NCBI GenBank assembly: GCA_002726275.1
Contig: PBSO01000025.1
Location: forward strand, 2,147-66,146
Length of the DNA stretch: 64,000 nucleotides
Direction: 5' to 3'
From: Methanobacteriota archaeon
GTDB taxonomy: Archaea; Thermoplasmatota; Poseidoniia; Poseidoniales; Thalassarchaeaceae
Positions 1 to 64,000 of this stretch are shown here, piece by piece. Position 1 is the first letter of the stretch. Each line of letters begins with the position of its first letter. The position numbers were made by a program, and so were the translations under genes. The notes below the pieces were generated by a model, which saw nothing but the letters and a program-made list of their open reading frames with translations, was not told the DNA's origin and ran no database searches.

Positions 1-923
1 GCTGCCTTATGGCTGGAGTTCCAAGTAGAACCCACTTTACAGGCCTTAATTGCAGCCTCTTCGGCGTCAAGGACTAGGTTGTAAATTTCTCTCTGGGGTT
101 CTGTGAACTTACCATTAACAGGCCATGTTCTTGTGATGTCTGAAGCGTATCCGTGAACCTCGCATCCGGCATCAACAAGGACCAAGTCACCGTCTTCAAT
201 CGAGTCTGAGTTACTACCGTAATGGAGTATCGTGGCATTGTCTCCACCGCCAACGATCGATTTGTAGCTCCACTGGCTCCTCGAATCGATGAAGTGACCC
301 TCGATAACGGATTGGATTTGCCACTCTCCAATCCCGGGGTGTGTTGCGCGCATCGCCTTCACGTGAGCATCGGAGGCGATTTTCGATGCTTCCTTCATTA
401 CATCGATTTCTGCTTCGGATTTTACGGTCCTCATAACATCCAATAGCGTACGGGGATCCGGGATATCGGACATCTTGGAACCCGAAATAATGCCGTCTAT
501 TTTAGAGTCGATACCGATGATAGCAGATGGTTTCAAGCCCGACTCAATTTTCTTGGAGATGTATTCTTCTGCGTCGTTTATCGAAAGTGAGTTATCTATC
601 GGCCAGCCCTGTAATGCGCCCTCTGGGCCTACTCTCCTCCCTTCCCATATCTCGGCCTTGGTATCTCTGGGTCTGACGAATAGAGTGGTTTGCCATAGGC
701 CGTCATCGAACTTGGCAGTGAGAATAGAGTCGGGTTCCGACCATCCACACAGGTATAGAACGTACGAATTCGCCCTGTATGGATAACTGGTGTCGTTAGA
801 CCTTATTGACACTTGATTATTTGGAATGATGACTAGAGAGTCGATGGGCATGTTCGACAGGAACTCTTCCTGCCTTCTACGATATTCTCCATCTCCAAAG
901 GGTAAATCAGACATTGTATCCAT
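1..923 (-). CDS. Xaa-Pro aminopeptidase (peptidase M24B), 3'-truncated at window edge
   Basis: Reverse-strand translation from ATG (complement of 921-923) reads MDTMSDLPFGDGEYRRRQEEF...HVKAMRATHPGIGEWQIQSVIEGHF...LHYGSNSDSIEDGDLVLVDAGCEVHGYASDITRTWPVNGKF. This is M24 'pita-bread' fold including the DAG..Y.SDITRT metal-site region. The ORF runs off the window, so it is not in the ORF track as a complete ORF. Confidence 0.7.
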   Translation of the reverse strand, partial: MDTMSDLPFGDGEYRRRQEEFLSNMPIDSLVIIPNNQVSIRSNDTSYPYRANSYVLYLCGWSEPDSILTAKFDDGLWQTTLFVRPRDTKAEIWEGRRVGPEGALQGWPIDNSLSINDAEEYISKKIESGLKPSAIIGIDSKIDGIISGSKMSDIPDPRTLLDVMRTVKSEAEIDVMKEASKIASDAHVKAMRATHPGIGEWQIQSVIEGHFIDSRSQWSYKSIVGGGDNATILHYGSNSDSIEDGDLVLVDAGCEVHGYASDITRTWPVNGKFTEPQREIYNLVLDAEEAAIKACKVGSTWNSSHKA

Positions 924-967
924 CTGCCGCGCCTAGGTCCGAGTTCTTGAAATGTAGTAAAGAACTG

Positions 968-2434
968 TCATTTTTCCTCGTCAGGCTGCCACTTAGGTAT
1001 TTCACCCATTGAAGTGGACTTTCTTCTGAACAGAATGGCGGAAGCGAGGAAGGCTGCTGACAAGACTAGGATAATTATCCCCAGAGGTAGCTCATCAGTA
1101 TAATCGGGATGGATCAGTTCCACTGAAATGAATGAATACTGATCATCGTCATCAATTACCTCTATTGTGAGTATCAGCTTCTCAATATTCGATTCGGGCC
1201 ATGTGAAGGACCTCTGGCAGCCCTCGTTCACGGGTTCGTTATTCACCTTCCATACACATCTTAATCCATTGATGTCATTAGTGCTGTCTAGTGATTCTGA
1301 GGCATCCAGATCCCATGTATCTCCAGATGAAAGCCTGATGCTCTCACCATGGGAAACGGACTTTCCGTCGACGGTGAGTTTTGCTGTAGGGATTACATTT
1401 GTAATTGTAATATATCTGGAGACAGATGAATAGAGTCCCCCATCATCTTTAACCCTCAATAGTAGCTCAAAATTCCCAGAAATGTCTGTCTCCAGTGAGA
1501 ACGTGCTCTCACCCTGGGAAACTAAAATTGGGGCTGAGCCGGGGTTTGATCTATCCAATAGAGTCCATATGTGGTATAGGTCCCCCTTCCCCCAATAGCC
1601 ATCGTCTGAGGAGCCCCCGTCGAATAATAGGGCGTCGTCCCCCTCCTGTGCTTCATCTGGGCCAATGATTGAGGAGACAGGGGCATTGTTGTCGACCCTG
1701 ACGGGCACGCAATGGTATGCTACGGATAATTGAGTTGATGATGCTGTCCATGCTGAGTACCAACCATCGTCTAATCCGGATGCGTCTACAATAGCCGAGT
1801 ATTCTCCAATCAAAGACAACGCTCCCTCAACTGGGGATGCGGGTGGGTTGGCACAACTAGTCGAGGGCGAGTCGGCAGATAGGAGTGAAAATGAAATTGT
1901 GGCTGTGGTATCGTAAGAAGCCGCTGACCATCCCGAGAATTCTACTTCACCCACGATCCATGACTCCGATAATGGAGACTCGGGCAATAGTACTGATCCT
2001 GATGAGTTTCCAATGAATGCAGCAATGGACGATGAGGTTGTATTCTGAGCGATGTCGGATATCGAAATCTGTAGGATGCACGAACAGTCGCCTATCTCGT
2101 CTGGATCAATAGTGGCCTCCCATGACCACTTCAACAAATTGCCATACTCATGTGACTCGCTGAATTGCAAGGTGCCACCCCCTCTCACCACGAAATCTTC
2201 GCCCGATTGCTCTAATGCCGACCAAAATGCCTCTGATGGCTCATTCGCCGAAACAAGAAAACCTGAGATGGTGGAATGCTCAGAAATTTGCATTCCATTT
2301 TCGTCATTGAAACCAATAAACGAGGTGGTGGACTCTTCAGCCGCAGCCGAATGAGCAAAAGCTAGCAACGCAAAGGCCGTCGCCAATGAAATGAACAAGG
2401 GACGCTGATTCACGATTGTGGCCCTATAGAACAT
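968..2434 (-). CDS. secreted/surface-anchored acidic protein (N-terminal signal peptide, C-terminal TM anchor)
   Basis: N-terminus MFYRATIVNQRPLFISLATAFALLAFAHSAAAEE has a hydrophobic signal with AxA site. C-terminus LGIIILVLSAAFLASAILFRRKST is a TM helix followed by basic residues. Body is Ser/Thr/Asp-rich with no catalytic motif recognised. Confidence 0.45.
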   Translation of the reverse strand: MFYRATIVNQRPLFISLATAFALLAFAHSAAAEESTTSFIGFNDENGMQISEHSTISGFLVSANEPSEAFWSALEQSGEDFVVRGGGTLQFSESHEYGNLLKWSWEATIDPDEIGDCSCILQISISDIAQNTTSSSIAAFIGNSSGSVLLPESPLSESWIVGEVEFSGWSAASYDTTATISFSLLSADSPSTSCANPPASPVEGALSLIGEYSAIVDASGLDDGWYSAWTASSTQLSVAYHCVPVRVDNNAPVSSIIGPDEAQEGDDALLFDGGSSDDGYWGKGDLYHIWTLLDRSNPGSAPILVSQGESTFSLETDISGNFELLLRVKDDGGLYSSVSRYITITNVIPTAKLTVDGKSVSHGESIRLSSGDTWDLDASESLDSTNDINGLRCVWKVNNEPVNEGCQRSFTWPESNIEKLILTIEVIDDDDQYSFISVELIHPDYTDELPLGIIILVLSAAFLASAILFRRKSTSMGEIPKWQPDEEK

Positions 2435-2461
2435 GTCTTGAACCCCTTGGGTTCATGTTCC

Positions 2462-3598
2462 TCATCTATCGGAAATCTGCAGCTTCCACGATAGCTCGTC
2501 AAGCCATATCCCCAAGGTGTCACTGTCGACGAACTCCTGGCTAGACTCGGCCGTTAGTACACACTCACAAGCTGCAGCAGCTAGTGATGTAGCATCCATA
2601 ATATCCAGTCCATTGCCAAGAGCAGCTGCTAGGGCTGTTGCAGCAGCGTCATGAAGGCCGATCTGTTGTCTGGGTGCGTCGGCCCTGCAAGGGATGGCCA
2701 TCTCCCTCCCATCAGGAAGATAGAGATTAGTTCCTTCGACTCCACCAAGGACGACTATTGCTCCCCAATCGTATTTAGAAATTAGCTCGGAAGCTGTCTC
2801 AGATGTGCTTTCCAGCATCAGTCTTCTTCTTTGTAATTCAAGACCCCTCATACCGAAAATCACTGCATCTGCCCCCTGGCTTCTGGAAAGGCCGGTCAAT
2901 TTTGGATCTACAATACAAGGGAGCTTCAATTTCTTGGCATTTGAGATGAGCTTTGAGGCCCCCGATTCGGTCAATACGCCTTTGTGATAATCTGATAGGA
3001 CTATCGCTTTGCTGTTTGGCATTGACTCGAGAGCGGCATCGATTAACTGATCGCTGACCGATTTACTCAATTCTTCCAATGGGCCCCTATCCGCCTGAAG
3101 GAGCACCTGACTCTGGTCCAGTAGGCTTTCCCTACTGCCATAAAACCTAATCTTTGTCAATGTCTTTCGGTTAGGGACAACAGTGATTCCAGATGTTTCA
3201 ATTCCATCGTTAGAAATCATCTCTAGAATCCTATTTCCTTCAGCATCATCCCCTACGCAAGAGAAAAAATCTACGTCCATGCCCAATGAGTTTAGGCCTC
3301 TTGCTATATGGGCAGCAGCCCCTGGCGACTCTTCCGAGCGGATGATTCTCAGCGCCGGCACAGGAGCTGTTGAGTTGAGATTGTTGGCATATCCATGATG
3401 GTACCTATCAAGCATCACATCACCAATCAATGTGACCCTTGTACCCTCAAAATCATCGAGCAGGGCGCTCAGTCTGCGTAGTGTTTCGGCCTCAGTTCGG
3501 TCCTCGTTCTGTGACTCCATGTATGCTGCGAGTAGGATGTGGCGAATGATACTTACTAGACCGGCGGAATCAAGTTTGGGATGCCATCGTAATGGCAT
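2462..3598 (-). CDS. PfkB-family carbohydrate kinase, RfaE/HldE domain-I-like (heptose-7-phosphate kinase-like)
   Basis: Segment GDVMLDRYHHGYANNLNSTAPVPALRIIRSEESPGAAAHIARGLNSLGMDVDFFSCVGDDAEGNRILEMISNDGIE matches the RfaE domain I / ribokinase N-terminal pattern (G-D-x-M-L-D-x-Y, APVP, GGAANVA-like). C-terminal GG/anion-hole region AIVVLGGVEGTNLY. Confidence 0.5.
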   Translation of the reverse strand: MPLRWHPKLDSAGLVSIIRHILLAAYMESQNEDRTEAETLRRLSALLDDFEGTRVTLIGDVMLDRYHHGYANNLNSTAPVPALRIIRSEESPGAAAHIARGLNSLGMDVDFFSCVGDDAEGNRILEMISNDGIETSGITVVPNRKTLTKIRFYGSRESLLDQSQVLLQADRGPLEELSKSVSDQLIDAALESMPNSKAIVLSDYHKGVLTESGASKLISNAKKLKLPCIVDPKLTGLSRSQGADAVIFGMRGLELQRRRLMLESTSETASELISKYDWGAIVVLGGVEGTNLYLPDGREMAIPCRADAPRQQIGLHDAAATALAAALGNGLDIMDATSLAAAACECVLTAESSQEFVDSDTLGIWLDELSWKLQISDR

Positions 3599-4679
3599 GG
3601 AGCGCGTCGAGGGGGGGTGGATCTACGATGGTCCCGCGGCTGATAGGTTATGGCATAAGTCGGCCATAGGCAGGCCAATATCTGACGGATGTCTGATTCT
3701 CACGGCATGTGAACTAATCTTCTGTAGAGACCATAGGCATGTTGAATTTCCCAGTGATGACTGGTTAATGGGGGTAATGAGGGAAGGTGGAGATGCTATT
3801 CTTGAAGGAGTGATAATGGAGGCGCTCAGGGTGCCAGGGAACAAGATTGTTCTGAAGGGGAATCTCGATAGCATGGGGCTTGAGCACTCAGAGGAATCAT
3901 GGGGCCTGAGATGGGTCTCGGATATGCACCCTAGGAATGATTCGCCGGTTGCAGAGGTTAGATGGTTCACGGACACTGAGCATTTTGATGCAAAGAAGGA
4001 TTTGTATCAGTGGACAAAGGAAGTTGAGGAAAGAGGCAGAATAGCCGAGGCGATAGTTATTGATGAAGAGTTGTCAGTAGTGACATATCACCTGTCGATA
4101 GCGAATCCTACTGGAATTCTTGAGCCGCCCTCCGAAGAGGGTTTCATGAAGATCTCGTGCCGTGACTACGTGGAGACTCACACAGGTGGTGCCTTCTTCA
4201 CAGATACAGATGAGTGGCCATCTGAAGCCATCGGAGTCCCAATTCATGGTGGCAGGCAGCTGGATTGGGTTGAGAGAGAGCTAGTTCACGTTCTGGGGAA
4301 TTCATCATTCGACTTTGATATCGATAGTTTTTCTACGGGTTTAACAATTCCTGAACTTGGGATGACAAGGACTGCCAGCCTATTGAAGGAACTCTGGGAC
4401 AGGGGCCTCAATACCCGGTCCGGATTCAAATTCGGGACAACCTGGAGATGTTATGCAGGACCAATTGGAGAGGAACATGCCCCTTGGCTGATCAATGATC
4501 CAGATGATGGAGGAAAGATAGTGAGTGATTGGGGGAGGGCTTGCCTGACATCTAGACTTGCCTCCGGTGTGAACAAGCATTGGATTTGCCCAATAGACGT
4601 GAGCACGGGGGACTGGAGGTTCCTTGAAATCTCGAGGCCACCGGCCGACTCAAGGTGGAGCAATCCCAGCAAGAGGTAA
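3597..4679 (+). CDS. candidate tRNA-splicing endonuclease (EndA), long duplicated-domain form; otherwise hypothetical
   Basis: C-terminal region LWDRGLNTRSGFKFGTTWRCYAGPIGEEHAPWLI resembles the EndA catalytic motif (SG.KFG.DF..Y ... H...V). Start moved from track ORF start 3432 to ATG 3597 to avoid 160-bp overlap with the convergent kinase gene. Confidence 0.4.
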   Translation: MERVEGGWIYDGPAADRLWHKSAIGRPISDGCLILTACELIFCRDHRHVEFPSDDWLMGVMREGGDAILEGVIMEALRVPGNKIVLKGNLDSMGLEHSEESWGLRWVSDMHPRNDSPVAEVRWFTDTEHFDAKKDLYQWTKEVEERGRIAEAIVIDEELSVVTYHLSIANPTGILEPPSEEGFMKISCRDYVETHTGGAFFTDTDEWPSEAIGVPIHGGRQLDWVERELVHVLGNSSFDFDIDSFSTGLTIPELGMTRTASLLKELWDRGLNTRSGFKFGTTWRCYAGPIGEEHAPWLINDPDDGGKIVSDWGRACLTSRLASGVNKHWICPIDVSTGDWRFLEISRPPADSRWSNPSKR

Positions 4680-6653
4680 TTATTCCCTCTTCTGACCTGT
4701 CAAAACGGACAGTGCTAGGAGGATGCAAATTATAGGAAGGCCATTTGAGGGCTTTGAAAGCCATCCCAAAATACCGTTACCCGTAAAGGGAGACTCTGCT
4801 ATCAGAGTTACTCCCACCCTATTCTCAAGTCCGCTTTCGTCTTGGAAAACCACCTCTCCCCTTGCATACATGCCTGGCTCCATTAGCCCCAAGGGATCTA
4901 TCTCGATAACTAGTGGGTCACCGGGCCCTATCTCCCCTTGGGTAGTCACTGTTGCAATCCTAGCGGCGGCGCCCTCAATAGCAATGAAATAATCCCTCGG
5001 ACCAGTGCCCTCATAGTCCAAATCTATGGATATCGAAGATGGTTTCTCCCAGTCAATTACCGACTCTAAATTCTGAGATGTGATTCTGTTTCCAATCTTC
5101 TGCCAATTCAATCTGATGGAAACTGGGTTCTCGCCTTCACAACCGATTGAGCCAATCAATGTCCCCATCTGCAATGAGGTGTCTGAGTACCTAAGTATCG
5201 GGACTTCGGATAATCCAGCAGGAATTACTATGGATTTCTCCACGGGACTGCCAAGAACGGCGCTGACATTGACAATTAAGTTGCACTGAGAAGGAGTATT
5301 TACCAGTGCATATGATGACTCCCCATCAAGCAACTGAATGGGGTTTCTCTCTGTAAGCACGGAGGTGGTTGGGGTGCTAGAAGTCATAATTTCTATTGTA
5401 GCAGAGCTATCAAGAATCTGTGTAACAGTAGCGGTCCAATGAACCACTCTCCCCCTATTGTCCCTAATTACTACACCTTGTGAACCGAATGAGTCGTTAA
5501 CAGAAAATGTGTCTCCTTCACTACCTGAGTCACGGTTCCTTACCAGAGCATCGTCCCCATCAGCTTCTATGATCTTGACCCAAGCATAATTTGGATCGTG
5601 GTTAACAGTGTTGTCTTCTGAGTTTCCGTTATTCACATCCTGGTACTCGACAATGATGCCATGTCCGGGCAAAGCGGAGTCGAAGCCACTATCTGAGCGT
5701 AGGGAGATTAGGACCCTCTCACCAGGTGCTGTCTCAAGAGAGAGTACCCTCGTAGCTAGAGATACACTACTAATCGAATCAATTTCGTATGAGCCATCTA
5801 GAGAAGTGTCGATTTCAATGATGCCATTGGAACTCACCAAATCCAGTGTTGCTGCTCCGGGCATGGAGGGGGTTCTTCCATTGTCATTCCAATTGCCGCT
5901 GGCCATTATGTCCCAATCACCAAGTCCATTCCAGTTATTTGAGGGGAGTTCTGAATGGACATCATATAGGTCAAAAGCGCCCATCTGGTGTAACATCTCG
6001 TGAACTACTGTTCCCAAACCGCTGTTCAATGAAGAAATTGTGTAATGCTCTACTGTCCATTCGCCAATAGATATGGGTTCTTGTAACTCTGAGAAGTGGC
6101 TCCATATCGAGTTTGATGAGGCTCCCGATTCCTGTGCTTCTCCTGAATGGAGTACCAGAAGTCTATCCACAATTCCATCGCCATTGTAGTCCCATCTCGA
6201 TAAGTTGGAGTTACCTAGAAGGGCATATACTGAGTCTTCGACTAATCCCTCTACCCCCCTACCGTCAATCCCTGAGTCCCTAGTACCTGGTGAATCGGCG
6301 CCCCAATAGCCCTCGTCTTCAGATGAAATCCAAACTTCCTCAGATAATGTCACCGTAAGCGTAGAGTGGCCTCCTGACATCTGTCTCACATATTGCGAAG
6401 CTGAGAGATGGGGTGACCCATCCCCATCCATATCGAAGATGGATTCAGTTATTGACTCGGAGTGAGGTTTTCCGGGAAAGGCGACGCGAAGAACAAGCCA
6501 TTCTTCGCTATTCTGCAATCCGACCAAATTTGAGTCTTGATCGTTATCGTCTATCCCTGGAGTCACTTTCGAATCGACCAAATCAGGATTCAGATTTATC
6601 ATGCCACCAAGAAGAATCAGGACAAGCGCTACCGCGTAACGTACTGACTTCAT
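4680..6653 (-). CDS. secreted zinc metalloprotease, HExxHxxGxxD (M6/InhA-like), with C-terminal TM anchor
   Basis: Signal peptide MKSVRYAVALVLILLGGMINLNPD. Motif TVVHEMLHQMGAFDLYD is HExxH plus a downstream Gly/Asp, as in immune inhibitor A-type metallopeptidases. C-terminal hydrophobic segment LPIICILLALSVLTGQKRE. Confidence 0.55.
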   Translation of the reverse strand: MKSVRYAVALVLILLGGMINLNPDLVDSKVTPGIDDNDQDSNLVGLQNSEEWLVLRVAFPGKPHSESITESIFDMDGDGSPHLSASQYVRQMSGGHSTLTVTLSEEVWISSEDEGYWGADSPGTRDSGIDGRGVEGLVEDSVYALLGNSNLSRWDYNGDGIVDRLLVLHSGEAQESGASSNSIWSHFSELQEPISIGEWTVEHYTISSLNSGLGTVVHEMLHQMGAFDLYDVHSELPSNNWNGLGDWDIMASGNWNDNGRTPSMPGAATLDLVSSNGIIEIDTSLDGSYEIDSISSVSLATRVLSLETAPGERVLISLRSDSGFDSALPGHGIIVEYQDVNNGNSEDNTVNHDPNYAWVKIIEADGDDALVRNRDSGSEGDTFSVNDSFGSQGVVIRDNRGRVVHWTATVTQILDSSATIEIMTSSTPTTSVLTERNPIQLLDGESSYALVNTPSQCNLIVNVSAVLGSPVEKSIVIPAGLSEVPILRYSDTSLQMGTLIGSIGCEGENPVSIRLNWQKIGNRITSQNLESVIDWEKPSSISIDLDYEGTGPRDYFIAIEGAAARIATVTTQGEIGPGDPLVIEIDPLGLMEPGMYARGEVVFQDESGLENRVGVTLIAESPFTGNGILGWLSKPSNGLPIICILLALSVLTGQKRE

Positions 6654-6727
6654 GGTATACCGTGATCAAGCGTGGCTTTCAAGTAAATGTAATCGTGATC
6701 GTGGATGGATGGAATATGGCGAGATAG

Positions 6728-7453
6728 TCAATCACGGAAAGGCATCAACTTTGAAAATTGGTCAGCTGCAAATATCGCTAACACGGCGATAACTATCCTA
6801 AGTCCGTCATAGACCAATGGAAGAGTTAGGATGAGCATGCCTGCCGACATTAGCATTAACCTGATCCTGAACCTTGTCTCCTCGCCCCCTGAGGAAAGAA
6901 TGAGTCGTGAGAGTGCTAGAGCCAGTGATGTCAGTGTGACGATCAAAACGACCCATGTCATTCCAAGTGAAATCTCTACGACCTTGCTCACGTCATACAT
7001 TTCCTCGACGCCATTAATCGAACCTATTTCTTCTGAAACTGAGAAAATGGCAGATATCCCCCAGGTCCAAATTACCACGGTTAGCAATGGTGCAATTATA
7101 GAGAAAATCGAGAGTAGAGTTGCAAGCCACCTTCTTTCATCAACGTAAAGACCTGTTCTCGAGAAGCGATAAATGAGTATTGAGAAGATAGGAAGTACGG
7201 AAACCGAAGAGAGTAATAATATCAGGGTCCACCTAACTCCTATCCAATCCATGGGCGAGTACAGGGACATTGCAGACTCATTACTCTCGGAAGATGCTGC
7301 TAATACCCAATCACCAATCGTCGATGTTGAAATTGTTGACCATAGTGCAGCAAAAATTAACAGAAAAAGGGAGGTTTTTCTGAATACAGAATGTAATTCT
7401 GAAAAATGATTGGGTGATTTTCCATCAGGCTCGGAATGCTGTCTTACTGACAT
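6728..7453 (-). CDS. hypothetical multi-pass membrane protein
   Basis: 241 aa with at least 6 hydrophobic helices (LFLLIFAALWSTI, WTLILLLSSVSVLPIFSILIY, LATLLSIFSIIAPLLTVVIWTWGISAIF, VVLIVTLTSLALAL, LMLMSAGMLILTLPLVY, IVIAVLAIFAA). No recognised motif. Confidence 0.4.
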   Translation of the reverse strand: MSVRQHSEPDGKSPNHFSELHSVFRKTSLFLLIFAALWSTISTSTIGDWVLAASSESNESAMSLYSPMDWIGVRWTLILLLSSVSVLPIFSILIYRFSRTGLYVDERRWLATLLSIFSIIAPLLTVVIWTWGISAIFSVSEEIGSINGVEEMYDVSKVVEISLGMTWVVLIVTLTSLALALSRLILSSGGEETRFRIRLMLMSAGMLILTLPLVYDGLRIVIAVLAIFAADQFSKLMPFRD

Positions 7454-7454
7454 A

Positions 7455-8573
7455 TCACATGCGATCCTTTACCGATGGTTCAGTTCTTGCTGCTAGTATT
7501 GTCCTATAGACCCCATAAGCAAACAGGATACTAGTCAGGAACGCGCACCCTATCAGGAACCCCGTAAGGTCTGTGACGTGAGTCCCCTCTTCTACGACTG
7601 CCGGGGGTGGGAAGTAGATTGCAGTGTCGGATGCGGTCCAATTCACCGCGACGATGAATGATACAATGCTCATAATTGACCTCCTAATTGCTTGTGGGTA
7701 AGCGAGCTCCATTGCAAGGAACTCTGGGCCATCGTCATACTTCCTCTCCAGAATCTCCCTCTGTAGTATGGCACCGAAAATCAACGCCACTAGGCTTGTC
7801 CAGAAGAATAGATTTCCTTGTGAGAAAACTGCATGCGATAGTGCCTCTTGCCTCTCTGCTTCTTTCTGTGAGTCTGACTCCTCTATGACAAATAATGTAT
7901 CATAATCTCCGACTGATATTGTCCTGGTATCCAAGGTAGCGCCGGATTCGTCAGAAGTCACAGTCCCTGGTGGGTTGATGGTGAACGATAATACGTTCCA
8001 GTAGTCTGAATCGTCTGGAACACCGCCGCCATCAACAGAGTTTCCAGCTAGCCAGAAGTAAATGGGACCTATGTCATCTGAGGGAGCCGTCCAAACCACT
8101 GTCCATATCCCGTCTGAGTCTGGTTCGGAGTGGGAGATATCATCAGGGGCGCCGTCTGCCTGTCTGATGTCCTGATCATCTGACCAGCTGAAAGTTCCGT
8201 TTGACTCCGAAGTCATCAGGAATCCAGCCTTTTTATTTCCCTCTCCACCCGAGAGTGTTAGCGAGTCTGCAACGGTAATCGTGAACTCGTACGATTGCCC
8301 TGGGTCGTACATCACAGGGATGCCTGTTATCATCACCACTGCTCTGACGGAAGATGCCCCATTGTTATGACAAGAGCAACCGTACTTGGCGGTGGGGTCG
8401 CCATCACCGTTCTCGCTACTCGGACCCGCGCTCATCCCCATTGCGGGAACTGCTAGAAGTACACCTACGATCAAGACGACGCCGAGCCTCTTCACTGTGG
8501 AGCTCATGTCTGTTACCGAACTGCGTTCGGCAGTGATGGACTCATAACGATTGCTTGGAAACATGATAGTCAT
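7455..8573 (-). CDS. secreted protein with N-terminal G-C-x-C-H motif domain and C-terminal multi-TM anchor (paralog of 51478..52287)
   Basis: Signal/TM LGVVLIVGVLLAVPAMG then YGCSCHNNGASS. Conserved block WTVVWTAPSDDIGPIYFWLAGNSVDGGGVPDDSDYWNVLSFTI aligns with WHISWTAPPSDSGIVTLWLAGNSVNGDGVPSDLDRWNRLSTTI of ORF 51478. Three C-terminal hydrophobic helices. Begins 6 bp after pntB stop. Confidence 0.45.
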   Translation of the reverse strand: MTIMFPSNRYESITAERSSVTDMSSTVKRLGVVLIVGVLLAVPAMGMSAGPSSENGDGDPTAKYGCSCHNNGASSVRAVVMITGIPVMYDPGQSYEFTITVADSLTLSGGEGNKKAGFLMTSESNGTFSWSDDQDIRQADGAPDDISHSEPDSDGIWTVVWTAPSDDIGPIYFWLAGNSVDGGGVPDDSDYWNVLSFTINPPGTVTSDESGATLDTRTISVGDYDTLFVIEESDSQKEAERQEALSHAVFSQGNLFFWTSLVALIFGAILQREILERKYDDGPEFLAMELAYPQAIRRSIMSIVSFIVAVNWTASDTAIYFPPPAVVEEGTHVTDLTGFLIGCAFLTSILFAYGVYRTILAARTEPSVKDRM

Positions 8574-8579
8574 CTCCCA

Positions 8580-10016
8580 TTATAGGTCCTTGATTGAGCC
8601 ATTGAGCTCATTCATCATTTTCTTTCCGTCGCCAAACAGCATCATTGTCTTGTCCATGTAGAAGAGGTCGTTATCTACGCCAGCGTAGCCAACTGAAAGG
8701 CTCCTCTTGATGATGACGACGACATTTGCCTTGTCGACATCCAAAATTGGCATTCCTGCCAGCGGACCTTCTCCAGTTCTAGCTGCAGGGTTAGTGGTGT
8801 CATTTGCCCCAATAACCAGGGCAACGTCACAATCAGGGAATTCGGAATTTATTTCATCCATTTCAATGAGTCTCTCATATGGGACATTCGCTTCTGCGAG
8901 GAGGACGTTCATGTGCCCCGGCATCCTTCCAGCTACGGGGTGTATAGCGTAGAGAACCTCGCACCCTGTTGACTCCATGAGGTCCGCGAATTCCTTCACG
9001 GCATGCTGACTCTGACTGACGGCCATCCCATATCCGGGAACTACGATGACGCGTTGGGCCCCATCTAGGACCATGGCGACCTCCTCGGGATCGCTGCCTA
9101 CCTTGGTTCGAGTAAGCTGATCCTTTTCCCCTGAACCGCCGAATGCCTTGAACAGCACATCGAAGAGTTCCCTATTCATCGCCTTGCACATAATGAATGT
9201 GAGGATTAGCCCAGCAGCTCCGACCATCGAACCAGCGATGATTAGAACGTTATTACCAATCACGAACCCGGTGAATGCGGCAGCGATTCCTGAGAGTGAA
9301 TTCAGGAGGCTGACAACGACCGGCATATCTGCGCCCCCTATGGGGAGTACAAACAGTATTCCGAGCAAGCCAGATGATAGCGCCAATGCGTAAATCCAGT
9401 AGTGCTCGGATGGTTCCTGTATTGTCATCCAGATGAGTGCGAATGAGGAAAGAAGTAGTATGGCCTTGACAGAGTTGAGCCATGATGGTCCCCATGTTGG
9501 GAATCTGACCCACTTACCTGTGAAGGGGACGGTAAACCCGCCCTTCAACTTGTACATCGCCACTAGGCTACCAGTAAGTGTGATCCAACCGACAATCCCC
9601 GAAAGCCCAATTGCTACCCATATCGCATAAAGCTCTACTCCCGGGTCGGGTATGTTCGACTCTTGGATCCTCTTTAGCGCCTCTGAAAGACCGACCAGGG
9701 CAGAGGCACCGCCCCCAAATCCATTGAAGAGTGCAACCAATTCGGGCATTCCGGTCATTTCAACCCTAGTTGCCATCAGGTATCCAATTAGAGATCCTAT
9801 GACCAGGCCCCCAATAATCAACTCCCAGCCAATTACGCCCTCGGTCTGAAGCTTGGCAAGTGTGACCACTACAGCGAGTAACATACCCATGGCCCCGAGG
9901 CTGTTTCCCTCGGGTGCAGTTCTTGGACTCGATAGCTTCTTGATTCCCATGATGAACAAGGAAGCTGAAATCAGGTAACCGATGTCCCAAACCACTGGAT
10001 CGACCAATCTATTCAC
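8580..10016 (-). CDS. pntB: NAD(P) transhydrogenase subunit beta
   Basis: N-terminal multi-TM domain plus C-terminal NADP(H)-binding domain: GYGMAVSQSQHAVKEFADLMESTGCEVLYAIHPVAGRMPGHMNVLLAEANVPY...DVALVIGANDTTNPAA... This is characteristic of PntB dIII. Confidence 0.85.
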   Translation of the reverse strand: MNRLVDPVVWDIGYLISASLFIMGIKKLSSPRTAPEGNSLGAMGMLLAVVVTLAKLQTEGVIGWELIIGGLVIGSLIGYLMATRVEMTGMPELVALFNGFGGGASALVGLSEALKRIQESNIPDPGVELYAIWVAIGLSGIVGWITLTGSLVAMYKLKGGFTVPFTGKWVRFPTWGPSWLNSVKAILLLSSFALIWMTIQEPSEHYWIYALALSSGLLGILFVLPIGGADMPVVVSLLNSLSGIAAAFTGFVIGNNVLIIAGSMVGAAGLILTFIMCKAMNRELFDVLFKAFGGSGEKDQLTRTKVGSDPEEVAMVLDGAQRVIVVPGYGMAVSQSQHAVKEFADLMESTGCEVLYAIHPVAGRMPGHMNVLLAEANVPYERLIEMDEINSEFPDCDVALVIGANDTTNPAARTGEGPLAGMPILDVDKANVVVIIKRSLSVGYAGVDNDLFYMDKTMMLFGDGKKMMNELNGSIKDL

Positions 10017-10329
10017 CCCCCTTTCTACGTCGCCCGGCTATCATTCCAAGCATCTTGTTCGTAACCATGAATCCACCAACCGCATTGATTGTGGCCATGA
10101 TCAGAGCGAGAAATGCCAGAAGTGCTGCAACATCGGTGTTTGCACCGTCGAAAGATGAGTTTGACAATATCAAGGCACCCACTATGGTAATTCCAGAAAT
10201 GGCATTGGCCCCGGACATCAGAGGAGTATGAAGGGTAGGGGGGACCTTACTGATTAGCTCGAATCCGAGGAAAATTGCCAATACGAAAACTGTGATACTG
10301 CCGACCAGAGCTCCGAGAGTAAGGCTCAT
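10009..10329 (-). CDS. pntAB: NAD(P) transhydrogenase subunit alpha part 2 (membrane domain)
   Basis: 106-aa hydrophobic protein (three helices) between pntAA and pntB with 4-8 bp overlaps. Typical split-alpha arrangement pntAA-pntAB-pntB. Confidence 0.7.
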   Translation of the reverse strand: MSLTLGALVGSITVFVLAIFLGFELISKVPPTLHTPLMSGANAISGITIVGALILSNSSFDGANTDVAALLAFLALIMATINAVGGFMVTNKMLGMIAGRRRKGGE

Positions 10330-11495
10330 CCAACCACCTCCGCCAACCGGGACTGCTTAGAGTGAATCTCCCCGTTTGAGCAAATGAGGACGCCTCCCAT
10401 TCCGGGAATGTGGAAGTCAGAACCTTCTGGAGCACCAACCAAGATGTCGTCTTCCATGTCCAACTCCAACTTCCCATCCTTAACCAGGCTAATGACGAAG
10501 TTCGTGAGATTGTTAGAGAAAAGCATGCTGGCGGTTGAGGGGATGGTTCCCGCGAGATTCTCAATTCCGACAATTGTAACCCCATACTCGCTCGTTATCT
10601 CACCTGGAACTGTGAGCTCGCAGTTTCCACCGACATCCGCGTTCATGTCAATAATTACAGAGCCCTCTTTGAAGGATTCAACTGCCGAAGAAGGAACCGT
10701 GATAGGGGCCGGCCTACCAAAAATACGAGCTGTGGTAACAATTACGTCCGCATCACTGGCGACCTCGCAAACAGTATCGTTGACCTTCTGAATGAACTCG
10801 GGAGTCAGTGGCTTTGCATAGCCAGACTCATCCTCGAAGTCGTCCATACCATCTACTTCGATGAACCTGCCGCCTACAGACTCAATCTGCTCAGCGGCCG
10901 ACTTCCTGACATCTGATGCATAGACCACCGCCCCCAGACGCTTCGCGGTTGCTATGGCCTGTAGGCCTGCAACGCCACTACCCATGATCACGAATTTAGC
11001 CGGCTTAACCGTTCCAGCACTGGTGGTCATCATCGGTATACCCTTGGGGACTTGTGCTGCGCCCAGAAGCACCGCCTTGTACCCAGAGAGGTTGTCTTGG
11101 CTGGAATTAACGTCCATTGCTTGAGCCCTTGAGAGTCTCCTCGGAATCATGTCCATACTCATCAGTGTGATACCTGCATCCATCGCTTCGCGGACTCTAT
11201 CAGGGTTCCTGAATGGGTCGGCAACACAAGCTAGTATATTTCCCGCGCTCATCGATGAAGTATCCGGCATCCTAATTGAAATCACGATGTCTGCTGACAT
11301 TGCAGAGTCGCGTGGAACTATTGATGCACCCTTTGACGCGTACTCCTCATCGGAGTGGTTCGCCTTGTGTCCTGCTCCAGCCTCCACCAGAACCTCAAAA
11401 CCGAGCTTGGTTAGTTTTGTTACCGAGTTTGGAACTATGGAAACTCTATTTTCTCCTTCTGGCTCCTTGACCACTCCCAAGCGCATTGTCATCAC
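10326..11495 (-). CDS. pntAA: NAD(P) transhydrogenase subunit alpha part 1 (alanine dehydrogenase-like NAD(H)-binding dI)
   Basis: [39 protein letters not shown] plus Rossmann [29 protein letters not shown]. Likely start is the internal Met (MRLGV...) 9 nt downstream of the ORF start. Confidence 0.85.
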
Positions 11496-11717
11496 TCCTG
11501 TTGGGCCATAGGCCCAATCAGATATCCATACGAGAAGAAGGCGCTTATTGAAACCGTCGGCGCGAAGGTTTCAGAGAATGATTGGTGGGAAAATATGATT
11601 CCTGGGGAGGAGGGTAATCGCAAAGTGCTAAGTTCCCATCCTATTGCCGGGGAACGAGGGAGACATATGGGAACAGGCGCTGAGGAAATCGCAGTCACAG
11701 GTGAAGGTGACGACGGA

Positions 11718-12698
11718 ATGAAAAAACCAATTCGTGTTGCTGTTACTGGTGCCGCTGGCAACATTGGGTACGCATTATTATGGCGAATTGCGAGTGGTGA
11801 CTGTTTTGGAACAAATCAACCAGTCATACTTCAGCTACTAGAGATTCCCCCTGGTATGCAACGTTTAGACGGGGTAATAATGGAATTGAAGGATTCTGCA
11901 TTCTCGCTATTGCATGGCATAGTAGGTACAGATGACCCAAATATTGCATTCAACGAAGCAGACGCGATTTTTCTGGTTGGTTCACGACCCAGAACAAAGG
12001 ATATGGATAGGTCAGATCTCGTGGCTGCAAATGGTCCGATCTTCGTTGGGCAAGGAAAGGCAATCGATGCGATGGCGTCACCTAATGTGAAGGTCGTTAC
12101 AGTGGGCAATCCTTGCAACACCAATGCTCTAATTGCCTGTGCAAACGCACCGAGTATTCCCTCCCGGCAATTTTCCGCCATGACTCGCCTCGATCAAAAT
12201 CGGGCAGTGGGTCAGATGGCAGAACATGCCGGAGTCCCTGCTTCGAAAATACACGATGTATTCATCTGGGGCAACCACGCCAATACGATGTACCCAGACC
12301 CGCGTTTCGCGACTGTGGATGGAAAAATGGCAACTGAAATATTCGATAGAGAATGGTTACAAGGCTCGTTCCTAGATACTGTAGCAACGCGAGGAAAGGC
12401 GATTATCGTAGCAAGGGGGGCGTCCTCTGCTGCTTCTGCAGCCTCCGCTGCGACAGACCACATGCGAGATTGGTGGCAAGGTTCGAATGGACGCATAGTT
12501 TCAATGGCCCTCCCCTCTGAAGGTTGGTATGGAGTTCCTGAGGGGCTTGTGTTTAGTTTTCCATGTAGATGTGAAAATGGCGATGTGATTGTGGTGGAAG
12601 ACCTTCCTGTCGACTCATTTGCACAATCGAAAATTGATGAAAATGTCGCTGTACTTTTGGAAGAGCGCGAAGCAGTTAGCGAACTTCTGGGTAGTTGA
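11718..12698 (+). CDS. mdh: malate dehydrogenase, NAD-dependent (LDH/MDH family, Thermus/cytosolic type)
   Basis: [44 protein letters not shown]...[14 protein letters not shown] closely matches the type-2 MDH N-terminus ([18 protein letters not shown]...G.DQPV.L.LLEIP). Start placed at ATG 11718 rather than ORF start 11595. Confidence 0.85.
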
Positions 12699-12705
12699 GG
12701 GAAAG

Positions 12706-13452
12706 ATGTCTCGTTCGCTCTACCTTGAGCATGATGGGAAAGTTCTGCTTGTGGATTTGAATGGCGATGGGCCTCGTGAGGCTGTGATGGGAAGAATTGG
12801 TGAAATCTCACTGAGATTGCCGACGGAAGAAGAAGTACGTTCAATGGGAATAGAATGGACCGAACGTAGAGTTAATCGAATCAAATTTGGTGAAGAGTTC
12901 CACGAGGTTGTCTATGCGCTTCCTGAGATTGAATGGCCTGAAAATTGGACGTGGAAAGACATGTTGATTTCGGATGGATGTGTAGAGCCATTGGCCCGTG
13001 AATGTGTTTACAGGAGTATGCATAGGGTCGTCTCAAAGGTGATGATCGTTAACTCCGATAATCATGTCCTGATGGCCAAGGTATCTCGTGGTTTCTTCAC
13101 GGGCTACTGGACGCTTCCTGGTGGATTCGTAGACTATGGCGAGCATCCTCGTGAGGCTGCCGTCAGGGAAGCCATGGAAGAGTTGGGAGTGGATATTGCA
13201 ATAGATGACCCCAAGGGGGAAACTGGTGATGCATTCGGAGAAAACGATGGTGCGATAATCAGGGAAGAAGTATTCAACGATGATGGGATAAACTGGGTTT
13301 CTTTCACATATAGGTGTAAAGGTGAGTTCCGAGATGATGAGCTGATTCCCAAGAATGACGAGATTGAAGAGGCGAGGTGGTTCACTAAGTCGGAAGCACT
13401 CAAGGTGGCTGTTTCAATATTTGATATTGAAGCTATCCAAAAGTCCCTTTAA
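12706..13452 (+). CDS. NUDIX hydrolase (two-domain)
   Basis: Nudix box [30 protein letters not shown] (GX5EX7REUXEEXGU). Start trimmed to ATG 12706 to avoid overlap with mdh. Confidence 0.6.
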
Positions 13453-13470
13453 TTCATGCAATTATTGTAG

Positions 13471-13548
13471 TGGTGGGCCCGCCTGGATTCGAACCAGGGT
13501 CAAATGCTCCCAAAGCATCTAGCATAGACCAGACTAACCCACGGGCCC
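13471..13548 (-). tRNA. tRNA-Pro (anticodon UGG), genomically encoded CCA
   Basis: Minus-strand read GGGCCCG-UG-GGUU-AGUCUGGUCUA-UGCU-A-GAUGC-UUUGGGA-GCAUU-UGAC-CCUGG-UUCGAAU-CCAGG-CGGGCCC-A-CCA. Perfect 7-bp acceptor, canonical T arm (GGTTCGAATCC), 5-bp anticodon stem with UGG in loop positions 34-36. The D stem is weak (G-U, G-C, U-G, U-U). Confidence 0.6.
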
Positions 13549-13582
13549 CTTGCCCCCGGGGACGGCACATATGGGATGAAGG

Positions 13583-14143
13583 TTACTGGACCCATCTCCA
13601 CGCCTCTACGCCTGCACGGTGCAAAATTCCCTCTCTCTCGGCATCTTCGATTAGCTCCCAAGGATCTACTTCCTTCAGACCTCTATCGATCAATGACTCT
13701 CTTACAGATTTCAGAGACATGATTCCATCTTGGCCAGTGGCCTCCCTCATAGCTGAGATGACGGACTCACGACCCTGTGACTCCCTTTCTCTCGCCCTAT
13801 TTTGTCTGGTTTCTATCTTTGAGAGTCTTTTCGATACTTCATTTGATATCTCGTCCGGCATATTGGATCTCGATACCGCATCAGCCAGTTTCTCCGGAGA
13901 TGGGTATGATGATGCCGTAACAATGTCCTTGGAATTGGAGCACCTTGTGCAGGAAGTGTTGCTACCTAGACTAGACCCGAAGAAATTGCCGCATGGACAC
14001 TTTAGGAGAACCCACTTCTCATCCACGATACGAGCAAAAGTTCGCGGTTCAAGAGGTTGACTGATGTATGTAATGCCGATTCGGGAACATGCGCAGTACG
14101 CGGGTGACCTTGGGATGGTTGTCCTCAATTGCCCTAGTTTCAT
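13583..14143 (-). CDS. hypothetical protein with Cys4 zinc-ribbon (CPCG...CTRC)
   Basis: ORF translation contains LLKCPCGNFFGSSLGSNTSCTRCSNSKD and a charged helical C-terminal region. Start uncertain. A competing + strand ORF 14089..14361 (90 aa, hydrophobic then acidic) overlaps the 5' end. Confidence 0.3.
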   Translation of the reverse strand: MKLGQLRTTIPRSPAYCACSRIGITYISQPLEPRTFARIVDEKWVLLKCPCGNFFGSSLGSNTSCTRCSNSKDIVTASSYPSPEKLADAVSRSNMPDEISNEVSKRLSKIETRQNRARERESQGRESVISAMREATGQDGIMSLKSVRESLIDRGLKEVDPWELIEDAEREGILHRAGVEAWRWVQ

Positions 14144-14361
14144 TATCCCTCATATCATTCTTGTCAGAAGGTTACGCCACTACCGAGACTTGGGGGTTCC
14201 TCCTACTGACACCACTGACTCTAGCATTGGCACTGGCCCCCGTTAACACGGAAGGGAGTGATGCCGAAGGTTCTCCCGATGGGTACTGGGATGAGGAAGA
14301 TATCTCGGAAGGCACTGGGGTCGAGCTCGATGAGGTGGGCTTTGACTCGCCAATTCTCTGA

Positions 14362-16281
14362 CTACAGCAGGCGTAGAGTCTCTAAATTATCAGGAGCATA
14401 GGTTTGCACCTTGAACTTCTCACGTAACCCCTTCCTGAATGCATTGCATGTCTGGGGGTCTCCATGGTGGCAGAGGATCTTCCTTGGAGTCGGATTCAAT
14501 GATGAAACATAATCCATCAGTTGGTTCCTGTCTGAGTGGCCACTGAAGCCATCGATAATGATCATGTTACACCTCACATCAACCATCAGGGTCTGCCCCC
14601 TGTCGACAAGGGGGACTTGCGAGTGGCCGTCCTGCAGCCTCCTACCGAGAGTGCCCGAGGCCTGATAGCCGACAAAGCACAGTGTGTTGCCCGGCTCAGG
14701 TGCCCAGTGCTTGAAGTACTCAATTATCGGACCACCGGTCATCATTCCACTAGTGGCAAGGACGATGCAGGGATTGGGATCCAGTAGTATGGACTCCCTC
14801 TGCTCCCTCGACTCGACCTGCTTGAACCACGTGGAGTTGAAGGGGTTCTCTGTCCCACCCCTGAGCATCTTGCTCCTAAGGTCCCTATTGAGGTAATTGG
14901 GGTGACTAGTGTGGATGGCTGTAGCCTCAGAAATCATCCCGTCTAGCCAAACAGTAACGGGGGAGACTTTGCCAGACTTGAATAACTCGTCTATGGCCAT
15001 CATCACCTCCTGAGAGCGCCCGACTGCGAAGACCGGACAGAATATCTTTCCCTTCCTACCCAGCGTGTCGATGATGAGGTCCTGCAAGTCCTGCGTCGCC
15101 TGCTGCCTAGTTGGTTGGATGCTCTGGGGGCCCCCGTATGTTGACTCTATCACCAATGTGTCAACCTTGTTGAATCGAACCGTGGCGGCATCGAAGAGCC
15201 ATGACTTCTCGTACTTAATATCACCAGAGAAAAGGAGCCTGTGCTCCTCCCTTCCTTCTCCAATCTGCATGTAGACGCTTGATGAACCGAGGATGTGTCC
15301 CGCATTCTCCATTGTCATCTTTACATCAGGTGCTATGTCCGTCTTGTCACCCCAGTTTATATCCACAACGTGCTTGATGCACTCTTGGATATCTGCCTTT
15401 GAGTAAGGAGGGTCGTTGCCCTCGGCCTTTGCGACCTTGATGTAGTCCACCTGCAGCAGGGTCATCAGATCCCTGGTTGGGGGTGTGCAGTATACTGGTC
15501 CCTTGTATCCGTACTTGAAGAGGACCGGGAGCATCCCTATGTGGTCTACATGGGCATGCGTGATGACCACGGCGTCGATGTTGTCGAGTGGTAGCATCTC
15601 AGGGGCAGCGAAGAATGGTTGAACCTCGCTCCTGTTGTTTGTTGGCTTGGCCCCACAGTCCACTAGAACCTTTGACTCGTTTGTGGTAACGAGGTGCATA
15701 GCCCTACCTACCTCTCGGTAGGACCCCAGAGCGGTGACCCTTACCCACTTCTCTCCTGGCCTCTGCGGCCTGTAAATCCTAGTACCGAACTTCCTCAGTA
15801 GGGATTTTCTGTCATCGGCTAGTTCCTTCCTGAACCTCCTGATGTCAGTCTGCGTCCTACTTTCCCTAGCAGGGGCACGGACAACGTTAACCAACCAGCC
15901 AATCTCATCACGTAGGGCCTGTACCACTGAACCCCTGGGGCCTACGGCAGATTGTGGGTCATCCACTTCCAGAGTTATCTCGGAAAGTGCTGGATCCAGC
16001 CATATCCTCCTGACCTCTGCCTCTGGTGGAATTATTCTGTTAACGGCATCATTGACCTGCTGCTCGTCTGAGAGCATGTCGGGATGAGGCCTGATTACGA
16101 CCCTTCTTCTGATTCCCTTGGCAATCTTGACTGTGAGGTTCTCCCCTCCGGCGCCGCCGAATGACTCAGGCTGTTTCGTGATGATGGCTATGGAGCCTGC
16201 TTCGAGATCTACTTCGTAGTCGATGCCACTGGGTACAATCTTCCCAATCTTGTTCTTAATCTCTGAGAAGGTCAGCCTCAT
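14362..16281 (-). CDS. archaeal CPSF1-type ribonuclease (KH domains + metallo-beta-lactamase + beta-CASP), aCPSF1
   Basis: 639 aa. N-terminal KH-like region, MBL motif VITHAHVDHIGMLP (HxHxDH), beta-CASP region, conserved C-terminal GHSDRNQLMDYV. Length and architecture are typical of aCPSF1, the transcription-termination factor FttA. Confidence 0.85.
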   Translation of the reverse strand: MRLTFSEIKNKIGKIVPSGIDYEVDLEAGSIAIITKQPESFGGAGGENLTVKIAKGIRRRVVIRPHPDMLSDEQQVNDAVNRIIPPEAEVRRIWLDPALSEITLEVDDPQSAVGPRGSVVQALRDEIGWLVNVVRAPARESRTQTDIRRFRKELADDRKSLLRKFGTRIYRPQRPGEKWVRVTALGSYREVGRAMHLVTTNESKVLVDCGAKPTNNRSEVQPFFAAPEMLPLDNIDAVVITHAHVDHIGMLPVLFKYGYKGPVYCTPPTRDLMTLLQVDYIKVAKAEGNDPPYSKADIQECIKHVVDINWGDKTDIAPDVKMTMENAGHILGSSSVYMQIGEGREEHRLLFSGDIKYEKSWLFDAATVRFNKVDTLVIESTYGGPQSIQPTRQQATQDLQDLIIDTLGRKGKIFCPVFAVGRSQEVMMAIDELFKSGKVSPVTVWLDGMISEATAIHTSHPNYLNRDLRSKMLRGGTENPFNSTWFKQVESREQRESILLDPNPCIVLATSGMMTGGPIIEYFKHWAPEPGNTLCFVGYQASGTLGRRLQDGHSQVPLVDRGQTLMVDVRCNMIIIDGFSGHSDRNQLMDYVSSLNPTPRKILCHHGDPQTCNAFRKGLREKFKVQTYAPDNLETLRLL

Positions 16282-16359
16282 AATTTCAATTCCTTGGGGT
16301 GTTGCTCACGCAGAGAATGTCGCTGCCAGATAGGCAGTTGGCACTTTGCGAGAGTGTAA

Positions 16360-16986
16360 TCATAGTGATTGGAGGAGGTTTGCTACCTCTTCCTCCGATA
16401 AGAGACGGAAGCCCGCCTCGGGAGTGATGACTGCAAGATCCATTCCATTGCCACTAGCCGCGTCCCTCTGGGCAGATGCCAAGAGTGCCTTTGCGGCGAG
16501 CTTCAGGGAGTCCGTCTCAGACATCCCCTCTCTGAATTGGTCCTCCAGTACCCCATACATGTACGGGCTTCCAGAACCTGTGGCGCAGTATACGTCGGGA
16601 ATTGACCCTCCTGCAGAGTCGATACTGTAAACACTTGAACCGGAGTCATCAACACCGACTATTAGCAACTGCACGTAGTGGGGCCTGCCTGACAGGATGT
16701 TCGCAGTTAGTGTTGCAGCGCCCTTCACGGTCATCGGCTTGCCATGCTTTAGTTCGTAGAGCCTTAGTTCTGCAGAGAGTGTTCTGGAAAGTGACTGGGC
16801 GTGTCCCACTAAACCGGCAGTGGTCAGTGCTACGTAGTCGGAAATGCCGAAAAGCTTCTGGACGCTCTTGTTTGCAATGAAGTGGCCCATTGTGGCTCTG
16901 TGGTCTGCTCCAACTACCACTCCACCATCAAATGTGATGCCGAGAGTACTGGTGCCGGTCTTTACTGCATCTGTGGTCGCGTCCAT
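16360..16986 (-). CDS. psmB: proteasome subunit beta
   Basis: Short propeptide MDATTDAVKTG then active-site Thr in TSTLGITFDGGVVVGADHRATMGHFIANKSVQK. This is the Ntn-hydrolase 20S beta signature. Start placed at Met 14 of the track ORF. Confidence 0.85.
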   Translation of the reverse strand: MDATTDAVKTGTSTLGITFDGGVVVGADHRATMGHFIANKSVQKLFGISDYVALTTAGLVGHAQSLSRTLSAELRLYELKHGKPMTVKGAATLTANILSGRPHYVQLLIVGVDDSGSSVYSIDSAGGSIPDVYCATGSGSPYMYGVLEDQFREGMSETDSLKLAAKALLASAQRDAASGNGMDLAVITPEAGFRLLSEEEVANLLQSL

Positions 16987-17147
16987 ATGTTCACCCGCCG
17001 GGGGAGCTCCCCAACAATGCCCTCTCATGACGACCCCTTATGAATCCGACGGGGTGAAGGGTTGGTTGAAACGCATAGTCCCAGTATGTAGCGTTAAACA
17101 CGGAAAAGGACCGCATAACTCAAGGATTAGTTGACCTGACGCGGGTC

Positions 17148-17537
17148 ATGGCGAGGCACAAGAGGACTGAGCCCAAGTGGATTGAGGTCCCCGAATTCGA
17201 TAGTCCTGGAGGTGTTATCGAGCCCGGTCAGGATTACCATGACCTCGGGAAGAGCTTTCCCGACGCTCCCGTCCCAAGGGCCCCAGGAGATGCCATAGTT
17301 CATAGGGCAGATTTGGATGATTTGACAGGGATCTCTTCACTAATGAACTGGGTTTCGGAAGGTGATATCGTAATTGTAAAGATGAGTGGTATCCTTTCTA
17401 GGGAGCTTGAGCTGGTGGTAGCGGTTGATAAGATCCAGCGCTTCGTTGAGGGAGACATGTCTGGAGAGGTAGTCAGACTTGGTGAAAGAAGGCTACTTCT
17501 CCTACCTCCTACGTTCGCAAGTGGAATTGCCAACTGA
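17148..17537 (+). CDS. SepF-like (DUF552) cell-division protein candidate
   Basis: 129 aa. C-terminal GDIVIVKMSGILSRELELVVAVDKIQRFVEGDMSGEVVRLGERRLLLLPPTF resembles the SepF core (vvvnl..l....a.R.vDFl.G.vyal.G.i.rv...vfLltP). Confidence 0.35.
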   Translation: MARHKRTEPKWIEVPEFDSPGGVIEPGQDYHDLGKSFPDAPVPRAPGDAIVHRADLDDLTGISSLMNWVSEGDIVIVKMSGILSRELELVVAVDKIQRFVEGDMSGEVVRLGERRLLLLPPTFASGIAN

Positions 17538-17546
17538 GGTGGGCCG

Positions 17547-18146
17547 ATGGAAAGTAGGCTTGAACAAGACTGCCCCATATGCTTCTCGGAAGCGACTCTG
17601 AAGATGATTGCCCATAGCTCCGAGATACCATACTTCGGGGAGCACACCCAGATTACCATGATTTGCGAGGGGTGCGGTTGGAAAGTCACCGACTTCATTC
17701 CAGCCGACGGAAAGAAGCCGGGGGCATGGAGCCTCACCGTCGACTCCGAAGAGCACATGAGCACACGCGTCGTACGCTCATCTTCATGCACGGTAAGGAT
17801 CACTGAGTTGGGACTAGAGGTTTCCCCAGGGGGTAGTTCAACGGGGTATGTGTCTAACATCGAAGGCGTCCTAAAGAGATTCGAAGATGCCGTAGGAACT
17901 ATCAAGAGGCAATCTGAGAGGGATCAGGAGGATCCAGGAATTATCACCCGGTGTAATGAAATGTTGAGTCTCATAAACTCTGTACGAACTGGTTCCTACC
18001 CAGTTACACTTGAGTTACTTGACCCAGTAGGACATAGCCAGATTCTACACGAAGATGCTGTATCCAGGGATATTGCTAGTGAAGAGGCTGAATCACTTGA
18101 CCCTGGTCCTGTATACCCTGTGTTCGACGCTGCTGATCTCGTCTGA
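17547..18146 (+). CDS. ZPR1-type zinc-finger protein
   Basis: CPICFSEATLKMIAHSSEIPYFGEHTQITMICEGCGWKV matches the ZPR1 zinc-finger signature (C-x2-C ... IP-F-E ... C-x2-CG). Confidence 0.55.
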   Translation: MESRLEQDCPICFSEATLKMIAHSSEIPYFGEHTQITMICEGCGWKVTDFIPADGKKPGAWSLTVDSEEHMSTRVVRSSSCTVRITELGLEVSPGGSSTGYVSNIEGVLKRFEDAVGTIKRQSERDQEDPGIITRCNEMLSLINSVRTGSYPVTLELLDPVGHSQILHEDAVSRDIASEEAESLDPGPVYPVFDAADLV

Positions 18147-19550
18147 TTACATTGCGTCTGGAGCTAGGAACTCACCTAGCCTATCTGACCAAGCGTCCCT
18201 CTTTTCGGAAATATCAGACAGCCATTCCCCTGCACGGTCTATGCACAGTTGCTTCATCTCCCCTGCAAGCATCCTACCACTCTCGTACTCCCTCCTTATT
18301 TCCAATAGTGCAGAGTCATCCAGCTCAAAGAAGAACTGAAGGTACTGATATGGTATATCTTTAGAGCAATCTCCTCCAAGTCTCCTATGCTCCTCAACTG
18401 TCGACTGGCCTCCACTTATCGCCCTCTTCACCTTCCTAGCCATTTCATCTGCTGAGTCATTCATGAAAATTGTAGTCTCTGGCTTGGATGATGACATCTT
18501 CCCGCCCGTCATGCCAGAAGCGAATCTATGATATGTGGAACAAGGGGGCATTAACCCCATTCCACCGAGCTCCCTCTCCAAGGCCAATAATGCCATTCTC
18601 ATAGGTGCCCTGTCTTCAATCGTAGCTGCAGGGATTTCCAGTGTCCCATGCTTGGGATTGGCATTCATGTCAGCGAAACCCAGTGACGCCACCACACCTG
18701 AGATACGGCTGAAAATACGATCCCGGGTTTCACGGTCTATCCTGCCATCATCACCTACTCCTAGTAATCGGGCATTATCATCCTGAACTGAAAGGGCGAC
18801 GGTGAGCCCCCCTGATTTCCGTGGTTTGATGTTGAACCAGTGAGTTTTGCCGACGATATCCCTTGTTAGTCTAAGGTGCGGGTCTTGATCTATACCGACA
18901 GGGACCACTATCGGCCTCAATCCCCCATATTCATCAAGCTGGGGATGGATAATGTCTCCCACTTGAACGAGGGGGGCTTGCACATGGGCCAGATTAGTCT
19001 CTCCTGAGAATCCATAGATTGATTCAAACTCAGATAGATTAGTTCTGCGCCCTAGCATGAATCCTAGTCTCTGCACATCGGGCCTAGAGCTCTGGAAGTA
19101 TACGCTTGTAGAGTCTGGGTCGAGTCCGAGAGCAGCGTAGTTGTGTATGTACTCATTGATCGCCTTCTCCCTGCCCGAACCTAGTGAAGTACCCCTAGTT
19201 GCCATGGCTTCAAGGTCTGCCACGGCCACGGTGATATCGGCACCTTGCTCCTGAAACCATCTTACTTGCTCGATTACCATGCTATGCCCGAGGTGCATCC
19301 TACCGCTTGGCATGAGTCCGGTTAGCACCCCCAAGGGAGATTTATCCCTGATAGATCGGAGAGCGACATCGAGATCCCTATGCGCGAAAACGATGCCTCG
19401 ACGGTGCAGCATACCGGGATTGGGGATGGTCGATCGGTCTACCATGTCAAGTCCGAACTTTTCCACTATCCTGGAGTAGTCAGTCTCATCATCCGAAGAC
19501 CATGGGTCGATTAGGCCATCTCCTGCCATGGTACGTGGCCGGTGGTCCAC
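18147..19550 (-). CDS. trpS: tryptophanyl-tRNA synthetase (archaeal/eukaryotic type)
   Basis: N-terminal IDPWSSDDETDYSRIVEKFGLDMVD (TrpRS-specific lead-in), HIGH-class motif GLMPSGRMHLGHSMV, KMSKS variant GKMSSSKPE. 467 aa including an insertion. Confidence 0.75.
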   Translation of the reverse strand: MDHRPRTMAGDGLIDPWSSDDETDYSRIVEKFGLDMVDRSTIPNPGMLHRRGIVFAHRDLDVALRSIRDKSPLGVLTGLMPSGRMHLGHSMVIEQVRWFQEQGADITVAVADLEAMATRGTSLGSGREKAINEYIHNYAALGLDPDSTSVYFQSSRPDVQRLGFMLGRRTNLSEFESIYGFSGETNLAHVQAPLVQVGDIIHPQLDEYGGLRPIVVPVGIDQDPHLRLTRDIVGKTHWFNIKPRKSGGLTVALSVQDDNARLLGVGDDGRIDRETRDRIFSRISGVVASLGFADMNANPKHGTLEIPAATIEDRAPMRMALLALERELGGMGLMPPCSTYHRFASGMTGGKMSSSKPETTIFMNDSADEMARKVKRAISGGQSTVEEHRRLGGDCSKDIPYQYLQFFFELDDSALLEIRREYESGRMLAGEMKQLCIDRAGEWLSDISEKRDAWSDRLGEFLAPDAM

Positions 19551-19621
19551 TCAATCAAGTCATCGCTGAAAATTGAACTGAAATTGCCGACCGAAGGGGC
19601 AATAGAGGTGAGCAAGCAGGA

Positions 19622-20701
19622 TTGGCCATGGCTGTTGTACACTGCTTCGGAGCTGGACTAGTGGGCTCGTTCGTCGCAAGGACCCTGGCTGACAGGGGCC
19701 ACGATGTGCACGTACACGATATTGACCCGAACAACGGAAAAATTGTGGGACACTCGAATATTGCCCTCCACTCGGGAGATGCATTGGAAACTGACCTTGC
19801 TGATTTCGGACACGTCGACATCGTAGTGAATATGCTCCCGGGCGACATTGGTCACGCACTAACCACAAACCTGGCTGAAGAAGGCGGTTTCCCGACCGTG
19901 GACCTTAGCTTCAGTGAGCATACCCCAGACCGTGATGACGAGAAGGCTAGGGACTGGGGGGGCAGGATACTCTGGGATGTAGGAATTGCGCCGGGCCTGT
20001 CCAACATGCTTTTGGCCGAGGCATACAGGGTTCTGGGGCCATTGAAAAGAGCGGAGGTTAGGGTTGGAGGAAATCCCACTGGGCCAACAGGGGGATGGAA
20101 CTACATGGCGCCATTTTCCCCTAGGGACGTAATTGCAGAATACACCCGGCCAGCGAGAGTTGTGAGAGACGGCGAAGAAGTAACCCTTCCCGCACTTTCT
20201 GAGAGACACAAAATAGATGTCCCAGAAAGGGGGGAGATGGAGGCCTTCCTCACAGATGGGTTACGTTCGGTTTTGAATTCCATTCCCGTGCTAGACATGT
20301 CGGAGTACACCGTAAGGTGGCCCGGCCATATTCAGAAATTCATTGATGAGAGGGATGCAGGCACACTCGACGAGGACGAGTTGCTTCACGAGTGGTGGTT
20401 CAATCCGAAAACCCCCGAGTTCACATGGCTGGAGGTAGTGGCAACCGATCATTATGGGAATGTCATGAGGTGGGAAGTTAGTGACTATGGTGGGGATGAC
20501 GGTTCATCGATGGCACGTACCACTGGGCTAGTTACCGTAGGATGCATAGAGGCGTGGCTCAGTGACCCGGAGATGCTTCCCCCGGGGGTTCATGCGCCAG
20601 AGAGCCTTTCCACGCCAGTAGTTAGGGGGATTGTCGAGCTAATGAGGGCTAACGGGATCGATATTAGCGGCCCAGAAATCGGAATTCCGATAGGTAATTA
20701 G
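19622..20701 (+). CDS. saccharopine dehydrogenase-like NAD(P)-binding oxidoreductase
   Basis: Rossmann N-terminus VVHCFGAGLVGSFVARTLADRGHDVHVHD and overall length and pattern are consistent with the Sacchrp_dh/LOR family. Confidence 0.45.
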   Translation: MAMAVVHCFGAGLVGSFVARTLADRGHDVHVHDIDPNNGKIVGHSNIALHSGDALETDLADFGHVDIVVNMLPGDIGHALTTNLAEEGGFPTVDLSFSEHTPDRDDEKARDWGGRILWDVGIAPGLSNMLLAEAYRVLGPLKRAEVRVGGNPTGPTGGWNYMAPFSPRDVIAEYTRPARVVRDGEEVTLPALSERHKIDVPERGEMEAFLTDGLRSVLNSIPVLDMSEYTVRWPGHIQKFIDERDAGTLDEDELLHEWWFNPKTPEFTWLEVVATDHYGNVMRWEVSDYGGDDGSSMARTTGLVTVGCIEAWLSDPEMLPPGVHAPESLSTPVVRGIVELMRANGIDISGPEIGIPIGN

Positions 20702-21798
20702 TTCGAATCATTGTCCATTTCAACTATCTTCCTAATTGCTATCGGTACTGCGGCTAGTACTCCCAAGGCGATAACTGGAAGGGCCCAATTAATTGGGTCC
20801 ACGGAAGGTCTCTCTATCAGCCACGTGAACGTCAGCTCCGACTCCTGGAAATCTGAAGACCACTGAAACAAGTTTGTTGTGTGGTGACCCACGACAGTCA
20901 CGGCATGGTGTAAATTGTTGAAAGTGACCATTGGGGTTGACGTGACAGAGTTTGTCTCATCCTCCAACAGTATGCTGACGGAAGATCCGGGCATTATGGA
21001 GATAATTGCCCCAGATTCGGCCTCCCTCCATCCCTCCATCAGCTTGCGATCGCTCGAACTTATCTTGGGAAAATCTGTCCCCGAATCGAATTTTACCTCT
21101 GAAACTGAGCCGTCAAATTGAATGTTAACTGAACCGGGAACTTCCCATTGTGAATCACTAGAATCTAGTGATACGACTATTCGCCCATCCTCGTTTTTCA
21201 CTTCTATCGCGGAGCTGGATTGCTGGTGGAAATGCCACTCGCCCCATGTGGTAAGCCATACTTCCTGATCCTCCAACCATGACATAGCGTCCTTATCTTC
21301 CCTTACTTTCAGATCGTCTATTCGAGCCCTCCACCAGATGCTCACCAGTGTGTCTTTCTCCGCTGATTCCAATAGGCCTAGGTTAGCTGAGTTCTTCTCA
21401 AGACTACCCCCATTCCTAGAGAAAACTGTCAAGTCATCGGGAGCCTTGGAAATCATGTCGCCGACTATGAGAAATCCTGAATCGAGAAGTGATTGGGAAG
21501 TCGCATCATCAACATTGTCTCCAGGAATTCCAAATGATACTGGATTTTCACCCCACCTCGATGAATCTGAAAGACCAGCCAAGTAATCCCTGCACCCCTC
21601 AATTACCCAGTTCTCCTCAATTGTCGAAATGCCCTCGAAACCATGGCATCCGAACTCATCGCCGTTCTCCAGCCTCTCTGGTCCAATCAAATTCTTCAAC
21701 CATCCATCATCGGACCATTCGCCTACCACACTCGGCGCAGTAACGGGGACGATAAGTATGGATGCCAATACAATGGCCACTGCAATGCGTCCCCGCAT
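20698..21798 (-). CDS. secreted hypothetical protein with signal peptide and C-terminal TM anchor
   Basis: Start placed at MRGRIAVAIVLASILIVPVTAPSVVGEW (signal peptide) rather than the upstream ORF start 22017. C-terminal PVIALGVLAAVPIAIRKIV hydrophobic anchor. Confidence 0.4.
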   Translation of the reverse strand: MRGRIAVAIVLASILIVPVTAPSVVGEWSDDGWLKNLIGPERLENGDEFGCHGFEGISTIEENWVIEGCRDYLAGLSDSSRWGENPVSFGIPGDNVDDATSQSLLDSGFLIVGDMISKAPDDLTVFSRNGGSLEKNSANLGLLESAEKDTLVSIWWRARIDDLKVREDKDAMSWLEDQEVWLTTWGEWHFHQQSSSAIEVKNEDGRIVVSLDSSDSQWEVPGSVNIQFDGSVSEVKFDSGTDFPKISSSDRKLMEGWREAESGAIISIMPGSSVSILLEDETNSVTSTPMVTFNNLHHAVTVVGHHTTNLFQWSSDFQESELTFTWLIERPSVDPINWALPVIALGVLAAVPIAIRKIVEMDNDSN

Positions 21799-21877
21799 GG
21801 ACCGTGGACCGCAAAGAAAGCAATGAACGCTTTCATGGAACTGCAAAGAGTGAAACGCGATTGGTAGACGTACGTAC

Positions 21878-22654
21878 GTGGCAGAACTCTCCGGGGAGTC
21901 GTTGAGATCCTTCTCTGAGGGTGTAAAGCTCGAAGGTACTGGAGAAGATTTCAGAGTTCCAATTCTGTACAAATTCCTAGTTAGTTTTCTTTCCCCCATA
22001 GCCAGGTCCCTCTTCAATGTCCACGTTTATGGAATGGAGCGATTACCCAGATCCGGGCCGATGATTCTTGCAAGCAATCACGTCTCAAACCTAGACCCGA
22101 TATTCAAAATTATGGCAGCTAGGAGGGAGGTTTTCTATCTGGCGAAGGAGGAGCACTTCCAGAAACAGCCCAATCGATTCATAATGAAGAGCAATGGAAT
22201 GATTGAGACTTTCAGAGAAACAGGAGGGAGGGATGCACTGGCAAGAGCCTCTGACGTCCTATCCGCAGGACTGCCCGTCGGGGTTTTCCCAGAAGGCACT
22301 AGGTCGAGGAGTGAGGCACCCCCCTTCCTTCAGCCGGGGAAGACAGGAGTGGCTAGATTATCAGCACGATTCCCCGAAGTACCGGTTTTCCCAATTTGCG
22401 TAATCGGGACTAGGGCAGTCATGCCTCCGGGTAGAAACTTAATCAAATTCTGGAAGAGGGTAGATGTCCATATCGGAAACCCCATTATTTTCTCAGAATG
22501 GTTGTCGAGTCCCGAGGGTGGATCTTTCAGTGATGATGAAATTTCGAGCCTGGTGTCTCTAGATGAACATGGTCAAAGATCAATCAAGAAGGCATTGTTC
22601 AGAAAGTACACGGACCAACTAATGGGGACCCTCAAAATGATGGGCGCTCCGTAG
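21878..22654 (+). CDS. plsC: 1-acyl-sn-glycerol-3-phosphate acyltransferase (PlsC family)
   Basis: Acyltransferase motifs LASNHVSNLD (H-x4-D), FYLAKEE, VGVFPEGTRSRS (motif III), VPVFPICVIGT. Confidence 0.7.
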   Translation: MAELSGESLRSFSEGVKLEGTGEDFRVPILYKFLVSFLSPIARSLFNVHVYGMERLPRSGPMILASNHVSNLDPIFKIMAARREVFYLAKEEHFQKQPNRFIMKSNGMIETFRETGGRDALARASDVLSAGLPVGVFPEGTRSRSEAPPFLQPGKTGVARLSARFPEVPVFPICVIGTRAVMPPGRNLIKFWKRVDVHIGNPIIFSEWLSSPEGGSFSDDEISSLVSLDEHGQRSIKKALFRKYTDQLMGTLKMMGAP

Positions 22655-22702
22655 ATTGGCCGCCGCATCCTTGATGTACTTCCCTCACAACGAAAGAGGG
22701 AA

Positions 22703-23497
22703 ATGCAGCAATACCTCGACTTCCTGAATAGGATATTGGATGATGGAGTTGACAAAGGTGATCGTACGGGTACGGGGACTAAGTCCGTCTTTGGCCACCA
22801 AATGAGGTTTGATCTTTCCGAGGGGTTTCCTGCCATAACCACAAAGAAAGTGCATTGGCCCAGCATCATTCATGAATTACTATGGTTCCTATCTGGGGAA
22901 ACAAACATAGAATATCTCCAGGAGAATAAAGTTAGAATTTGGAATGAGTGGGCGGATGAAGATGGTAATCTAGGGCCTGTTTACGGGAAACAATGGAGGA
23001 AATGGGAAGGCACGGATGGGCAGGTAATTGACCAAATTGAGGGAGCAGTAGAGATGATAATGAGCAATCCTGACAGCAGACGCATCATAGTTTCCGCGTG
23101 GAATGTTGGAGAGTTGGGGGAAATGGCCCTAATGCCGTGCCATGCATTCTTCCAGTTCTACGTGAATGATGGCCGACTTTCATGCCAACTCTACCAAAGG
23201 AGTGCGGATGCATTTCTAGGAGTTCCTTTCAACATCTCATCTTACAGCCTCCTAACTTGCATGATGGCCAGAGTTTGTGGCTTGGAGCCTGGAGAATTTG
23301 TCTGGACTGGAGGGGATTGTCACCTTTACCTGAATCACCTAGATCAAGCAAGAGAGCAGGTCTCCAGGGAGCCGAAGAGGCTTCCAAATCTTGTTTTGGA
23401 TCCTGACGTCACTTCAATTGACGGCTTTGCATTTGAGCATATATCAATTGAGGGGTACGAGCACCACCCCCATATTCCTGCTCCCATATCGGTTTGA
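22703..23497 (+). CDS. thyA: thymidylate synthase
   Basis: [68 protein letters not shown] ... [13 protein letters not shown] (active-site Cys in PCH). Near-canonical ThyA. Confidence 0.9.
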
Positions 23498-23519
23498 GGT
23501 GTTTTATTTGAAGATCGTA

Positions 23520-24014
23520 ATGATTGTGGCAATGGATGAAGACGGATTCATCGGCAAGGGTAACGGACTTCCTTGGAATATGCCCAGCGACATGTCGAGA
23601 TTCAAGAGTCTAACAATAGGTGATGGATTCAATTCCGTTGTTATGGGAAGAAGGACCTGGGACTCCCTTCCAGACTCATTCAGGCCCCTTCCTGAGAGGG
23701 TAAATATCGTCATGTCTAGGGATACTTCTTGGAGTGAGGAGGGGGCCGAGACCGCATTATACATTGGCAGGGCAATTGAGCTTGCTTTCGCGGAAGGTAG
23801 TGATGAATTATGGGTCATTGGGGGTGCTGAGATATACTCCATGTTCCTTGATAGGGTAGAAGAAATTCATATTACCACAGTTCAAACCAACGATAGTGGA
23901 GAGATCTCATTCCCGTCATGGGACAAGGCCCTCTGGGAAGAGACTGTGATGGAGGTCCCCGATTCACCGGGTGACGACTTTCCATCTTCATACTCCATAT
24001 GGAAGCGGATTTGA
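23520..24014 (+). CDS. folA: dihydrofolate reductase
   Basis: MIVAMDEDGFIGKGNGLPWNMPSDMSRFKSLTIGDGFNSVVMGRRTWDSLP...VNIVMSRD...LWVIGGAEIY is the DHFR signature. Immediately downstream of thyA. Confidence 0.8.
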   Translation: MIVAMDEDGFIGKGNGLPWNMPSDMSRFKSLTIGDGFNSVVMGRRTWDSLPDSFRPLPERVNIVMSRDTSWSEEGAETALYIGRAIELAFAEGSDELWVIGGAEIYSMFLDRVEEIHITTVQTNDSGEISFPSWDKALWEETVMEVPDSPGDDFPSSYSIWKRI

Positions 24015-24428
24015 ATGGACCTGCGAGGAGTTCTGTCTACTGCCGGTGGTGCCTTTTTCATATATGTTGGAATAATGCATTTCACAGATACGAGTTGGTT
24101 CGAGCCAATCGTACCACCCGTATTGGGTTCTGCTACGTTCTGGGTTCTGGCGAGTGGAGTAGTGGAAGTGCTAGTGGGTATTGGACTGATTATTCCCAGA
24201 ACCAGAGAGATATCCGGTTACGCTAGCGCGACACTCCTGGTCCTATTGTATCCTGCCAACCTGTACATGTGGGTATTCGATGTTGAGCTTGGCGATGGGG
24301 CTTCACTTTCTCCGACTGGGCATGTGGTTAGGTTGATGCTGCAGATCGGGGGCATCATTCTGAGCCTTTGGATCGCAGGATACCTCCCTCGGGAAGTTGA
24401 TTCATTCTATGACGAAGAATTCAGCTAA
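24015..24428 (+). CDS. small membrane protein (DoxX-like, 4 predicted helices)
   Basis: 137 aa. Start ATG overlaps the folA stop (tgaATG). Helices AFFIYVGIMHF, ATFWVLASGVVEVLVGIGLII, ASATLLVLLYPANLYMWVF, QIGGIILSLWIAGYL. Confidence 0.35.
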   Translation: MDLRGVLSTAGGAFFIYVGIMHFTDTSWFEPIVPPVLGSATFWVLASGVVEVLVGIGLIIPRTREISGYASATLLVLLYPANLYMWVFDVELGDGASLSPTGHVVRLMLQIGGIILSLWIAGYLPREVDSFYDEEFS

Positions 24429-25886
24429 GTCCCCCTCAGATTCGAAAAGGCTGGGGCCGCTCCCCAGGTAGTAGACAGAACCCCTGCCATCCCTAGAGTC
24501 CTCGGCGCTGGAATTATTATTCGTTGCACAAGAACCTGTACAACCATCGGCAAAGGCGACATAAACGCGCCCTTCTCTGTCTATATGTAAGTCATTGAAA
24601 TCGAGAAGGTTCCTGTTTGAACCACCGATATCACGGCAATCCCCACTATTGAGGCAGATGCTCCCCATCTGTACTGGATCGTCAGTCACCCTCATGGTGT
24701 GAAATACAGGATTGGAATCTAAAGCATTGAGACTGTAGGTAATATAGAGATGGTAGGTTACATTGTTCGGTGCATAGTGAGCATTGCCACCCCAAGGGTT
24801 ACCATCGATATCTGACTGATTTAGCATCTCAGAATTCTCACTCCCAAGGTACATTATTGCAATCCTTCCTGGGTCACCAGCATCGGTTTGTGGAAATACC
24901 GATGAGATGACTTCAATCGGAGATATCCGGATACTCTCTTGTTCCCATGTTTCACCGGAGTCGGTTGAACGAGACATGTAGACTCCCTCATCAGCACCTG
25001 TCCATACATGATATGCATTAGAGGCAGAATCTGTCGAGACTTCTGAATTCTTGCGAGGGTAGGGTGTAGAGACATCTTCTCCCATCGTTCTCTGGAACCA
25101 TGAGAATCCATTGTCCTTGGAAACGATGACTGTGGGAGTCTCTACCCTGGGAGTGACGTATACCGTTCCATCAGGAGCGGTGGAAATCGCCCCATGAAGG
25201 CCTCCGTTGGTGGTTGCGAGACCGAAAATCTGCCCCCCAGCATCGAAGGTCGCGCCCCCATCAAAACTTGTGAAGCAGAAAATACCGGCTAATTTATTGT
25301 AGCAATAATATACCGCAGTTTCGTAGAAACTCGAAGTGAATTGTCCCAACGCACCATATCCTTCACTGGTCCAAGGACCGCTTGCTAATTTGATGTGATC
25401 ATTGATTGGAGTAGTTCCAGAATCATGTGGATTGCCTAGCCAAGAGTCGCCATCATCATCACTCCAACATATCCATGACGTCTCAAGGCCAATCATCTGC
25501 ACGTTGAAGATGCGGTCAGTGATTGGATCGACCCAACCATAAGGATCGCTGGTAGTAGGGGAGCACTGTATTGGATCTTGCGTCTCCTCCCATGATTGTC
25601 CATGATCGCAAGATCTCATCACTTTCTCCATGGCGATGAAGAAAATGCAACCACTCGAAGTTATGCCGATACTGGGTTCCTTACCAGTCTCCCCCACATC
25701 ACTGAATACGAAACTTAGGGGCAAGGGGGGGACATCAACTGGGAGGCCGCTAGGTCCCGTGACAAAGAAACGTGGTTCTGGAGCTTCTTCATCCCCCTCC
25801 TCGGAGGGCCCTTCATCCAGATGGATGCATCCAGAAATAGTAGTGGTGACCATCAAGAGCGCAATGACTACGGCACCTGTACGCAT
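24402..25886 (-). CDS. BNR/Asp-box repeat lipoprotein (sialidase/glycosyl-hydrolase-like)
   Basis: N-terminal MRTGAVVIALLMVTTTISGC (signal plus lipobox-like Cys). At least four Asp-box repeats S-x-D-x-G-x-T/S-W/F: SCDHGQSW, SFDGGATF, SKDNGFSW, STDSGETW. Confidence 0.55.
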   Translation of the reverse strand: MRTGAVVIALLMVTTTISGCIHLDEGPSEEGDEEAPEPRFFVTGPSGLPVDVPPLPLSFVFSDVGETGKEPSIGITSSGCIFFIAMEKVMRSCDHGQSWEETQDPIQCSPTTSDPYGWVDPITDRIFNVQMIGLETSWICWSDDDGDSWLGNPHDSGTTPINDHIKLASGPWTSEGYGALGQFTSSFYETAVYYCYNKLAGIFCFTSFDGGATFDAGGQIFGLATTNGGLHGAISTAPDGTVYVTPRVETPTVIVSKDNGFSWFQRTMGEDVSTPYPRKNSEVSTDSASNAYHVWTGADEGVYMSRSTDSGETWEQESIRISPIEVISSVFPQTDAGDPGRIAIMYLGSENSEMLNQSDIDGNPWGGNAHYAPNNVTYHLYITYSLNALDSNPVFHTMRVTDDPVQMGSICLNSGDCRDIGGSNRNLLDFNDLHIDREGRVYVAFADGCTGSCATNNNSSAEDSRDGRGSVYYLGSGPSLFESEGDLAEFFVIE

Positions 25887-25940
25887 AGTGCTTCGACTTG
25901 GGGATAGGGCATTTATGTTGCCATAGTGTGAGCCGGGGGT

Positions 25941-26333
25941 TTAGTCTTCGGATTCATACTCAGTAACTCTAATTCCTAAATTGCCCCTTCTGGCCTTTCT
26001 TAGCATTATTTTGTCCATCTTATTGTGAAATTCTGATTCCAAGTCAACTTTCATTGCTAGGGAATGGCCCAATATTAGAATCAACAGGTCAGCTAACTCC
26101 TCGGCTGCCTCGGAATGGGGCTTGCCTTTGGTAATTGCAGCGGATAGCTCTCCCAATTCCTCCACTGTCAATGCTATTCTGTAGCCCATGTCATGACCGT
26201 GGTTTTCTTCGGAAGAAAAGGAATGCTTGTGGTGAAAGGATGCAACCCTTGACATCATAGTCAACCATGAGCCATCGGGTACTGAAGTACCCTCAGCCAA
26301 AATCCAATCTTCTACACTCTCCTTCCTGCCCAT
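25941..26333 (-). CDS. MazG-like nucleotide pyrophosphohydrolase domain protein
   Basis: TVEELGELSAAITKGKPHSEAAEELADLLILILGHSLAMKVDLESEFHNKMDKIMLRKAR fits the MazG/NTP-PPase EExxE...E..D helix pattern. Confidence 0.45.
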   Translation of the reverse strand: MGRKESVEDWILAEGTSVPDGSWLTMMSRVASFHHKHSFSSEENHGHDMGYRIALTVEELGELSAAITKGKPHSEAAEELADLLILILGHSLAMKVDLESEFHNKMDKIMLRKARRGNLGIRVTEYESED

Positions 26334-26390
26334 GCATTGACGAGAAGGGGGTTACACATCAACATAATTCCAGAAACGCGTTAGTGGAGA

Positions 26391-27167
26391 CTAAACATAT
26401 AGGTCGAGTATTGCCAATAGGCACTCCGAAATACTGGCTCTCATGGATGAAGCCATGGAGTCAACCGCATGGTGATCTATCTTCGCTGATGGGTCTCCGG
26501 GCTCTCTTCCCGCTGCCCAATTCGATGAGCAAGAAAGTGCGACATGTGGGACACCTGTTTCGGATACCAGCCTTGACTCAGGTCCGAGGGTCATTCCAAC
26601 TACGTGCGCACCTAGCCGTTCCAAGGCGTCAATCTCCGCAGAACTCTCGAATTGAGGTCCGACACACTGGGCGACAATTAGATTGTCTGGAACGTGCTCC
26701 TGTGATGAGGACAATGCCACCTTGCACGCATCTGAGGCATTCCTGTCAAAAGGGGATGTTCTATCGGCGTGAGTTGCGTCGTCATCATGAAAGGTCCATG
26801 GTCTAATTGAAAGATCCAAAACATCTCCAGAAATTCCAATGATACCTGGAGGGAAATTCTCGATTAACGACCCTACTGAGTTGATACTCAATACGATATC
26901 CGGCTGGCAGCTAATGGCAGCTTGTACATTTGCTCTGTGTTCAATCATGTGAGGCGGAGTTCGGGACGTTCCATCTCCATGATGCCTGTCAATAATTACG
27001 ATGTCACCTGCACCAGTGGAGACAATTGCTGCTGGGACCTGTCCCCAGTCAGTATCGATTCTGACATGTGAAGCTTGAGTGTTCCAAGCGGATGACATCT
27101 CATCCGAGAGTGCGCTCATCCCAGTGCCGCATAGCACCGCTATGCGGGCCATTATATCACTCCTCAA
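26391..27167 (-). CDS. purine nucleoside / 5'-methylthioadenosine phosphorylase (PNP/MTAP family)
   Basis: RIAVLCGTGMSAL (phosphate-binding G-x-G loop), IDRHHGDGTSRTPPHMIEHRANVQAA, SVGSLIENFPPGIIGISGDVLDLS (PNP-family GSL/DxxD region). Confidence 0.6.
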   Translation of the reverse strand: MRSDIMARIAVLCGTGMSALSDEMSSAWNTQASHVRIDTDWGQVPAAIVSTGAGDIVIIDRHHGDGTSRTPPHMIEHRANVQAAISCQPDIVLSINSVGSLIENFPPGIIGISGDVLDLSIRPWTFHDDDATHADRTSPFDRNASDACKVALSSSQEHVPDNLIVAQCVGPQFESSAEIDALERLGAHVVGMTLGPESRLVSETGVPHVALSCSSNWAAGREPGDPSAKIDHHAVDSMASSMRASISECLLAILDLYV

Positions 27168-28068
27168 GTCGGGCTATGAGGTCTGACTTCTTGCCCGAAA
27201 CTGGTTTACCAGCGGCTTTGAGCAATTCCTTCAGTTCCGCGACCTTTAGAGAAGAGTAGTCAACCTCGGAGTCGTCATTATCTTGCTCCTGAGCATTATC
27301 TGCATCTCCCCCGATGGCCTCATCTTCAACCCCATCATCAGATGGTTCTGAAATATCTGCTGAGGCCTCGGCAGCAGCCAAGACATCGGATTCCTCGGCG
27401 ACAGCAGCAGCGTCTGCCCTCTCTTGTGCGTGAATCTCCTCCAGTGTTGGACCGTCGTCAACAACTACTCCGGATTGAATCAATTGGGTCCTTCTAATCA
27501 TTACTGCCCTAATGGGGGTAATCTTGGATGTTCCTTCCTTGATCTTGGCCTCTAATTCGCCATCCATCACTGATTTCTGCATATCGACCCAGGTCGATGA
27601 TGCCCCGGTCTTCAGAATGATGTTTCTTGCAATGGTCCTAATTTCGTTCTTCTGACTAGACTTCGCCCTTTCCCTAGTAATAATCAGGGGCTTGAATCTG
27701 ACATAATATCCGTCCTCTGTTACAATGTCGACAGTGTCGTCAATTTTCCCCCTGTCTCGACGGATTTGTCTTCTAATGTGGTCTTGCATCATCTGGTGAC
27801 CTATGAATTCGGTTAGAGCGTCCGTACCTAGTACATCTACCACCCTGAATCGTATCTTTACATGCATCTTTGAGAAATCCCCATCTAGTTCATTCTGCAT
27901 AATCTCGAAATTCCTCCCGATCAACATCTCTGGCTCCTCGGCCAGGGTCTCACCGATAACTCTGAATGACCATGGATTTCTAGGTGCTCTAATTGAGAAC
28001 CACCTCTTGGACTTCCACTTGTCCCTCTGCCTACGTGCCGCTGCTCTTGCCTTTGCGCCCTTTGCCAT
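27157..28068 (-). CDS. rps3ae: 30S ribosomal protein S3Ae (eS1) with C-terminal acidic linker and SAP domain
   Basis: N-terminal MAKGAKARAAARRQRDKWKSKRWFSIRAPRNPWSFRVIGETLAEEPEMLIGRNFEIMQNELDGDFSK is the canonical S3Ae. Residues ~215-303 are an Asp/Glu/Ala-rich linker. The C-terminus ends LKVAELKELLKAAGKPVSGKKSDLIARLEE (SAP motif). Confidence 0.7.
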   Translation of the reverse strand: MAKGAKARAAARRQRDKWKSKRWFSIRAPRNPWSFRVIGETLAEEPEMLIGRNFEIMQNELDGDFSKMHVKIRFRVVDVLGTDALTEFIGHQMMQDHIRRQIRRDRGKIDDTVDIVTEDGYYVRFKPLIITRERAKSSQKNEIRTIARNIILKTGASSTWVDMQKSVMDGELEAKIKEGTSKITPIRAVMIRRTQLIQSGVVVDDGPTLEEIHAQERADAAAVAEESDVLAAAEASADISEPSDDGVEDEAIGGDADNAQEQDNDDSEVDYSSLKVAELKELLKAAGKPVSGKKSDLIARLEE

Positions 28069-28186
28069 GACAATAACCTCGTACCTCGGGGGCTTCCCCG
28101 CTCGCTAGGCGTGCCGACCTGCCCTTACTATTTGAAGCAAAGCCTCTGGAAAGTGGGCGGCATCCCCTGCGAGGCTTCAAGAAATA

Positions 28187-28645
28187 GTGCTGCTAGGGTC
28201 CTTTATGGGCCTACTGAATGCGACATGGAGGATTCATGCCAGTGGGGTTGACGACCTGGAAATGATTGAGAGAGCGATGCATTGGCTTACTGGTGATTGC
28301 TGTGAAGTAATGTGGGAAAGGGGCAAGTCGTTCCATGGATCTCCTCAGCATGTTGCAATAATTAGGACTGGAAAAAGGAAAGTTGCCATGGATTGGCTCC
28401 GCAGACTTGGTGTTTCGGTCCTTAGTGAGATTAACGAGGGGGGCATTGGAAATAGGATCGACGATGAGAAAACAGTGCATGTTAGAATTTCTCTTCCTGA
28501 ACTATGTAAGGGGAACGTATCGCTGATCGATTCAGGGAGCAGGAGTTCCTCTGTAAAGGGCACTTTCAAGATCGAATCTTATCCAGGAGATGATCCAGTT
28601 ATTGTTGCTTCTCGGGTAATTTCCAGATTGTGCTCAGAAAGCTGA
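28187..28645 (+). CDS. hypothetical protein (possibly UPF0201/DUF54-like small RNA-binding protein)
   Basis: 152 aa soluble ORF divergent from rps3ae. Only weak resemblance to UPF0201 and no firm motif. Confidence 0.3.
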   Translation: MLLGSFMGLLNATWRIHASGVDDLEMIERAMHWLTGDCCEVMWERGKSFHGSPQHVAIIRTGKRKVAMDWLRRLGVSVLSEINEGGIGNRIDDEKTVHVRISLPELCKGNVSLIDSGSRSSSVKGTFKIESYPGDDPVIVASRVISRLCSES

Positions 28646-28706
28646 ATGCTGAATGTGTTTGAGCAAGAGTTCAAATGTCCCTCTCGACGTGCTTCGTGTG
28701 AGAGAT

Positions 28707-28979
28707 ATGACACACGTAGTTACGAGTGCCTGTGTTGATCACAAATATCAGGACTGCGTAGCGGTTTGTCCTGTTGAGGCATTCAGGGAGGCGGACTCTT
28801 ATCTCGTCATAGATCCAGATGAGTGCATAGATTGCGCTGCATGCGTAACTGAGTGTCCGGTTGAGGCGATCTTTGCAGATACAGATCTTCCTGATGAGTT
28901 CGAAGAGTGGCTTGACAGAAATGAAGTTGAAGCGGCGGACCTGCCTATCGCAGAAGGCGACTCGCCCGTACTGGCATAG
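28707..28979 (+). CDS. fdxA: ferredoxin, Azotobacter FdxA-like 7Fe type ([3Fe-4S][4Fe-4S])
   Basis: CVDHKYQDCVAVCPVEAFREADSYLVIDPDECIDCAACVTECPVEAIFADTDLPDEFEEWLDRNEVEAA has a C-x7-C-x3-CP ... C-x2-C-x2-C-x3-CP spacing like FdxA. Start at ATG 28707. Confidence 0.7.
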   Translation: MTHVVTSACVDHKYQDCVAVCPVEAFREADSYLVIDPDECIDCAACVTECPVEAIFADTDLPDEFEEWLDRNEVEAADLPIAEGDSPVLA

Positions 28980-29041
28980 GGTCTTTTCCGACCTAATGGT
29001 CAGGAAATAGGTTCATGAATAAATGGCCCGGGGCGATTAGC

Positions 29042-30031
29042 ATGACACGTACGGTCGACCTTGGTGGGATGCGTCATGGAACCGAGCTTCTGAAGAGGGG
29101 TTTTGCAAAAATGCAAGAAGGCGGGGTGGTGATGGATGTAGTGACTCCCGAACAAGCCCACATAGCGGAAGACGCGGGGGCAGTATCGGTAATGGCGTTG
29201 GAGAGGGTTCCTGCGGATATTCGCTCCATGGGTGGTGTAGCTCGAATGAGCCATCCAGACATGATTAGTGAAATCATTGAAACCACTAGCATCCCCGTAA
29301 TGGCGAAAGCCAGAATAGGCCACGATGAAGAAGCCCGAGTTCTGGAAAGTCTTGGTGTCGATATGGTAGATGAGTCAGAAGTTCTTACTCCTGCAGATCC
29401 TTTCTTCCACATAGCAAAGAATGACTTCACCATCCCCTTTGTGTGTGGATGCACAAGCCTAGGAGAGGCAGTAAGAAGGATTGCCGAGGGGGCTGCGATG
29501 ATTCGCACCAAGGGAGAAGCAGGTACGGGCAACATAGTAAGTGCAGTTCAACATGCAAGGCTGGTAAAAACAGAGATTTCCCATGCGATAAATTCTGGGG
29601 ACTCTGGGAGAGAAGAAATGATTGAAATTATCATGAAAGGATACCAGAGGATGGAAGATGCGTCGGATTTCAACATCGGGTCCTCGGATACTCCATTTGG
29701 TAAATTGGGCGACCTCAGGGATGAGGTGTCGTCTGTTCTCGAGGAAGTGTGTAGCATTGGCAGACTACCAGTTGTGACATTCTCTGCAGGAGGAATCGCC
29801 ACTCCTGCTGATGCTGCACTCATGATGAGTCATGGGATGGATGGGATCTTCGTTGGTTCTGGTATCTTCAAGAGTTCGGACCCGAAAAATACCGCAGAAG
29901 CCATTGTTATGGCCACACATCACTTCGAAGATCCCTCAGTAGTAGTGGAAGCCTGTAAAATGGTAGGGGATGCAATGCCAGGCCTGGAAATAGAGTCACT
30001 AGACGTTAGGCTCGAAGATAGGGGATGGTAG
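29042..30031 (+). CDS. pdxS: pyridoxal 5'-phosphate synthase subunit PdxS
   Basis: [78 protein letters not shown]...[16 protein letters not shown] is the canonical PdxS/SNZ. Confidence 0.85.
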
Positions 30032-31030
30032 TCACTTACCCCTTCCCCTGAATGACTTGGGTTTTCTGATCTTCTTGCGACTTGGTTTGCCCCCAGTGGC
30101 AGCAGGGGATCCCTGTGCATCCCCTGACATTGAGCCACCAAGAGTAAGGTTTCCTTGACTGAGGAGTTTTTCTGTAAGAGAGTCTGCTAACCCTTCGTCT
30201 TCATCTGGAGTCTTCAGGGCGTCCTTTACCGATTGGTTATGGTCCTTTATTACCCTCTCCCTCTCTTCCCTTCTGGCCTTCATTTCGTCTCTGGCTTCAT
30301 TGACTTCCTTAAGGAGAACCTCAATTTCTGAATGTACGCTGTTTGCCGATTCTCGCGACTCCACGAAAATTGAATGAAGCCTGTCTCCCTCTGACCTCAG
30401 GAAATCCCTCTCTTCGAGCATGGGCTTTACCTCTTCCCAGATCCCATCCGCCTCCTTATGTGCATCTGTCATTGCCTTGTGTTGGGCGTCTGCCTCTGCC
30501 TTGAGTGACTGGATTGTGCTTTCTAGATCCCCCAAATCAATCTTGATGCTCTCGAATTCGGCGGCCGCAGGCAAAAGCTCATCCCTTCTGGCGATCAGTG
30601 TTTTCAACTCTCTCAGAATTCTATTCTCCGCCTTGAGTGTAAGTGTGCCATCAGTCATCAGCCTATTTTCAATACTACCAATCTTTGCAATTGTCTCAGA
30701 TAGTGCAACTACTCCTGTCTTGGCCTTGCCCTCGTCTCCCTTCTTACCCCTCTTGTTTGAAATAATTTCTCTGATCCTTGATTGAATTGCGTCCCTCTGA
30801 TTCTGGTGAGTCTTCGCTCTGGATCTGACTTCCTTCTGCTCGGTTAGTTTCTCTTCAATTGAGGACCTGAGCTCCCTTCCCTGTTCTTGAACCGAGTTTC
30901 TTGAGTCTGCGGCCCTTCTTGCTGATTCGTTATGGGTGGCCCTCTGATCCCTCATCCTCCTCAGCCTTGTTTCCATAGCATGAAGCCTGGTCCTCAGGTC
31001 GTCATCAGGACCACTCTCATCGCTCTGCAT
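30032..31030 (-). CDS. archaeal coiled-coil protein (COG1340-like), basic C-terminal tail
   Basis: 332 aa, almost entirely heptad-like charged helix. Conserved block SETIAKIGSIENRLMTDGTLTLKAENRILRELKTLIARRDEL aligns with 36831-ORF block SKIKAKMDALERKYERGGFTGASEKKFFREMKRLKQEL. C-terminus GKPSRKKIRKPKSFRGRGK. Confidence 0.5.
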   Translation of the reverse strand: MQSDESGPDDDLRTRLHAMETRLRRMRDQRATHNESARRAADSRNSVQEQGRELRSSIEEKLTEQKEVRSRAKTHQNQRDAIQSRIREIISNKRGKKGDEGKAKTGVVALSETIAKIGSIENRLMTDGTLTLKAENRILRELKTLIARRDELLPAAAEFESIKIDLGDLESTIQSLKAEADAQHKAMTDAHKEADGIWEEVKPMLEERDFLRSEGDRLHSIFVESRESANSVHSEIEVLLKEVNEARDEMKARREERERVIKDHNQSVKDALKTPDEDEGLADSLTEKLLSQGNLTLGGSMSGDAQGSPAATGGKPSRKKIRKPKSFRGRGK

Positions 31031-31071
31031 GGAACGTCGAAGTGGGGCTCACTATTGAATGGAACTATGTG

Positions 31072-32652
31072 TCAAAACCCCAGTAGAGAAGTGGCAAATG
31101 GGATGATTGGTGACAAGACAACTATTGCGGCGCCGGCCATGAACATGGCGCCAACTGTTCTCCTTACCCTAGTAATCAGATCATTGCCCACCTGCACATT
31201 CAGAACTCTTCCAGAAACGAGATTTCCGGAGTCGTCCTCCAGCCTTACTGTGACTGTAGCTTCTCCCTTTATTGAAGGTAGCAAACTTTGCCATACAATA
31301 CCAGTGTGGTTAATCATTTCCTGCATCTCGTGTGAAAGCGAAGTTGATTCCATAGGATCAAATGAGTGAGATAGGGGCAATGACCTAAGCTTGTAGACGC
31401 ACTCATTGGGTTTGAAATCAGGAGTCTGTATCTTCAAGAATAAGTCCCGAGGATCTTCTCCACGATTTAGGACGAAAGCGAAGAGGTTCGCCTGGCCGAC
31501 CACTAGATTTTCCATGTCTACGTCAAACCAGAAACCCCCATCAGACTTACTCAGTCCCCTTCTCATCCTCATCCTATCGTAGAGTCTGAAGAATGGCTTG
31601 CATTCACTCCTTGCGTGCATCAGCAGCCTATCCCATGTCTCCTCGCCTAGCTCGGGATGGTTGAATAGTCCGTCGATAGACGATTCCTCCACCATCTCCC
31701 CCAATGAGTCTTTGAACTCTGACTCTGAAATCAAGGAAGATCTCCGTAAATGCAAGAGGTGCAGCAGGGATTCCTGTAGTTCGGAGATTTCTACCCCTTC
31801 CTTCAGACCTACTCCGACTGTTCTAAGATACTCGGAAATTCTGATATTCAATAGGGGGTCGATGTGTGCCTTTATGACATCATTGAACGGCCTATTCAGT
31901 AGAGCAGGGTGTATTGGAGGTGAGAATGCCTCTAACATACCCCATGGCTCAGAAGCATTGAACCTAGACCTATGGGAGATTAAATGGACTCCGTGACCTG
32001 CAAGTAGTGAACCAGTAGAAAGTGAGATCAACACTGGCATTCCAGACTCCCCACTGGATAGCCAGAGGCTAGTCCCAAGAAGGGCTGCTGATATTATCAT
32101 CAGGGACGAAGTTGCGGTGATTTGACGTATTGATCCATCTATTGTGGCCCTCATCTCTGCATAGCCATGAGAGCTTCTGAAAGTGATTCCCGATGAGGTT
32201 AGTGACTCTGCCTCAAGATGGAATATTGAGCGGGAATAAGACATCATCCTGAGCAGGGAGGAAAGTAGTGCGATATCTGCGATAATTATCAGCAGTGTTA
32301 GAGCGTGAGTTGCGGTAACAAGGCTCAATCCCCCAGATGCTTCCCTGAGGTGGTCATCCCACCACAGATTGTCAGTCTGCCCGTATGACTGTGCCACACC
32401 GAAAAGCACCACGGCGAAAAGTGGGAGTAGTAAGATCAACCTAGCTCCACCGCTAACAAGCACCCTGTCCAATGTAATCAGGGAGCCCTCCCTGTCCCTG
32501 AGGGAGCTTTCCTTCCAGTCAAAATCACCAATGTCTTGCGTGATATATTGAGTCTCTAGTTTTGGTGCGGGAGGCGTGAAATCGCTAATCTCATCCGCCA
32601 GACTATCCAGAGTTTCTTCGTCAATCAATCTTAGTCCCCCTAACTCTTGCAA
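31072..32652 (-). CDS. hypothetical large membrane protein
   Basis: 526 aa. N-terminal soluble region, about 4 TM helices (LILLLPLFAVVLFGV; LSLVTATHALTLLIIIADIALLSSLL; ITATSSLMIISAALLGTSLWL; MPVLISLSTGSLLAGHGV), large C-terminal soluble domain ending in a TM helix (AMFMAGAAIVVLSPIIPFATSLLGF). Confidence 0.4.
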   Translation of the reverse strand: MQELGGLRLIDEETLDSLADEISDFTPPAPKLETQYITQDIGDFDWKESSLRDREGSLITLDRVLVSGGARLILLLPLFAVVLFGVAQSYGQTDNLWWDDHLREASGGLSLVTATHALTLLIIIADIALLSSLLRMMSYSRSIFHLEAESLTSSGITFRSSHGYAEMRATIDGSIRQITATSSLMIISAALLGTSLWLSSGESGMPVLISLSTGSLLAGHGVHLISHRSRFNASEPWGMLEAFSPPIHPALLNRPFNDVIKAHIDPLLNIRISEYLRTVGVGLKEGVEISELQESLLHLLHLRRSSLISESEFKDSLGEMVEESSIDGLFNHPELGEETWDRLLMHARSECKPFFRLYDRMRMRRGLSKSDGGFWFDVDMENLVVGQANLFAFVLNRGEDPRDLFLKIQTPDFKPNECVYKLRSLPLSHSFDPMESTSLSHEMQEMINHTGIVWQSLLPSIKGEATVTVRLEDDSGNLVSGRVLNVQVGNDLITRVRRTVGAMFMAGAAIVVLSPIIPFATSLLGF

Positions 32653-33283
32653 GTATCTTCTTCGAAATGGATTCGGACATTTCGACTGGTGAGCCGTTGC
32701 ATGAAATTCCTGACTCTGATGTAATTATCACGGAACCAATGGTTATGCCGAAGCTCTCCAATGTCCGTTTCTCTATTGAGTCGACGGCCAATATCTCAAC
32801 TACTGATTCCGACCCAGGGGGGATATTTCTGATTGGCAGAAGAAGGCCCTCCGTGGACGTTTCCACGGACCTCTCGATTAATGGTATTCTCTTTCCGGAT
32901 GGAGTGAATTCAGGATATCCAAGCATCCTGTCTATGGCAGATTCTAATTCTGGGCCCATGTCATGCTCCATCTTGCACGCTGCTTCGTTGATATCTCCTG
33001 AATAGCCAATGACTTCTGAGAGAAGAATCTCCAGCAAACACTCCCTCCTCTTGACTCTGGCCGCCTGTTGAAAACCTAGGGGGGTTAGTCTGGATCCTTT
33101 GTATGGGATGTGCGTGACTAAATCTCTGGAAGCAAGCCTCTGAATCATCTCAGATACAGATGCTGGGCTAACAGATAGCATTTCGGATAATTGTGTTGTT
33201 TTTAGAATGCCATCCGGTGTAGAGTCATAGAACTCGAACATTCTCTTCAAGTACATTTCCTCAAACTCACTCAGCTCGATCAT
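32621..33283 (-). CDS. DtxR/MntR-family metal-dependent transcriptional regulator with C-terminal FeoA/SH3-like domain
   Basis: N-terminal wHTH EMYLKRMFEFYDSTPDGILKTTQLSEMLSVSPASVSEMIQRLASRDLVTHIPYKGSRLTPLG, metal-binding/dimerisation region RRECLLEILL...ACKMEHDM, C-terminal FeoA-like beta domain. Confidence 0.65.
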   Translation of the reverse strand: MIELSEFEEMYLKRMFEFYDSTPDGILKTTQLSEMLSVSPASVSEMIQRLASRDLVTHIPYKGSRLTPLGFQQAARVKRRECLLEILLSEVIGYSGDINEAACKMEHDMGPELESAIDRMLGYPEFTPSGKRIPLIERSVETSTEGLLLPIRNIPPGSESVVEILAVDSIEKRTLESFGITIGSVIITSESGISCNGSPVEMSESISKKILARVRGTKID

Positions 33284-34926
33284 TGGGGGACCTCCTCATT
33301 TAGTGCCATGAATTCGGTCCTACATGCCGGACATCTGGACATCACAGGCCTCTTTTCTATGGGTACTTTCAGCCTCTGTTCACAGGAAGGGCAACTTAGG
33401 ATTTCCCCTGAGGACCTTGAGTTTTGAATCTCATTTGATTTCTCGGACTGTGGTAATTCTTCGTATGAGTCACTGTGAGTGATATCTTGTAGATTGTTTT
33501 CGATATCTCCGACTTCTTCTTCGCCGACTCTGAATTGGGTGGTACAAGAGGGGCACTTCACGGCCCCGACATGGTTTGCCGGGACACTGAGCTTTTGATT
33601 GCACGATGGACAGGCGATCTCCCTTTTCTGGACCTCTGACCTCCTCTCAATTCGAGATTCCCTACGAATCTGGAATGTTCCATCTGACTCAGTTGAGGGG
33701 GTTTTCTCTGAAATTACTCTCCACAATGCTAGAACGACCATCACCACCACTAATCCCATAACTGACCCAAGTAATGCTGCAGATGTATCGAACGGCAGAG
33801 AGAAAGAGTCTGGTGGTGGATCCCTGGTCTGTATCTGGATGCTTTGGATTGCAGAGTATTCTCCTGAGACCCACATTACCTCTACTATGGAGTCTCCATC
33901 GTCTGGCCACAGGGGTATTATCAGTGAAAAACTGGATTCGCTTCCAGCGGAAATTGGCAGTGATTGGTCGCTGGACAGGATAAGTCCGTCGGACTGTCTA
34001 GATGCCGAAATTGTGCCTCCAAGGGATTCTGAATTTCCTGAATTGCCAATGGTGCAGTCAATAACAAGTGACTGTCCTGGTATTGCTATTTCTGGCATGG
34101 TTGAGCACGATGAAACAGATGGAGAAACAAGGGGAGCTGATATTTGATACTCTAAATTGGAATCAGAAAATGTTGTCCATCCAACGGGAACAATCGAGAA
34201 TTTGACTGAGTCTGCATCTGGATTTCCGAAAGCGAATGAAAGGTCCCTGATGCCGTGAGAAAGGGTGGCATAGTGGACTTGATTGCCTCTTGGAACACCC
34301 ATATCCTGCAACTCGGCAATTATCTCGACATCTCTCGATGGACCATCTGAAAGCAGTACAGATATACCTACATGAAGGCCTTCTGAGAGGGTCCATATCT
34401 CGCTGGAGATGATGATTTCGAGTGTCTGAGGGGGAAGCGCCTCAATCATCAGGGTTCCCGATAGATCTTCACTGACAACATTACCCAGACTCAATATTTC
34501 CCACTCTATCTCGATGTGTCCGGATTGGTTCAGGGAAAATGTCGTAGAAACCTCCCTACTGGAGCCGGGGCTAATTGTGACATATTCACCAGAAACATTG
34601 GCACTCCAGTTCTGCGAAGAAAGGGTCATTGAAACATCTCCTGATGAGTTTCCCTGATTGTGGACCAGAATCGAGGCTGTTAGCGAGTCTCCCACATGTG
34701 CTGGCTCGCCCACTATCGCCACATCTGCGGAACCAGCTGGCGTGAAGGAAGCTGATGCTGAGTCATTTGAGTGATCGGATGAAAAAGCGGTCGGATTTGA
34801 TAGTGGATCATAGTTCTGGCCCACTAATCCACAAACTGGGCTGAAACAGAATAGTGATGTAATCAATAGTGCAACCAATATTGTGCCATGGGAGCTGAAA
34901 ATGAATCTCTCAGGCTCCTCCCCCAT
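33280..34926 (-). CDS. membrane protein: signal-anchored extracytoplasmic domain, one TM, cytoplasmic tandem zinc ribbons
   Basis: N-terminal hydrophobic LVALLITSLFCFSPVCG. Mid TM AALLGSVMGLVVVMVVLALWRVI. C-terminal CPSCNQKLSVPANHVGAVKCPSCTTQF and CPSCEQRLKVPIEKRPVMSRCPACRTEF are two C-x2-C...C-x2-C ribbons. 4-bp overlap with the DtxR-like gene downstream. Confidence 0.45.
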   Translation of the reverse strand: MGEEPERFIFSSHGTILVALLITSLFCFSPVCGLVGQNYDPLSNPTAFSSDHSNDSASASFTPAGSADVAIVGEPAHVGDSLTASILVHNQGNSSGDVSMTLSSQNWSANVSGEYVTISPGSSREVSTTFSLNQSGHIEIEWEILSLGNVVSEDLSGTLMIEALPPQTLEIIISSEIWTLSEGLHVGISVLLSDGPSRDVEIIAELQDMGVPRGNQVHYATLSHGIRDLSFAFGNPDADSVKFSIVPVGWTTFSDSNLEYQISAPLVSPSVSSCSTMPEIAIPGQSLVIDCTIGNSGNSESLGGTISASRQSDGLILSSDQSLPISAGSESSFSLIIPLWPDDGDSIVEVMWVSGEYSAIQSIQIQTRDPPPDSFSLPFDTSAALLGSVMGLVVVMVVLALWRVISEKTPSTESDGTFQIRRESRIERRSEVQKREIACPSCNQKLSVPANHVGAVKCPSCTTQFRVGEEEVGDIENNLQDITHSDSYEELPQSEKSNEIQNSRSSGEILSCPSCEQRLKVPIEKRPVMSRCPACRTEFMALNEEVPQ

Positions 34927-34969
34927 AGTATTGGCTCAGAAAAGGGGCCGTATCAATCAAACCCCTGTC

Positions 34970-34988
34970 AAGGTCACATAGTGACCTT
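34970..34988. promoter_or_regulatory. perfect 19-bp palindrome AAGGTCACATAGTGACCTT in divergent intergenic region; candidate repressor operator
   Basis: Seen directly as 8-3-8 perfect inverted repeat, 44 bp upstream of the 33280..34926 operon start and 33 bp upstream of the divergent 35021 gene. The operon encodes a DtxR/MntR-like regulator. Confidence 0.3.
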
Positions 34989-35020
34989 TAACCGACTGTC
35001 CCGGCTGGCCCGGATGCATC

Positions 35021-35839
35021 ATGGACATAGAGGGACTATTGAGGGTCAAACCCGAGGAGCTCGCCGAAGGTCTGCTGGCCAGATGGAAGGTCCTTGATGA
35101 ACAACTTCCCGGAGTCATAAGGAACCTTGAAGCTGAAGAAGACTCCCTTTCACCCAAAGTTGAAAGAGCGGTGAATTCTCATAAATTAGCTAATGAAACT
35201 GTCTCAGAATTGAAGATGGAGAGGAATTCGCGGCAGAAGGAGGCTCGAGCATTACTGGCCACAGTTCGAAAATTCGGTGACAATCTTTCTGAATCAGGGG
35301 GGATGGTTAATCTTGATCCTGGTTGGAAGAAAGAGAAGCTGTTAGAAGAGCTTGAGGAAATTGAGTCTCAAATCGAGACATCTGCACTTGATCACAAGTC
35401 AGAAGGGAAGCTTATTACCCGGAGGAAAAGGCTGATTGAGCAGAACGATAAATGGCTGAAAGAACGTAAAATAGCGAATCCGGAGATGGCCAAGTTCGTG
35501 GAAGCCAGGAGAGAGATGGTTGAAAATTTCAGAGAGTCGGAGAAAGCGCATACCAAGATGCTGGACACGGTAAATAAAGCGCAGCCACTTTACGAGAAGA
35601 AGGTCGCTCTCCAAGATGAAATTAGGGACGTGCGTAGACAGTTGGACAGAGCCAAAGAGCTGTTGTCTCAGTCATCTAAGGCCATTGAGCATTGGCAGAG
35701 GCGCTTGGATGAAGGTTTTGGGGAGATCGGGTCGGGGCATGATGATCTCTTGGCAGACATGCATAGAGTGATGTCAGGAGGAGCCTCATCTTTCTCCAGG
35801 AAGAAGAAATCGAAGATTCGGGAGGGAGAAGAGGAATGA
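35021..35839 (+). CDS. coiled-coil protein, basic C-terminus
   Basis: 272 aa charged helical protein ending SFSRKKKSKIREGEEE. Stop overlaps the start of the next coiled-coil gene (ATGA). Confidence 0.45.
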   Translation: MDIEGLLRVKPEELAEGLLARWKVLDEQLPGVIRNLEAEEDSLSPKVERAVNSHKLANETVSELKMERNSRQKEARALLATVRKFGDNLSESGGMVNLDPGWKKEKLLEELEEIESQIETSALDHKSEGKLITRRKRLIEQNDKWLKERKIANPEMAKFVEARREMVENFRESEKAHTKMLDTVNKAQPLYEKKVALQDEIRDVRRQLDRAKELLSQSSKAIEHWQRRLDEGFGEIGSGHDDLLADMHRVMSGGASSFSRKKKSKIREGEEE

Positions 35840-36804
35840 GTAAATCTACAGAGTCATTCTCCTTTGAAGATCTAGAGGAATTAGATGGACATGAATTGCA
35901 AGAAATGTTCGGCGGCCTAGAGAGACAGGTTCGTTCACTGGATAGACAGAAAAGGGACCTCAGGGAAGAGCGCTCAGATTTGGTGAGCCAGGTCAAGATC
36001 CTCCGTGGAGCTGTAGGTCAAATTGAGGGTGCTAATTCAGAAAGGAGGGATTTACTTAGGAAGTTTCACGAAATCAGGAAATCCGCAGATATATCCAGAG
36101 CCAAAAGGGATCGGGTAAACGTGCTCATCCCCCCTCCTGTAGATGTCCTGCAAGAGTGGCTTTCTGAGACGCACAGGAGGCTGACAACAATCGATAACGA
36201 CCTTACTGCTGTACCAACACTGCCAAGGGAGTTGGATGCATTCAGGAGGTTCTTTGAGATTCAAGCCTCCATAGTGATGAAGGCGGAGTCAGAAACCGCA
36301 CACTCCGATTATGTCAGCAGTGTGAAGAAAATGAAGGAGCTCACTTCTAAACTAGACAAGGGCAAGAAGGACCACAAAGCCGTGACAAGTAAAGCATCCG
36401 AGAATTCTGGTGTTGGTGCCGATGGAATTTCAAGAAAAGAGGTCAGAAAAACTAGTAACAGGATTTCGAAGATTGACAAAAGGCTTGACCGCATTGACAT
36501 CGAAAGAAGAGATCTCAGAAAGGAGCTTGGAAGGGTTAAGGCTTACCGGAGAATAACAGGGGGGAGGAATAGAAAGATACGTTTCTCAGAAATAAAGGAC
36601 AAGGCGAAATCTGGAGGGACCCTTAGCACCATCGAACTAGATGCCTTGTTGGGCTCAGGGAGCTTGTCTGAGTTGGCCTCATCAGAATCAAAGTCGAGTG
36701 AGGATAGGCCTGACTCGAAGCAACTCGGCCGAAAGAAGAGGCGACTGGGTGTTTCCAGGAGGGGCCCAAGAAAGGGGAACCTCGCCAGTAAGAGAGAGGA
36801 TTAG
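35836..36804 (+). CDS. coiled-coil protein (COG1340-like family), basic C-terminal tail
   Basis: 322 aa. C-terminal motif SGGTLSTIELDALLGSGSL matches MSGDTLSTDELMALQRS of the next gene and SQGNLTLGG of the 30032 gene. Tail GRKKRRLGVSRRGPRKGNLASKRED. Confidence 0.45.
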   Translation: MSKSTESFSFEDLEELDGHELQEMFGGLERQVRSLDRQKRDLREERSDLVSQVKILRGAVGQIEGANSERRDLLRKFHEIRKSADISRAKRDRVNVLIPPPVDVLQEWLSETHRRLTTIDNDLTAVPTLPRELDAFRRFFEIQASIVMKAESETAHSDYVSSVKKMKELTSKLDKGKKDHKAVTSKASENSGVGADGISRKEVRKTSNRISKIDKRLDRIDIERRDLRKELGRVKAYRRITGGRNRKIRFSEIKDKAKSGGTLSTIELDALLGSGSLSELASSESKSSEDRPDSKQLGRKKRRLGVSRRGPRKGNLASKRED

Positions 36805-36830
36805 GATACGCCTCCCTGCTATGCACTTAT

Positions 36831-37742
36831 ATGGAGCCTCAATTTGGGCAATATGGAGGAAATACTGTGGAATACTCGGAAATACGTGAGTTGTTCCGTC
36901 CTTTGTCCCAATCTATGGAGTCAGATCTAGATGGAAGAAAGGAGGTCAGAGATGAGTTCAACGCCAAAGTTAGAACTTATCTAGACAGCAGGAACGAAGT
37001 TAATCGCCAAGTCAAGGAGCTGATTTCCGAAGTTAGAAGTCAGAAAGAAATTAGAGATCTGGCGAACTCCAAGGTAAAGGAATTGAAGATCGTTAGGTCT
37101 GATAGGTCCGATGAATTGAAGATCGTGAGAACCGATCTCAGATCTAGGTTGGCGGAAGCTGAAGAAAGTGGGAAACGTGAGAAGGGGCCTTCTGGACCAC
37201 CGCCCTCAAAAATCAAGGCCAAAATGGACGCCCTAGAAAGGAAATACGAGAGAGGTGGTTTCACTGGGGCGAGCGAGAAGAAGTTCTTCAGAGAAATGAA
37301 GAGGCTTAAGCAAGAATTGAATGAAGCACGAGAGAAGAACAAAACTAGCGGTGGTTTGGGCGACCTTAAATCGAAGGTAAGGGATGCTGAGAGGGAGCAG
37401 GAAGATGCCCATAACAAAGTAGAGAGGGCGGTTTCGGAAGCCCAGGAAGCGCACGATCTGATGGTAGAGTTATCTGATGAAGTTGACAGACTGAGAGAGC
37501 GTGCCAACTCCGCACACTCAGGCCTTACCAAGTCAAAAAAGGAAGCGGACGCCCTTCACAATCTGTATATTGTTTCACTCAGGTGCATTCACTCAATGCA
37601 GGACATTATGAAGGCCATTGACGCCAGGGAGGGAGGGCATGTGGATGCGGAAAGCAAGACCGAGGTTACTGACTTGATGTCCAGACTAATGTCAGGAGAC
37701 ACCTTGTCAACTGATGAACTAATGGCTCTCCAGAGAAGTTAA
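36831..37742 (+). CDS. coiled-coil protein (COG1340-like family)
   Basis: 303 aa. Internal short duplication KELKIVRSDRSDELKIVRTDL. Conserved block shared with the 30032 gene (see there). C-terminal SGDTLSTDELMALQRS. Confidence 0.5.
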   Translation: MEPQFGQYGGNTVEYSEIRELFRPLSQSMESDLDGRKEVRDEFNAKVRTYLDSRNEVNRQVKELISEVRSQKEIRDLANSKVKELKIVRSDRSDELKIVRTDLRSRLAEAEESGKREKGPSGPPPSKIKAKMDALERKYERGGFTGASEKKFFREMKRLKQELNEAREKNKTSGGLGDLKSKVRDAEREQEDAHNKVERAVSEAQEAHDLMVELSDEVDRLRERANSAHSGLTKSKKEADALHNLYIVSLRCIHSMQDIMKAIDAREGGHVDAESKTEVTDLMSRLMSGDTLSTDELMALQRS

Positions 37743-38701
37743 CTGAAAGGGTAAGTTCTGCCATTACCACTGTGCAATAACACTCTTTCCCTCCCTGGTG
37801 ACTCTACAATCCACCCAGGTATTCCAATGAATACTCGGGATTTCTTCAATGAGGATATGTCTGCCCTCCACCATTGCAACATGATGCTTCTAATTGGCCC
37901 ATCCTTCGACTCTTCGCCACCCTGAATTTTCCTATCGAGAATAGATGGTAACTCCTCCAGAAGTGATGATTCTTCCCTCCACATTGAACTTGGAGGATCG
38001 ACAGTCCTGATTCGAATATGACTGTCGCCCAGTGGAACTTCGTTAATGCTCACCGAGGACGCCCATGGATCCTCGATTACTTCCCAATTGGAATTTAATT
38101 CTTCACCATCGGGCCCAACTAGGAAACCGCTTATTTTCCAAAGTGCCGCTTTAAGGAGAACGGGGGATGTCACGGATCCTTCCCGGCCTGTCTGTATGAG
38201 CCATGAGTCGAGGGTCACTATTGCAGGCACGACGAGGGTGTGCCCATCGTGTTCTTCCTCCCGGCCGGAAGAATGTTCTGTTTTTTCCTCGGACACGATA
38301 GTTGGCGCTCTTGCAACGAGCTCGCCCGAGATTACTGCATCTCCAATCCACCTGGATAGAACCTCTGGGCCCCAAATTACCAGTTCAACTCCATGGGGGG
38401 CATTGTCCTGGCAACCATCAGGCAACTCCCTCTCGCTGAGTATCCAATTATTTCCAATGGGTGCATCTACGCACCACCTTTCGAAATCAGCCCTCGACAG
38501 CGGCATCATTCCTGACTCGATATGCCAGACGTGTACATTAGTTTCTGAAATACCGCCACCAATCTCGGAAGTCTTCTCGGCTATTCCCAGCAGAATAAAT
38601 TCGGGAATTTCTATCCATTCAGCAGGAGTTTCCAGCCTCACCCCTCTAGATGAGAGTAGAGCGCGTACTGCATCCTCCATGCTACTAGGGAGGGGTGGCA
38701 C
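37739..38701 (-). CDS. hypothetical protein
   Basis: 320 aa ORF with protein-like composition. No recognised motif. Sits where nusA/rps12 would normally follow rpl30e. Confidence 0.35.
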   Translation of the reverse strand: MPPLPSSMEDAVRALLSSRGVRLETPAEWIEIPEFILLGIAEKTSEIGGGISETNVHVWHIESGMMPLSRADFERWCVDAPIGNNWILSERELPDGCQDNAPHGVELVIWGPEVLSRWIGDAVISGELVARAPTIVSEEKTEHSSGREEEHDGHTLVVPAIVTLDSWLIQTGREGSVTSPVLLKAALWKISGFLVGPDGEELNSNWEVIEDPWASSVSINEVPLGDSHIRIRTVDPPSSMWREESSLLEELPSILDRKIQGGEESKDGPIRSIMLQWWRADISSLKKSRVFIGIPGWIVESPGRERVLLHSGNGRTYPFS

Positions 38702-38765
38702 GCTTGAACAGTACCGTATGAGTTCATCGACAGTAGCAATAAACTAAGGCTATTGGAAATTACGG

Positions 38766-39062
38766 TTAGAGATTTGATTGCAGTGATAGCAAATCACTCT
38801 GTCCAGGATCGACCACGCACAGGGCGCTAACAGGGAATGGTTTTGCACAAGCGGCACCTAGTTGCCTGTTTACTAGGTTGACTCTGTGGACTGTCATCCC
38901 TGGATGGCTCTCAGAGATACTTTCGATGAACTTCTCGGGGCAGTTCGCGGCCACTATTACCAATCTAGCCTCTCCCTTGTCGCATGCGCCCATGGTCTCT
39001 CTCTGGCCGAACAAAATTTTTCCAGTGTTCAAGCTCTGCTTAAGATTTCTAGCCAAGTCCAT
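38766..39062 (-). CDS. rpl30e: 50S ribosomal protein L30e
   Basis: MDLARNLKQSLNTGKILFGQRETMGACDKGEARLVIVAANCPEKFIESI is the L30e/L7Ae-fold signature (G.KE...G.A.LVI.A.D). Start placed at the internal Met. Confidence 0.8.
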   Translation of the reverse strand: MDLARNLKQSLNTGKILFGQRETMGACDKGEARLVIVAANCPEKFIESISESHPGMTVHRVNLVNRQLGAACAKPFPVSALCVVDPGQSDLLSLQSNL

Positions 39063-39078
39063 CCTGATTCCTCCTATC

Positions 39079-40647
39079 CTATGCCTCATCTGGTATGTAG
39101 AACAAGTCCACACTACCCGTTCCAAGTGCTATTGGCTGCCCCACAACAATATTCTCGGTGACTCCCCTGAGTTCGTCTCTCTCACCGATTATTCCCGCTC
39201 TGAGCAAGTGGGTAACTGTAACCTCGAAGGCCGAGCGAGCCAATATGCTGTGCTTGGTACCGCTTACTCCATGCCTACCTATAGCCCTAACTTCACCTTC
39301 GCTAGTCATAACGTCTGAGACCATCAGAAGATGTCTGACATCGACATCCAATCCCGCCCCTTCTAGAGTGTCGCTCATCTCGTTTATTATTGCCTGCCTA
39401 GCAGCCTCTATTCCGAGGTACGAATGAATCTCATTGATGTTGTTCGTGTAAGTCCTTGAGCGATCTATGCCTGCGAATTCGCTCACCTTGGCAAGGTTCG
39501 ATCCTATGGTCGAGATGTAGTACTCCCCGTTCTCACCAGCTTGGACATTTGCCCTCTCTATGCCCCTGATTCCCTTCAACTGTAGTTTCTTTATCTTGTC
39601 CTCCAGTTGCAAAAGATCCGTGTATGTCGGCGGATCCGTGGCAAGAGTCTCCAAGTCTTCCTCTTTGGAGACACCAGGGATTATCTTCAGTTCCTTCGGC
39701 TTATCATCTGAGTCCGCCTGTATGAACAGCCTAAGGGCCCTCTGAAGCTTGTCCCTAACTTCGGCGCCAGACATATTCTTCAGACGCATGTTGGAGTTGT
39801 TTAGTTTCAGGCTAAGGTAACGCTGTGCTACCTCGACATCAATATTAGCTATGTCACTGGTTTTTGTTGCCTCCAATCCGGCGGCGATTCCCCTGACTAG
39901 TTTCTCATTCGTGCGAAGTGGCTTGCCTTTGGAATTAAATTCCTCTAGGAAAATTCTCATTGTAGGGGTATTGGGGACCTTACGGGCATCGACAATTTCA
40001 ATGATCCTCGGAAGGCCCTGTGTTACGTTAACGGTAGCGACACCCGCATAGTGGAATGTTCTCATGGTCATCTGAGTACCAGGCTCCCCGATTGACTGAG
40101 CCGTGGTGATGCCCACGGCTTCATGGGGATCTGCTTTGGACCTCCTGAGGGATGACCTAGCAGACTGAATGACCTTCCTTGCCTTTGCAGGAGTAATCTT
40201 GGAGTTCCCACGGGACCTTATCCCCTCAGTTAGGTCTGTGAGCATCCTAGGAGTCAGAACGAGTCCTTCCCCCTCGCAAGCGGAGGCGAGTTGAGCATAG
40301 ATTTCGTCATGGTGATCGATGTCCCTCATTACCTGTACCATCTTGGATTCCGAATCATAGGTCTGGAGTGGCATCATTGACTTACGCCTTCGACGTGAGG
40401 CGGCCGACTTTCTGCGCACTACCGTCTTCTCTGTCGAGACGGCGGCCCTGGATGACTTGGTAGACGCCGCCATTAGATCATGTATCCTCTGAGCGGTTCC
40501 TGAGTCGATTCCGCAGATCTGGGCTATTTGTCCTGCGGTGAGGACCTTGACATCGTCCCACTTCCTATCATCTGCCAGTTTGTGAGCATATTCCTCATCT
40601 ATCTGGAGATCCATTAGTTTCTTCTTTGTTGCACTCTTGACTACCAT
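39079..40647 (-). CDS. rpoA2: DNA-directed RNA polymerase subunit A'' with ~125-aa N-terminal HhH-like extension
   Basis: Core [37 protein letters not shown] is the canonical A''. N-terminal [27 protein letters not shown]...[20 protein letters not shown] is an extra domain with a helix-hairpin-helix-like motif followed by an Arg/Ser-rich basic stretch. Confidence 0.9.
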
Positions 40648-43600
40648 CAGTTAGCACCTCCCAATGCATCGTCTAGGACCTTGGAAACGTCGAACGGCAT
40701 TCCCCCTCGGCTACGTGCTGGATCGACTCCGTCCTCACCATATTCGAACTGAATGATTCTGTCGGCAGTGTTCCTAACCGAACCCATGCCGTCGTTCGCG
40801 ACCTTCAAGTCGTCCATGGCGTTGATTAGCCTTCTTTGCATGTATCCAGACTTCGCTGTTCGGACCGCGGTGTCGACTAGCGACTCCCTTCCGGATACCG
40901 AGAGCATGAAGAATTCGGTTGGTTCCAGGCCCCTCTTGAATGAAGAGCCGACGAATCCTTTCTCCTGAGCGCCCTTGGCATTTCGGGGGAAGTGAGAGAG
41001 AACACGGTCTTGGTAACCACGCTCAAGGCGCTTTCCTCGAACCTTTGGTTGGCCGATAGAACCTGCCATCATGGCTAGGTTGTCCATCGAACCACGAGCT
41101 CCTGAGGTCGCCATGAGAACAGCCGAGTTATCGTCTCCAAGGTATGTCTTCGCTATGTTTCCTGATTCGGTTTTGGCCTCGTCCAGAATCATCAATATGT
41201 TCTCCTCCAATGTCTCCATGGGAGTCCTGCCGGGCCTTGTCTCGTACTTCCTCCCGTCCTTTCCGAACTTCGCTAGCTCCTCATCCACTGCATCGCTACC
41301 ATTCTTGTTGATCTTTGCAATCTCTGACTTCGCCTCCGGAGGGAGGTCTTCATCGTCGATTCCCGTGGTGAATCCCATCGAGGTACATATGGAAATTGTC
41401 ATCCTGGTCATCCTGTCTAGGAATTCAGCACCGGCGTCCGGGCCGTGTGTGTGGACTACGGCATCCAGTAGCCTTCCATCCTCAGCGCCTATTCCCCTCT
41501 TGTCAATAGTTCCCGAAACATCGCCCTTGGTGACCTTCACATTATCGCCAATCCTACTGATGTAGTCTAGGTTGAAGCCTTCTGGAACAATTAGGCTCAG
41601 AACATCGCTTCCTCGATATCCGATCACCCCATTCTCTTCCACCTCTGGAGGCAGTTCCCCGTCCCAGTTTGTATCCCCTAGGACCTGCATTACCAAATTC
41701 TTCGGCAGAACTCTATCGCCGTGTGTAAGCAAGTAGGCTCCTGAAATGTGGTCGTGTATTCCACCGATTACGCTTCCACCGTACCTTGGTGTTATGATGT
41801 GTTCTTGGACTCTCATCAGAATCTTCGCCTCTGCTCTCGCCTCTTCGCTCTGAATGACGTGGAGGTTCATCTCATCGCCGTCAAAATCGGCATTGTAAGG
41901 AGTACAATCAGCTAGGTTGAATCTGAAGGTCTTTCCAGGCATGACCCTGACCTCGTGAACCATCATCGACATCCTGTGAAGAGATGGTTGCCTATTGAAG
42001 AGGGCGACATCGCCGTCAATCAAGTGCCTCTCCACTATCACACCTGGCTTTGGGTTCCCATCCAAGTCGTGAGTGCTGAGCCTGTCCTCGACATCGGTAC
42101 TGTATGCGTTGCCATAGTCATCCTCTACTTCTGGGCTGCCACAATGAGGGCACTTAACCTCTAGATGATCGGGCAGGTATTCTCCGGGATGCTCCATCTC
42201 CCACTTCCACCTCTGGTGAATAGAGGCTCGTTGATCGCCGTCAGGGAGGGGCAATCCCCTCTCGTCCTCGCCCCTGAGGTTCCTGAGGGTCATGTCCAGA
42301 TCGACCCCCCACTCCTCCTCCAAATCACCAATTGAATTTCTCCTCATTTGCCTCATTAGTTCGAGTCCTGGTAGGAAATTTGGTGCGGGCAGCACTTCAT
42401 TCAAGTCAGGCCTGTATCCAGTATATGGCTCGTCGTCACTACCGGAGTGGCACTCAGGATTAAGACACCTGAAGCCAGACCAGATAAACTTCGTTCGATC
42501 GGTTATCCTGACTCTGAACTTATCCCCCCTGATGATGTAATTTACACCTGGGTGAACGTCTGGGCCTCGTAGAATCATCTGCCTTAGTTGCTCCCTGTTC
42601 CTACTCGTGACACGGATAGGAACGGTGAGCTCCTTGGCCGTCTGAGTAGGTATTCCGACTTCGTTAATCCCCAAGTTTGGATCGGGGCTAATCACTGTTC
42701 GCGCACAGAAGTTCACTCTCTTTCCTGAGAGGTTGCTCCTGAATCTGCCCTCCTTACCCTTGAGCCTCTGTGCGAGGGTCTTCAGTGGCCTTCCAGACCT
42801 GTGTCTTGCAGGCGGAATTCCGCTAGTTTGGTTATCGAAGTAAGTGGTACAGTGATATTGCAACAACTCCCACAAGTCTTCAACAATAAGCTGGGGCGCG
42901 CCTGCGTCTCTGTTCTCCCTGAGTCGCTGATTAATCCTAAGTACGTCAACTAACTTGTGAGTCAAGTCATCTTCGGACCTGTCTCCACTATCGAGGGTGA
43001 TGGAGGGTCTTACTGTGATTGGCGGTACTGGAAGTACTTTCATTATGACCCACTCTGGCCTTGCTGCATCCTTGTCCATGCCAAGGAAGATGAGGTGTTC
43101 ATCGGGAATCCTCTCCAGCCACTCCCTAATGTCCCGGGCATTGAGCTTGTGCTCACCCTTGTTCTCTTTCTTCTCCTTGAATGTCGATGGCTTGTCCAGT
43201 ATAATTTTACCCTGTTCGCTACCACAGTGCATGCAAATCGTCCTCTTCTTGCTGGAGCACTCCTTCTCTATGTCTTTGATGACATTCTTGAATTCGGAGG
43301 AACCGACGCCGTGCTTGATCATTACATCCTTAACTCTCTCTTCATAATAATCCTGCTCAGACTTTTCTGGGTCCACTGGATGGGTTTCTGGTTTGTCATG
43401 AAGGAGAATCTTACTGCATGTGTTGCATGTAGACTTCAGTGAAGTCTTGATTAGATTCGTGAAACCGATGTGCATTACTGGGAGCTCTAGTGCGATGTGC
43501 CCAAAGTGACTGGGGCACTCATCGTGCTTGTTTCCACATGTCTCACATCTCACACCTGGGTCGATAACACCCATCTTAGGATCCATTAGTCCTTGCTTGT

Positions 43601-43739
43601 AGGGATGTCCGTCGTCTTTGTAAGTATCAGCGGTTTTCACCTCGACAGAGGACATTTTCCTAATTTCATTTGGATCCATAAGCGTGAACTTAATCGCCTC
43701 AATCCTCTTTGGAATCTTTGCTGCATTTCGGGCACTCAT
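40647..43739 (-). CDS. rpoA1: DNA-directed RNA polymerase subunit A'
   Basis: 1030 aa. Zinc-binding N-terminus [20 protein letters not shown], catalytic [10 protein letters not shown], clamp/dock regions. Confidence 0.95.
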
Positions 43740-46700
43740 CTTCGGTCCTCCAGTTCGAGTCTCATAGCGACTCCCAAACTCTTCATCTCATCGAGAAGTA
43801 GTTTGAACGCGTATGAAGTCTGTACGGAGTGGACGTCCGCTCTGTCTCCACAAGAGGGACAGACCGTAGTCCTCCTCTTCCAGTCGTAGTATGCGATGTG
43901 CCCACACCTAGGCGTGTTGCACACCATCAGTGGCCAGCCGTCGGATTCATCCAGAAGCCTGTCCTTTATCACCATGGACGCGCCATGGGAAATCAGACAG
44001 TCTCTCTCCATCTCCCCAAACCTGAGGCCTCCCTGCCGGGCTCTACCCTCAGTTGGTTGCCTTGTAAGAATCTGGACCCTTCCCCTACTTCTGGCATGCA
44101 GCTTACTGCTTACCAAATGATGGAGTCTCTGGTAGTAAATTACTCCTACGAAAACCTCTGCCGGATATTGTTCCCCGGTCTCCCCACTAATCATGTTCTC
44201 TCTTCCCGTGTGGTTAAATCCGTTTCTCAGAAGTCCTGATCTCAGGGACTCCTCCTTCTCACCCGTGAATGCGGTTCCATCTATTCTCCTTGCTTCCATT
44301 GCACCGACCTTTCCGCCGATCATCTCGAGGACGTGGGCTACCGTCATTCGGGACGGGATGGCATGGGGATTGATGATTAAGTCGGGAACCACTCCATCGG
44401 CTGTGAATGGCATATCAGACTCCTCCACTATCCTTCCAATGATTCCCTTCTGCCCGTGCCTACTGGCGAACTTGTCTCCCAGTTCTGGAATCTTGTTTGT
44501 CCTTAGGGTGATTCTTACCAACCTGCCAGAGTCCAACGATTCTGTGACAAACACGTTGTCGACCCATCCATGTTCTCCATGTCGGACCATCATCGATGAC
44601 TCCCTTCTCTCCTGTGCCTGAAGGAATGCGCCATGTGCCTCTTCTAGGAATCTAGGAGGGCTGGTCTTTCCGACCAGTACAGCTGAGTCAGAGCCGCCGC
44701 TGGTCAGGAACTCTTCTGGAACGGGTAGTCCGTCCCTCTCCAAGTGAGAGTAGCTATCGAATGATTTCATGCCCTTAATTTCGTCAAGGCCGGTACCAGG
44801 AACCTCTATCCTCTCTTCCTGGCCACCAGGGAATCTGCGATTTTCAGCGTTGTATGTTCGTATGAAGGTAGACCTTCCCAATGCCCTCTCAATTGAGGCC
44901 TTGTTCATGACAACTGCGTCCTGCATATTGTAACCATGATGGCTCATTATTGCGACGACCAAATTCTGACCGCCTGGCCTACTGTTGAAGTTGGTGGTGT
45001 CCATTGCACGTGTTCCAACGAGAGACCTCTGTGGGTAGTGCATTATGTGGGCCCTTGTATCGGGCCTTAGCCTGTAGTTAGCACTTGGTAGACCTAGGCT
45101 CTGTTTCACCATCGCCGTCCCCCCAGTTACTCTCGGAGTGGAGTTGTGTTCCGGGTATGGAACCAGTGCTGCACATACGCCCAGAATGAGTTGAGGATCA
45201 ATCTCAACATGGGTGTATACGAGAACCGTATTGCCCTTCTTCTCCTTCTTCTTGAGGGCCTCTACGTCGTCCTGATGATAATTCAATGGAACTGAGAACT
45301 TCTCAGTAACTGTAGTGCCATCTGGTAATTTGACCTCCACAGATAGTTTGGCTTTGGAAATCTCCTCATCACCGAGGTTCAGCCACGTTACCTTTGATGG
45401 ATCCATGGGGCGCTTATTCTTGGGTGACAATTCTGGGAGATCGAAGGGTCTTGGTGCCACGAGAAGGTCCTCCTCCTCCTCTGCATCGACCCATTCAACG
45501 ACTCCTGACGAAACCAAGTCCGAGAATGTTATCTCTCCCGACTCAAGCCCTTCCAAGTGGAATTTAGAGAGTGTCAATGTACCGTCCTCCAATACCAGCA
45601 GTGGTCGCATAATTCGGCCCCTGTCCGTATTGATGTATACATCTCTATTCTCAGTGTCGTGCCTGATGCTAACCTCAGGCCTGATTCTTCCTGATCTGCG
45701 TCGGCGCTTGAATTGGGAAACTAGTTTGTTGGGCCTCTTGTGCAGTCCGAAGATATCGCCATTTACGTGGATTCTAGAGCCGTCGGCCCATCCCTCTGGG
45801 CTCGGGTCAACTCCTGCCTCAACAAGTAGCTCCTTGACATCAGCCTCTGGAACTTCCTCCGAAACGTCAATCATCTGTGCCGCGTTCTTGACGAGGCCGC
45901 AATTTTGCCCCTCAGGAGTCTCGTTGGGGCAGAGCCTACCCCAATGAGTAGGGTGCAAGTCCCTGGCCTCGAAGTGCGGTTGACTCCTAACTAGTGGACT
46001 AGTGACCCTGCGCATGTGTGAGAGCGAGGCCAGGTAAGTCGTCCTATCCAGAAGCTGGCTCACACCTGATCTTCCTCCGACCCAGTTCCCTGTAGCCAAA
46101 GCGTGCATTATCTTGGATGTCAGAACATCGGGCCTGAGGCAGGAATTTATCTTGAGTTCCCTCTTTCTGTTGTGGTGCCTCTCAAGTTGGTACTTCAGGT
46201 CCCTAGCGAGTCCTTGTACTCCTACCCTAAACAGGTCTTCCATCAGGTCCCCTGCTAAGCGTACTCTCTTGTTCGCGTAGTGGTCCTTGTCATTTGGGTC
46301 CCTATTTGTTATAGCCATCTCAAGAACCTGACGAACTATCCTTCCAAGGAATATCGCCTTCTTAGTCCTGACCTCATCATTGGACCCCAAGTGAGGCAGT
46401 AGCTCTTTGTCGAGGAGGTTCTGGATTCGCGACTCCCTGTATTCCTTCTGCTGACCTGCAGCGAATTTCTTCTCCAACCAGGCCATTGCCTCCTCTGTAT
46501 TGTCAACTCCGTATTCGGGATTGTCCTTGACATCATTCAAGTTAGCTACAGTGTACTTCATTGCCTCCACAGGACCAGCTATGGCAGAGAAAATGTCCCT
46601 GTCATTCTCCATCCCTAGTGCCCTCATGAGCAATACTACGGGGATGGCAGTTGTTCCTGCACTTGGAATCTTGACCATCAGCATTCCATCTCTACGCTTT

Positions 46701-47452
46701 TCTACATTGATGGGTTTCCTGACACCGTCTTTCTGGGAGAATATCTTTGCTACTTCTGTCTCGTGTGCGTACTTCTTGTTCTTCTCAACGGTTACTCTGT
46801 TGGGAGCCAGGTCCTCCATTGAAATTAGGACTCTCTCGGTCCCATTGATTATGAAATAACCTCCCGGGTCTAGCGGATCTTCCCCCGCCTTTCTCAAAAG
46901 TTGCTTCAGGATATCGGCATCTTCTGGGATGGTTGTTGGAGAAAGCTTGCGGGACTTCTCTTGTGTCCCTGCAATGTGATCCGGATGTAGGTTGCATCTA
47001 GCTGAACGGACCATTATTGGAAGGTTTCCTATGTGGACGCTTTCTTCCTCTATGTATCCCAAGTCCGCTCCTTCAGTAGTGGGCAAATCGTCCCTGTAGA
47101 TTCTGAAATCCATGTAAATTGGGGAGAAATATGTTAGTTTCCTTAGTCTGCACTCAAGGGGTGTTGCGGGATGCTCTGCACCGTTTGCCTCTCGAACGGT
47201 GGGTGCCCCCAGCCTAATTCCCTTCATCCTGATGTATATCTCCTTGTCTAGGACGTCAAGCTTGATCATTCCTCCTGATTCTTCCCCTCCGGGAACCTCC
47301 TCGAGAGGATCATCACTGCCAATCCTGATGCCCCTTACAATTCTCTCCATCCTACTGGCTCGGCCATCCCCTGGAATGCAATCATTGTATGATGCAAGTT
47401 GGTGATTAACCATGCTTCTGTGCGCGAAATAACTCTTTACTATCTCCTTCAT
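43736..47452 (-). CDS. rpoB: DNA-directed RNA polymerase subunit B (unsplit)
   Basis: 1238 aa single ORF covering both B'' and B' regions. GEMERDCLISHGA, C-terminal zinc ribbon CNTPRCGHIAYYDWKRRTTVCPSCGDRA. Confidence 0.95.
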   Translation of the reverse strand: MKEIVKSYFAHRSMVNHQLASYNDCIPGDGRASRMERIVRGIRIGSDDPLEEVPGGEESGGMIKLDVLDKEIYIRMKGIRLGAPTVREANGAEHPATPLECRLRKLTYFSPIYMDFRIYRDDLPTTEGADLGYIEEESVHIGNLPIMVRSARCNLHPDHIAGTQEKSRKLSPTTIPEDADILKQLLRKAGEDPLDPGGYFIINGTERVLISMEDLAPNRVTVEKNKKYAHETEVAKIFSQKDGVRKPINVEKRRDGMLMVKIPSAGTTAIPVVLLMRALGMENDRDIFSAIAGPVEAMKYTVANLNDVKDNPEYGVDNTEEAMAWLEKKFAAGQQKEYRESRIQNLLDKELLPHLGSNDEVRTKKAIFLGRIVRQVLEMAITNRDPNDKDHYANKRVRLAGDLMEDLFRVGVQGLARDLKYQLERHHNRKRELKINSCLRPDVLTSKIMHALATGNWVGGRSGVSQLLDRTTYLASLSHMRRVTSPLVRSQPHFEARDLHPTHWGRLCPNETPEGQNCGLVKNAAQMIDVSEEVPEADVKELLVEAGVDPSPEGWADGSRIHVNGDIFGLHKRPNKLVSQFKRRRRSGRIRPEVSIRHDTENRDVYINTDRGRIMRPLLVLEDGTLTLSKFHLEGLESGEITFSDLVSSGVVEWVDAEEEEDLLVAPRPFDLPELSPKNKRPMDPSKVTWLNLGDEEISKAKLSVEVKLPDGTTVTEKFSVPLNYHQDDVEALKKKEKKGNTVLVYTHVEIDPQLILGVCAALVPYPEHNSTPRVTGGTAMVKQSLGLPSANYRLRPDTRAHIMHYPQRSLVGTRAMDTTNFNSRPGGQNLVVAIMSHHGYNMQDAVVMNKASIERALGRSTFIRTYNAENRRFPGGQEERIEVPGTGLDEIKGMKSFDSYSHLERDGLPVPEEFLTSGGSDSAVLVGKTSPPRFLEEAHGAFLQAQERRESSMMVRHGEHGWVDNVFVTESLDSGRLVRITLRTNKIPELGDKFASRHGQKGIIGRIVEESDMPFTADGVVPDLIINPHAIPSRMTVAHVLEMIGGKVGAMEARRIDGTAFTGEKEESLRSGLLRNGFNHTGRENMISGETGEQYPAEVFVGVIYYQRLHHLVSSKLHARSRGRVQILTRQPTEGRARQGGLRFGEMERDCLISHGASMVIKDRLLDESDGWPLMVCNTPRCGHIAYYDWKRRTTVCPSCGDRADVHSVQTSYAFKLLLDEMKSLGVAMRLELEDRR

Positions 47453-47462
47453 CTATTGCACC

Positions 47463-48086
47463 TCAATTACTCTCCACAATTAGTCGGTAGGCCGTGGTAG
47501 CACCTGCTGACCTACTATACCTCACAACTTTCACGACCCTGTTCCTGAGCCAACCCGCTGGGAAGTCATCCTCCCTGGTCCCCCCTGCTATCTCATTCCT
47601 TCTCTTTTCTTCCTCGATTTCCTTCAAGGCCTGTACAGCTGGATCTGTTATGAGTATCTTGGGCAGTAGCTCCTTGGCCAATCGGCTGTTGCCCGAATTG
47701 TCCTTTTCTAACAATCCCCATGGAGAGAGGATGTCTTCCTCGTCATCCTCTGGAACTAGATCATGATGGGGGACTAGTTGGTGGTTTAGAACGTTGAATC
47801 TATCATCGCCGACTGGTATGTCTTCATCCAGAAGAGCGCTCCTGGATATTGTTATCCTCCCCGCTCTACTCCTCCTCCTCGAGGCGGCTTGCTCCCTTAT
47901 GATTCCCATAATGTTGTCAATATCAGCTGAGCCAGTCTCGAGATCGGTTTTCTTGGCGACTTCTTCGACTGTCATCCTCTTGATGGCATCCATATTCGCA
48001 TCATCAGCGAGTTTGTGGGCGTGCTCCTCGGAGACACCGAGTTCTATTAGTCTCTTTTTGGTTGAACTTTTGACTGCCATGCGCAC
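47463..48086 (-). CDS. rpoH: DNA-directed RNA polymerase subunit H (Rpb5-like) with ~95-aa N-terminal basic extension (HhH motif weak or absent) and an internal insert
   Basis: C-terminal NVLNHQLVPHHDLVPEDDEEDILS...ITDPAVQALKEIEE...VVKVVRYSRSAGATTAYRLIV matches RpoH (HELVPKHE...DPV.K.LGA.PGDV.KI.R.S.TAG....YRLVV). N-terminal MRMAVKSSTKKRLIELGVSEEHAHKLADD... parallels the rpoA2 N-terminus. The position aligned to the rpoA2 HhH hairpin reads KKTDLETGSADI, which is not a clear HhH. The H-like region carries an acidic/charged insert (GLLEKDNSGNSRLAKELLPK...EIEEEKRRNEIAGGTREDD). Confidence 0.75.
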   Translation of the reverse strand: MRMAVKSSTKKRLIELGVSEEHAHKLADDANMDAIKRMTVEEVAKKTDLETGSADIDNIMGIIREQAASRRRSRAGRITISRSALLDEDIPVGDDRFNVLNHQLVPHHDLVPEDDEEDILSPWGLLEKDNSGNSRLAKELLPKILITDPAVQALKEIEEEKRRNEIAGGTREDDFPAGWLRNRVVKVVRYSRSAGATTAYRLIVESN

Positions 48087-48129
48087 TCCCCCTCCAGCAA
48101 AAACAGGGGCCTAGTGCTTCGTTCAGGAG

Positions 48130-48203
48130 AGGGCCCGGGGGGATTCGAACCCCCGGCCACCGGGTTAAAAGCCCGGTGCTCTACCTGACTAAGCTACAGG
48201 CCC
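48130..48203 (-). tRNA. tRNA-Lys (anticodon UUU)
   Basis: Minus-strand read GGGCCUG-UA-GCUU-AGUCAGGUA-GAGC-A-CCGGG-CUUUUAA-CCCGG-UGGCC-GGGGG-UUCGAAU-CCCCC-CGGGCCC-U. Canonical cloverleaf with one G-U pair in the acceptor stem. No encoded CCA. Sits immediately upstream of rpoH. Confidence 0.7.
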
Positions 48204-48237
48204 ATGGCTGATGCTGGGCTGTTGGCGGACCGTAGGG

Positions 48238-48246
48238 GTATTTTTG
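48238..48246 (-). promoter_or_regulatory. candidate archaeal TATA-like box (minus strand TTCAAAAATACC) for the tRNA-Lys/rpoH transcription unit
   Basis: A/T-rich box 36-43 nt upstream of the mature tRNA-Lys 5' end in otherwise GC-rich DNA. Called by position only. Confidence 0.2.
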
Positions 48247-48358
48247 AACCTACCGGCAAAGGCAACGCTAGCCCGGGACCGGCTGAGCTCCCTTGGGGGA
48301 TTGGGGAAGCAGATGCTAGTTGGGGCAGGTCCGCATAAAGTTTTGCTGAATTGAGAGG

Positions 48359-49732
48359 ATGAAAATGGGAAAAACAAGCCGCAATGCGGACATATCAAGA
48401 GGCACTAAGGTTGTTGATTTCAGCGTTGGTGAGAATGGGCCCTGGAGATTGACTATCCCACGAACGGTTTATCCCCCAAGAGAAGACACAGAGCTTCTTG
48501 CAGAGGCTTTGTATTCTCTCGACATTATGCCATCCCTAGCGGTCGAAATTGGATGTGGCTCAGGTGCACTTTCGATCATTTTGGCAGAGTTAGGATGGGA
48601 AGTATTGGCGTACGATGTTAACCCCTATGCAGTTGCATCTTCGAGATCGAATGTTGAGGAACATGCCTTATCGAATAAAGTGTCGGTGTTTGAAGGCGGC
48701 GTGGGTGAAAATAATTGGTCGATACCAGAGGGCGTAAAACTTCTGATTTGGAACCTGCCATATCTAGAGCCGTCAGATGGCCCGCTAATTCTTGAGCCGA
48801 TTGAGGAGGCCTCAATGGTCGATATCCCCAATGGAGGCTGGTCTTCCAAACTAATTGGTACGGCCGAAAATCATAAGGAGGACGGATTCATCATCATTCT
48901 TCTAATGAGAACTGACCCAGAAAGTCCGAGCAAGAGAGAGGATTGGTTGTCCAGAGGATGGTCTTGTAGAGAGCTAATGAGCCTCAGAATTGCTGATGAA
49001 AAGATAGGTGCATTCGCATTCTGGAAGCCGGGTTCTGGAATTGGAGCTGTTACCCTCGATGAGTGCGGGTCGACTATGGATGAGGCAATCAAGCTCGCAG
49101 AATCCGGGTGGCAGAGAGTTAGGGCGGATAGGCAGCTGCTTGGAAGAGGCAGGAGGGGTTCCACTTGGGAGTCAGAGATAGGGGATCTGATTGCAACTTG
49201 GAGAGTTCCCGTGAATAAGGAATCTGGGGCCAATCATGGTTTGATTCAAATCGCTGCTGGTAGTGTGATATCCAAAGGTATTGGATGCAGAGTAAAGTGG
49301 CCAAACGACCTTATTGACGCCAGTGGGAAGAAGTTGGGCGGAGTTGTATCAGAGACATCTAGCAAGGAAAAGGGGATGAGGGTCGGGGTTGGCATCAACT
49401 CGGAACCTAGAGATGTTGGCGGGAATGAGGCCTCGGGCTGGTCTGAAACACTCGGAAAAACTGACATTGATGCCGTTTTCGGAATTGTTGATGCCTCACT
49501 ATCGGGAATCTTGGAGAATATACCAGGACTGCCCGTTCTGGGTGGAGATAAACTCCTAGAAATATCATGGAGGGGTTTGTCCACCTCCCTCTCAGAGGGA
49601 GCTTTCCCCTCAACTGCAAGTGGGATGGAGAGGGTTGTAGGGCTGGATACTGATGGGGGTTTGATAATTGAGTCCAGGGGGGCATTATCGGTCATCACCG
49701 ATGTGGACGAGCTTGTGTGGCTATTCCCCTAA
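48359..49732 (+). CDS. fusion protein: HemK/PrmC-like SAM-dependent methyltransferase (N) + biotin--protein ligase BirA (C)
   Basis: N-terminal VYPPREDTELLAEAL...AVEIGCGSGALSIILAE (SAM motif I)...LLIWNLPYL ((N/D)PPY-like motif IV). C-terminal TLDECGSTMDEA...RQLLGRGRRGSTWESEIGDL (BirA GRGRRG-x-W motif), KWPNDL, GVGIN. Single uninterrupted 457-aa ORF. Confidence 0.6.
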   Translation: MKMGKTSRNADISRGTKVVDFSVGENGPWRLTIPRTVYPPREDTELLAEALYSLDIMPSLAVEIGCGSGALSIILAELGWEVLAYDVNPYAVASSRSNVEEHALSNKVSVFEGGVGENNWSIPEGVKLLIWNLPYLEPSDGPLILEPIEEASMVDIPNGGWSSKLIGTAENHKEDGFIIILLMRTDPESPSKREDWLSRGWSCRELMSLRIADEKIGAFAFWKPGSGIGAVTLDECGSTMDEAIKLAESGWQRVRADRQLLGRGRRGSTWESEIGDLIATWRVPVNKESGANHGLIQIAAGSVISKGIGCRVKWPNDLIDASGKKLGGVVSETSSKEKGMRVGVGINSEPRDVGGNEASGWSETLGKTDIDAVFGIVDASLSGILENIPGLPVLGGDKLLEISWRGLSTSLSEGAFPSTASGMERVVGLDTDGGLIIESRGALSVITDVDELVWLFP

Positions 49733-50085
49733 CGCTTCCTAGGTGGCCTCTCAAGTCCCATCCTTTCCCTGACCAGTCGGATCTTGCCCGACTTAGCCAC
49801 GGTCGAAATTGATTTGATCGAGTTTAGGGTAGAAATGGCACTATCGGAGTCGGGAAGAGAGACCCTTAGTATGCAGAGGACTGGTTTCTGGGAGTTCGCA
49901 AAGTCATAGAGTCGCCACCCCATATCGCCCAGTGTCTTCTCAAGTATCGCCTCCATCGCAGATCTGTCCTGAACGATATTTTCCACTTGGAATCCTATCC
50001 ATCTGTGTTTGCCCCTAGAAGCCTTTCTCTGCCTCGCCACGATAGCTCGGAAGGGGCATCCACTTAACGCATGATGGGTAATCAA
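49729..50085 (-). CDS. candidate RNase P protein component Pop5/Rpp14-like
   Basis: QRKASRGKHRWIGFQVE matches the Pop5 N-terminal R-x-K-x-RY-h-x-F-E-h pattern. ~118 aa. 4-bp overlap with the upstream FtsZ-like gene. Confidence 0.35.
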   Translation of the reverse strand: MITHHALSGCPFRAIVARQRKASRGKHRWIGFQVENIVQDRSAMEAILEKTLGDMGWRLYDFANSQKPVLCILRVSLPDSDSAISTLNSIKSISTVAKSGKIRLVRERMGLERPPRKR

Positions 50086-50996
50086 TCGAGTCCACTGACT
50101 ACCGCAACAAGCCGGAGTCTGCCCACCATGTCATCACTGGTTCTGGCACCCATAATAACCTGGCAATCCGGATCCATGGATGATACGAAAGCATCGGTAA
50201 TCTGATCCAGATGTGCCAGAGTCATGTCGGGCCCTCCTTCCAATTGAACGAGGCATCCCTTCGCGCCTCTGATTTCTATCTCGGATAGGGGTGAGTTACG
50301 TGCCATTTCTACAACCTTCTCAGGAAGTTCGGTCGTACCCGTACCAACAATCAATGTGGCGTTCCCAGGTTTTTCTATTATCGAACGCATGTCCATCAAA
50401 TCCAAATTTATTGTCCCTACCTCTGCTATAGTGGTCACTAGCCCCTCTATCAGCTCCTCTATCCAACCGGACCCAGTGATCCAGTCTGTCTTACGCTGCC
50501 TTGCCTGCCAAGCGAGCCTCTCCATACTCACCCTAATGCAGACATGGGAGTTGAAATCCAATCCCGAAATGGCCTCATTGGCTATAGAGCACCTCAGAGG
50601 CTGTTCTGCGAAGGGGAGTCCGGCGATTGAAAGAACTATGCAGCCCCTTTGTTTGGCGACAGAAGCGATTTCCGAAGATGCCCCAGAACCCATTCCCCCG
50701 CCCAGTCCGGTAAGAATCATCATTATTTCTGCCCTCTCGATCAGGGGCATTACGGAATCTAGTCCCTCCCTCAATCTGTGAGTGGCCATCATTGGCAAGG
50801 CTGCGGAGCCCCTGCCCTCACCTCCCGCATCGAGAAATAAGCAGTTTGCAGTGTTGGCACCTTCAAAGGAAGACTCGTCCGCATCAATTAGAAGAAGCTC
50901 TGATAAATCCTGACAACTAGTATGCGCCTGCCTGGCCCAGATGCAACCTATGCCCCCTACACCGACAATGAGGATGGCCCCCTCCTCCATGGTCAT
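50082..50996 (-). CDS. divergent FtsZ/tubulin-superfamily GTPase
   Basis: AILIVGVGGIGCIWA (FtsZ GVGGGG-like N-terminal loop), tubulin signature ILTGLGGGMGSGASSEIASVAKQRGCIVLSIAGLPFAEQ (cf. GMGGGTGTGAAPVIAEIAK...TKPFxFEG), T7-like GTINLDLMDMRSII. Only 304 aa and strongly diverged from canonical FtsZ. Confidence 0.55.
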   Translation of the reverse strand: MTMEEGAILIVGVGGIGCIWARQAHTSCQDLSELLLIDADESSFEGANTANCLFLDAGGEGRGSAALPMMATHRLREGLDSVMPLIERAEIMMILTGLGGGMGSGASSEIASVAKQRGCIVLSIAGLPFAEQPLRCSIANEAISGLDFNSHVCIRVSMERLAWQARQRKTDWITGSGWIEELIEGLVTTIAEVGTINLDLMDMRSIIEKPGNATLIVGTGTTELPEKVVEMARNSPLSEIEIRGAKGCLVQLEGGPDMTLAHLDQITDAFVSSMDPDCQVIMGARTSDDMVGRLRLVAVVSGLD

Positions 50997-51024
50997 GCCA
51001 TGTATGTCTAGTGTTTAGAGTGTA

Positions 51025-51423
51025 CTAGTCATAAGAGATGTATCTCTGATATCTTCTCCTCTCGTCTCTCGCCCATGCATTATCTGGTTCTATTTCTAAG
51101 ACCTTGTCATAGTACTCTATTGCAGCCTCAAAATCTGAGAGATGCCTGCCGTTCATATGCCCGAGGATGTTGAGAACAGGGACACAGCTGGGATCATCCT
51201 CGAGCATGGAAAGAAGAATCTCCTCTGCGCCTGAAATGTCCATCATCTCCATCTTGTCTTCAGCAGAATCGAGAAGCGAAACTTGAGTTTCGGATAGCCT
51301 ATACAGGTTGCGCCAATTGGGATTCGCCATGGCATCCCTAGGGGCTCTTTCCGTATTAGTTTGGTGAGTAACTGGAATCATCCTAAATGTGGGTTTCAGG
51401 GGCAAGTTACAAGTTGACGACAT
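51025..51423 (-). CDS. small hypothetical protein with TPR-like helical repeat
   Basis: AAIEYYDKVLEIEPDNAWARDERRRY resembles one TPR. Start uncertain. Confidence 0.3.
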   Translation of the reverse strand: MSSTCNLPLKPTFRMIPVTHQTNTERAPRDAMANPNWRNLYRLSETQVSLLDSAEDKMEMMDISGAEEILLSMLEDDPSCVPVLNILGHMNGRHLSDFEAAIEYYDKVLEIEPDNAWARDERRRYQRYISYD

Positions 51424-51477
51424 GGAACGTTAATAGCCTCGTTTCAGGTGGGCCAACACGTCCACTGAGGGTTCATC

Positions 51478-52287
51478 ATGAGGTCCGCTCTGACAAGCTC
51501 CAGAAGGCTGTTCGTGATGGGGGCCGTCGCACTCCTTCTCGCAGGGGGTGTTCAGGCCTTCCACACAGGCGTAGGAGGGGACGCGAATGGGGACGGGGAT
51601 GTGTCCATAGCAGGTTGCACATGCCATTCAGAAGAACCAGACAACTCAGTCACACTAATCCTGGCCGAAGTTCCCCATAGGTACCAACCGGGAGTAACCT
51701 ATGACATGAAAATACAGATTGTTGGAGGGCCCGATATAGACTCTTCTTCTGGAACTGCGGGTTTCTCAATGAAGATATCAGCTGGAACTCTTGGGGCCTC
51801 GGAAGGGTCTGAAAACTTGGTGCAAAACTGGGAAGAAGATCCGCAAACATTGACGCATACTGATCCGGGTTCACAGACGGCGGATAGAACATGGCACATC
51901 TCATGGACGGCACCGCCCTCTGATTCTGGCATAGTTACGCTGTGGCTTGCAGGAAACTCGGTGAATGGAGATGGGGTCCCTTCTGATTTAGACAGATGGA
52001 ACAGACTTAGCACTACCATAGATGAGGGCGATGACAGTGGTACAAGAACCGTTTTTGCAGGCAATGGGGACATAGAGCCGCCGGCTCCTGGAGAAGAGAG
52101 CATAGACCTTCACCACATGGGAGCGGGATTGCGGGCGCATTGGCTTGGGCTCCTTGGTTTCGCAGCCGTGGTCATCGTGATAATTTTCTGTGGACTAATG
52201 CTCAGGTACGGATTCTCAAGGCACTACGAAGGAAGGAGCAATCTTCTGAGATTGCGGATTAAGCACCAGAGGAGAGGTGATCAGTAA
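51478..52287 (+). CDS. secreted G-C-x-C-H motif domain protein with single C-terminal TM anchor (paralog of 7455..8573); first gene of Rieske/cyt b operon
   Basis: Signal LFVMGAVALLLAGGVQA, then IAGCTCHSEEPD. Conserved block WHISWTAPPSDSGIVTLWLAGNSVNGDGVPSDLDRWNRLSTTI. C-terminal WLGLLGFAAVVIVIIFCGLML TM plus basic tail. Stop overlaps the start of the next gene. Confidence 0.45.
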   Translation: MRSALTSSRRLFVMGAVALLLAGGVQAFHTGVGGDANGDGDVSIAGCTCHSEEPDNSVTLILAEVPHRYQPGVTYDMKIQIVGGPDIDSSSGTAGFSMKISAGTLGASEGSENLVQNWEEDPQTLTHTDPGSQTADRTWHISWTAPPSDSGIVTLWLAGNSVNGDGVPSDLDRWNRLSTTIDEGDDSGTRTVFAGNGDIEPPAPGEESIDLHHMGAGLRAHWLGLLGFAAVVIVIIFCGLMLRYGFSRHYEGRSNLLRLRIKHQRRGDQ

Positions 52288-52736
52288 TGAAGGACGATAT
52301 TGTTCTGAAGATGCTCAGACAGGTAGCTTCAGGTGAGGTTAGTGTGGATGATGCCAGGGAGGCTCTCGAGGGAGTAAGTCTTAGTGAAGAAATTTATGAG
52401 TCTGCTGTGAATCATGGAGTTTTCAACGAAGCGTCACCTGGTTCGATTGTCAGAGCTAGCGTTTCACCCTCCGGTGACTCTTGGCTGATCATATTGGTTG
52501 GCCTGTGGGGGATTGTTTGGTCCCTATATTGGGCAGGCTCCTTGTCCTATGGTCTATACAACCACTGGGATCAACAATTACTGTCATTTTTCTTGGGCAT
52601 GCTTCTGTTGACGGTTATCATAATGGGAATGATATACATGAAATACGTTATGCCCGACATACTCATAGTCAAGAAGAGGAGAGGGAAGTACATAACTCCG
52701 AAAGACCCTGATTCCTGGAAACAATACAAGGTGTGA
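52287..52736 (+). CDS. small membrane protein (two TM helices) in Rieske/cyt b operon
   Basis: 149 aa. Soluble N-terminal 60 aa then WLIILVGLWGIVWSLYWAG and LSFFLGMLLLTVIIMGMIYM. Translationally coupled on both sides. Confidence 0.35.
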   Translation: MKDDIVLKMLRQVASGEVSVDDAREALEGVSLSEEIYESAVNHGVFNEASPGSIVRASVSPSGDSWLIILVGLWGIVWSLYWAGSLSYGLYNHWDQQLLSFFLGMLLLTVIIMGMIYMKYVMPDILIVKKRRGKYITPKDPDSWKQYKV

Positions 52737-53593
52737 TTATGGCTAGGAAATTCAAGCTCAGACCCATTGAAGGGGACGATTCTGGATCTGATGCTGAAGC
52801 TCCTTTCATAGATAGGAGAGAGTTCATGAGGCACTCATTTAATACTGCAGCCGGAGTAATAACAGTGGCTAGCCTAGGAAGTGTTGGATTCGCTTCTTTG
52901 TTAATGGGGCAATCAGAATCATCCGGAGGAGATTCGGCCGTTAGATACTGGGTTCCGACAGGTGCTGAGGACACAGTCTGGTATGGCGACAGCCACCTAG
53001 AGGCGATGACATACCAGTCATTCGTCGATGCTGCTGCAAGTTCATCAACTGGGATGGCGGCAGCCCAGGGAGTTTGGTCAGGCATGCCAATCAACGCCAT
53101 CTACGTCCCCCATGATGAGAATAAGACAGAGTCACTGGTTGAGAACAAGCCAAGATTCCAATTCCTAGATGGGTACTCGGTAGATGGGGGATATGTGGGG
53201 TCCGGATTTGAGATGGAGGATGACTCACAATACGAACCCCTGAGAGTCCACGACAACCTAATCATAGTTTTCTCAAGGTGCCCCCACTTGTGCTGCATAC
53301 CCGGTTGGCAACTGGTCGCAAATGAGTTCACTGCAGACCAATGGTTCCCCAACGGAACTGATTCGGGCGGCAATAAGCTCTTCTGTATCTGCCATTCTTC
53401 AAGATTCGATCCTACTGTTATTGAGAAAAACCGGAATACAAATCGCTCTGATGGTTCTCAGTTCGAGTACTTCGGGATAAAGAGAGTGGGGGGCCCTGCT
53501 CCCGTGGGCATGCCGCTGGTTCCATTCGTACTAAATGGTGATATGATTGAGGCACTTCCTGATTTCAAAGACTGGTATGCATATTGTGACTGA
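52733..53593 (+). CDS. Rieske [2Fe-2S] iron-sulfur protein with Tat signal
   Basis: Twin-arginine motif IDRREFMRHSFNTAAGV. Rieske box I CPHLCC (C-x-H-x-x-C) and box II CICHSSRFD (C-x-C-H-x-S) 17 residues apart, the usual box spacing. Confidence 0.7.
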   Translation: MIMARKFKLRPIEGDDSGSDAEAPFIDRREFMRHSFNTAAGVITVASLGSVGFASLLMGQSESSGGDSAVRYWVPTGAEDTVWYGDSHLEAMTYQSFVDAAASSSTGMAAAQGVWSGMPINAIYVPHDENKTESLVENKPRFQFLDGYSVDGGYVGSGFEMEDDSQYEPLRVHDNLIIVFSRCPHLCCIPGWQLVANEFTADQWFPNGTDSGGNKLFCICHSSRFDPTVIEKNRNTNRSDGSQFEYFGIKRVGGPAPVGMPLVPFVLNGDMIEALPDFKDWYAYCD

Positions 53594-53602
53594 GGTGAAA
53601 GG

Positions 53603-54469
53603 ATGATTCAATTTTGGTTCCTATGGCTGTTCATCGCTATTGTCGTGGTAATTGTCGCACTGACTCTGAGAAAGGAGCGGGAGGAAATGCCTCGAAAGGA
53701 CATTCTGAGAGCCGTTGAAACGAGTGCTGGCAGTATGGGCCTAGCAGAAAAAACGTTCCTTTGGGCGTTCTCATGGTTGGATACCCGGTTCAGAATTCAG
53801 GACTATTGGGGGATGAGCAGGGATGCTTACTATGGAATGCACAGGCAAATGCCTATGACGCACGCTGAAAAATATAAACTCAGAATAATCTGGTATTGGT
53901 ACCCCTTGTATTGTCTGGGCGGAATCTCGTTCCTGGCATTCGTCATACTGGTAATCACTGGAACTGTTCTTGGATTATATTATGTCCCGGGAGGAGAGGG
54001 GGATCCCACTCCTGCATACAGCAGCATGGAATTCATCATGACTCAATTGCCATTTGGGTACATCATTCGATCAATCCACCATTGGACTACACACTTCATG
54101 GTGGCAGCTGTATTCCTGCACATGTGCAGAGTTTACTTCACAGGAGCATACAGGAATCCAAGGGAGTTGAACTGGCTAATTGGGGTGGCTCTTATGTTCT
54201 TCACCATTTTCTTTGGCTATTCGGGATACTTGCTCCCCTGGGACAGTTTGGCATTTGGTGCAGCTACCATTGGAATCAACATGGCCATGAGTACGCCTCT
54301 GATTGGAGAGTGGGTAGCAAATGCGATGTTTGCTGGTACATCCCTGTCGGGACAGACAGTAACGAGGATGTATTTCCTCCATGTTTTCATACTGCCCGTG
54401 GTTGTTACCGCGTTGATTCTTGCCCATCTCTTCATAGTCTGGGCCCAAGGAATTGCGGAGCCGCATTGA
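53603..54469 (+). CDS. cytochrome b (b6/N-terminal four-helix haem-binding domain) with extra N-terminal TM helix
   Basis: IRSIHHWTTHFMVAAVFLHMCRVYFTGAY (helix B His pair), GYSGYLLPWDSLAFGAATIG (cf. GYVLPWGQMSFWGATVI), LHVFILPVVVTALILAHL (helix D His pair). Confidence 0.75.
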   Translation: MIQFWFLWLFIAIVVVIVALTLRKEREEMPRKDILRAVETSAGSMGLAEKTFLWAFSWLDTRFRIQDYWGMSRDAYYGMHRQMPMTHAEKYKLRIIWYWYPLYCLGGISFLAFVILVITGTVLGLYYVPGGEGDPTPAYSSMEFIMTQLPFGYIIRSIHHWTTHFMVAAVFLHMCRVYFTGAYRNPRELNWLIGVALMFFTIFFGYSGYLLPWDSLAFGAATIGINMAMSTPLIGEWVANAMFAGTSLSGQTVTRMYFLHVFILPVVVTALILAHLFIVWAQGIAEPH

Positions 54470-54478
54470 GGAATCATT

Positions 54479-57268
54479 ATGGGGATCGTAGAAAGGTTTG
54501 GAAGGATTGCTGATACATACATCAGCGAACGCGACAAGCTCCTAGAGGCAGAGACTGAGCGTAGGAGGACATTCATTGGCCATCCTTTCTGGCCCACAGA
54601 GGTCCTAAGGGATACAATCATACTTGCATCAATAGTAATGGTAATCGCATTCTATTCTTGGTTGATACCCCCTCCCCTACACAGTGCGGCAGACCCCTTT
54701 GCACAAGCAGGATTCGTTTTCCCAGACTGGTATGTTCTTTTCTCATATGGGTACCTTAGGTGGGGCGAGTATCTCCCACAATTCGTCATACCTGCAGGCC
54801 CTATTGGTGAGTTCTTTGGATCTCCCGTGATAAACTGGAACTCAGCTTGGTGGGGTGCGGCAATTACTGGACTACCTGTAGGAATACTGGCCTTGCCACC
54901 TTTCCTCCCCGGGAGGGAGAAGAGAGGTGTTGAGGATCCTTGGTTCGCCACTGCTGGAGCTGTTTACCTAGCGCACGTGTGGTTCATCTCAGTATTCTCC
55001 ATCAATATCTTCCTTGACCTGTATGCAAAAGACCGTTCTGACTTCTGCTTTGTTGGAACGCATGGAGAGTTCCTTTGTGGAAGGCAGTCTCCATGGTCTG
55101 CTGAAGTATTCAACGCGATACCGTGGATACTAACAGGTGTTTTCATATTCGCCATTATTTTCTTCCCCCTTAGAAAATTCTTGCTGAACTCAGTTGGATC
55201 AAGGGTGACTCCAAAAATCGGAAGGCAGGTCGCCGTAGGTTCACTCATTGCCGCGATATTGATCTCAGTTGCAACATGGCCCATCTACGAGGGTGGATTC
55301 TGGGATTACGGAGGTCTTGGGGCCATGGACGACGTTGAAGATCTTGATGGGATGAGGGGGCAGCCTTCAGATACCCTGGTCCATCAGGAACAAGGCAACG
55401 TTTGGGATGATTGGGGAAGTGAGTGTCTGCTATACGAGGACAGTTCGTACCTAGCAGCCTGGTCGGGATTAAGTAGTGAGGAAGACCCTGATGACTGGTG
55501 TGTTATTCCTGCCGAAAATTGGGTTGATTGGGGACTTTATCAACCCACGAAACTCCATTTGATTGACTATTCCGGTGCTAATGGGCATGCAGATTCAAGC
55601 ATTGGAAGAAACGCGGCTGAGGGATCTTCTTCTTACTTTGGTGATTCCTCTTTGGCCGAAGTAAGCTATGACGAGTCATCTACATTCGAAGTTGAGGATC
55701 TCGGTATTTCATCGGTGCCAGTAGATGTTGGATGCCTATTCAGAACAACTGTGAGGGGAGCTGGAGAACATACGCAGAGCCTAGTAATGAGTGATTCTAG
55801 TGGCGACATAGTATGGGAGAATGATGGAGCATCATGTGAAACTGGTACGGTATACGTCAATTCTGGATCGACATATACAATTTCTTTTTCGGTGACGACG
55901 ACTGGAATGAACGAGAGTGTTGAGGTGATTACTAGTTTCTCAGCAGTTGCTTACCAGCCCCTCCTCCTAGATGACGATGGAACTGCCCTTGTACGTTCAC
56001 AGAGTGACCTAGGTGCCTCTGATTTATCATCGCTGTCCGTAGAGAACCCAACCTATCACAAGAATCCAAAGAGTCTTGATGCCAAGCTGATTTACTCACT
56101 ATTCATCCCTTGTCTCGGAGTCGGGGCAATAGTTTTCATGCTCATGCGTAGCATGGCCAGGGGATATGAGTATGAGATGAACAAATGCTATGGCTGCGAT
56201 CTCTGTGATGATGCTTGTCCCGTGAGGCTTTTCAACGCCGGAGACAAACTAAACATCATCTACAACACATGGAATAATGAGGATGACGGAGTTCCCCTTT
56301 ACTCTTGTCTGACCTGTTCTGCTTGCACCAACGCTTGTCCGCAACTGGTCGATTATGACTCATATGTCGATATCAGGAGGAACATGATAGTAGGGGGGCC
56401 CCCTGCATCAGAGATACCCCACACAGTCCTCCAAGCAGTTTTGGCTGCGGAGGCCGAGGAGGATTCCGATTCGGACTTTATCTCCGTAGATGAATATCCG
56501 ATTGATTCCAACATTGGCTACTACCCTGGTTGTGTTGATTACCTTGACCAAGAGATGATTTTCAGCCACTTGAACGAAGGATCGATGAACTTGGGCGATG
56601 CAACGACATCTGCATTCACGCTATTTGAAGAAATGGGAGAAGAGGTGACATACCTCGGCAGAGACTTCCTGAAGTGCTGTGGTCACGATCAAAAGTGGCA
56701 AGGCATGACTGAGGTGTTTGAGAAACTAAAGGCATACAACCAGAAGAAGTTGGGAGAGAGTGGGGTCGATACATTGGTGACTTCGTGTGCAGAATGCTTC
56801 AGGACTTTTGCTCTTGACTACGAACTAGATGAAATGAAGGTCATGCACACTACCGAATTCTTAATTGAAAGTGGATTTGATATGAATCTGAGTGCGGAAG
56901 AAGATGTCACAGTGACATTCCATGACCCCTGTAGGTTAGGAAGGCAAATGAACATCTATGACCAACCAAGAGACTTGATCTCGGGCGTAGAGGGAGTGAG
57001 CCTGGTTGAAATGGAGCATCATGGCGAAGATGCATTGTGCTGTGGAGTATCCAGCATGATGAGTTGTAATGAGAATAGTCGGGCCCTCAGGGTGCAACGT
57101 TTCGAAGAGGTGAATGCCACCGGAGCCGATATCATGCTGACATCATGCCCGAAGTGTGTTTCGCACTTTGAATGCCTGAAGTTCGAAGGTGATCCTAGGC
57201 ATGATTTCGAGATTCTAGACGTTGTAAGTTTCCTAGCCAGGCAAGTTCAATCGGGCAAGTCCGATTAG
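54479..57268 (+). CDS. fusion: cytochrome b C-terminal/subunit-IV-like membrane domain + acidic extracytoplasmic insert + HdrD/GlpC-like module (2x[4Fe-4S] + two CCG domains)
   Basis: N-terminus HPFWPTEVLRDTII...PDWYVLFSYGYLRW (cf. PEWYFLPAYAILR of cyt b C-terminus/PetD). ~250-aa Asp/Glu/Ser-rich segment, then a TM helix. Then CYGCDLCDDACP and CLTCSACTNACP (ferredoxin-type), then PGCVDY...KCCGHD...TSCAEC and DPCRLG...LCCGVS...TSCPKC (CCG Cys-rich domains as in HdrD). Confidence 0.65.
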   Translation: MGIVERFGRIADTYISERDKLLEAETERRRTFIGHPFWPTEVLRDTIILASIVMVIAFYSWLIPPPLHSAADPFAQAGFVFPDWYVLFSYGYLRWGEYLPQFVIPAGPIGEFFGSPVINWNSAWWGAAITGLPVGILALPPFLPGREKRGVEDPWFATAGAVYLAHVWFISVFSINIFLDLYAKDRSDFCFVGTHGEFLCGRQSPWSAEVFNAIPWILTGVFIFAIIFFPLRKFLLNSVGSRVTPKIGRQVAVGSLIAAILISVATWPIYEGGFWDYGGLGAMDDVEDLDGMRGQPSDTLVHQEQGNVWDDWGSECLLYEDSSYLAAWSGLSSEEDPDDWCVIPAENWVDWGLYQPTKLHLIDYSGANGHADSSIGRNAAEGSSSYFGDSSLAEVSYDESSTFEVEDLGISSVPVDVGCLFRTTVRGAGEHTQSLVMSDSSGDIVWENDGASCETGTVYVNSGSTYTISFSVTTTGMNESVEVITSFSAVAYQPLLLDDDGTALVRSQSDLGASDLSSLSVENPTYHKNPKSLDAKLIYSLFIPCLGVGAIVFMLMRSMARGYEYEMNKCYGCDLCDDACPVRLFNAGDKLNIIYNTWNNEDDGVPLYSCLTCSACTNACPQLVDYDSYVDIRRNMIVGGPPASEIPHTVLQAVLAAEAEEDSDSDFISVDEYPIDSNIGYYPGCVDYLDQEMIFSHLNEGSMNLGDATTSAFTLFEEMGEEVTYLGRDFLKCCGHDQKWQGMTEVFEKLKAYNQKKLGESGVDTLVTSCAECFRTFALDYELDEMKVMHTTEFLIESGFDMNLSAEEDVTVTFHDPCRLGRQMNIYDQPRDLISGVEGVSLVEMEHHGEDALCCGVSSMMSCNENSRALRVQRFEEVNATGADIMLTSCPKCVSHFECLKFEGDPRHDFEILDVVSFLARQVQSGKSD

Positions 57269-57528
57269 CCGAAAGCTAACCATGCTGAATAGCTTGAGAG
57301 TATGGCATTTAACAAAATTCCAATAATTGTGAATTTTGCCACTCTGGAGTTCCGATACCCCAATGCTGTAAGCCAGATGAAAAATCCAATTAGTCCGCCG
57401 CAAGCAAATGATATCCAAGCTACCTCTGGAGTCAAGAATAGAACCATTGCTAACCAAATTAGGATGCCTTGCAAAAGCCCTAGTAGGGAAAGAGGGTCGA
57501 AATACCAAGGAGTATTTTCACTTTCCAT
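57265..57528 (-). CDS. small hydrophobic membrane protein (hypothetical)
   Basis: 87 aa, three hydrophobic helices. Convergent with the 929-aa gene. Could be spurious. Confidence 0.25.
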   Translation of the reverse strand: MESENTPWYFDPLSLLGLLQGILIWLAMVLFLTPEVAWISFACGGLIGFFIWLTALGYRNSRVAKFTIIGILLNAILSSYSAWLAFG

Positions 57529-57610
57529 GGTGCTCGCAAAGAGTGCACGTCATCAATATGACTGGATTCACGACCGCATAATTGAGAACCGATGACCAAC
57601 AGGGAGGGGT

Positions 57611-57943
57611 GTGACGGGCATTCCGGACCTAGAGGCGCGAAGGGCATCTCAACAGAAAAGGATCAGGATGATGCTCGATGCAATGAAGGCAGAGGACCAA
57701 GCCAAACTAAAGGGAGGCGAAAGCGCTGTTGCTTGGGTCAAAGAAGAGCAATGCATCGGATGCGACCAATGCACCATCGTATGCGATGATGATGCTATAG
57801 AATTGTACGATTCCCCATTAGCCAGTCCGATAATGGATATTGAAGTGAACAGAAAGGCCAAGATAATTCGTGAGGAGTGTACAGGGTGCCAGCTTTGTGT
57901 CTTGGCGTGCCCCACGGATGCGATACTGATGATTGACAGGTGA
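57611..57943 (+). CDS. 2x[4Fe-4S] ferredoxin
   Basis: CIGCDQCTIVCDDDAI and CTGCQLCVLACPTDAI are two C-x2-C-x2-C-x3-C(P) motifs. N-terminal 40-aa charged lead-in. Confidence 0.65.
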   Translation: MTGIPDLEARRASQQKRIRMMLDAMKAEDQAKLKGGESAVAWVKEEQCIGCDQCTIVCDDDAIELYDSPLASPIMDIEVNRKAKIIREECTGCQLCVLACPTDAILMIDR

Positions 57944-57947
57944 TGTA

Positions 57948-58241
57948 ATGGCTAGTGATGACCCAATTAGATTCGGCGCGGAATTTGGACCCAAAAGAAC
58001 AGAAAGGACAACTGGAGTATCTCTATCGACGTTCAAGAACCTAGTCTGGGTTTCCAACTTGGGAGGTCTTATTCTATGTGCCATAGCACTAGAATTCATG
58101 ATTACTGGCCAATTCCTCCTTGGCCTTGGATGTATGGTTGCAGGTGTCGCAATTGCCCTTTTCCCATCGAACTATGAGATTGTTGGGATGGAAGAGTCAT
58201 TTGAAATGAAAGAGGGTTCTGAAAGTGAAGAAGTCCAATAG
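57948..58241 (+). CDS. small membrane protein (hypothetical)
   Basis: Two hydrophobic helices (LGGLILCAIALEFMITGQFLLGLGCMVAGVAIALF). Start chosen at MASDDP to avoid overlapping the ferredoxin stop. The ORF-track start is 57933. Confidence 0.3.
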   Translation: MASDDPIRFGAEFGPKRTERTTGVSLSTFKNLVWVSNLGGLILCAIALEFMITGQFLLGLGCMVAGVAIALFPSNYEIVGMEESFEMKEGSESEEVQ

Positions 58242-58533
58242 AGATTTGACGAATTCTCTCGTCGGTACTGAATTCCAGAAATTGGTCTGGAGAGAATTGT
58301 TGAAAATTCCCAGAGGGGAAGTCAGAACATACAAGGAGATAGCCATATCAATAGGCCGTCCTAATTCATCCAGAGCTGTGGCTAATGCATGTGCTAGAAA
58401 CCCGTATGCACCGGATGTCCCTTGTCACAGAGTAATTCGCTCAAATGGGGAAATTGGAGGATACAGCTACCCTGGAGGCGTTTCCCTGAAGATCTCTTTG
58501 CTGGTAAATGAGGGTGCGATATTCCCTCGGTAA
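58225..58533 (+). CDS. ogt: methylated-DNA--protein-cysteine methyltransferase, C-terminal DNA-binding/active-site domain only
   Basis: FQKLVWRELLKIPRGEVRTYKEIAISIGRPNSSRAVANACARNPYAPDVPCHRVIRSNGEIGGY with intact PCHRV active-site motif. 102 aa with no N-terminal domain. Confidence 0.75.
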   Translation: MKKSNRDLTNSLVGTEFQKLVWRELLKIPRGEVRTYKEIAISIGRPNSSRAVANACARNPYAPDVPCHRVIRSNGEIGGYSYPGGVSLKISLLVNEGAIFPR

Positions 58534-58686
58534 CAAGATAGTCAGAAATAGACAATAAAAATTGCCAATGATGCAACTGATGCTATGACCCATGCCATGA
58601 TGTAAGTAGACTGGCTCAACTCTCCGTTGTTCCCATCGCTCATGGCCCTTCGAGAGTAAAGAAGGCTGTAAATCTAACCCGGCTGA

Positions 58687-59331
58687 CTACAGGAATGGAT
58701 ACATGATTACCAGTGCAGCCAGTGGTATCAGAATCATTGTTGCATTATCGTCTATGTACTTCAGAGAAGGCAATTCTCCCAAAACCGTAAATGGGGCCAG
58801 TACCAGTGCGGCTAACAGAGGCGTGCCGATCCATAAGTGGCAACCCAACCAAACAGTGAATGAGACCATTGTGCCAGCAACAATTGCTGTATTGAGGTCT
58901 TTCTTTATTCTCTTCACCTCGCCCATAACAGGATCCACAAAGGTCAATCCAAAAATCAGAGGAATACCATAAATCCCCCTCTCAATACCGGCTCCATCGC
59001 CCTCAGGGACGATTAGCAAGGCCAAGGCAACGGCTATTCCGCCCCATGCAAATGCGGAAATCTGTTCGGCCTCGTATTCCCTTTGGCCCACTACCACAAT
59101 CCCCCACCTAAGTCTAATGATTTCTAATAACAGAATAATGATCACTATCACACTAACTAGTTCTCTTGAGGAGATTGATAGGTAATCACCCATTTGATCC
59201 CCCTTCGTGTAATAAAGAATGGGAATCAGTGACATTGCGACATGGGTGAACCTTCTGAATGCATGACCACCGAATCCACCCACTGAATGGCCAACATGAT
59301 CGATGTCAAATGGAACTTCGGGCTCGGTCAT
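58687..59331 (-). CDS. polytopic membrane protein, possibly CTP-transferase/dolichol-kinase/CDP-archaeol-synthase superfamily
   Basis: 214 aa, ~6 TM helices. Conserved-looking LIFGLTFVDPVMGEVKRIKKD (D-x4-E-x2-G/KR pattern seen in CdsA/dolichol kinase-type enzymes). Weak assignment. Confidence 0.3.
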   Translation of the reverse strand: MTEPEVPFDIDHVGHSVGGFGGHAFRRFTHVAMSLIPILYYTKGDQMGDYLSISSRELVSVIVIIILLLEIIRLRWGIVVVGQREYEAEQISAFAWGGIAVALALLIVPEGDGAGIERGIYGIPLIFGLTFVDPVMGEVKRIKKDLNTAIVAGTMVSFTVWLGCHLWIGTPLLAALVLAPFTVLGELPSLKYIDDNATMILIPLAALVIMYPFL

Positions 59332-59344
59332 GGCATCACCGGAG

Positions 59345-60220
59345 TCAACTCAGCAATCTGTCTAATGCCTCATCCAGTGTTATACTTCCGGTTTCTAAAT
59401 CATCTAGCACGTCATCTAGCCCATCCGACATGATAAGCCGCGAGTCCCATATAGAAAGTAGTCTTTCAGTTATCCTTAGCCTGTTTCTCCAATCTGGTGA
59501 GGAGCATTTCTCAATTGCGACTACTAACTCCTCGACCCCCGATGAATTATGCGCTGAAACTAGATGTACTTCTGGGCGATTTTTATCGTTTCCCAATTCG
59601 AGCGAGGAACGAATTGAATCTGCTGCCCTTCTGGCACCTGGCTTATCTGACTTGTTGACTGCAATAATATCTGCGAGTTCTATGATGCCAGCCTTCTCGG
59701 CTTGTATGATGTCCCCCCTGTCAGGCCCATCAACCATCAGCACCCTATCGGCAAATGCAACTATTCTAGTCTCAGCCTGGCCAGATCCGACGGTCTCAAT
59801 GATTATTCTTGACCATCCGCAGTAACAGAGTAAATCGGCCATTGGAGACAAGAGGTGGGAGACTCCCCCTGGGTGACCCCGTGTAGCTAGGGATCTGAAG
59901 AAAACTGCGTCCCCTGAATCGGCTGAATCCATCCTCATTCGGTCTGCAAGAAGGGCCCCCCCGCTTCTGGGCGATGAGGGATCTACTGCCAATACTGCTA
60001 CCTTCTCGCCATTGTCCGCCCAGTACTCAACCAGTTTTCCAATTAGTGTGGACTTTCCCACTCCCGGAGGACCGGTGACTCCCAATGTCCAAGGCATCAC
60101 CTCTGGCAGTCCCAGTAGTTCGCCCTCTTCAATTCTGGAGAGGAGCCTAGCTAGAGACCTACGATCGCCCGATAGAGCAGCCTCAATTTGCTCTCCCAGA
60201 GGCGTCACTCCCAACGCCAT
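59345..60220 (-). CDS. meaB: methylmalonyl-CoA mutase-associated GTPase MeaB/ArgK
   Basis: P-loop GVTGPPGVGKSTLIGKL, AVLAVDPSSPRSGGALLADRMRM, and switch regions typical of MeaB. Confidence 0.8.
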   Translation of the reverse strand: MALGVTPLGEQIEAALSGDRRSLARLLSRIEEGELLGLPEVMPWTLGVTGPPGVGKSTLIGKLVEYWADNGEKVAVLAVDPSSPRSGGALLADRMRMDSADSGDAVFFRSLATRGHPGGVSHLLSPMADLLCYCGWSRIIIETVGSGQAETRIVAFADRVLMVDGPDRGDIIQAEKAGIIELADIIAVNKSDKPGARRAADSIRSSLELGNDKNRPEVHLVSAHNSSGVEELVVAIEKCSSPDWRNRLRITERLLSIWDSRLIMSDGLDDVLDDLETGSITLDEALDRLLS

Positions 60221-60642
60221 CCCGCCGACTGCCCGACACCTATTGGTTCGCCTTTCTCAATACGGTCATTACAAGCATCTAGGAAACTTAGAATTTCATC
60301 GGTTCGAGAGCCAGGTCCGAATATTGCCCTGACTCCCTGTTCAAAAACAAATTCTCTATCCCTATTGGGGATTATTCCCCCTGCGAAAACCATGACATCC
60401 CCAAGTCCTGCTTCACGGAGTCCATCACATATCTTTGGAATCAGAACGTCATGGGCACCCGATAGCGTAGAAAGACCGAGCGCCGATACATCCTCATCTG
60501 TGACGATACGGATAATCTCGGCAGGGGTCCTCCGTAAGCCTGTGTAGACGACTTCGTGACCACCGTCCCTCAGGGCCCGTGCAATTACCTTGGCCCCCCT
60601 ATCGTGACCATCGAGACCGGGTTTTGCGACCACTATTCGCAT
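60205..60642 (-). CDS. methylmalonyl-CoA mutase small subunit (cobalamin-binding domain)
   Basis: MRIVVAKPGLDGHDRGAKVIARALRDGGHEVVYTG with DxHxxG B12-binding motif (DGHDRGA) and SxL...GG pattern. Start at internal ATG 60642. Confidence 0.8.
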   Translation of the reverse strand: MRIVVAKPGLDGHDRGAKVIARALRDGGHEVVYTGLRRTPAEIIRIVTDEDVSALGLSTLSGAHDVLIPKICDGLREAGLGDVMVFAGGIIPNRDREFVFEQGVRAIFGPGSRTDEILSFLDACNDRIEKGEPIGVGQSAGWRWE

Positions 60643-60756
60643 ACTGTCTTCACATCTGCGAGTTGGTGACATGTCTTCAAGCAACCGCAGTATCGATATT
60701 TTGTCGTACTTCACTCAGGAAGGCATATTGACGGCCTCGTCCGTAATGGTACTGTA

Positions 60757-62310
60757 ATGCCTGCAGACGAAGCTCGGATCGAGGACCTCAGACGAAGAAA
60801 GGCCCAAGCTGAGGCTGGCGGGGGCCAAGCCAGGATTGCCGCTCAACATTCGAAGGGCAAGATGACTGCTAGAGAGAGAATTGGCCAGTTACTTGATGAG
60901 GGTTCTTTCATGGAGGTAGATCCCCTTGTAGAACACCGATGTAGGGACTTTGACATGGACAGGAATGTTATCCCCGGGGACGGAGTTGTGTGTGGTCACG
61001 GCACCATTGATGGGAGGACTGTGTACTGCTTCGCCCAAGATTTCACAGTTTATGGCGGATCTCTTGGAGAGATGCATGGCCTAAAAATATGCAAAATATT
61101 GGATATGGCACTAAAAACTGGTTCTCCAGTAATAGGGCTTAACGATAGTGGCGGGGCGAGAATACAGGAAGGAGTTGCAAGTCTAGGTTCGTATGCGGAG
61201 ATTTTCTTCAGGAATGTTCGAGCTAGTGGCGTTATTCCGCAGATTTCAGTAATAATGGGCCCATGTGCTGGTGGTGCGGTATATTCTCCTGCGATTACAG
61301 ACTTCGTTGTAATGGTTGACAAGACATCTCACATGTTCATAACTGGGCCGGAGGTCATCAAAACGGTCACAAACGAGGAAGTTAGTTTCGAAGACCTAGG
61401 GGGTGCGAGCACTCATGCTAGCAGATCTGGAGTAACTCACTTCACTACGGAAGATGACCAAGAGGCAATTGACGTTGTTAGGGAGTTAGTTGGACTATTG
61501 CCGTCAAACAATCTGGAGAAGCCAGTCCCACTTCCAACATCCGATCCAGTGGAGAGAGTGAGTGAGGAATTACAGGATCTGGTTCCAGATGATCCGAAGA
61601 AACCCTATGACATCATGACTGCAGTGACTGAGGTAGTAGATGATGGGGCATTCCTAGAGGTGCAGCAGGACTTCGCAAGAAACATCGTGGTTGGTTTTGG
61701 AAGGCTGGGCGGCCATACCGTTGGTGTCGTGGCAAATCAACCCGAAGTTCTAGCGGGTTGCTTAGACATTGATGCATCAGTCAAGGCTGCAAGATTCGTT
61801 AGATTCTGTGATGCTTTCAATATACCTTTACTCACGTTCGTAGATGTTCCCGGTTTCTTGCCCGGAGCGAGCCAAGAATGGGGCGGAATAATTAGACACG
61901 GGGCGAAGTTACTCTATGCGTATGCGGAAGCGACCGTGCCGAAACTTACAGTAATTACAAGAAAGGCATATGGTGGTGCCTACGACGTCATGTCTTCAAA
62001 GCATATCAGAGGCGACTACAACGTAGGTTGGCCTACTGCACAGCTGGCTGTTATGGGAGCAGAGGGGGCAGTTCAGATTATTCACAAAAGGAGGATTGAG
62101 TCATCTGGCAATCCCGAACAAGAGAGAGGGAGGCTCGTCGATGACTACACAGAGACGTTTGCAAATCCATACAGGGCCGCTGCCCTCGGCTACCTGGATG
62201 ATGTCATCCAACCCAGGGAGACAAGAATGGTGATGTCGAAAGCACTTGGTGCACTTCTAGAGAAGGAAGAGATTAGACCTGCTCGAAAACACGGCAACAT
62301 CCCACTGTGA
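60757..62310 (+). CDS. pccB: acyl-CoA (propionyl-CoA/methylmalonyl-CoA) carboxyltransferase beta subunit
   Basis: 517 aa. Two crotonase-like CT domains with [19 protein letters not shown] and VVANQP...[34 protein letters not shown] are typical of PccB/AccD5. Confidence 0.85.
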
Positions 62311-62318
62311 GGTGAAAA

Positions 62319-62516
62319 ATGACTCCGGAACAAGATGAACAAAAGCTTCTCGCGGCTGCAATTATGGCAGTGATTCATTCAATGGAGGGCGGTGATGCAA
62401 TCGCCCCCTCTTCCTCTAGGGCAAAGGGAGATTCATGGTCCATGGACCACAGAAGAGTTCTCATCGGAAGAAGAAACCTGTTCCGGGCAAGAAGTAGAAG
62501 AAGCACGACTAGGTGA
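62319..62516 (+). CDS. small ORF between pccB and BCCP genes (hypothetical)
   Basis: 65 aa. Overlaps the extended track ORF of the BCCP gene in another frame. Could be a small carboxylase subunit or non-coding. Confidence 0.2.
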   Translation: MTPEQDEQKLLAAAIMAVIHSMEGGDAIAPSSSRAKGDSWSMDHRRVLIGRRNLFRARSRRSTTR

Positions 62517-62520
62517 TTTG

Positions 62521-62928
62521 ATGTCCGAAAAAAGGAAGGTCACGGTTGATGGGGAAGAGTTTGAAGTTATGATCGAGAAAGAAGGAGAGTCGTGGATTGT
62601 CCAGGTGGGGGGAAAGACATTCACAATAGAAATGGGAGAAAATCCCAATAGGGGAAAGGGTGTAAGAAAACCCAGAAATTCAAGAAAGGGGAAGGTCTCT
62701 GGAGTTGTTTCATCGCCCATACCTGGAAAGATTGTGTCCGTCAACATATCAGAAGGCGATGAGGTTAGCGAAGGTGATGTCATCATGGTGCTCGAAGCAA
62801 TGAAAATGCAGAATGAAATTCAGGCACCCATTGGAGGGGTAGTTACTGAATTGAATTGTTCACCTGGAGAGACGATTGAGGCTAATTCCCCCCTCATTGT
62901 AATCGATCCCGGAGAGGATGGGGGTTGA
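62521..62928 (+). CDS. biotin carboxyl carrier protein (biotinyl domain)
   Basis: GDVIMVLEAMKMQNEIQAPIGGVVTEL has biotin attachment Lys in the EAMKM motif. Start at ATG 62521. Confidence 0.75.
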   Translation: MSEKRKVTVDGEEFEVMIEKEGESWIVQVGGKTFTIEMGENPNRGKGVRKPRNSRKGKVSGVVSSPIPGKIVSVNISEGDEVSEGDVIMVLEAMKMQNEIQAPIGGVVTELNCSPGETIEANSPLIVIDPGEDGG

Positions 62929-62966
62929 ACATATGTATTCAATAGTGAATATACTGGGGGAGTGTT

Positions 62967-63197
62967 GTGCCGACCTGTGATTACCCCGGATGTAAAGTCG
63001 AGGGTACGAAGGTTAGCAGACTTTCTCCCGAGGGTTTCCTAGTAGCTACTGGAAACAAGGCCTACTCATTCAGGGAGGCATACAAGAGATTTCACTACTG
63101 CGGGGAACATCACGATGAATTGATGAAGTCAGTTTGGAATAGGGTTAGGTCAACGGATGGCAAAGGGGATGATCATGTTGCCCCGACTGCTATTTGA
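62967..63197 (+). CDS. small zinc-finger-like protein (hypothetical)
   Basis: 76 aa with CDYPGC ... HYCGEHH Cys/His cluster. Confidence 0.3.
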   Translation: MPTCDYPGCKVEGTKVSRLSPEGFLVATGNKAYSFREAYKRFHYCGEHHDELMKSVWNRVRSTDGKGDDHVAPTAI

Positions 63198-63866
63198 CTA
63201 AATTAGACCGAGTGCGTCCTCGATCCTATTCAATTCGGGACCGGTCGATCCTTCTCCAACCATGGCGTGATTATCACTAGCCGTACATCCCGCTCCTACG
63301 AATGGGGATCCGAAGCTAACGGTGCCAACCATCAATGGGACCCCTAGTGCGTCTTCTATCACACGAGCCTCTCCGGCTGTAATGTCAGGATGTGCCAGGA
63401 CCCCATTTGAGTTGGCGACCAGCATGCTACCAACCGTGTCATGGTTAGCCACCTTGCTTCTAACAGCATTAACCCCCAGTACCTCGCCTATCATGTCGGA
63501 GCCATTTGGCCCAGGGGGTATCACAGGACTCACTACGGCCCCAATGTCATTACACTCGACTAGGTTTCCAGCGGCATTTACCCCGCTCTGCATCACAACC
63601 ACATCTCCAAAACTAGTCAATTCGTCCAATTCAGCCTCTGTAGCTATGTCAGCAACAGCGATTCCCTTTCTATTCCCCTTTAGTAAACTGCCAATCAAAG
63701 AAGAGCCGCCTACCATGAATGGGTACATTTCCAATTCGAATGAAGATTGTAGCTCATGTTTAGCATCTTCACTCAGGGAGTGAGGGTGAAACAAAACATC
63801 GCCGACAACAGACAGGTAGACACCTACTTGGCTGTGTCCAAGAACGTCGCCTGTTGATATCCCCAT
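63198..63866 (-). CDS. eif6: translation initiation factor 6 (aIF6)
   Basis: 222 aa with the pentein-fold repeat pattern: repeated G..(V/L)...N..G.L(V/A).P motifs (GNLVECNDIGAVVSP, GSMLVANSNGVLAHP, GTVSFGSPFVGAGCTASDNHAMVG). Confidence 0.65.
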   Translation of the reverse strand: MGISTGDVLGHSQVGVYLSVVGDVLFHPHSLSEDAKHELQSSFELEMYPFMVGGSSLIGSLLKGNRKGIAVADIATEAELDELTSFGDVVVMQSGVNAAGNLVECNDIGAVVSPVIPPGPNGSDMIGEVLGVNAVRSKVANHDTVGSMLVANSNGVLAHPDITAGEARVIEDALGVPLMVGTVSFGSPFVGAGCTASDNHAMVGEGSTGPELNRIEDALGLI

Positions 63867-64000
63867 GCCGATCCCTGAGATTCCTGACCGTTGAGGTACT
63901 TGTGACTCTTACTGTTTCGAGTTGCGGGGTCCAGGACGCCCCAGATAGTTAACCGGGGCGCCCCGGGGTGAAGTAAAGAGGCACAGCGACGAACGTTCCC

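What the first reader, a model, noticed from the sequence alone, without database searches (positions are those of the whole stretch)
7455..8573. Paralogous secreted protein family with a conserved N-terminal G-C-x-C-H motif; one copy heads the Rieske/cyt b operon, the other follows pntB
ORFs 7455..8573 and 51478..52287 share a domain that begins right after the signal peptide with YGCSCHNNG and AGCTCHSEEP. Both continue with the strongly conserved block W..SWTAP.SD.G....WLAGNSV.GDGVPSD.D.WN.LS.TI. Both are membrane-anchored at the C-terminus. C-x-C-H is not the canonical haem c site (CxxCH) and is not a Rieske or cupredoxin pattern that I recognise. Both copies sit in redox contexts: one at the head of the Rieske/cyt b/HdrD-like operon, the other directly downstream of the pntAA-pntAB-pntB transhydrogenase genes. 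This suggests an uncharacterised extracytoplasmic metal- or cofactor-binding electron carrier.
Basis: seen in the sequence. Interest (0 to 1): 0.65.

Follow-up and report, generated by a model that had tools for sequence, protein, structure and literature searches.

The report
Reeler-fold CxCH module in archaeal respiration
Two related outward-facing membrane proteins of a marine group II archaeon carry an invariant Cys-x-Cys-His site on a Reeler-type fold, and the same module heads the cytochrome b/Rieske operon and is fused to the terminal oxidase in this lineage, so it is a strong but unproven candidate for the missing electron hand-over part of their respiratory chain.

Summary
ORFs 7455..8573 (-) and 51478..52287 (+) are paralogues (30% identity, E 1e-29). 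Both carry G-C-x-C-H just after the signal peptide and are membrane-anchored at the C-terminus.

The domain is not unknown. It is NCBIfam NF041895 (choice-of-anchor V), a prokaryotic relative of the Reeler domain, and AF2 models match F-spondin reeler structures best.

G, C, C, H and a distal His (H127 in P2) are invariant across every class I sampled. That includes 239 of 240 close homologues and about 140 of 148 distant cluster representatives.

- **P2:** it is the first gene of a P2–DUF7318–Rieske–cyt b6–subunit IV/HdrD-like operon in 80 of 80 MGIIb loci, and in one distant archaeon.
- **Oxidase fusion (new):** in Poseidoniales and MGIII the same domain is fused to the N-terminus of haem-copper oxidase subunit I, in about 54 of 66 loci.
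- **Other contexts:** single cases are fused to a plastocyanin-like domain, fused to a b561-like membrane domain, or adjacent to a multicopper oxidase.
- **P1:** its constant partner is TatC, not pntB.

The best reading is a built-in extracytoplasmic electron-relay module. The cofactor is unproven; copper is favoured and covalent haem is second. A link to cytochrome f is not robust.

The parts
51478..52287 (+). P2: signal peptide, Reeler-like (choice-of-anchor V) domain, single C-terminal TM helix; first gene of the Rieske/cyt b operon
   Evidence: ORF. NF041895 at 98 bits against a cut-off of 42. AF2 pLDDT 88 with a beta-sandwich plus helix 216-244. Synteny holds in 80 of 80 loci.
51613..51627 (+). 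P2 G46-C47-T48-C49-H50 motif
   Evidence: Invariant in alignments A2, A4 and A8. Coordinates.
51853..51861 (+). P2 T126-H127-T128, holding the second invariant His
   Evidence: H127 is conserved in at least 90% of sequences in A2 and A4, and is invariant in A1, A6 and A8. hhalign aligns it to the 'SH' of a Reeler sequence I recalled for FRRS1.
52123..52209 (+). P2 C-terminal transmembrane helix (residues 216-244), followed by a basic tail
   Evidence: AF2 secondary structure. Sequence.
52287..52736 (+). DUF7318 small membrane protein, translationally coupled to P2
   Evidence: Pfam PF24002, E 7.6e-07. TAATG overlap. Conserved position.
52733..53593 (+). Rieske iron-sulfur protein (CPHLCC and CICH boxes, RR signal)
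   Evidence: TIGR01416 partial hit. Motifs.
53603..54469 (+). b6-type (short) cytochrome b with a CxGG motif
   Evidence: Pfam Cytochrome_B, E 8e-42. NF002990 cytochrome b6, E 8e-58. CLGG at 53912..53923.
54479..57268 (+). Subunit IV-like N-terminus (PDWY) fused to an extracytoplasmic insert, a TM helix, 2x[4Fe-4S] and two CCG (HdrD-like) domains
57611..57943 (+). Ferredoxin-like ORF (two CxxCxxCxxxC motifs), probable last gene of the operon
   Evidence: An equivalent Fer4 gene closes the P0358 operon.
7455..8573 (-). P1: signal peptide, Reeler-like domain, three C-terminal TM helices (the true start is possibly M23 at 8507)
   Evidence: ORF. NF041895 at 77.7 bits. AF2 pLDDT 88.9. Best PDB matches are F-spondin reeler domains, E 1.5e-7.
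8367..8381 (-). P1 G65-C66-S67-C68-H69 motif
8127..8135 (-). P1 S147-H148-S149, the second invariant His
7485..7874 (-). P1 three-helix membrane anchor (residues 234-363)
   Evidence: AF2 helices 234-278, 288-314 and 337-363 with pLDDT above 90.
6728..7453 (-). TatC-family gene, 1 nt downstream of P1; the constant neighbour of P1-type genes
   Evidence: Pfam TatC at 35.5 bits against a cut-off of 25.1. Adjacency shown.
8580..11495 (-). pntAA-pntAB-pntB transhydrogenase genes upstream of P1 (context only)
   Evidence: ORFs. Pfam families for the homologous loci. Replaced by ETF genes in L081.

Best explanation
P1 and P2 are members of the choice-of-anchor V family, which is Reeler-like. Each is an extracytoplasmic beta-sandwich displayed on the outer face of the membrane. 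Each carries an invariant G-C-x-C-H about 20 residues from the mature N-terminus, plus an invariant distal His.

In Poseidoniia (MGII and MGIII) this module has been built into the aerobic respiratory chain in two places:
- P2 is a subunit of the b6f-like Rieske/cyt b complex. It occupies the slot that cytochrome f or c1 fills elsewhere.
- A third paralogue is fused, through one TM helix, to the N-terminus of haem-copper oxidase subunit I, next to the CuA subunit. This is the slot of the cytochrome c domain in caa3 oxidases.

The most likely mechanism is electron relay. A redox cofactor held by Cys/Cys/His/His accepts the electron from the Rieske cluster and passes it on to CuA. Transfer could be direct between the two homologous modules or via halocyanin. 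I favour copper as the cofactor, with a covalently attached haem second.

**Shown:** paralogy, fold class, residue invariance, operon membership and the fusions.
**Inferred:** that a cofactor is bound, which one it is, and that electrons pass through it.

The role of P1 is not resolved. P1 is the three-helix paralogue that is always next to TatC. It may serve the same chemistry for another partner, or act in maturation.
For: - **Paralogy and family:**
- **Fold:** AF2 models have pLDDT 88 and 89. The best PDB matches are F-spondin reeler domains, E 1e-6 to 1e-7. hhalign to F-spondin reeler gives 87% probability. Six distant members hit Pfam Reeler, down to E 3e-7.
- **Motif conservation:** CxCH is present in 239 of 240 close homologues. 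G46, C47, C49, H50 and H127 are invariant across P1-type, P2-type, COX1-fused, stand-alone and other fused members.
- **Family size:** 3195 clusters at 50% identity.
- **Complex III link:** the operon P2-DUF7318-Rieske-cyt b-SUIV/HdrD is present in 80 of 80 MGIIb loci. A member with about 30% identity has the same operon. Genes are tightly coupled.
- **Complex IV link:** 9 of 9 long ORFs tested have the architecture signal peptide + domain + TM + COX1 (PF00115, E 1e-124 to 1e-156). They lie in COX2-COX1-COX3-COX4 operons. Sources name them Ca. Poseidoniales, Thalassarchaeum, Thalassarchaeaceae and MGIII. The fusion spans three divergent COX1 types. CuA ligands are present in the adjacent COX2.
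- **Other redox partners:** one fusion to a plastocyanin/halocyanin-like domain (P0293) and one to DUF4079 (P0333). One member sits 41 nt downstream of a multicopper oxidase.
- **Literature:** MGII have cyt b and Rieske but no canonical third subunit (PMC6336850). Halocyanin is highly transcribed in Thalassarchaeaceae (PMC9723583). Archaea use copper proteins between Rieske and the oxidase (PMC4122944).
Against: - No tool result shows a bound cofactor, and I could not inspect model coordinates.
- Solved Reeler domains (F-spondin) have no cofactor.
- CxCH is not a known haem c site, and it is not a known copper motif.
- A Rieske to halocyanin to CuA chain would work without any extra centre, as in Sulfolobus and haloarchaea.
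- Many family members are N-terminal heads on long Ig-repeat surface proteins, or sit in uninformative contexts. An isolated relay would be useless there.
- Redox fusions other than COX1 are rare: 1 Copper-bind and 1 DUF4079 among 148 representatives.
- The context of P1 (TatC, M6 peptidase, pnt or ETF) is not obviously redox.
Confidence: 0.45

Rival explanations
1. Copper chaperone or insertase. The module binds Cu(I) at Cys-x-Cys(-His) and delivers it to CuB or CuA of the oxidase, or to halocyanin. It would act as Cox11 (Ig-like fold, CFCF motif), Sco or PCuAC do in bacteria and mitochondria. The fusion to COX1 would tether the chaperone to its client.
For: - The domain is fused to COX1 in about 54 of 66 loci.
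- One member is fused to a cupredoxin (P0293) and one is adjacent to a multicopper oxidase. All three partners are copper proteins.
- A CxC motif on a membrane-anchored Ig-like sandwich recalls Cox11 (my own knowledge, not tested).
- The signal peptides lack a conserved twin arginine, present in only 45 of 120 orthologues. This fits metal loading outside the cell.
Against: - P2 is the first gene of an operon that encodes no copper protein, in 80 of 80 loci.
- A permanently fused chaperone conserved across three oxidase types is unusual.
- No Cox11, Sco or PCuAC family hit appears in Pfam or NCBIfam.
- Cox11 was not among the top 50 fold matches.
Confidence: 0.17
2. Cytochrome f-like c-type haem protein. 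Haem would be attached covalently at C-x-C-H, with His50 as axial ligand. P2 would then be a true functional equivalent of cytochrome f, and the COX1-fused copy the equivalent of the caa3 cytochrome c domain.
For: - The 'CH' dyad is invariant while the first Cys varies. Spacing is 1 residue in 131 of 148 representatives, 4 in 6, 2 in 2 and 6 in 1. The Cys is replaced by Ala in GATCH variants P0324 and P0423. This is how haem c motifs vary (my own knowledge).
- The motif lies at mature positions about 20-23, in a beta-sandwich with a C-terminal TM anchor, as in cytochrome f.
- The P2 model hits spinach cytochrome f 7zyv_C (E 7e-6) and the soluble cytochrome f 2jxm_B (E 7e-4).
- hhalign's only match aligns tCH with nCH in register.
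- Both slots (complex III third subunit, oxidase-fused donor) are filled by c-type cytochromes in bacteria.
- The cyt b of this operon keeps the CxGG haem-ci cysteine.
Against: - The P1 model gives no cytochrome f match in the top 50.
- hhalign probability is only 3.4%.
- No Pfam cytochrome f hit appears.
- CxCH haem attachment has no precedent.
- No CxxCH protein is encoded in the window.
- No CcsA/CcmC/CcmF-like WWD ORF occurs in 1.94 Mb of fetched loci (this is not genome-wide).
- Archaeal c-type cytochromes and Ccm are reported only in a few other orders (PMC4429474).
Confidence: 0.15
3. Non-redox structural or docking module. The Reeler-like sandwich would be a scaffold: a supercomplex tether between complexes III and IV, a halocyanin docking site, or a surface or S-layer contact. 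The CxC pair would form a stabilising disulfide and the His residues would be structural, or would bind Zn or Ca.
For: - Reeler domains with solved structures are cofactor-free adhesion or heparin-binding modules (top hits).
- Many relatives are heads of Ig-repeat surface proteins with sorting signals. This is the defining trait of 'choice-of-anchor' families.
- The GNSVNGDG..D.WN block looks like a Ca-binding loop (inference).
- The respiratory chain would be complete without it.
Against: - Strict invariance of C, C, H and H at 25-35% overall identity, across all architectures, is unusual for a purely structural feature.
- Single-Cys variants keep the Cys-His dyad, so a disulfide is not the conserved element.
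- Recruitment into both respiratory complexes and fusion to a cupredoxin point to chemistry.
Confidence: 0.22

Closest known systems
NCBIfam NF041895 choice-of-anchor V domain / Pfam PF02014 Reeler domain (e.g. F-spondin reeler, PDB 3COO/2ZOT/2ZOU; Reeler of FRRS1/SDR2)
   Same: - P1 and P2 pass the NF041895 cut-off.
- Solved reeler domains are the best fold matches.
- hhalign to F-spondin reeler gives 87% probability.
- The domain always sits directly after the signal peptide.
- The 'W..W.AP' block and the 'TH' His align with a Reeler sequence I recalled for FRRS1.
- FRRS1 also places a Reeler domain outside a transmembrane electron-transfer protein (Reeler-DOMON-cyt b561).
   Different: - The window proteins fall below the Pfam Reeler gathering score: 17.4 against 21 bits for P1, and no hit for P2.
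- The C-x-C-H site replaces the single Cys of F-spondin, which pairs with a mid-domain Cys that is absent here.
- No function is known for either family.
- Membership in respiratory operons and fusion to COX1 has not been described in the papers I could search.
Cytochrome f (PetA) of b6f complexes
   Same: - Same functional slot: extracytoplasmic subunit encoded with Rieske, short cyt b6 and subunit IV.
- Same overall layout: signal peptide, Cys...Cys-His about 20 residues from the mature N-terminus, beta-sandwich, single C-terminal TM helix.
- The P2 model matches 7zyv_C and 2jxm_B.
   Different: - The motif is CxCH rather than CxxCH.
- There is no significant sequence or profile similarity.
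- The P1 model does not match cytochrome f.
- The small domain of cytochrome f is absent.
- The N-terminal residue is not conserved.
- No haem-attachment machinery is known in the lineage.
Cytochrome c1, the cytochrome c domain of caa3 oxidases, and the dihaem cyt cc of actinobacterial III-IV supercomplexes
   Same: One type of extracytoplasmic module is used both as the third subunit of complex III and as a built-in donor domain of complex IV. This comparison rests on my own knowledge of those systems.
   Different: - The fold is unrelated (all-alpha class I cytochrome c against a beta-sandwich).
- Here the module is fused to subunit I through an extra TM helix, not to subunit II.
- The cofactor is unknown.
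Archaeal substitutes: sulfocyanin/halocyanin (blue copper) and CbsA (cytochrome b558/566) of Sulfolobus SoxLN-CbsAB
   Same: All are membrane-anchored extracytoplasmic beta-rich proteins. They take electrons from archaeal Rieske/cyt b modules that lack cyt c1 (PMC4122944; the CbsA comparison is from my own knowledge).
   Different: - No cupredoxin or DOMON/EB_dh family hit.
- The ligand-like set is Cys, Cys, His, His with no conserved Met.
- Halocyanin is encoded separately in these genomes.
Cox11 (CtaG_Cox11), the CuB chaperone
   Same: It is a membrane-anchored Ig-like sandwich with a C-x-C motif that acts on oxidase subunit I (my own knowledge).
   Different: - The Cox11 motif is CFCF without the His, and its anchor is N-terminal.
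- No family or fold match was found here.
- Cox11 is not part of complex III operons.

Membership tests
NCBIfam NF041895 choice-of-anchor V domain | HMM score above the curated cut-off (42 bits) | tested here: met
   P1 scores 77.7 bits and P2 98 bits. COX1-fused, cupredoxin-fused and other members score 73-106 bits.
NCBIfam NF041895 choice-of-anchor V domain | Secreted N-terminal domain followed by one of several alternative C-terminal anchors | tested here: met
   Both have a signal peptide with the domain at residues about 28-190. Anchors seen in the family are one TM (P2), three TM (P1), COX1, T9SS tail and DUF4079.
Pfam PF02014 Reeler | HMM score above the gathering threshold (21 bits) | tested here: not met
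   P1 scores 17.4 bits (E 0.0066) and P2 gives no hit. Among relatives, P0419 reaches 25.3 bits, and 6 of 148 representatives hit at E down to 3e-7.
Pfam PF02014 Reeler | Reeler beta-sandwich fold | tested here: met
   F-spondin reeler chains are the top 4 PDB hits for P2 and the top 8 for P1, with E 1e-6 to 1e-7 and TMt 0.53-0.62. hhalign probability is 87%.
Pfam PF02014 Reeler | N-terminal Cys disulfide-bonded to a mid-domain Cys, as in F-spondin C44-C128 | tested here: not met
   The extracytoplasmic domain has only the two Cys of CxCH. The F-spondin partner position aligns to a non-Cys residue.
Cytochrome f (PetA) | CxxCH haem c site | tested here: not met
   The motif is CxCH in both proteins and in 131 of 148 representatives. 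CxxCH occurs in only 2.
Cytochrome f (PetA) | Sequence or profile similarity to Apocytochr_F families | tested here: not met
   No Pfam hit. hhalign of A2 against a cytochrome f alignment gives 3.4% probability.
Cytochrome f (PetA) | Cytochrome f large-domain fold | tested here: inconclusive
   The P2 model hits 7zyv_C (E 7e-6) and 2jxm_B (E 7e-4). The P1 model shows no cytochrome f in its top 50.
Cytochrome f (PetA) | Encoded with Rieske, cyt b6 and subunit IV, and anchored by one C-terminal TM helix | tested here: met
c-type cytochromes in general | A cytochrome c maturation system (Ccm, Ccs or HCCS) in the genome | not testable with these tools
   None is present in the window. No WWD-motif ORF occurs in 1.94 Mb of fetched loci. 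Whole Poseidoniales genomes could not be scanned. The literature lists no MGII cytochrome c.
Rieske-type [2Fe-2S] proteins | Box I (CxH...C) together with box II (CxCH), and Tat export | tested here: not met
   Only a box II-like CxCH plus one distal His is present. A twin arginine occurs in just 45 of 120 orthologues of each paralogue.
Cupredoxins (type 1 copper) | Copper-bind family match and the His...Cys-x(n)-His-x(m)-Met ligand loop | tested here: not met
   No Copper-bind hit in P1 or P2. No conserved Met. C47 and H50 do have the i/i+3 spacing of the shortest T1 loops (inference only).
Cox11 / CtaG copper chaperone | CtaG_Cox11 family match, CFCF motif and N-terminal anchor | tested here: not met
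   No family hit. The motif is GCxCH. The anchor is C-terminal.

The most novel reading that the evidence does not exclude
The Reeler-like CxCH domain is a previously unrecognised class of extracytoplasmic redox centre: a copper site or a covalently bound haem on a Reeler fold. In the abundant marine Poseidoniia it would replace both cytochrome c1/f in complex III and the cytochrome c donor of complex IV. The two complexes would then be wired through homologous modules. By extension, the conserved Cys/His residues of eukaryotic Reeler domains in ferric-chelate reductases (FRRS1/SDR2) could mark a related metal or electron-transfer site.
Probability: 0.35. Interest if true: 0.88.

Novelty: new variant of a known kind. 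Interest (0 to 1): 0.72.

Why it matters
Marine group II archaea are among the most abundant archaea of the surface ocean and remain uncultured. Published reconstructions note a cytochrome b and a Rieske protein but no canonical complex III (PMC6336850).

A conserved module heads that operon and is also fused to oxidase subunit I. That gives a concrete, testable candidate for how electrons leave the Rieske centre and enter the oxidase in this lineage.

If the CxCH site holds a cofactor, it would define a new redox protein class on a fold so far regarded as an adhesion module. It would also give a first functional handle on a family of more than 3000 protein clusters, and possibly on eukaryotic Reeler domains.

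Tried and rejected
1. **Homology to cytochrome f.** A Foldseek hit of the P2 model suggested it. It was not reproduced with the P1 model and not supported by hhalign. I keep it only as an analogy and a minority rival.
2. **Rieske-like [2Fe-2S] site.** The motif has box II only, and the twin arginine is not conserved.
3. **Tat export inferred from P2's SRRLFV.** RR is present in only 45 of 120 orthologues.
4. **A functional link between P1 and pntB.** ETF genes replace pnt in L081, while TatC is constant.
5. **PDB sequence search with the domain profile.** Nothing was found.
6. **Viral structure library.** Nothing significant, and this was a wasted job.
8. **Word-indexed homologue search with a profile.** It returned only Poseidoniales proteins.
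9. **Genome-contig scan.** It returned only P2 orthologues.
10. **First metagenome query.** Alignment A6 was too divergent to derive a search pattern.
11. **Contexts of four small distant members.** These were uninformative, and one contig was too short.
12. **Literature searches.** Searches for choice-of-anchor V, Reeler with haem or copper, the CXCH motif and MGII oxidase fusions found no prior description.
Full report
**1. Observation**

The two ORFs are present as described. P1 is window 7455..8573 (-), 372 aa. P2 is window 51478..52287 (+), 269 aa. BLASTP between them gives 30% identity and E 1e-29, and the alignment includes the long W..WTAP...WLAGNSV.G.GVP.D.D.WN block.

P1 has C66-S-C68-H69 and P2 has C47-T-C49-H50. 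In both, the motif follows a signal peptide (coordinates).

P2 is followed by a tightly packed gene string. The P2 stop overlaps the next start as TAATG. The string is:
- a DUF7318 gene;
- a Rieske gene;
- a short b6-type cytochrome b;
- a 929-aa fusion of a subunit IV-like part with 2x[4Fe-4S] and two CCG (HdrD-like) domains.

P1 begins 7 nt after pntB, and a TatC-family gene follows it after 1 nt. The names given to homologues place the organism in Marine Group II archaea, family Thalassarchaeaceae.

**2. What the domain is**

Both proteins pass the curated threshold of NCBIfam NF041895, the 'choice-of-anchor V domain'. Scores are 78 and 98 bits against a cut-off of 42. P1 also touches Pfam Reeler below threshold.

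AlphaFold2 models built on alignments of 126-149 sequences are confident, with pLDDT 88 and 89:
- The domain is a beta-sandwich.
- P2 ends in one membrane helix.
- P1 ends in three.

Against the PDB, the best matches of both models are the reeler domains of F-spondin, with E 1e-6 to 1e-7. hhalign of the family profile against the F-spondin reeler sequence gives 87% probability. Six distant members reach Pfam Reeler at E down to 3e-7.

The domain is therefore a prokaryotic Reeler-like domain. It has a name in NCBI's annotation but no known function. The papers I could search say nothing about it.

**3. Conservation of the site**

- Among 240 close homologues of the two paralogues, 239 carry CxCH.
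- An exhaustive HMMER search of 1.84 billion cluster representatives finds 3195 clusters.
- Of the best 148, 131 have CxCH, 6 have CxxxxCH, 2 have CxxCH and 1 has Cx6CH. The 8 without a two-Cys motif are mostly N-terminal fragments.
- Two members (P0324 and P0423) read G-A-T-C-H. They keep only the second Cys and the His.

I aligned all architectural classes together: P1-type, P2-type, three types of oxidase fusion, stand-alone members, the cupredoxin-fused member, the DUF4079-fused member, the distant complex III operon member and the multicopper-oxidase neighbour. The invariant residues are G46, C47, C49, H50, P66, G95, F96, G103, H127, W139, W143, P146 and G164 in P2 numbering.

The only invariant residues with ligand chemistry are the two Cys and the two His.

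The domain always starts directly after the signal peptide. A twin arginine is present in only 45 of 120 orthologues of each paralogue. Export is therefore probably Sec-type, and any cofactor would be inserted outside the cell. This argues against an Fe-S cluster.

**4. Genomic context of the two window genes**

*P2.* The order P2-DUF7318-Rieske-cyt b-SUIV/HdrD is kept in 80 of 80 Thalassarchaeaceae loci, wherever the contig reaches. A distant member, P0358 (499 aa), heads the same set of genes in another archaeon: DUF7318, a 260-aa gene, cyt b, a Fer4/CCG protein and a ferredoxin. The window also has the ferredoxin-like ORF, at 57611..57943. P2 is thus best read as a subunit of this complex.

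*P1.* The constant feature is P1-TatC-M6 peptidase, or at least P1-TatC, in 4 of 4 loci. Two of these loci carry members with only 41-48% identity. The pnt genes lie upstream in three loci and ETF genes in the fourth. The meaning of the TatC link is unexplained.

**5. The decisive new context**

A metagenome scan with a third subfamily returned 66 marine loci. In most of them the ORF that carries the domain is 720-780 aa.

All nine long ORFs I tested share one architecture:
- signal peptide;
- CxCH domain;
- one TM helix;
- a complete haem-copper oxidase subunit I (PF00115, E 1e-124 to 1e-156; NF041895 at 77-97 bits).

The topology is consistent. The domain is outside, and one helix (residues 186-204 in L097) brings the chain back to the cytoplasmic N-terminus of COX1.

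The fused gene sits in COX2-COX1-COX3-COX4 operons. The adjacent COX2 has the CuA ligands, CTEYCGDNHAYM.

By tblastn, about 54 of the 66 loci show the domain flanked by COX2 and/or COX1. The COX1 parts fall into three divergent types, with 82-100%, 57-63% and 38-39% identity to the L097 copy. Sources name these proteins as Ca. Poseidoniales, Ca. Thalassarchaeum, Thalassarchaeaceae and Marine Group III. This is the lineage of the window. The same module is therefore built into both complex III and complex IV of these archaea.

Elsewhere in the family there are three single cases:
- one member is fused to three CARDB domains and a plastocyanin/halocyanin-like domain;
- one is fused to a DUF4079 (b561-like) membrane domain;
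- one lies 41 nt downstream of a multicopper oxidase.

Other members are heads of Ig-repeat surface proteins or have uninformative neighbours.

**6. Mechanism**

*Shown:* an outward-facing Reeler-fold module with an invariant Cys-x-Cys-His...His set, membership of the Rieske/cyt b6 operon, and fusion to oxidase subunit I.

*Inferred:* the module carries a redox cofactor and hands electrons from the Rieske cluster towards CuA. It would fill the slots taken by cytochrome f or c1, and by the cytochrome c domain of caa3 oxidases, in other organisms.

This reading fits three published statements:
- MGII have cyt b and Rieske but no canonical complex III (PMC6336850).
- Archaea use copper proteins between Rieske and the oxidase (PMC4122944).
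- Halocyanin is highly transcribed in Thalassarchaeaceae (PMC9723583).

*Which cofactor?*

Copper is favoured for these reasons:
- The ligand types are Cys and His.
- Three partners are copper proteins (oxidase, cupredoxin, multicopper oxidase).
- Copper needs no special maturation system.

Covalent haem is the second candidate:
- The Cys-His dyad is the invariant core. The first Cys varies in spacing or is lost, which is the way haem c sites vary.
- The layout mimics cytochrome f, with the motif about 20 residues from the mature N-terminus, a beta-sandwich and a C-terminal helix.

Against haem:
- CxCH attachment has no precedent.
- The cytochrome f fold match of P2 is not reproduced by P1, and hhalign does not support it.
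- No CxxCH protein is encoded in the window.
- No WWD-motif ORF occurs in 1.94 Mb of fetched loci (this is not genome-wide).
- Surveys place archaeal c-type cytochromes in other orders (PMC4429474).

Two further rivals remain open: a Cox11-like copper chaperone role, and a purely structural or docking role. I could not inspect model coordinates, so the site geometry is untested.

**7. Comparison with the known, and novelty**

By tested criteria, the proteins are members of NF041895 and structural relatives of Reeler domains. They are not members of the cytochrome f, class I cytochrome c, cupredoxin, Rieske or Cox11 families (see the membership table).

They may work like cytochrome f or c1. 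If so, they are a new variant of the 'third subunit' of Rieske/cyt b complexes, built on a different fold with a different motif.

I did not find the oxidase fusion, or the operon role, described in the library I could search.

**8. Verdict**

The finding is not an artefact and not already explained. The central claim, a bound redox cofactor, remains an inference.

- Interest: 0.72.
- Best explanation: 0.45.
- Most novel reading not excluded (a new redox protein class wiring complexes III and IV in Poseidoniia): probability about 0.35.

Noticed in passing
L093-L158 (e.g. L097:7881-10199): In Poseidoniales, Thalassarchaeaceae and MGIII, haem-copper oxidase subunit I carries an N-terminal signal peptide, a CxCH Reeler-like domain and an extra TM helix. 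The gene sits in COX2-COX1-COX3-COX4 operons, and three divergent COX1 types share the fusion.
   Followed up: yes
window 53912..53923 (within cyt b 53603..54469): The short cytochrome b has C104-L-G-G. This is the CxGG motif that binds haem ci/cn covalently in b6-type cytochromes. A published survey reported the Cys absent from the haloarchaeal short-cyt-b subfamily N.
   Followed up: partly
window 54479..57268 and 57611..57943: Subunit IV (PDWY at 54722..54733) is fused to a roughly 250-aa extracytoplasmic insert, a TM helix, 2x[4Fe-4S] and two CCG domains (HdrD-like). A separate ferredoxin-like ORF follows. The same gene set occurs in the distant P0358 operon. This suggests a Rieske/cyt b complex wired to cytoplasmic Fe-S modules.
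   Followed up: partly
window 4680..7453 (-); L081, L085, L086: The synteny P1-TatC-M6 metallopeptidase is conserved down to about 41-48% P1 identity. The TatC-family gene varies from 239 to 447 aa. The reason for the P1-TatC linkage is unknown.
   Followed up: partly
P0293 (L084:7001-8944); P0333 (L089:1864-4260); L087:4275-6983: There are three single cases of the domain with other redox partners. One is fused to three CARDB domains and a plastocyanin/halocyanin-like domain. One is fused to five Big_7 domains and a DUF4079 (b561-like) membrane domain. One lies directly downstream of a multicopper oxidase in a Rokubacteria MAG.
   Followed up: partly
L143:6424-8432; L132: Two variant arrangements were seen. 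In L143 a COX1 gene is followed by a stand-alone 209-aa domain gene. L132 has both a fused copy and a stand-alone copy.
   Followed up: no
window 8507..8573 (-): The annotated start of P1 (ATG at 8573) gives a 22-residue extension that is absent from many orthologues of 338-350 aa. M23 at 8507 is the more likely start.
   Followed up: partly
window 39079..48086 (-): An archaeal RNA polymerase gene cluster lies between the two loci. The ORFs are 207 aa (RpoH-like), 1238 aa (RpoB), 1030 aa, and 522 aa (Rpb1 domain 5). This confirms the archaeal origin of the window.
   Followed up: partly
window 50082..50996 (-): A 304-aa ORF with a GLGGGMGSG motif looks like a tubulin/FtsZ-family (CetZ-like) protein by eye. 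It is conserved upstream of the P2 operon in the 80 loci and is divergently oriented.
   Followed up: no
window 32621..33283 (-): An iron-dependent repressor (DtxR/MntR-type; Fe_dep_repress and Fe_dep_repr_C domains) is encoded in the window. It has no evident link to the finding.
   Followed up: no

Follow-up and report, generated by a model that had tools for sequence, protein, structure and literature searches.

Archaeal RpoH usually has about 80 residues and has been stated to have no N-terminal extension (PMC3906176). The open reading frame listing for the 64,000-nucleotide stretch of Thalassarchaeaceae DNA analysed here (contig PBSO01000025.1; the window, to which coordinates refer unless a locus is named) gives RpoH 207 residues from a GTG codon (47463..48086, minus strand), raising the question of what the additional sequence is and what it might do for the polymerase. 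Comparison with known chains and families bore out the original prediction that RpoH carries an N-terminal extension: solved archaeal RpoH chains in the PDB are 77–82 residues long and can be aligned solely to residues 94–205, with PDB chains reaching both ends of this core (1hmj and 4qiw_H were aligned to it), and the Pfam family PF01191 (Rpb5_C) is confined to residues 97–203 (46.3 bits against a GA of 23.5). The extension measures about 93 residues, in line with the 95 or so first estimated. The charged insert foreseen within the core is present, but as one of two, the first modelled as a β-hairpin and the second as a helix extension (AlphaFold2; Table 1). These inserts may contribute to the shortfall of RpoH against the NCBIfam equivalog NF007129, for which it scored 47.4 against a cut-off of 83. 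Insert 2 shows the lowest conservation within RpoH (pairwise identity 0.30), and the window's clade has 10 residues more in it (EKRRNEIAGG) than most other Thalassarchaeaceae do.

The ATG at 48080, rather than the GTG at 48086, is the likely start of rpoH, because its N-terminus (MAVKSS) is kept in relatives, whose RpoH begins M-[AV]-V-K-S, and some genomes have a stop codon immediately before it. The sequence GGAGGGGGAG, 5–14 nt upstream of the ATG (within 48081..48095), also favours this choice; the GTG was dropped as a candidate start since the conserved N-terminus begins at the ATG. On the minus strand the operon runs tRNA-Lys–rpoH–rpoB–rpoA'–rpoA'', with rpoH directly upstream of rpoB, and the same order is found in the divergent Poseidoniales locus L082. 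RpoB is unsplit and 1,238 residues long, which we take to be longer than usual. RpoA' (1,030 residues), judged against the A' subunits of Pyrococcus, Thermococcus and Saccharolobus, holds an insertion of about 148 residues (42045..42488, minus strand; aa 418–565) between positions aligning to Rpb1 residues 428 and 429, presumably the dock region of Rpb1; with its CLNPEC and CPHCGS motifs, the insertion is a possible zinc ribbon. Divergently from rpoH, a 457-residue fusion of a methyltransferase-like domain (MTS/PrmA, weak) with a biotin/lipoate protein ligase domain (48359..49732, plus strand) keeps its position in an independent assembly with an identical RpoH (L001, 1355–2722) and in the distant L082 (783–2213).

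Table 1. Features of the polymerase operon and its two extended genes in the window.
Feature	Position	Strand	Description
tRNA-Lys(TTT)	48129..48203	−	49 nt upstream of rpoH
rpoH CDS	47463..48080	−	205 aa from the conserved ATG
RpoH module	47895..48080	−	aa 1–62: basic N-terminal helix, HhH-like motif 1 (aa 11–25), three more helices
RpoH tether	47802..47894	−	aa 63–93, Arg/Ser-rich
RpoH/Rpb5_C assembly domain	47463..47801	−	aa 94–205 plus stop; PF01191
RpoH core insert 1	47676..47714	−	aa ~123–135
RpoH core insert 2 (charged)	47559..47624	−	aa ~153–174
rpoB	43736..47452	−	1,238 aa, unsplit
rpoA'	40647..43739	−	1,030 aa; lies, with rpoB, between rpoH and rpoA''
rpoA'' CDS	39079..40647	−	522 aa; start overlaps the rpoA' stop as TGATG
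RpoA'' module	40462..40647	−	aa 1–62, paralogue of the RpoH module, two HhH-like motifs
RpoA'' linker	40309..40461	−	aa 63–113: Ser/Ala/Thr-rich, V-V-R-R-K...R-R-R-R-K, then conserved L-P-L-Q-x-Y-D

The extension of RpoH has a counterpart at the other end of the operon. RpoA'' matches the NCBIfam family TIGR02389 across residues 131–516 (426.6 bits against a cut-off of 420.65), and solved A'' chains (391–397 residues) align from about residue 121, which corresponds to Pyrococcus residue 8; the RpoA'' extension is about 113 residues long. The N-termini of RpoH and RpoA'' are 36% identical over about 60 residues (pairwise E 1e-10), in keeping with the parallel originally proposed, and the likeness said to be visible in the DNA is there as well: the strings quoted for it are present, and the first 102 nt of rpoH and rpoA'' are 70% identical. 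Within the window tblastn found two copies of the module (E ~1e-13; next matches E > 1), and an HMM scan of all window open reading frames likewise returned only those of RpoH and RpoA''. These sequence comparisons support homology of the two extensions. The resemblance between them may reach into the tether.

Such N-terminal segments could also be artefacts, that is, separate small genes, frameshift fusions or the product of a chimaeric assembly, and many database matches to the module are indeed short (47–139 aa) with frameshifted tails. With each GTDB species represented by one genome, a scan yielded 122 relatives, 80 of which were kept at 64–96% identity (labelled Poseidoniales, Thalassarchaeaceae, MGII and similar). 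In every locus containing the RpoH N-terminus among these 80 species genomes, the module and the RpoH core form one stop-to-stop open reading frame. An rpoA'' open reading frame of about 523–542 codons starting with the module was present in all but one of the 62 loci that reach rpoA'' (61/62), the sole exception, L027, being cut at 301 codons. Protein databases hold hundreds of full-length module-bearing RpoH proteins of 193–216 residues, and the exact protein of the window recurs in an independent NCBI assembly. The short matches are contig-end fragments or come from frameshifted, error-prone long-read assemblies. In the 1.87-Mb long-read contig L082, gene calling broke rpoB into three pieces and each of rpoA' and rpoA'' into two; this splitting looks like uncorrected long-read frameshifts, which may explain many of the short out-of-frame module 'homologues' in databases. 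The extensions are true fusions, as had been claimed: fused reading frames, full-length proteins and purifying selection refute the artefactual explanation, to which we assign a negligible probability.

Both fusions are kept by purifying selection. In RpoH the dN/dS ratio is 0.09 in the module, 0.14 in the tether and 0.10 in the core, figures that come from 74 distinct RpoH genes with saturated dS and are to be read qualitatively. Residues 1–28 are the most conserved stretch of RpoH besides a short core segment (residues 136–152). The divergent lineage represented by L082 carries both fusions, its RpoH being 216 residues long and 52% identical, and the cluster to which that RpoH belongs includes a protein from a 'Candidatus Poseidoniaceae archaeon'. 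The extensions are therefore present lineage-wide in MGII polymerase operons, in Thalassarchaeaceae as well as in Poseidoniaceae. Because the divergent Poseidoniaceae-type lineage has the same two fusions, duplication of the module and both fusion events took place before the two MGII families (MGIIa and MGIIb) diverged.

AlphaFold2, run on a 20-sequence alignment with both paralogue types, predicted five helices in the module (residues 6–14, 18–27, 30–35, 38–45 and 52–70) with a mean pLDDT of 77 and about 83 in its core, all models being derived from shallow alignments of 20–23 sequences. In the model of full-length RpoH, the module (4–67, pLDDT ~78) and a confident core (105–205) are separated by residues 68–103 at pLDDT <50, and the linker of about 35 residues is predicted to be disordered. 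Foldseek ranked SAM-like/(HhH)2 classes for the module model with E values short of significance (best 0.36; TM 0.54–0.61), and the best structural matches were protein–protein SAM domains. Nothing significant emerged from a BFVD viral fold search, or when the module profile was compared with Pfam and all PDB sequences. The structural ranking points to the SAM-like/(HhH)2 class as the probable home of the predicted fold, and this fold alone would suit a DNA as well as a protein ligand. Together, these data show that the Poseidoniales polymerase carries two paralogous modules of about 62 residues, predicted to form five helices, N-terminal on H and A'' and each connected to its subunit through an Arg-rich linker.

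A clear helix–hairpin–helix (HhH) motif had been recognized in RpoA'' only, in what is the second of its two HhH-like motifs. This distinction holds for the second motif, whose glycine is missing from the window RpoH (TDLETGS) and kept in most relatives (VGLESGA), but not for the first (residues 11–25), which is present in both copies. There the pattern L11-x2-L14-G15-[VI]16-x4-A21-x2-L24-A25 is conserved in both paralogues, and G15, [VI]16, A21, L24 and A25 fit the HhH consensus h-x-x-h-x-G-h-G-x-x-x-A-x-x-h-h; where G-h-G would have its second glycine, the modules have S, E, D, P or A, and the residues after the hairpin are acidic. Assignment to an HhH family through Pfam (HHH_5, PF14520; HHH_2) failed, as HHH_5 reached 15.2 bits (E 0.031) on RpoA'' only, below its GA of 27, and only 1 of 21 module sequences gave a match even at E ≤ 1. 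Neither Rpb5_N (PF03871) nor RNA_pol_Rpo13 (which we take to be PF12136) matched RpoH in Pfam at E ≤ 1.

The description of the extension as basic applies to its two ends. Averaged over module-bearing database proteins, the charge is about +3 for residues 1–14 and −4 to −5 for the module body (residues 15–62), and the 35 residues after the module carry about +3 (RpoH) or +8 (A''); the first 14 residues and the tether are positive, but the body between them is acidic. The tethers are not featureless. In RpoH, R-[IV]-T-I-S-R and D-I-P-x-G-D-D-R-F are nearly invariant, with T77 and I78 invariant in the alignment of relatives, and the A'' counterpart has a basic [TK]-[IV]-V-R-R / V-R-L-x-[KR] motif followed by L-P-L-Q-x-Y-D, likewise nearly invariant. 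Despite the 'disordered' label, these motifs look like strand-forming or docking segments.

The architecture of other polymerases suggests where the modules would lie. H is tightly associated with A'', and the two subunits form the lower jaw together with A' (PMC2847245), consistent with the original prediction that both module-bearing subunits are near downstream DNA. In initiation complexes H cross-links to DNA at +10 to +20, and it is needed for open-complex formation (PMC2847245). Archaeal Rpo5, without the jaw of about 130 residues, leaves a positively charged groove exposed beside the clamp head, which is filled by the Rpb5 jaw in eukaryotes and by Rpo13 in Sulfolobales, where the Rpo13 tail comes to about 7 Å from DNA at +8 (PMC2675907); Rpo13 is located at the N-terminal part of Rpo5 (PMC13257274). 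On the strength of the lower-jaw position of H and A'' and the missing Rpo5 jaw (PMC2847245, PMC2675907), we propose that the modules are tethered arms at the DNA-entry face that contact downstream DNA, a reading whose placement is carried over from other species and to which we give not quite an even chance.

The N-terminal addition to H would emerge where eukaryotes have the Rpb5 jaw and Sulfolobales dock Rpo13. The invariant basic N-terminal helix of the modules (K-S-x-T-K-K-[KR]-L), the HhH-like hairpin and the Arg-rich tether would engage the backbone of downstream duplex DNA, the acidic module body would pack in the groove, positively charged, that separates H from the clamp head, and open-complex formation and early elongation would be stabilized. 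The homologous, conserved extensions, the +3 charge of residues 1–14 and the basic linkers speak for this arrangement. Against it we count the failure to find a significant match to HhH families or PDB sequences, the missing second hairpin glycine and the acidic residues after the hairpin, as well as a body (residues 15–62) that is acidic, as are the HhH repeats with which NusA binds protein; where the modules sit on the enzyme is taken from other species, and the models come from alignments of 20–23 sequences.

The Rpb5 jaw itself is a domain of about 130–140 residues packed on the enzyme. Like the jaw, the MGII extension precedes the shared assembly domain (RpoH corresponds to the Rpb5 C-domain); the eukaryotic domain lies on the lower jaw and is implicated in downstream-DNA contact (PMC2675907, PMC2847245), as we propose for the MGII extension. 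Unlike the jaw, it has only 62 residues, predicted to form a five-helix bundle at the end of a disordered tether, has a second copy on A'' and gives no Rpb5_N match; it is an independent, convergent acquisition. Rpo13 of Sulfolobales and Desulfurococcales, of DNA-binding type, is likewise a lineage-specific small helical element with charged tails, but it is a separate helix-turn-helix subunit reported absent from Euryarchaea (PMC2675907), whereas the MGII module is covalently fused, differs in predicted fold, occurs in two copies and has no Pfam match. In their logic, the two flexibly tethered domains recall the bacterial RNAP alpha-CTDs, which bind DNA and regulators; the alpha-CTD, however, is C-terminal on an assembly-platform subunit and reaches upstream DNA, whereas the MGII module, which has no sequence similarity to it, is N-terminal on lower-jaw subunits at the downstream side. 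Compared with (HhH)2 domains (the C-terminal repeats of NusA, XPF/ERCC1, Hef, the TopoV repeats and the RadA/Rad51 N-domain) and with SAM domains, the module misses all curated sequence thresholds and differs in its degenerate hairpin (G-[VI]-x replacing G-h-G), its acidic body and its invariant N-terminal K-S-x-T-K-K tail.

The SAM domain of Vts1/Smaug binds RNA, and the module might similarly bind nascent or structured RNA, or else a chromatin protein. We consider this very improbable: H and A'' lie where DNA enters, a long way from where RNA leaves (PMC2847245), and no RNA-binding family matched the module. An extension that only stabilizes assembly of a decorated polymerase, with no ligand of its own, would suit an enzyme whose RpoA' has a 148-residue insertion and whose RpoH core has two inserts. 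A disordered tether of about 35 residues would nevertheless be superfluous for a packing element, and the presence of the same module on many unrelated proteins would go unexplained, making a purely passive role highly unlikely.

Beyond anything in the original prediction, the module is not confined to RNAP subunits. A profile search of 1.84 billion representative proteins found it in only 203 clusters, at or near the N-terminus in nearly all of the 150 listed. The non-RNAP tails fall into 11 multi-member families and about two dozen singletons, almost without Pfam matches (carriers include P0214, P0226, P0249, P0225, P0210, P0231, P0254, P0422, P0410 and P0420, at loci including L083, L084, L086, L089, L090 and L092–L097). 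The unrelated tail groups number at least 25, and in most of them the module begins at residue 1; its residues 1–34 are nearly invariant across unrelated carriers, while the remainder diverges. One carrier, P0207 (193 aa; L091:314–895), joins the module to one TFIIB cyclin repeat (PF00382, scoring 25.9 bits with a GA of 23.6) and is by its sequence a TFB-like fragment bearing the same module as RpoH and RpoA'', encoded on a contig of 970 nt. The tails of P0210, P0231 and P0288 are rich in cysteine and match zinc ribbons or C1 domains weakly, below threshold. The 851-residue P0236 (L098:1012–3567) is an AAA_15/AAA_21 ATPase of the defence-type ABC/OLD family (PADLOC matches to NsnB, 2e-38, AriA, 7e-17, PDC-M55A and GajA), with an internal module at residues 92–161, closest to the Poseidoniaceae RpoH version (68% identity), and a C2H2 zinc-finger match that is weak and below threshold. 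For most non-RNAP modules the closest type is that of A''; for those of P0210, P0231, P0208 and P0286 it is the MGIIb RpoH type (47–71% identity, 71% for P0210 and P0231), and for those of P0236, P0254 and P0275 the MGIIa RpoH type.

The long carrier contigs (61, 87, 116 and 160 kb) consist almost entirely of unidirectional ORFans, among which are genes for Mom, ERCC4, PCNA, ribonucleotide reductase, ParA, dCMP deaminase and PNK, together with a terminase-like ATPase (phrog_2666, 8e-16). L092 and L093 hold two adjacent module genes (10001–10483 and 10534–11007), and one carrier cluster member comes from a Tara <0.22 µm fraction. These gene contents suggest that the contigs are large viruses or other mobile elements of Poseidoniales, and this stays a suggestion because IMG/VR and INPHARED returned no relatives. 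Scanning IMG/VR with the alignment of the module produced 30 pattern matches, none of them confirmed, and scans with the L094 terminase-like ATPase and the L093 PCNA found no relatives there; tblastn against INPHARED with the module, P0214 and the L093 PCNA gave no match, and the carrier-contig ribonucleotide reductase matched only generic phage enzymes (35–37% identity). PHROGs searches with 20 carrier-contig proteins identified only the terminase-like ATPase and thymidylate-synthase-like and PNK-like proteins. Magrovirus 'group D' elements, of uncertain nature, have been reported to encode an RNAP A subunit (PMC5434244).

Given this promiscuity, specific docking deserves serious weight beside the simple DNA-binding 'jaw'. 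As this main rival has it, the module is a SAM-like protein-interaction domain with a specific, conserved partner, forming a recruitment platform on H and A''; the partner could be the module itself (H-type with A''-type), the RNAP surface or a transcription factor. Virus-like elements would then tag their proteins to reach that partner in a takeover of the host polymerase, and the defence ATPase would use its copy as bait or sensor. The acidic body and the SAM domains among the best structural matches are consistent with such a role, as are the position of the module at residue 1 of so many unrelated tails and the near-invariance of residues 1–34, a conservation of the first 30 or so residues that goes far beyond what non-specific DNA binding needs. 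So is the company the module keeps: ORFan carriers on 61–160-kb unidirectional contigs with PCNA, RNR, ERCC4, Mom and the terminase-like ATPase, a TFIIB-cyclin protein, an NsnB/AriA-like defence ATPase, and non-RNAP relatives of both paralogue types and of both family-specific RpoH variants. A widely used DNA-binding domain would, however, show equal promiscuity, the module adjoins Arg-rich linkers and Zn-binding, DNA-type partners, and the viral nature of the contigs is putative, with no module found in IMG/VR or INPHARED. The fusion partners (TFIIB cyclin, Zn ribbons, the sub-threshold C2H2 finger and the defence ATPase) are nucleic-acid or transcription related, which we count in favour of arms that contact DNA. 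On balance, we regard a dedicated docking function as a real possibility that is rather less than even.

A broader version of the docking idea casts the module as the handle in a triangle of Poseidoniales host, virus and defence, made up of the polymerase with its two copies, effectors of large virus-like elements and a bait-bearing ATPase. Dozens of otherwise unrelated effectors, the TFIIB-cyclin protein among them, would use the handle to attach to the polymerase where DNA enters or to compete for that site, and the NsnB/AriA-like ATPase would carry its RpoH-type copy as bait for attackers; we offer this scheme as speculative and, taken whole, unlikely. Contact with downstream DNA and docking of a partner need not be mutually exclusive, because the bacterial alpha-CTD does both.

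Lineage-specific accretions on polymerase subunits are already known, and those at the lower-jaw site comprise, to our knowledge, only the eukaryotic jaw and crenarchaeal Rpo13. We found no description of an extended RpoH or RpoA'' in MGII/Poseidoniales in the searchable literature, and public annotation names the module proteins plainly RpoH or 'RpoH/Rpb5 C-terminal domain-containing protein'. What we rate as new is the sequence family, its duplication on two subunits, the tethered architecture and the sharing with mobile elements. Poseidoniales (MGII), among the most abundant archaeal orders of the surface ocean, present a third solution to the same architectural problem, and their duplicated, tethered module, probably SAM-like/(HhH)2 in fold, is a natural experiment on the evolution of downstream-DNA handling. 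As a new family without a Pfam model, the module could flag such elements in metagenomes, and its sharing with virus-like elements and a defence-type ATPase provides a testable lead on how viruses of uncultured marine archaea may engage host transcription.

Follow-up and report, generated by a model that had tools for sequence, protein, structure and literature searches.

We tentatively interpret seven genes (g1 to g7, 51478-58241) in a 64,000-nucleotide stretch of archaeal DNA, hereafter the window, as encoding the complex III of a Marine Group II (MGII, Thalassarchaeaceae-like) archaeon, a b6-type quinol oxidoreductase with an n-side electron port that would most likely serve as an inlet. 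Sequence comparison, profile searches, and structure prediction together showed that its cytochrome b is split into a b6 protein with four His ligands and a putative heme-cn cysteine and a PDWY-containing subunit IV, the latter predicted to continue into a cytoplasmic HdrD-like module.

A first-pass annotation of this DNA had described five translationally coupled genes, and reading frames g1 to g5 (51478-57268) were all recovered as listed in Table 1, with a 1-nt overlap between g1 and g2 (TAATG), a 4-nt overlap between g2 and g3 (GTGA), and 9-nt gaps at both g3-g4 and g4-g5. Shine-Dalgarno-like GGAGG/GAGG sequences lie upstream of g2, g4, g5, and g6. The ferredoxin gene that had been placed after g5 is present at 57611, but in this genome it is separated from g5 by 342 nt and an 87-amino-acid open reading frame on the opposite strand, and the unit extends beyond it to a seventh gene. 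Of the 84 loci compared, just 47, all of them MGIIb, had a match to the opposite-strand frame, and in many genomes g6 lies within 3 to 90 nt of the g5 end.

Table 1. Positions and assignments of the operon genes and of the parts of g5 in the window.
Feature	Position	Strand	Description
g1	51478..52287	+	269 aa; signal peptide, reeler-like beta-sandwich, C-terminal TM helix
g2	52287..52736	+	149 aa; DUF7318 two-helix membrane protein
g3	52733..53593	+	286 aa; divergent Rieske [2Fe-2S] protein, twin-arginine signal-anchor
g4	53603..54469	+	288 aa; cytochrome b6-type cytochrome b
g5 residues 1-271	54479..55291	+	subunit IV/cytochrome b C-terminal-like domain and two MGII-specific TM helices
g5 residues 272-536	55292..56086	+	MGII-specific folded insert
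g5 residues 537-929	56087..57268	+	last TM helix and HdrD-like module
g6	57611..57943	+	110 aa; 2x[4Fe-4S] ferredoxin, RnfB-like
g7	57933..58241	+	102 aa; two-helix hairpin membrane protein, overlaps g6 end

Genes g2 to g4 had been assigned to a two-helix membrane protein, a Tat-signal Rieske protein, and a cytochrome b with both heme-ligating His pairs, and all three assignments held. The g2 product matched DUF7318 (PF24002, 7.6e-7), with TM helices at 67-85 and 98-116; a DUF7318 gene or weak g2 homolog is also found upstream of the Rieske gene in loci L081, L082, L084, L087, L088, L089, and L090, and DUF7318 is a conserved small subunit in this family of complexes. In g3, a twin-arginine signal (RREFMRH) precedes a hydrophobic anchor helix at 40-58. 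Its match to TIGR01416 was weak (1.9e-9) and a Pfam search returned no match; its Rieske boxes, CPHLCC/CICHSS, align to CTHLGC/CPCHGS of a bc1 Rieske protein (PDB 7yr9). The g4 product matched Cytochrome_B (PF00033) at 8e-42, and its best PDB matches were cytochrome b6 chains (7e-42). It is of the four-helix b6 type with one extra N-terminal helix, and carries all four His heme ligands; no other gene in the operon is as well conserved (83-100% identity). Cys104, in a YCLGG motif, aligns to heme-cn Cys35 of b6 and confers a putative capacity to bind heme cn; MGII, L081, L082, and L087 all keep this Cys and the His residues, and L084 has lost the Cys.

This core resembles cytochrome b6f of cyanobacteria and chloroplasts and the b6-type menaquinol complexes of Firmicutes, in which cytochrome b is likewise split into a four-His b6 with a CxGG cysteine for heme cn and a distinct subunit IV whose Qo motif is P(E/D)WY; a Tat-dependent Rieske protein is also common to them and the operon. 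Unlike in these complexes, the subunit IV of g5 is extended by three helices, a domain outside the cell, and an HdrD module in the cytoplasm; DUF7318, ferredoxin, and hairpin proteins come as extra subunits; and the position of b6 Arg207 is occupied by Trp in g4. The g1 protein is reminiscent of cytochrome f in being the first-gene product, with a signal peptide, a beta-sandwich ectodomain, and a C-terminal anchor. The g1 ectodomain is extracytoplasmic (NCBIfam "choice-of-anchor V"; best Foldseek match, a reeler domain), the basic tail is invariant, and an invariant G-C-T-C-H motif lies ~20 residues past the predicted mature N terminus. No sequence similarity between g1 and cytochrome f was found, and the motif is CxCH rather than CxxCH; given also the reeler fold match, an identification of g1 as cytochrome f was not demonstrable. 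The invariant CxCH and the gene position make g1 a candidate partner for the Rieske protein on the outer face (p-side).

The g5 gene is one uninterrupted 929-codon reading frame. A split into two genes by a missed frameshift is excluded by full-length proteins of 908 to 1344 amino acids, which recur in hundreds of assemblies, and by a continuous, confident AlphaFold model. The N terminus alone gave a weak subunit IV match in the PDB (1.3e-3); a family profile (A3) bore out the proposed subunit IV-like domain, with strong matches to residues 232-354 of bc1 cytochrome b (6.5e-13) and to b6f subunit IV (1.1e-8). This domain comprises helices E, F, and G and the PDWY Qo-site motif, which is invariant in 77 homologs, and PF00032 was found in short homologs of g5. 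An acidic insert followed by a TM helix had also been described. Both are present, the insert with 265 amino acids (pI 4.05, 46 D+E versus 9 K+R, four Cys) and the helix at 537-559, where the chain returns to the cytoplasm, but two extra MGII-specific TM helices (205-242 and 245-271 in the AF2 model) precede the insert, and its acidity is no special mark, since the cytoplasmic HdrD part is almost equally acidic (pI 4.31). The insert is predicted to be folded, with a helical part and a beta-sandwich (pLDDT 85-93, strands between 379 and 491); its fold matches were weak and GOLD-domain-like (~1e-4), and it is gapped out in the alignment in all short-form relatives.

The C-terminal part was confirmed to contain two ferredoxin-type clusters and two CCG domains. 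Searches recovered PF02754 twice (5.8e-23) and the Fer4_9 4Fe-4S dicluster domain; the cubane [4Fe-4S] motifs are C570/573/576/580 and C610/613/616/620, and the two CCG (noncubane cluster) domains have all ten Cys (685, 733, 734, 770, 773; 818, 854, 855, 890, 893). Across 77 sequences, with identities as low as 33%, the stretch around Y563-C570 and 17 cluster Cys residues are invariant, and the remaining one of the 18, C734, is nearly so; E772, in C-A-E-C, is likewise invariant. The AF2 model has six helices, with K+R enriched in the loops predicted to be cytoplasmic, and thus the Fe-S module is predicted to be cytoplasmic and the insert to lie on the outer side of the membrane. Relative to the short forms, which have 3+1 helices, the MGII proteins gain a pair of helices together with the insert, so the orientation does not change. 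The first cluster motif begins ~11 residues past the last TM helix, near the membrane, where an Fe-S wire could reach the n-side hemes bH/cn.

In the mechanism that we favor, the Qo site would oxidize quinol, passing one electron via the Rieske cluster to an outside acceptor, possibly g1, and the second through the b hemes. The fused Fe-S module, g6, and g7 would form an n-side port through which redox proteins of the cytoplasm connect to heme bH/cn and the Qi site, and as an inlet this port would deliver low-potential electrons from ferredoxin-type carriers to Qi-site quinone or the b-heme chain. For an aerobic heterotroph, we consider this direction at least as likely as quinol oxidation feeding a cytoplasmic acceptor; we infer it from physiology rather than sequence. 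MGII have been described as obligate aerobes that degrade proteins and fatty acids and have an orphan "RnfB" (PMC6336850), which counts for an inlet.

Among solved structures, EMO/EtfD (ETF:(methyl)menaquinone oxidoreductase, PDB 9OJN) comes closest to the cytoplasmic module, matched at 1.4e-22 by sequence, 1.2e-41 by profile, and 7.7e-14 by fold; the module also matched the C-terminal half of TfrB (2.5e-31) and, by fold, HdrB (1.2e-7). EMO is likewise a single polypeptide with membrane helices and HdrC/HdrB-like domains, and its noncubane clusters are the point at which electrons enter from a cytoplasmic donor on their way to membrane heme and menaquinone (bioRxiv 10.64898/2026.08.18.745454), a direction that also counts for an inlet. 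Unlike the g5 complex, EMO has its own HdrE-like heme-binding helices and no Rieske protein or Qo site. That g5 is itself an ETF dehydrogenase, with the fused module docking the electron-transferring flavoprotein, beta-oxidation and amino-acid dehydrogenases therefore feeding complex III directly, and the neighboring ferredoxin incidental or a mediator, seems to us distinctly improbable. This reading draws on the Mycobacterium smegmatis EtfD/EMO being the best solved match by all three measures, on reports of EMO from menaquinone organisms growing on fatty acids, on the acyl-CoA dehydrogenases encoded by MGII, and on the methylmalonyl-CoA pathway genes that flank the operon. However, the two characterized EMOs have lost one distal CCG Cys and have a His (CxHC) where g5 has E772 (bioRxiv 10.64898/2026.08.18.745454), a signature that g5, with its invariant C-A-E-C and ten Cys, does not share. 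Moreover, ETF genes were not found in any cluster examined, the conserved neighbors being ferredoxin, FlpD, and HdrA-type genes.

Similarity to HdrDE of Methanosarcinales is of another kind: an HdrC-like 2x[4Fe-4S] and HdrB-like double CCG unit with ten Cys sits on the cytoplasmic face of a diheme membrane cytochrome b whose redox partner is a quinone-like carrier in the membrane, as in the present complex. HdrDE and EMO share with g5 a layout in which an Fe-S wire from the module could reach the membrane hemes. In contrast to HdrDE, the module is paired in the membrane with a Rieske/cytochrome b6 plus subunit IV core rather than a NarI/HdrE-type cytochrome, the link to subunit IV is covalent, and CoM-S-S-CoB is an unlikely substrate because the host is an aerobic nonmethanogen. 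Since the ten CCG Cys are kept in g5 as in catalytic heterodisulfide reductases, its module may act on a thiol/disulfide substrate. DsrMK, QmoABC, TmcBC, and HmcEF of sulfate reducers similarly carry HdrD- or HdrC-like Fe-S proteins at the cytoplasmic face of membrane cytochromes b and connect the quinone pool with cytoplasmic redox proteins, but their cytochromes b are NarI-type or other and lack a Rieske/Qo site; NCBIfam matches of g5 to DsrK, TmcB, and HmcF were weak and far below family cutoffs. In HdrDE, DsrMK, and Qmo, the HdrD-like module is an outlet from quinol, which counts against an inlet.

The anammox complexes (Kuenenia; subfamily G of Dibrova et al.) also combine a small b6-type cytochrome b, a Rieske protein, and a large cytoplasmic Fe-S oxidoreductase, which presumably exchanges electrons with hemes on the n-side (PMC5600118). 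There the cytoplasmic module is an independent NAD(P)-binding flavo-Fe-S polypeptide, whereas here subunit IV itself carries a fused HdrD/CCG module; the anammox complexes also belong to another lineage (Planctomycetota) and have other outer-face partners (multiheme c, HAO-like). The port could instead be an outlet, as the first-pass annotation had suggested, which we regard as unlikely. Quinol electrons would then be split at Qo, the high-potential electron going to the Rieske protein and the outside acceptor and the low-potential one via bL/bH and the HdrD module to a cytoplasmic disulfide, ferredoxin, or (in relatives) HdrA flavin, a Qo-bifurcation-driven source of cytoplasmic reductant such as has been proposed for anammox complexes with NAD(P) oxidoreductase subunits. 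Besides that precedent (PMC5600118), an outlet is suggested by the complete HDR-type set of ten CCG cysteines, by the nearest standalone relatives of the module, which are HdrD/TfrB-like and sometimes fused to MvhD/VhuD, and by its place as the acceptor end of quinol-oxidizing cytochromes b in HdrDE, DsrMK, and Qmo (established background; EMO preprint). However, catabolism in MGII, which are aerobic heterotrophs, supplies reduced ferredoxin and NAD(P)H (PMC6336850), and uphill electron flow is therefore not evidently needed; no candidates for a disulfide carrier such as DsrC or for CoM/CoB biosynthesis were seen near the operon; and if the b-heme electron were diverted from Qi, the sole complex III of the organism would lose half its proton yield.

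Comparison across genomes located the same fusion in MGIIa and MGIIb and shorter forms in other archaea. In the 80 MGIIb species loci, the g1-g7 order is kept wherever the contig reaches far enough, and MGIIa retains it too; g6 follows g5 in all MGII loci reaching far enough, MGIIa included. The g6 ferredoxin (Fer4_21, 3e-13; TIGR01944 rnfB, 1.7e-13) had a match in 78 of 84 loci, two of which (non-MGII L082/L083) are the Fer4 region of an HdrA-like gene; it shares 34% identity with the Fer4 portion of the L081 Fer4-FlpD protein and is a candidate cytoplasmic redox partner or subunit. For g7, matches were found in 73 of 84 loci, all MGIIb. Small open reading frames homologous to g7 follow FlpD/Fe-S genes in non-MGII clusters (L090, 91 amino acids, BLASTP 5e-12), and the g7 alignment (A5) has a gap-free core with invariant V38, E54, A70, G71, and P78.

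Shorter fusions without the insert (540-690 amino acids) occur in Thermoplasmata and Geothermarchaeales, again adjoining DUF7318, Rieske, and cytochrome b genes and in every case with MvhD/FlpD, polyferredoxin, or HdrA-like genes after them. The core outside MGII is DUF7318, Rieske, cytochrome b, fusion, Fe-S protein, and hairpin; an FlpD/MvhD-domain gene lies 1 to 4 genes downstream in 8/8 non-MGII loci (7 distinct), and three non-MGII clusters also have an HdrA-like flavoprotein gene. In these relatives, the port would be plugged into MvhD/FlpD-polyferredoxin or HdrA flavoprotein modules. The outer-face partners vary (a multiheme cytochrome c gene in L082, a cupredoxin fused to cytochrome b in L090, and Big_5 domains fused to cytochrome b in L081 and L087-L089), which supports a conserved n-side function with interchangeable acceptors. 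No FlpD/HdrA genes were found next to the operon in the MGIIb and MGIIa loci examined, and findings on relatives may therefore not transfer to MGII.

That loss is consistent with an ordinary Q-cycle complex III in which the HdrD part, ferredoxin, and hairpin are an inheritance that contributes to assembly, stabilization, or redox sensing and not to the bulk flow of electrons, and MGII genomics treated the Rieske/cytochrome b pair as a plain complex III substitute (PMC6336850). We nevertheless find so marginal a role hard to credit: purifying selection is strong on the cluster ligands of g5, on g6 (65-94% identity), and on g7 across the sampled MGII loci, and an Fe-S module of ~400 residues is maintained despite a streamlined genome.

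The suggestion that the module was undescribed stands in part. A description of an HdrD-type module fused to subunit IV was not found in the searchable literature, but the cytochrome b and Rieske pair had been termed "MGII specific (complex III)" (PMC6336850), and a Rieske/cytochrome b complex with a cytoplasmic oxidoreductase is a known concept, already published for anammox bacteria (PMC5600118); the HdrD fusion to subunit IV is what is new. The operon is the order-wide complex III of Poseidoniales and not peculiar to the window, and with its port as an inlet, the complex would combine the roles of a ferredoxin-type dehydrogenase and a quinol oxidase.

Five plus-strand genes, g1 to g5, had been described in the first-pass annotation as translationally coupled, and their coordinates and spacing bear this out: g1 and g2 overlap by 1 nt, g2 and g3 overlap by 4 nt, and gaps of 9 nt separate g3 from g4 and g4 from g5. 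Purine-rich motifs resembling ribosome binding sites lie 5′ of g2, g4, g5, and g6. The possibility that g5 is two genes or carries a frameshift is excluded, as its 929 codons contain no stop, full-length proteins of 908 to 1344 aa occur in hundreds of assemblies, and its AF2 model is continuous. In the window, g4 and g5 share a frame (53603-57268) and are parted by TGA plus three codons, so that read-through would restore a long bc1-like cytochrome b. Programmed read-through was rejected because the frame relation varies among MGII genomes (g4-to-g5 offsets of 877 or 878 nt in the MGII loci L005, L008, and L014), and the shared frame is probably a coincidence. An 87-aa hydrophobic ORF between g5 and g6 was left out of the unit because it has a match in only 47 of 84 loci (all MGIIb, 31 to 91% identity), and in some of these its strand is switched. 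It resembles a variable insertion of a small gene into an otherwise fixed operon; in loci elsewhere, g6 starts 3 to 90 nt 3′ of g5.

Features of the window and of related non-MGII loci (L handles); g1 to g5 are from the ORF list
Feature	Stretch	Coordinates	Strand	Length or content
g1	window	51478-52287	+	269 aa
g2	window	52287-52736	+	149 aa
g3	window	52733-53593	+	286 aa
g4	window	53603-54469	+	288 aa
g5	window	54479-57268	+	929 aa
Hydrophobic ORF	window	57265-57528	-	87 aa, between g5 and g6
g6	window	57611-57943		ferredoxin
g7	window	57933-58241		two-helix hairpin protein
Divergent upstream neighbors	window	50082-51423	-	FtsZ/CetZ-like tubulin gene, small TPR protein
TatC	window	6728-7453	-	
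PntAB-type transhydrogenase	window	8580-11495	-	
Genes just 3′ of operon	window	59345-62310		MeaB, B12-binding mutase subunit, propionyl-CoA carboxylase carboxyltransferase
Ribosomal protein S3Ae	window	27157-28068	-	C-terminal SAP domain
Cytochrome b with N-terminal fusion	L081	4343-6973		
Cytochrome b with N-terminal fusion	L087	5366-7984		
Cytochrome b with N-terminal fusion	L088	4151-6787		
Cytochrome b with N-terminal fusion	L089	4336-6969		
Cytochrome b with N-terminal fusion	L090	5406-6968		
Gene cluster with fusion	L084	3707-10011		Geothermarchaeales

The membrane core encoded by g2, g3, g4, and the N terminus of g5 resembles that of b6f-type complexes, in which a four-helix cytochrome b with two His pairs, a separate subunit IV with a P(E/D)W(Y/F) motif, and a Tat-exported Rieske protein with CxH...CxxH boxes are found; all three are matched here. 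The two-helix membrane protein noted earlier is g2, a DUF7318 protein with two hydrophobic helices. The g3 product carries a twin-arginine signal-anchor (RREFMRH, an RR motif with an anchor helix), and the cluster-binding boxes of a solved bc1 Rieske protein (PDB 7yr9) have aligned counterparts in its CPHLCC and CICHSS sequences. No match to the Pfam Rieske domain was found in g3, and its match to TIGR01416 was weak (1.9e-9). Because that score (37.8 bits) falls below the family cut-off of 97.4, we describe g3 as a divergent Rieske [2Fe-2S] protein with a predicted Tat-type signal, in line with the original assignment. The g4 protein matches PF00033 (Cytochrome_B, 8e-42). Among solved relatives, b6 chains from cyanobacteria and plants score best (7e-42), and actinobacterial and mitochondrial cytochromes b rank behind them. 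Alignment of residues 102 to 287 to PDB b6 recovered equivalents of His86, His100, His187, and His202, the bL and bH ligands, as anticipated from both His pairs. In addition, Cys104 of g4, which belongs to a YCLGG motif, is aligned with Cys35 of b6, the residue that binds heme cn covalently in the CxGG motif of helix A. This cysteine is kept in MGII, and of four distant relatives examined, three also have it. From these alignments, g4 is a cytochrome b6 with a putative heme-cn cysteine.

The proposed subunit IV-like nature of the g5 N terminus was weak when this region alone was compared with b6f subunit IV (1.3e-3) and strong when a profile of 77 family members was used (6.5e-13 to the C-terminal half of bc1 cytochrome b and 1.1e-8 to b6f subunit IV). 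The PDWY Qo motif is invariant in the 77 sequences, and short homologues of g5 match PF00032 (Cytochrom_B_C).

The C-terminal 370 residues of g5 contain two CxxCxxCxxxCP motifs followed by two CCG domains (PF02754 in two stretches, 5.8e-23), in agreement with the annotation of this end as HdrD/GlpC/LutA-like. The cubane motifs (C570/573/576/580-P and C610/613/616/620-P) are invariant and match Fer4_9/Fer4_8, and the CCG cysteines (685/733/734/770/773 and 818/854/855/890/893) are all present with HdrB-like spacing. Two further cysteines of the second CCG domain, C863 and C899, lie beyond the ten canonical ones yet are invariant in the 77 members; they might provide an extra ligand, form a disulfide, or belong to a metal site. 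The 77-member profile matched Mycobacterium smegmatis EtfD/EMO (1.2e-41), HdrC (2e-10), and HdrB (5e-8), the AlphaFold model matched the folds of EtfD (7.7e-14), LutA, and HdrB (1.2e-7), and 9ojn was the best PDB match of g5 by sequence, profile, and fold. A named NCBIfam equivalog for this part was sought and rejected: all matches lay far under the cut-offs (the best, the TfrB C-terminal half, at 109 versus 385 bits), as did those of its nearest standalone relatives. Public annotations of the fusion read "4Fe-4S dicluster domain-containing protein," "Fe-S oxidoreductase," or "heterodisulfide reductase subunit D." By sequence, no cofactor-binding element of a b6-type Rieske/cytochrome b core is missing, nor any of an HdrD-type four-cluster module, and all are strongly conserved. 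We regard a largely vestigial module as improbable.

AF2 predicted g5 helices at residues 39 to 62, 122 to 137, 154 to 182, 205 to 242, 245 to 271, and 543 to 559. Placing the N terminus inside, where subunit IV has it, would put the PDWY loop outside and the short basic loops (141 to 153 and 232 to 244) inside. The AF2 model and charge distribution likewise predict that the 265-residue insert (272 to 536) faces outside and that the Fe-S module is cytoplasmic. The insert contains four Cys residues and a confidently predicted beta-sandwich. The highly acidic extramembrane insert of about 250 aa noted in the first pass is present (pI 4.05), but its acidity is not a special feature, since the cytoplasmic module of g5 is nearly as acidic (pI 4.31). 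Short forms from outside MGII have three subunit IV helices and one returning helix. MGII proteins add two helices together with the insert, so orientation is kept. The first cluster motif (C570) begins eleven residues past the last helix; subunit IV and the Fe-S module are one polypeptide in which the module is modeled as cytoplasmic and near the membrane.

In b6f-type complexes cytochrome f is the Rieske acceptor, whereas this operon has no demonstrable one. The g1 protein combines a signal peptide with a "choice-of-anchor V" domain (5e-28) and ends in a C-terminal helix and an invariant tail. In 56 homologues, a G-C-T-C-H motif some 20 residues past the predicted mature N terminus is invariant. 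Foldseek ranked F-spondin reeler domains at the top (1.7e-7); cytochrome f was not among the matches listed, and sequence and profile tests of g1 against cytochrome f were negative. In our description, g1 is a membrane-anchored ectodomain of reeler-like type that has a conserved Cys/His site. Gene position makes it a candidate acceptor of the Rieske cluster; its likeness to cytochrome f is a lead only.

A scan of one genome per species yielded 225 stretches with relatives of g5. The best 80 of the 225 were all from Poseidoniales/Thalassarchaeaceae MAGs or SAGs (67 to 97% identity, full length), and in those 80 loci the order g1-g2-g3-g4-g5-g6-g7 holds wherever the contig reaches. The most conserved protein was g4 (83 to 100% identity in MGIIb loci, compared with 65 to 94% for g6). 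The operon is shared by MGIIa (Poseidoniaceae) genomes and by a 1334-aa variant, as are its FtsZ/CetZ-like and TPR flanks. The fusion was also found in sources named as Thermoplasmata. The ferredoxin gene first noted at 57611 is g6, a 2x[4Fe-4S] ferredoxin related to RnfB (NCBIfam, 1.7e-13). An orphan "RnfB" has been reported for MGII (PMC6336850), and g6 is almost certainly that protein. Homologues of g7, with an invariant membrane Glu, lie 3′ of Fe-S/FlpD genes in non-MGII clusters.

Elsewhere in the window, the divergent FtsZ/CetZ-like tubulin and TPR genes upstream keep their synteny in MGIIa and MGIIb. The window also encodes TatC, relevant to Rieske protein export, a PntAB-type transhydrogenase, and, just 3′ of the operon, methylmalonyl-CoA pathway genes, all of which fit a catabolic lifestyle on fatty acids and amino acids. 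In the ribosomal protein S3Ae gene, a SAP domain is fused at the C-terminal end (2.6e-12), a combination that looks uncommon.

Searching 1.8 billion representatives exhaustively with HMMER extended the family beyond MGII, to fusions of 543 to 626 aa (35 to 42% identity), a 789-aa form, and a 445-aa protein in which subunit IV is joined to a dicluster domain and the CCG part is absent. A profile search gave about forty short-fusion clusters, each with precomputed Pfam matches to PF00032 and CCG; their named sources are Thermoplasmata or Geothermarchaeales, names being missing for most. We read eight genomic contexts outside MGII, seven of them distinct. In four Thermoplasmata-like loci the order is DUF7318, Rieske, a Big_5::cytochrome b protein (~875 aa), the fusion, a polyferredoxin::FlpD protein (~500 aa), and the hairpin protein. 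A pair of near-identical loci encodes a multiheme cytochrome c, a small protein, Rieske, cytochrome b, the fusion, and HdrC-like, HdrB-like, HdrA-like, and FlpD proteins. A locus beside an A-type ATPase operon encodes DUF7318, a Rieske-like protein, a cupredoxin::cytochrome b protein, the fusion, an HdrA-like protein, an Fe-S protein, FlpD, and the hairpin protein. The Geothermarchaeales locus (L084) runs DUF7318, Rieske-like, cytochrome b, fusion, FrhB-like, HdrA-like, FlpD, a second HdrD-like gene, and a GcvH-like lipoyl-carrier gene, a cluster reminiscent of sulfur-oxidizing sHdr/LbpA systems. These gene orders therefore show that the cytoplasmic side is constant (the fusion with Fe-S, MvhD, or HdrA-type proteins after it), while the outer-face partner changes (multiheme c, cupredoxin, or Ig-like domains, and g1 in MGII). 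The domains fused to the N termini of non-MGII cytochromes b are large and extracytoplasmic, consisting either of Big_5 Ig-like repeats (~600 aa) or of a plastocyanin-like cupredoxin with Big_7. The cupredoxin::cytochrome b fusion would be a Rieske acceptor covalently bound to cytochrome b.

HdrD-type modules are known on membrane cytochromes in HdrDE, DsrMK, Qmo, Tmc/Hmc, and EMO. HdrD combines a ferredoxin-like domain with two CxxCxxCxxxC(P) motifs and two five-Cys CCG domains, and g5 has both. Its partner HdrE is a NarI-type diheme cytochrome b; the operon has no such gene and encodes cytochrome b6/subunit IV instead. The substrate of HdrD is CoM-S-S-CoB, whereas the host group here has been described as an aerobic heterotroph (PMC6336850). 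EMO, like g5, has HdrC/HdrB-like cytoplasmic domains and membrane helices in one polypeptide. It differs in having its own HdrE-like heme-b membrane domain, while the membrane part of g5 is subunit IV-like and the hemes are on g4; subunit IV of b6f has no heme ligands of its own. SaEMO and MsEMO have modified noncubane sites, with a His in the first CxxC and one distal Cys replaced (bioRxiv 10.64898/2026.08.18.745454). This signature is absent from g5, where C770-A-E772-C773 and C733-C734-G align with C581-P-H583-C584 and C538-T539-G of MsEMO, and E772 and the aligned Cys are invariant or nearly so across the family. Neither the window nor the related loci examined contained ETF genes. Despite the likeness to EMO, we consider an ETF-specific role of the module to be doubtful.

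Anammox bacteria have Rieske/cytochrome b complexes with a cytoplasmic oxidoreductase subunit, and these complexes have been discussed as models of an ancestral cytochrome-b-anchored dehydrogenase (PMC5600118). There, a separate NAD(P)/FAD-binding Fe-S subunit is encoded in the operon, whereas the MGII operon has no flavoprotein gene; HdrA-like flavoproteins occur in some non-MGII relatives only. An August 2026 survey of noncubane-cluster proteins lists HdrE-type heme-b domains or none as partners, and a Rieske/cytochrome b core is absent from it (bioRxiv 10.64898/2026.08.18.745454). Papers on MGII name cytochrome b, Rieske, and RnfB one by one and speak of the arrangement as an MGII-specific complex III (PMC6336850). 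In the searchable full-text literature, a scope outside which subscription-only reviews fall, no account of subunit IV fused to HdrD turned up. Rieske/cytochrome b complexes with a cytoplasmic oxidoreductase and HdrD modules on membrane cytochromes are known already; we take the fusion of subunit IV to HdrD to be the new feature.

By the precedent of the module-heme pairs in HdrD-HdrE and EMO, the Fe-S module would trade electrons with heme bH/cn. We tentatively favor entry of electrons into the complex via the module, because MGII are aerobic degraders of protein and fatty acids (PMC6336850), the strictly conserved neighbor is a ferredoxin, and the closest solved relative is an inlet. The opposite direction, in which bifurcation at Qo feeds a cytoplasmic acceptor, would agree with the retention of all ten CCG cysteines, as in catalytic heterodisulfide reductases, and with the lack of EMO-specific changes in g5; it keeps some appeal on that account but seems less likely than entry. 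For the FrhB- and HdrA-bearing relatives, a coherent scheme would be flavin-based bifurcation in which quinone is the high-potential acceptor.

A further reading, to which we give little weight, is that of a near-"ancestral" archaeal b6f-like complex, combining a heme-cn b6, a cytochrome-f-like acceptor whose CxCH site is unprecedented, and a covalently attached, ferredoxin-docking Fe-S dehydrogenase module on the cytoplasmic side. If true, it would provide a natural ferredoxin:quinone reductase inside a Rieske/cytochrome b complex, a living "membrane-anchored dehydrogenase" stage of the kind proposed for bc complex origin, and, in the HdrA-bearing relatives, flavin-based and Qo-based bifurcation coupled in one assembly. 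Whether chloroplast b6f has ferredoxin:quinone reductase activity in cyclic electron flow has been a matter of long debate.

Marine Group II, which rank with the most abundant archaea in the surface ocean, remain uncultured. Their "missing" complex III has been noted before and not dissected; here it takes the form of a seven-gene b6-type assembly with an HdrD-type module on subunit IV, a design that recurs in other archaea beside MvhD/HdrA modules. The complex is a natural b6-type system in which an Fe-S wire would be attached at the cytoplasmic heme bH/cn side, which bears on the ferredoxin:quinone reductase question for photosynthetic b6f. The family can also be compared with the proposal that cytochrome-b-anchored dehydrogenases gave rise to bc complexes. 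A Rieske/cytochrome b partner is an addition to the known membrane modules of CCG proteins, being absent from the August 2026 survey (bioRxiv 10.64898/2026.08.18.745454). For MGII, the design offers a concrete model, open to test, of a route by which electrons carried by ferredoxin or flavoproteins might pass into (or out of) the respiratory chain.
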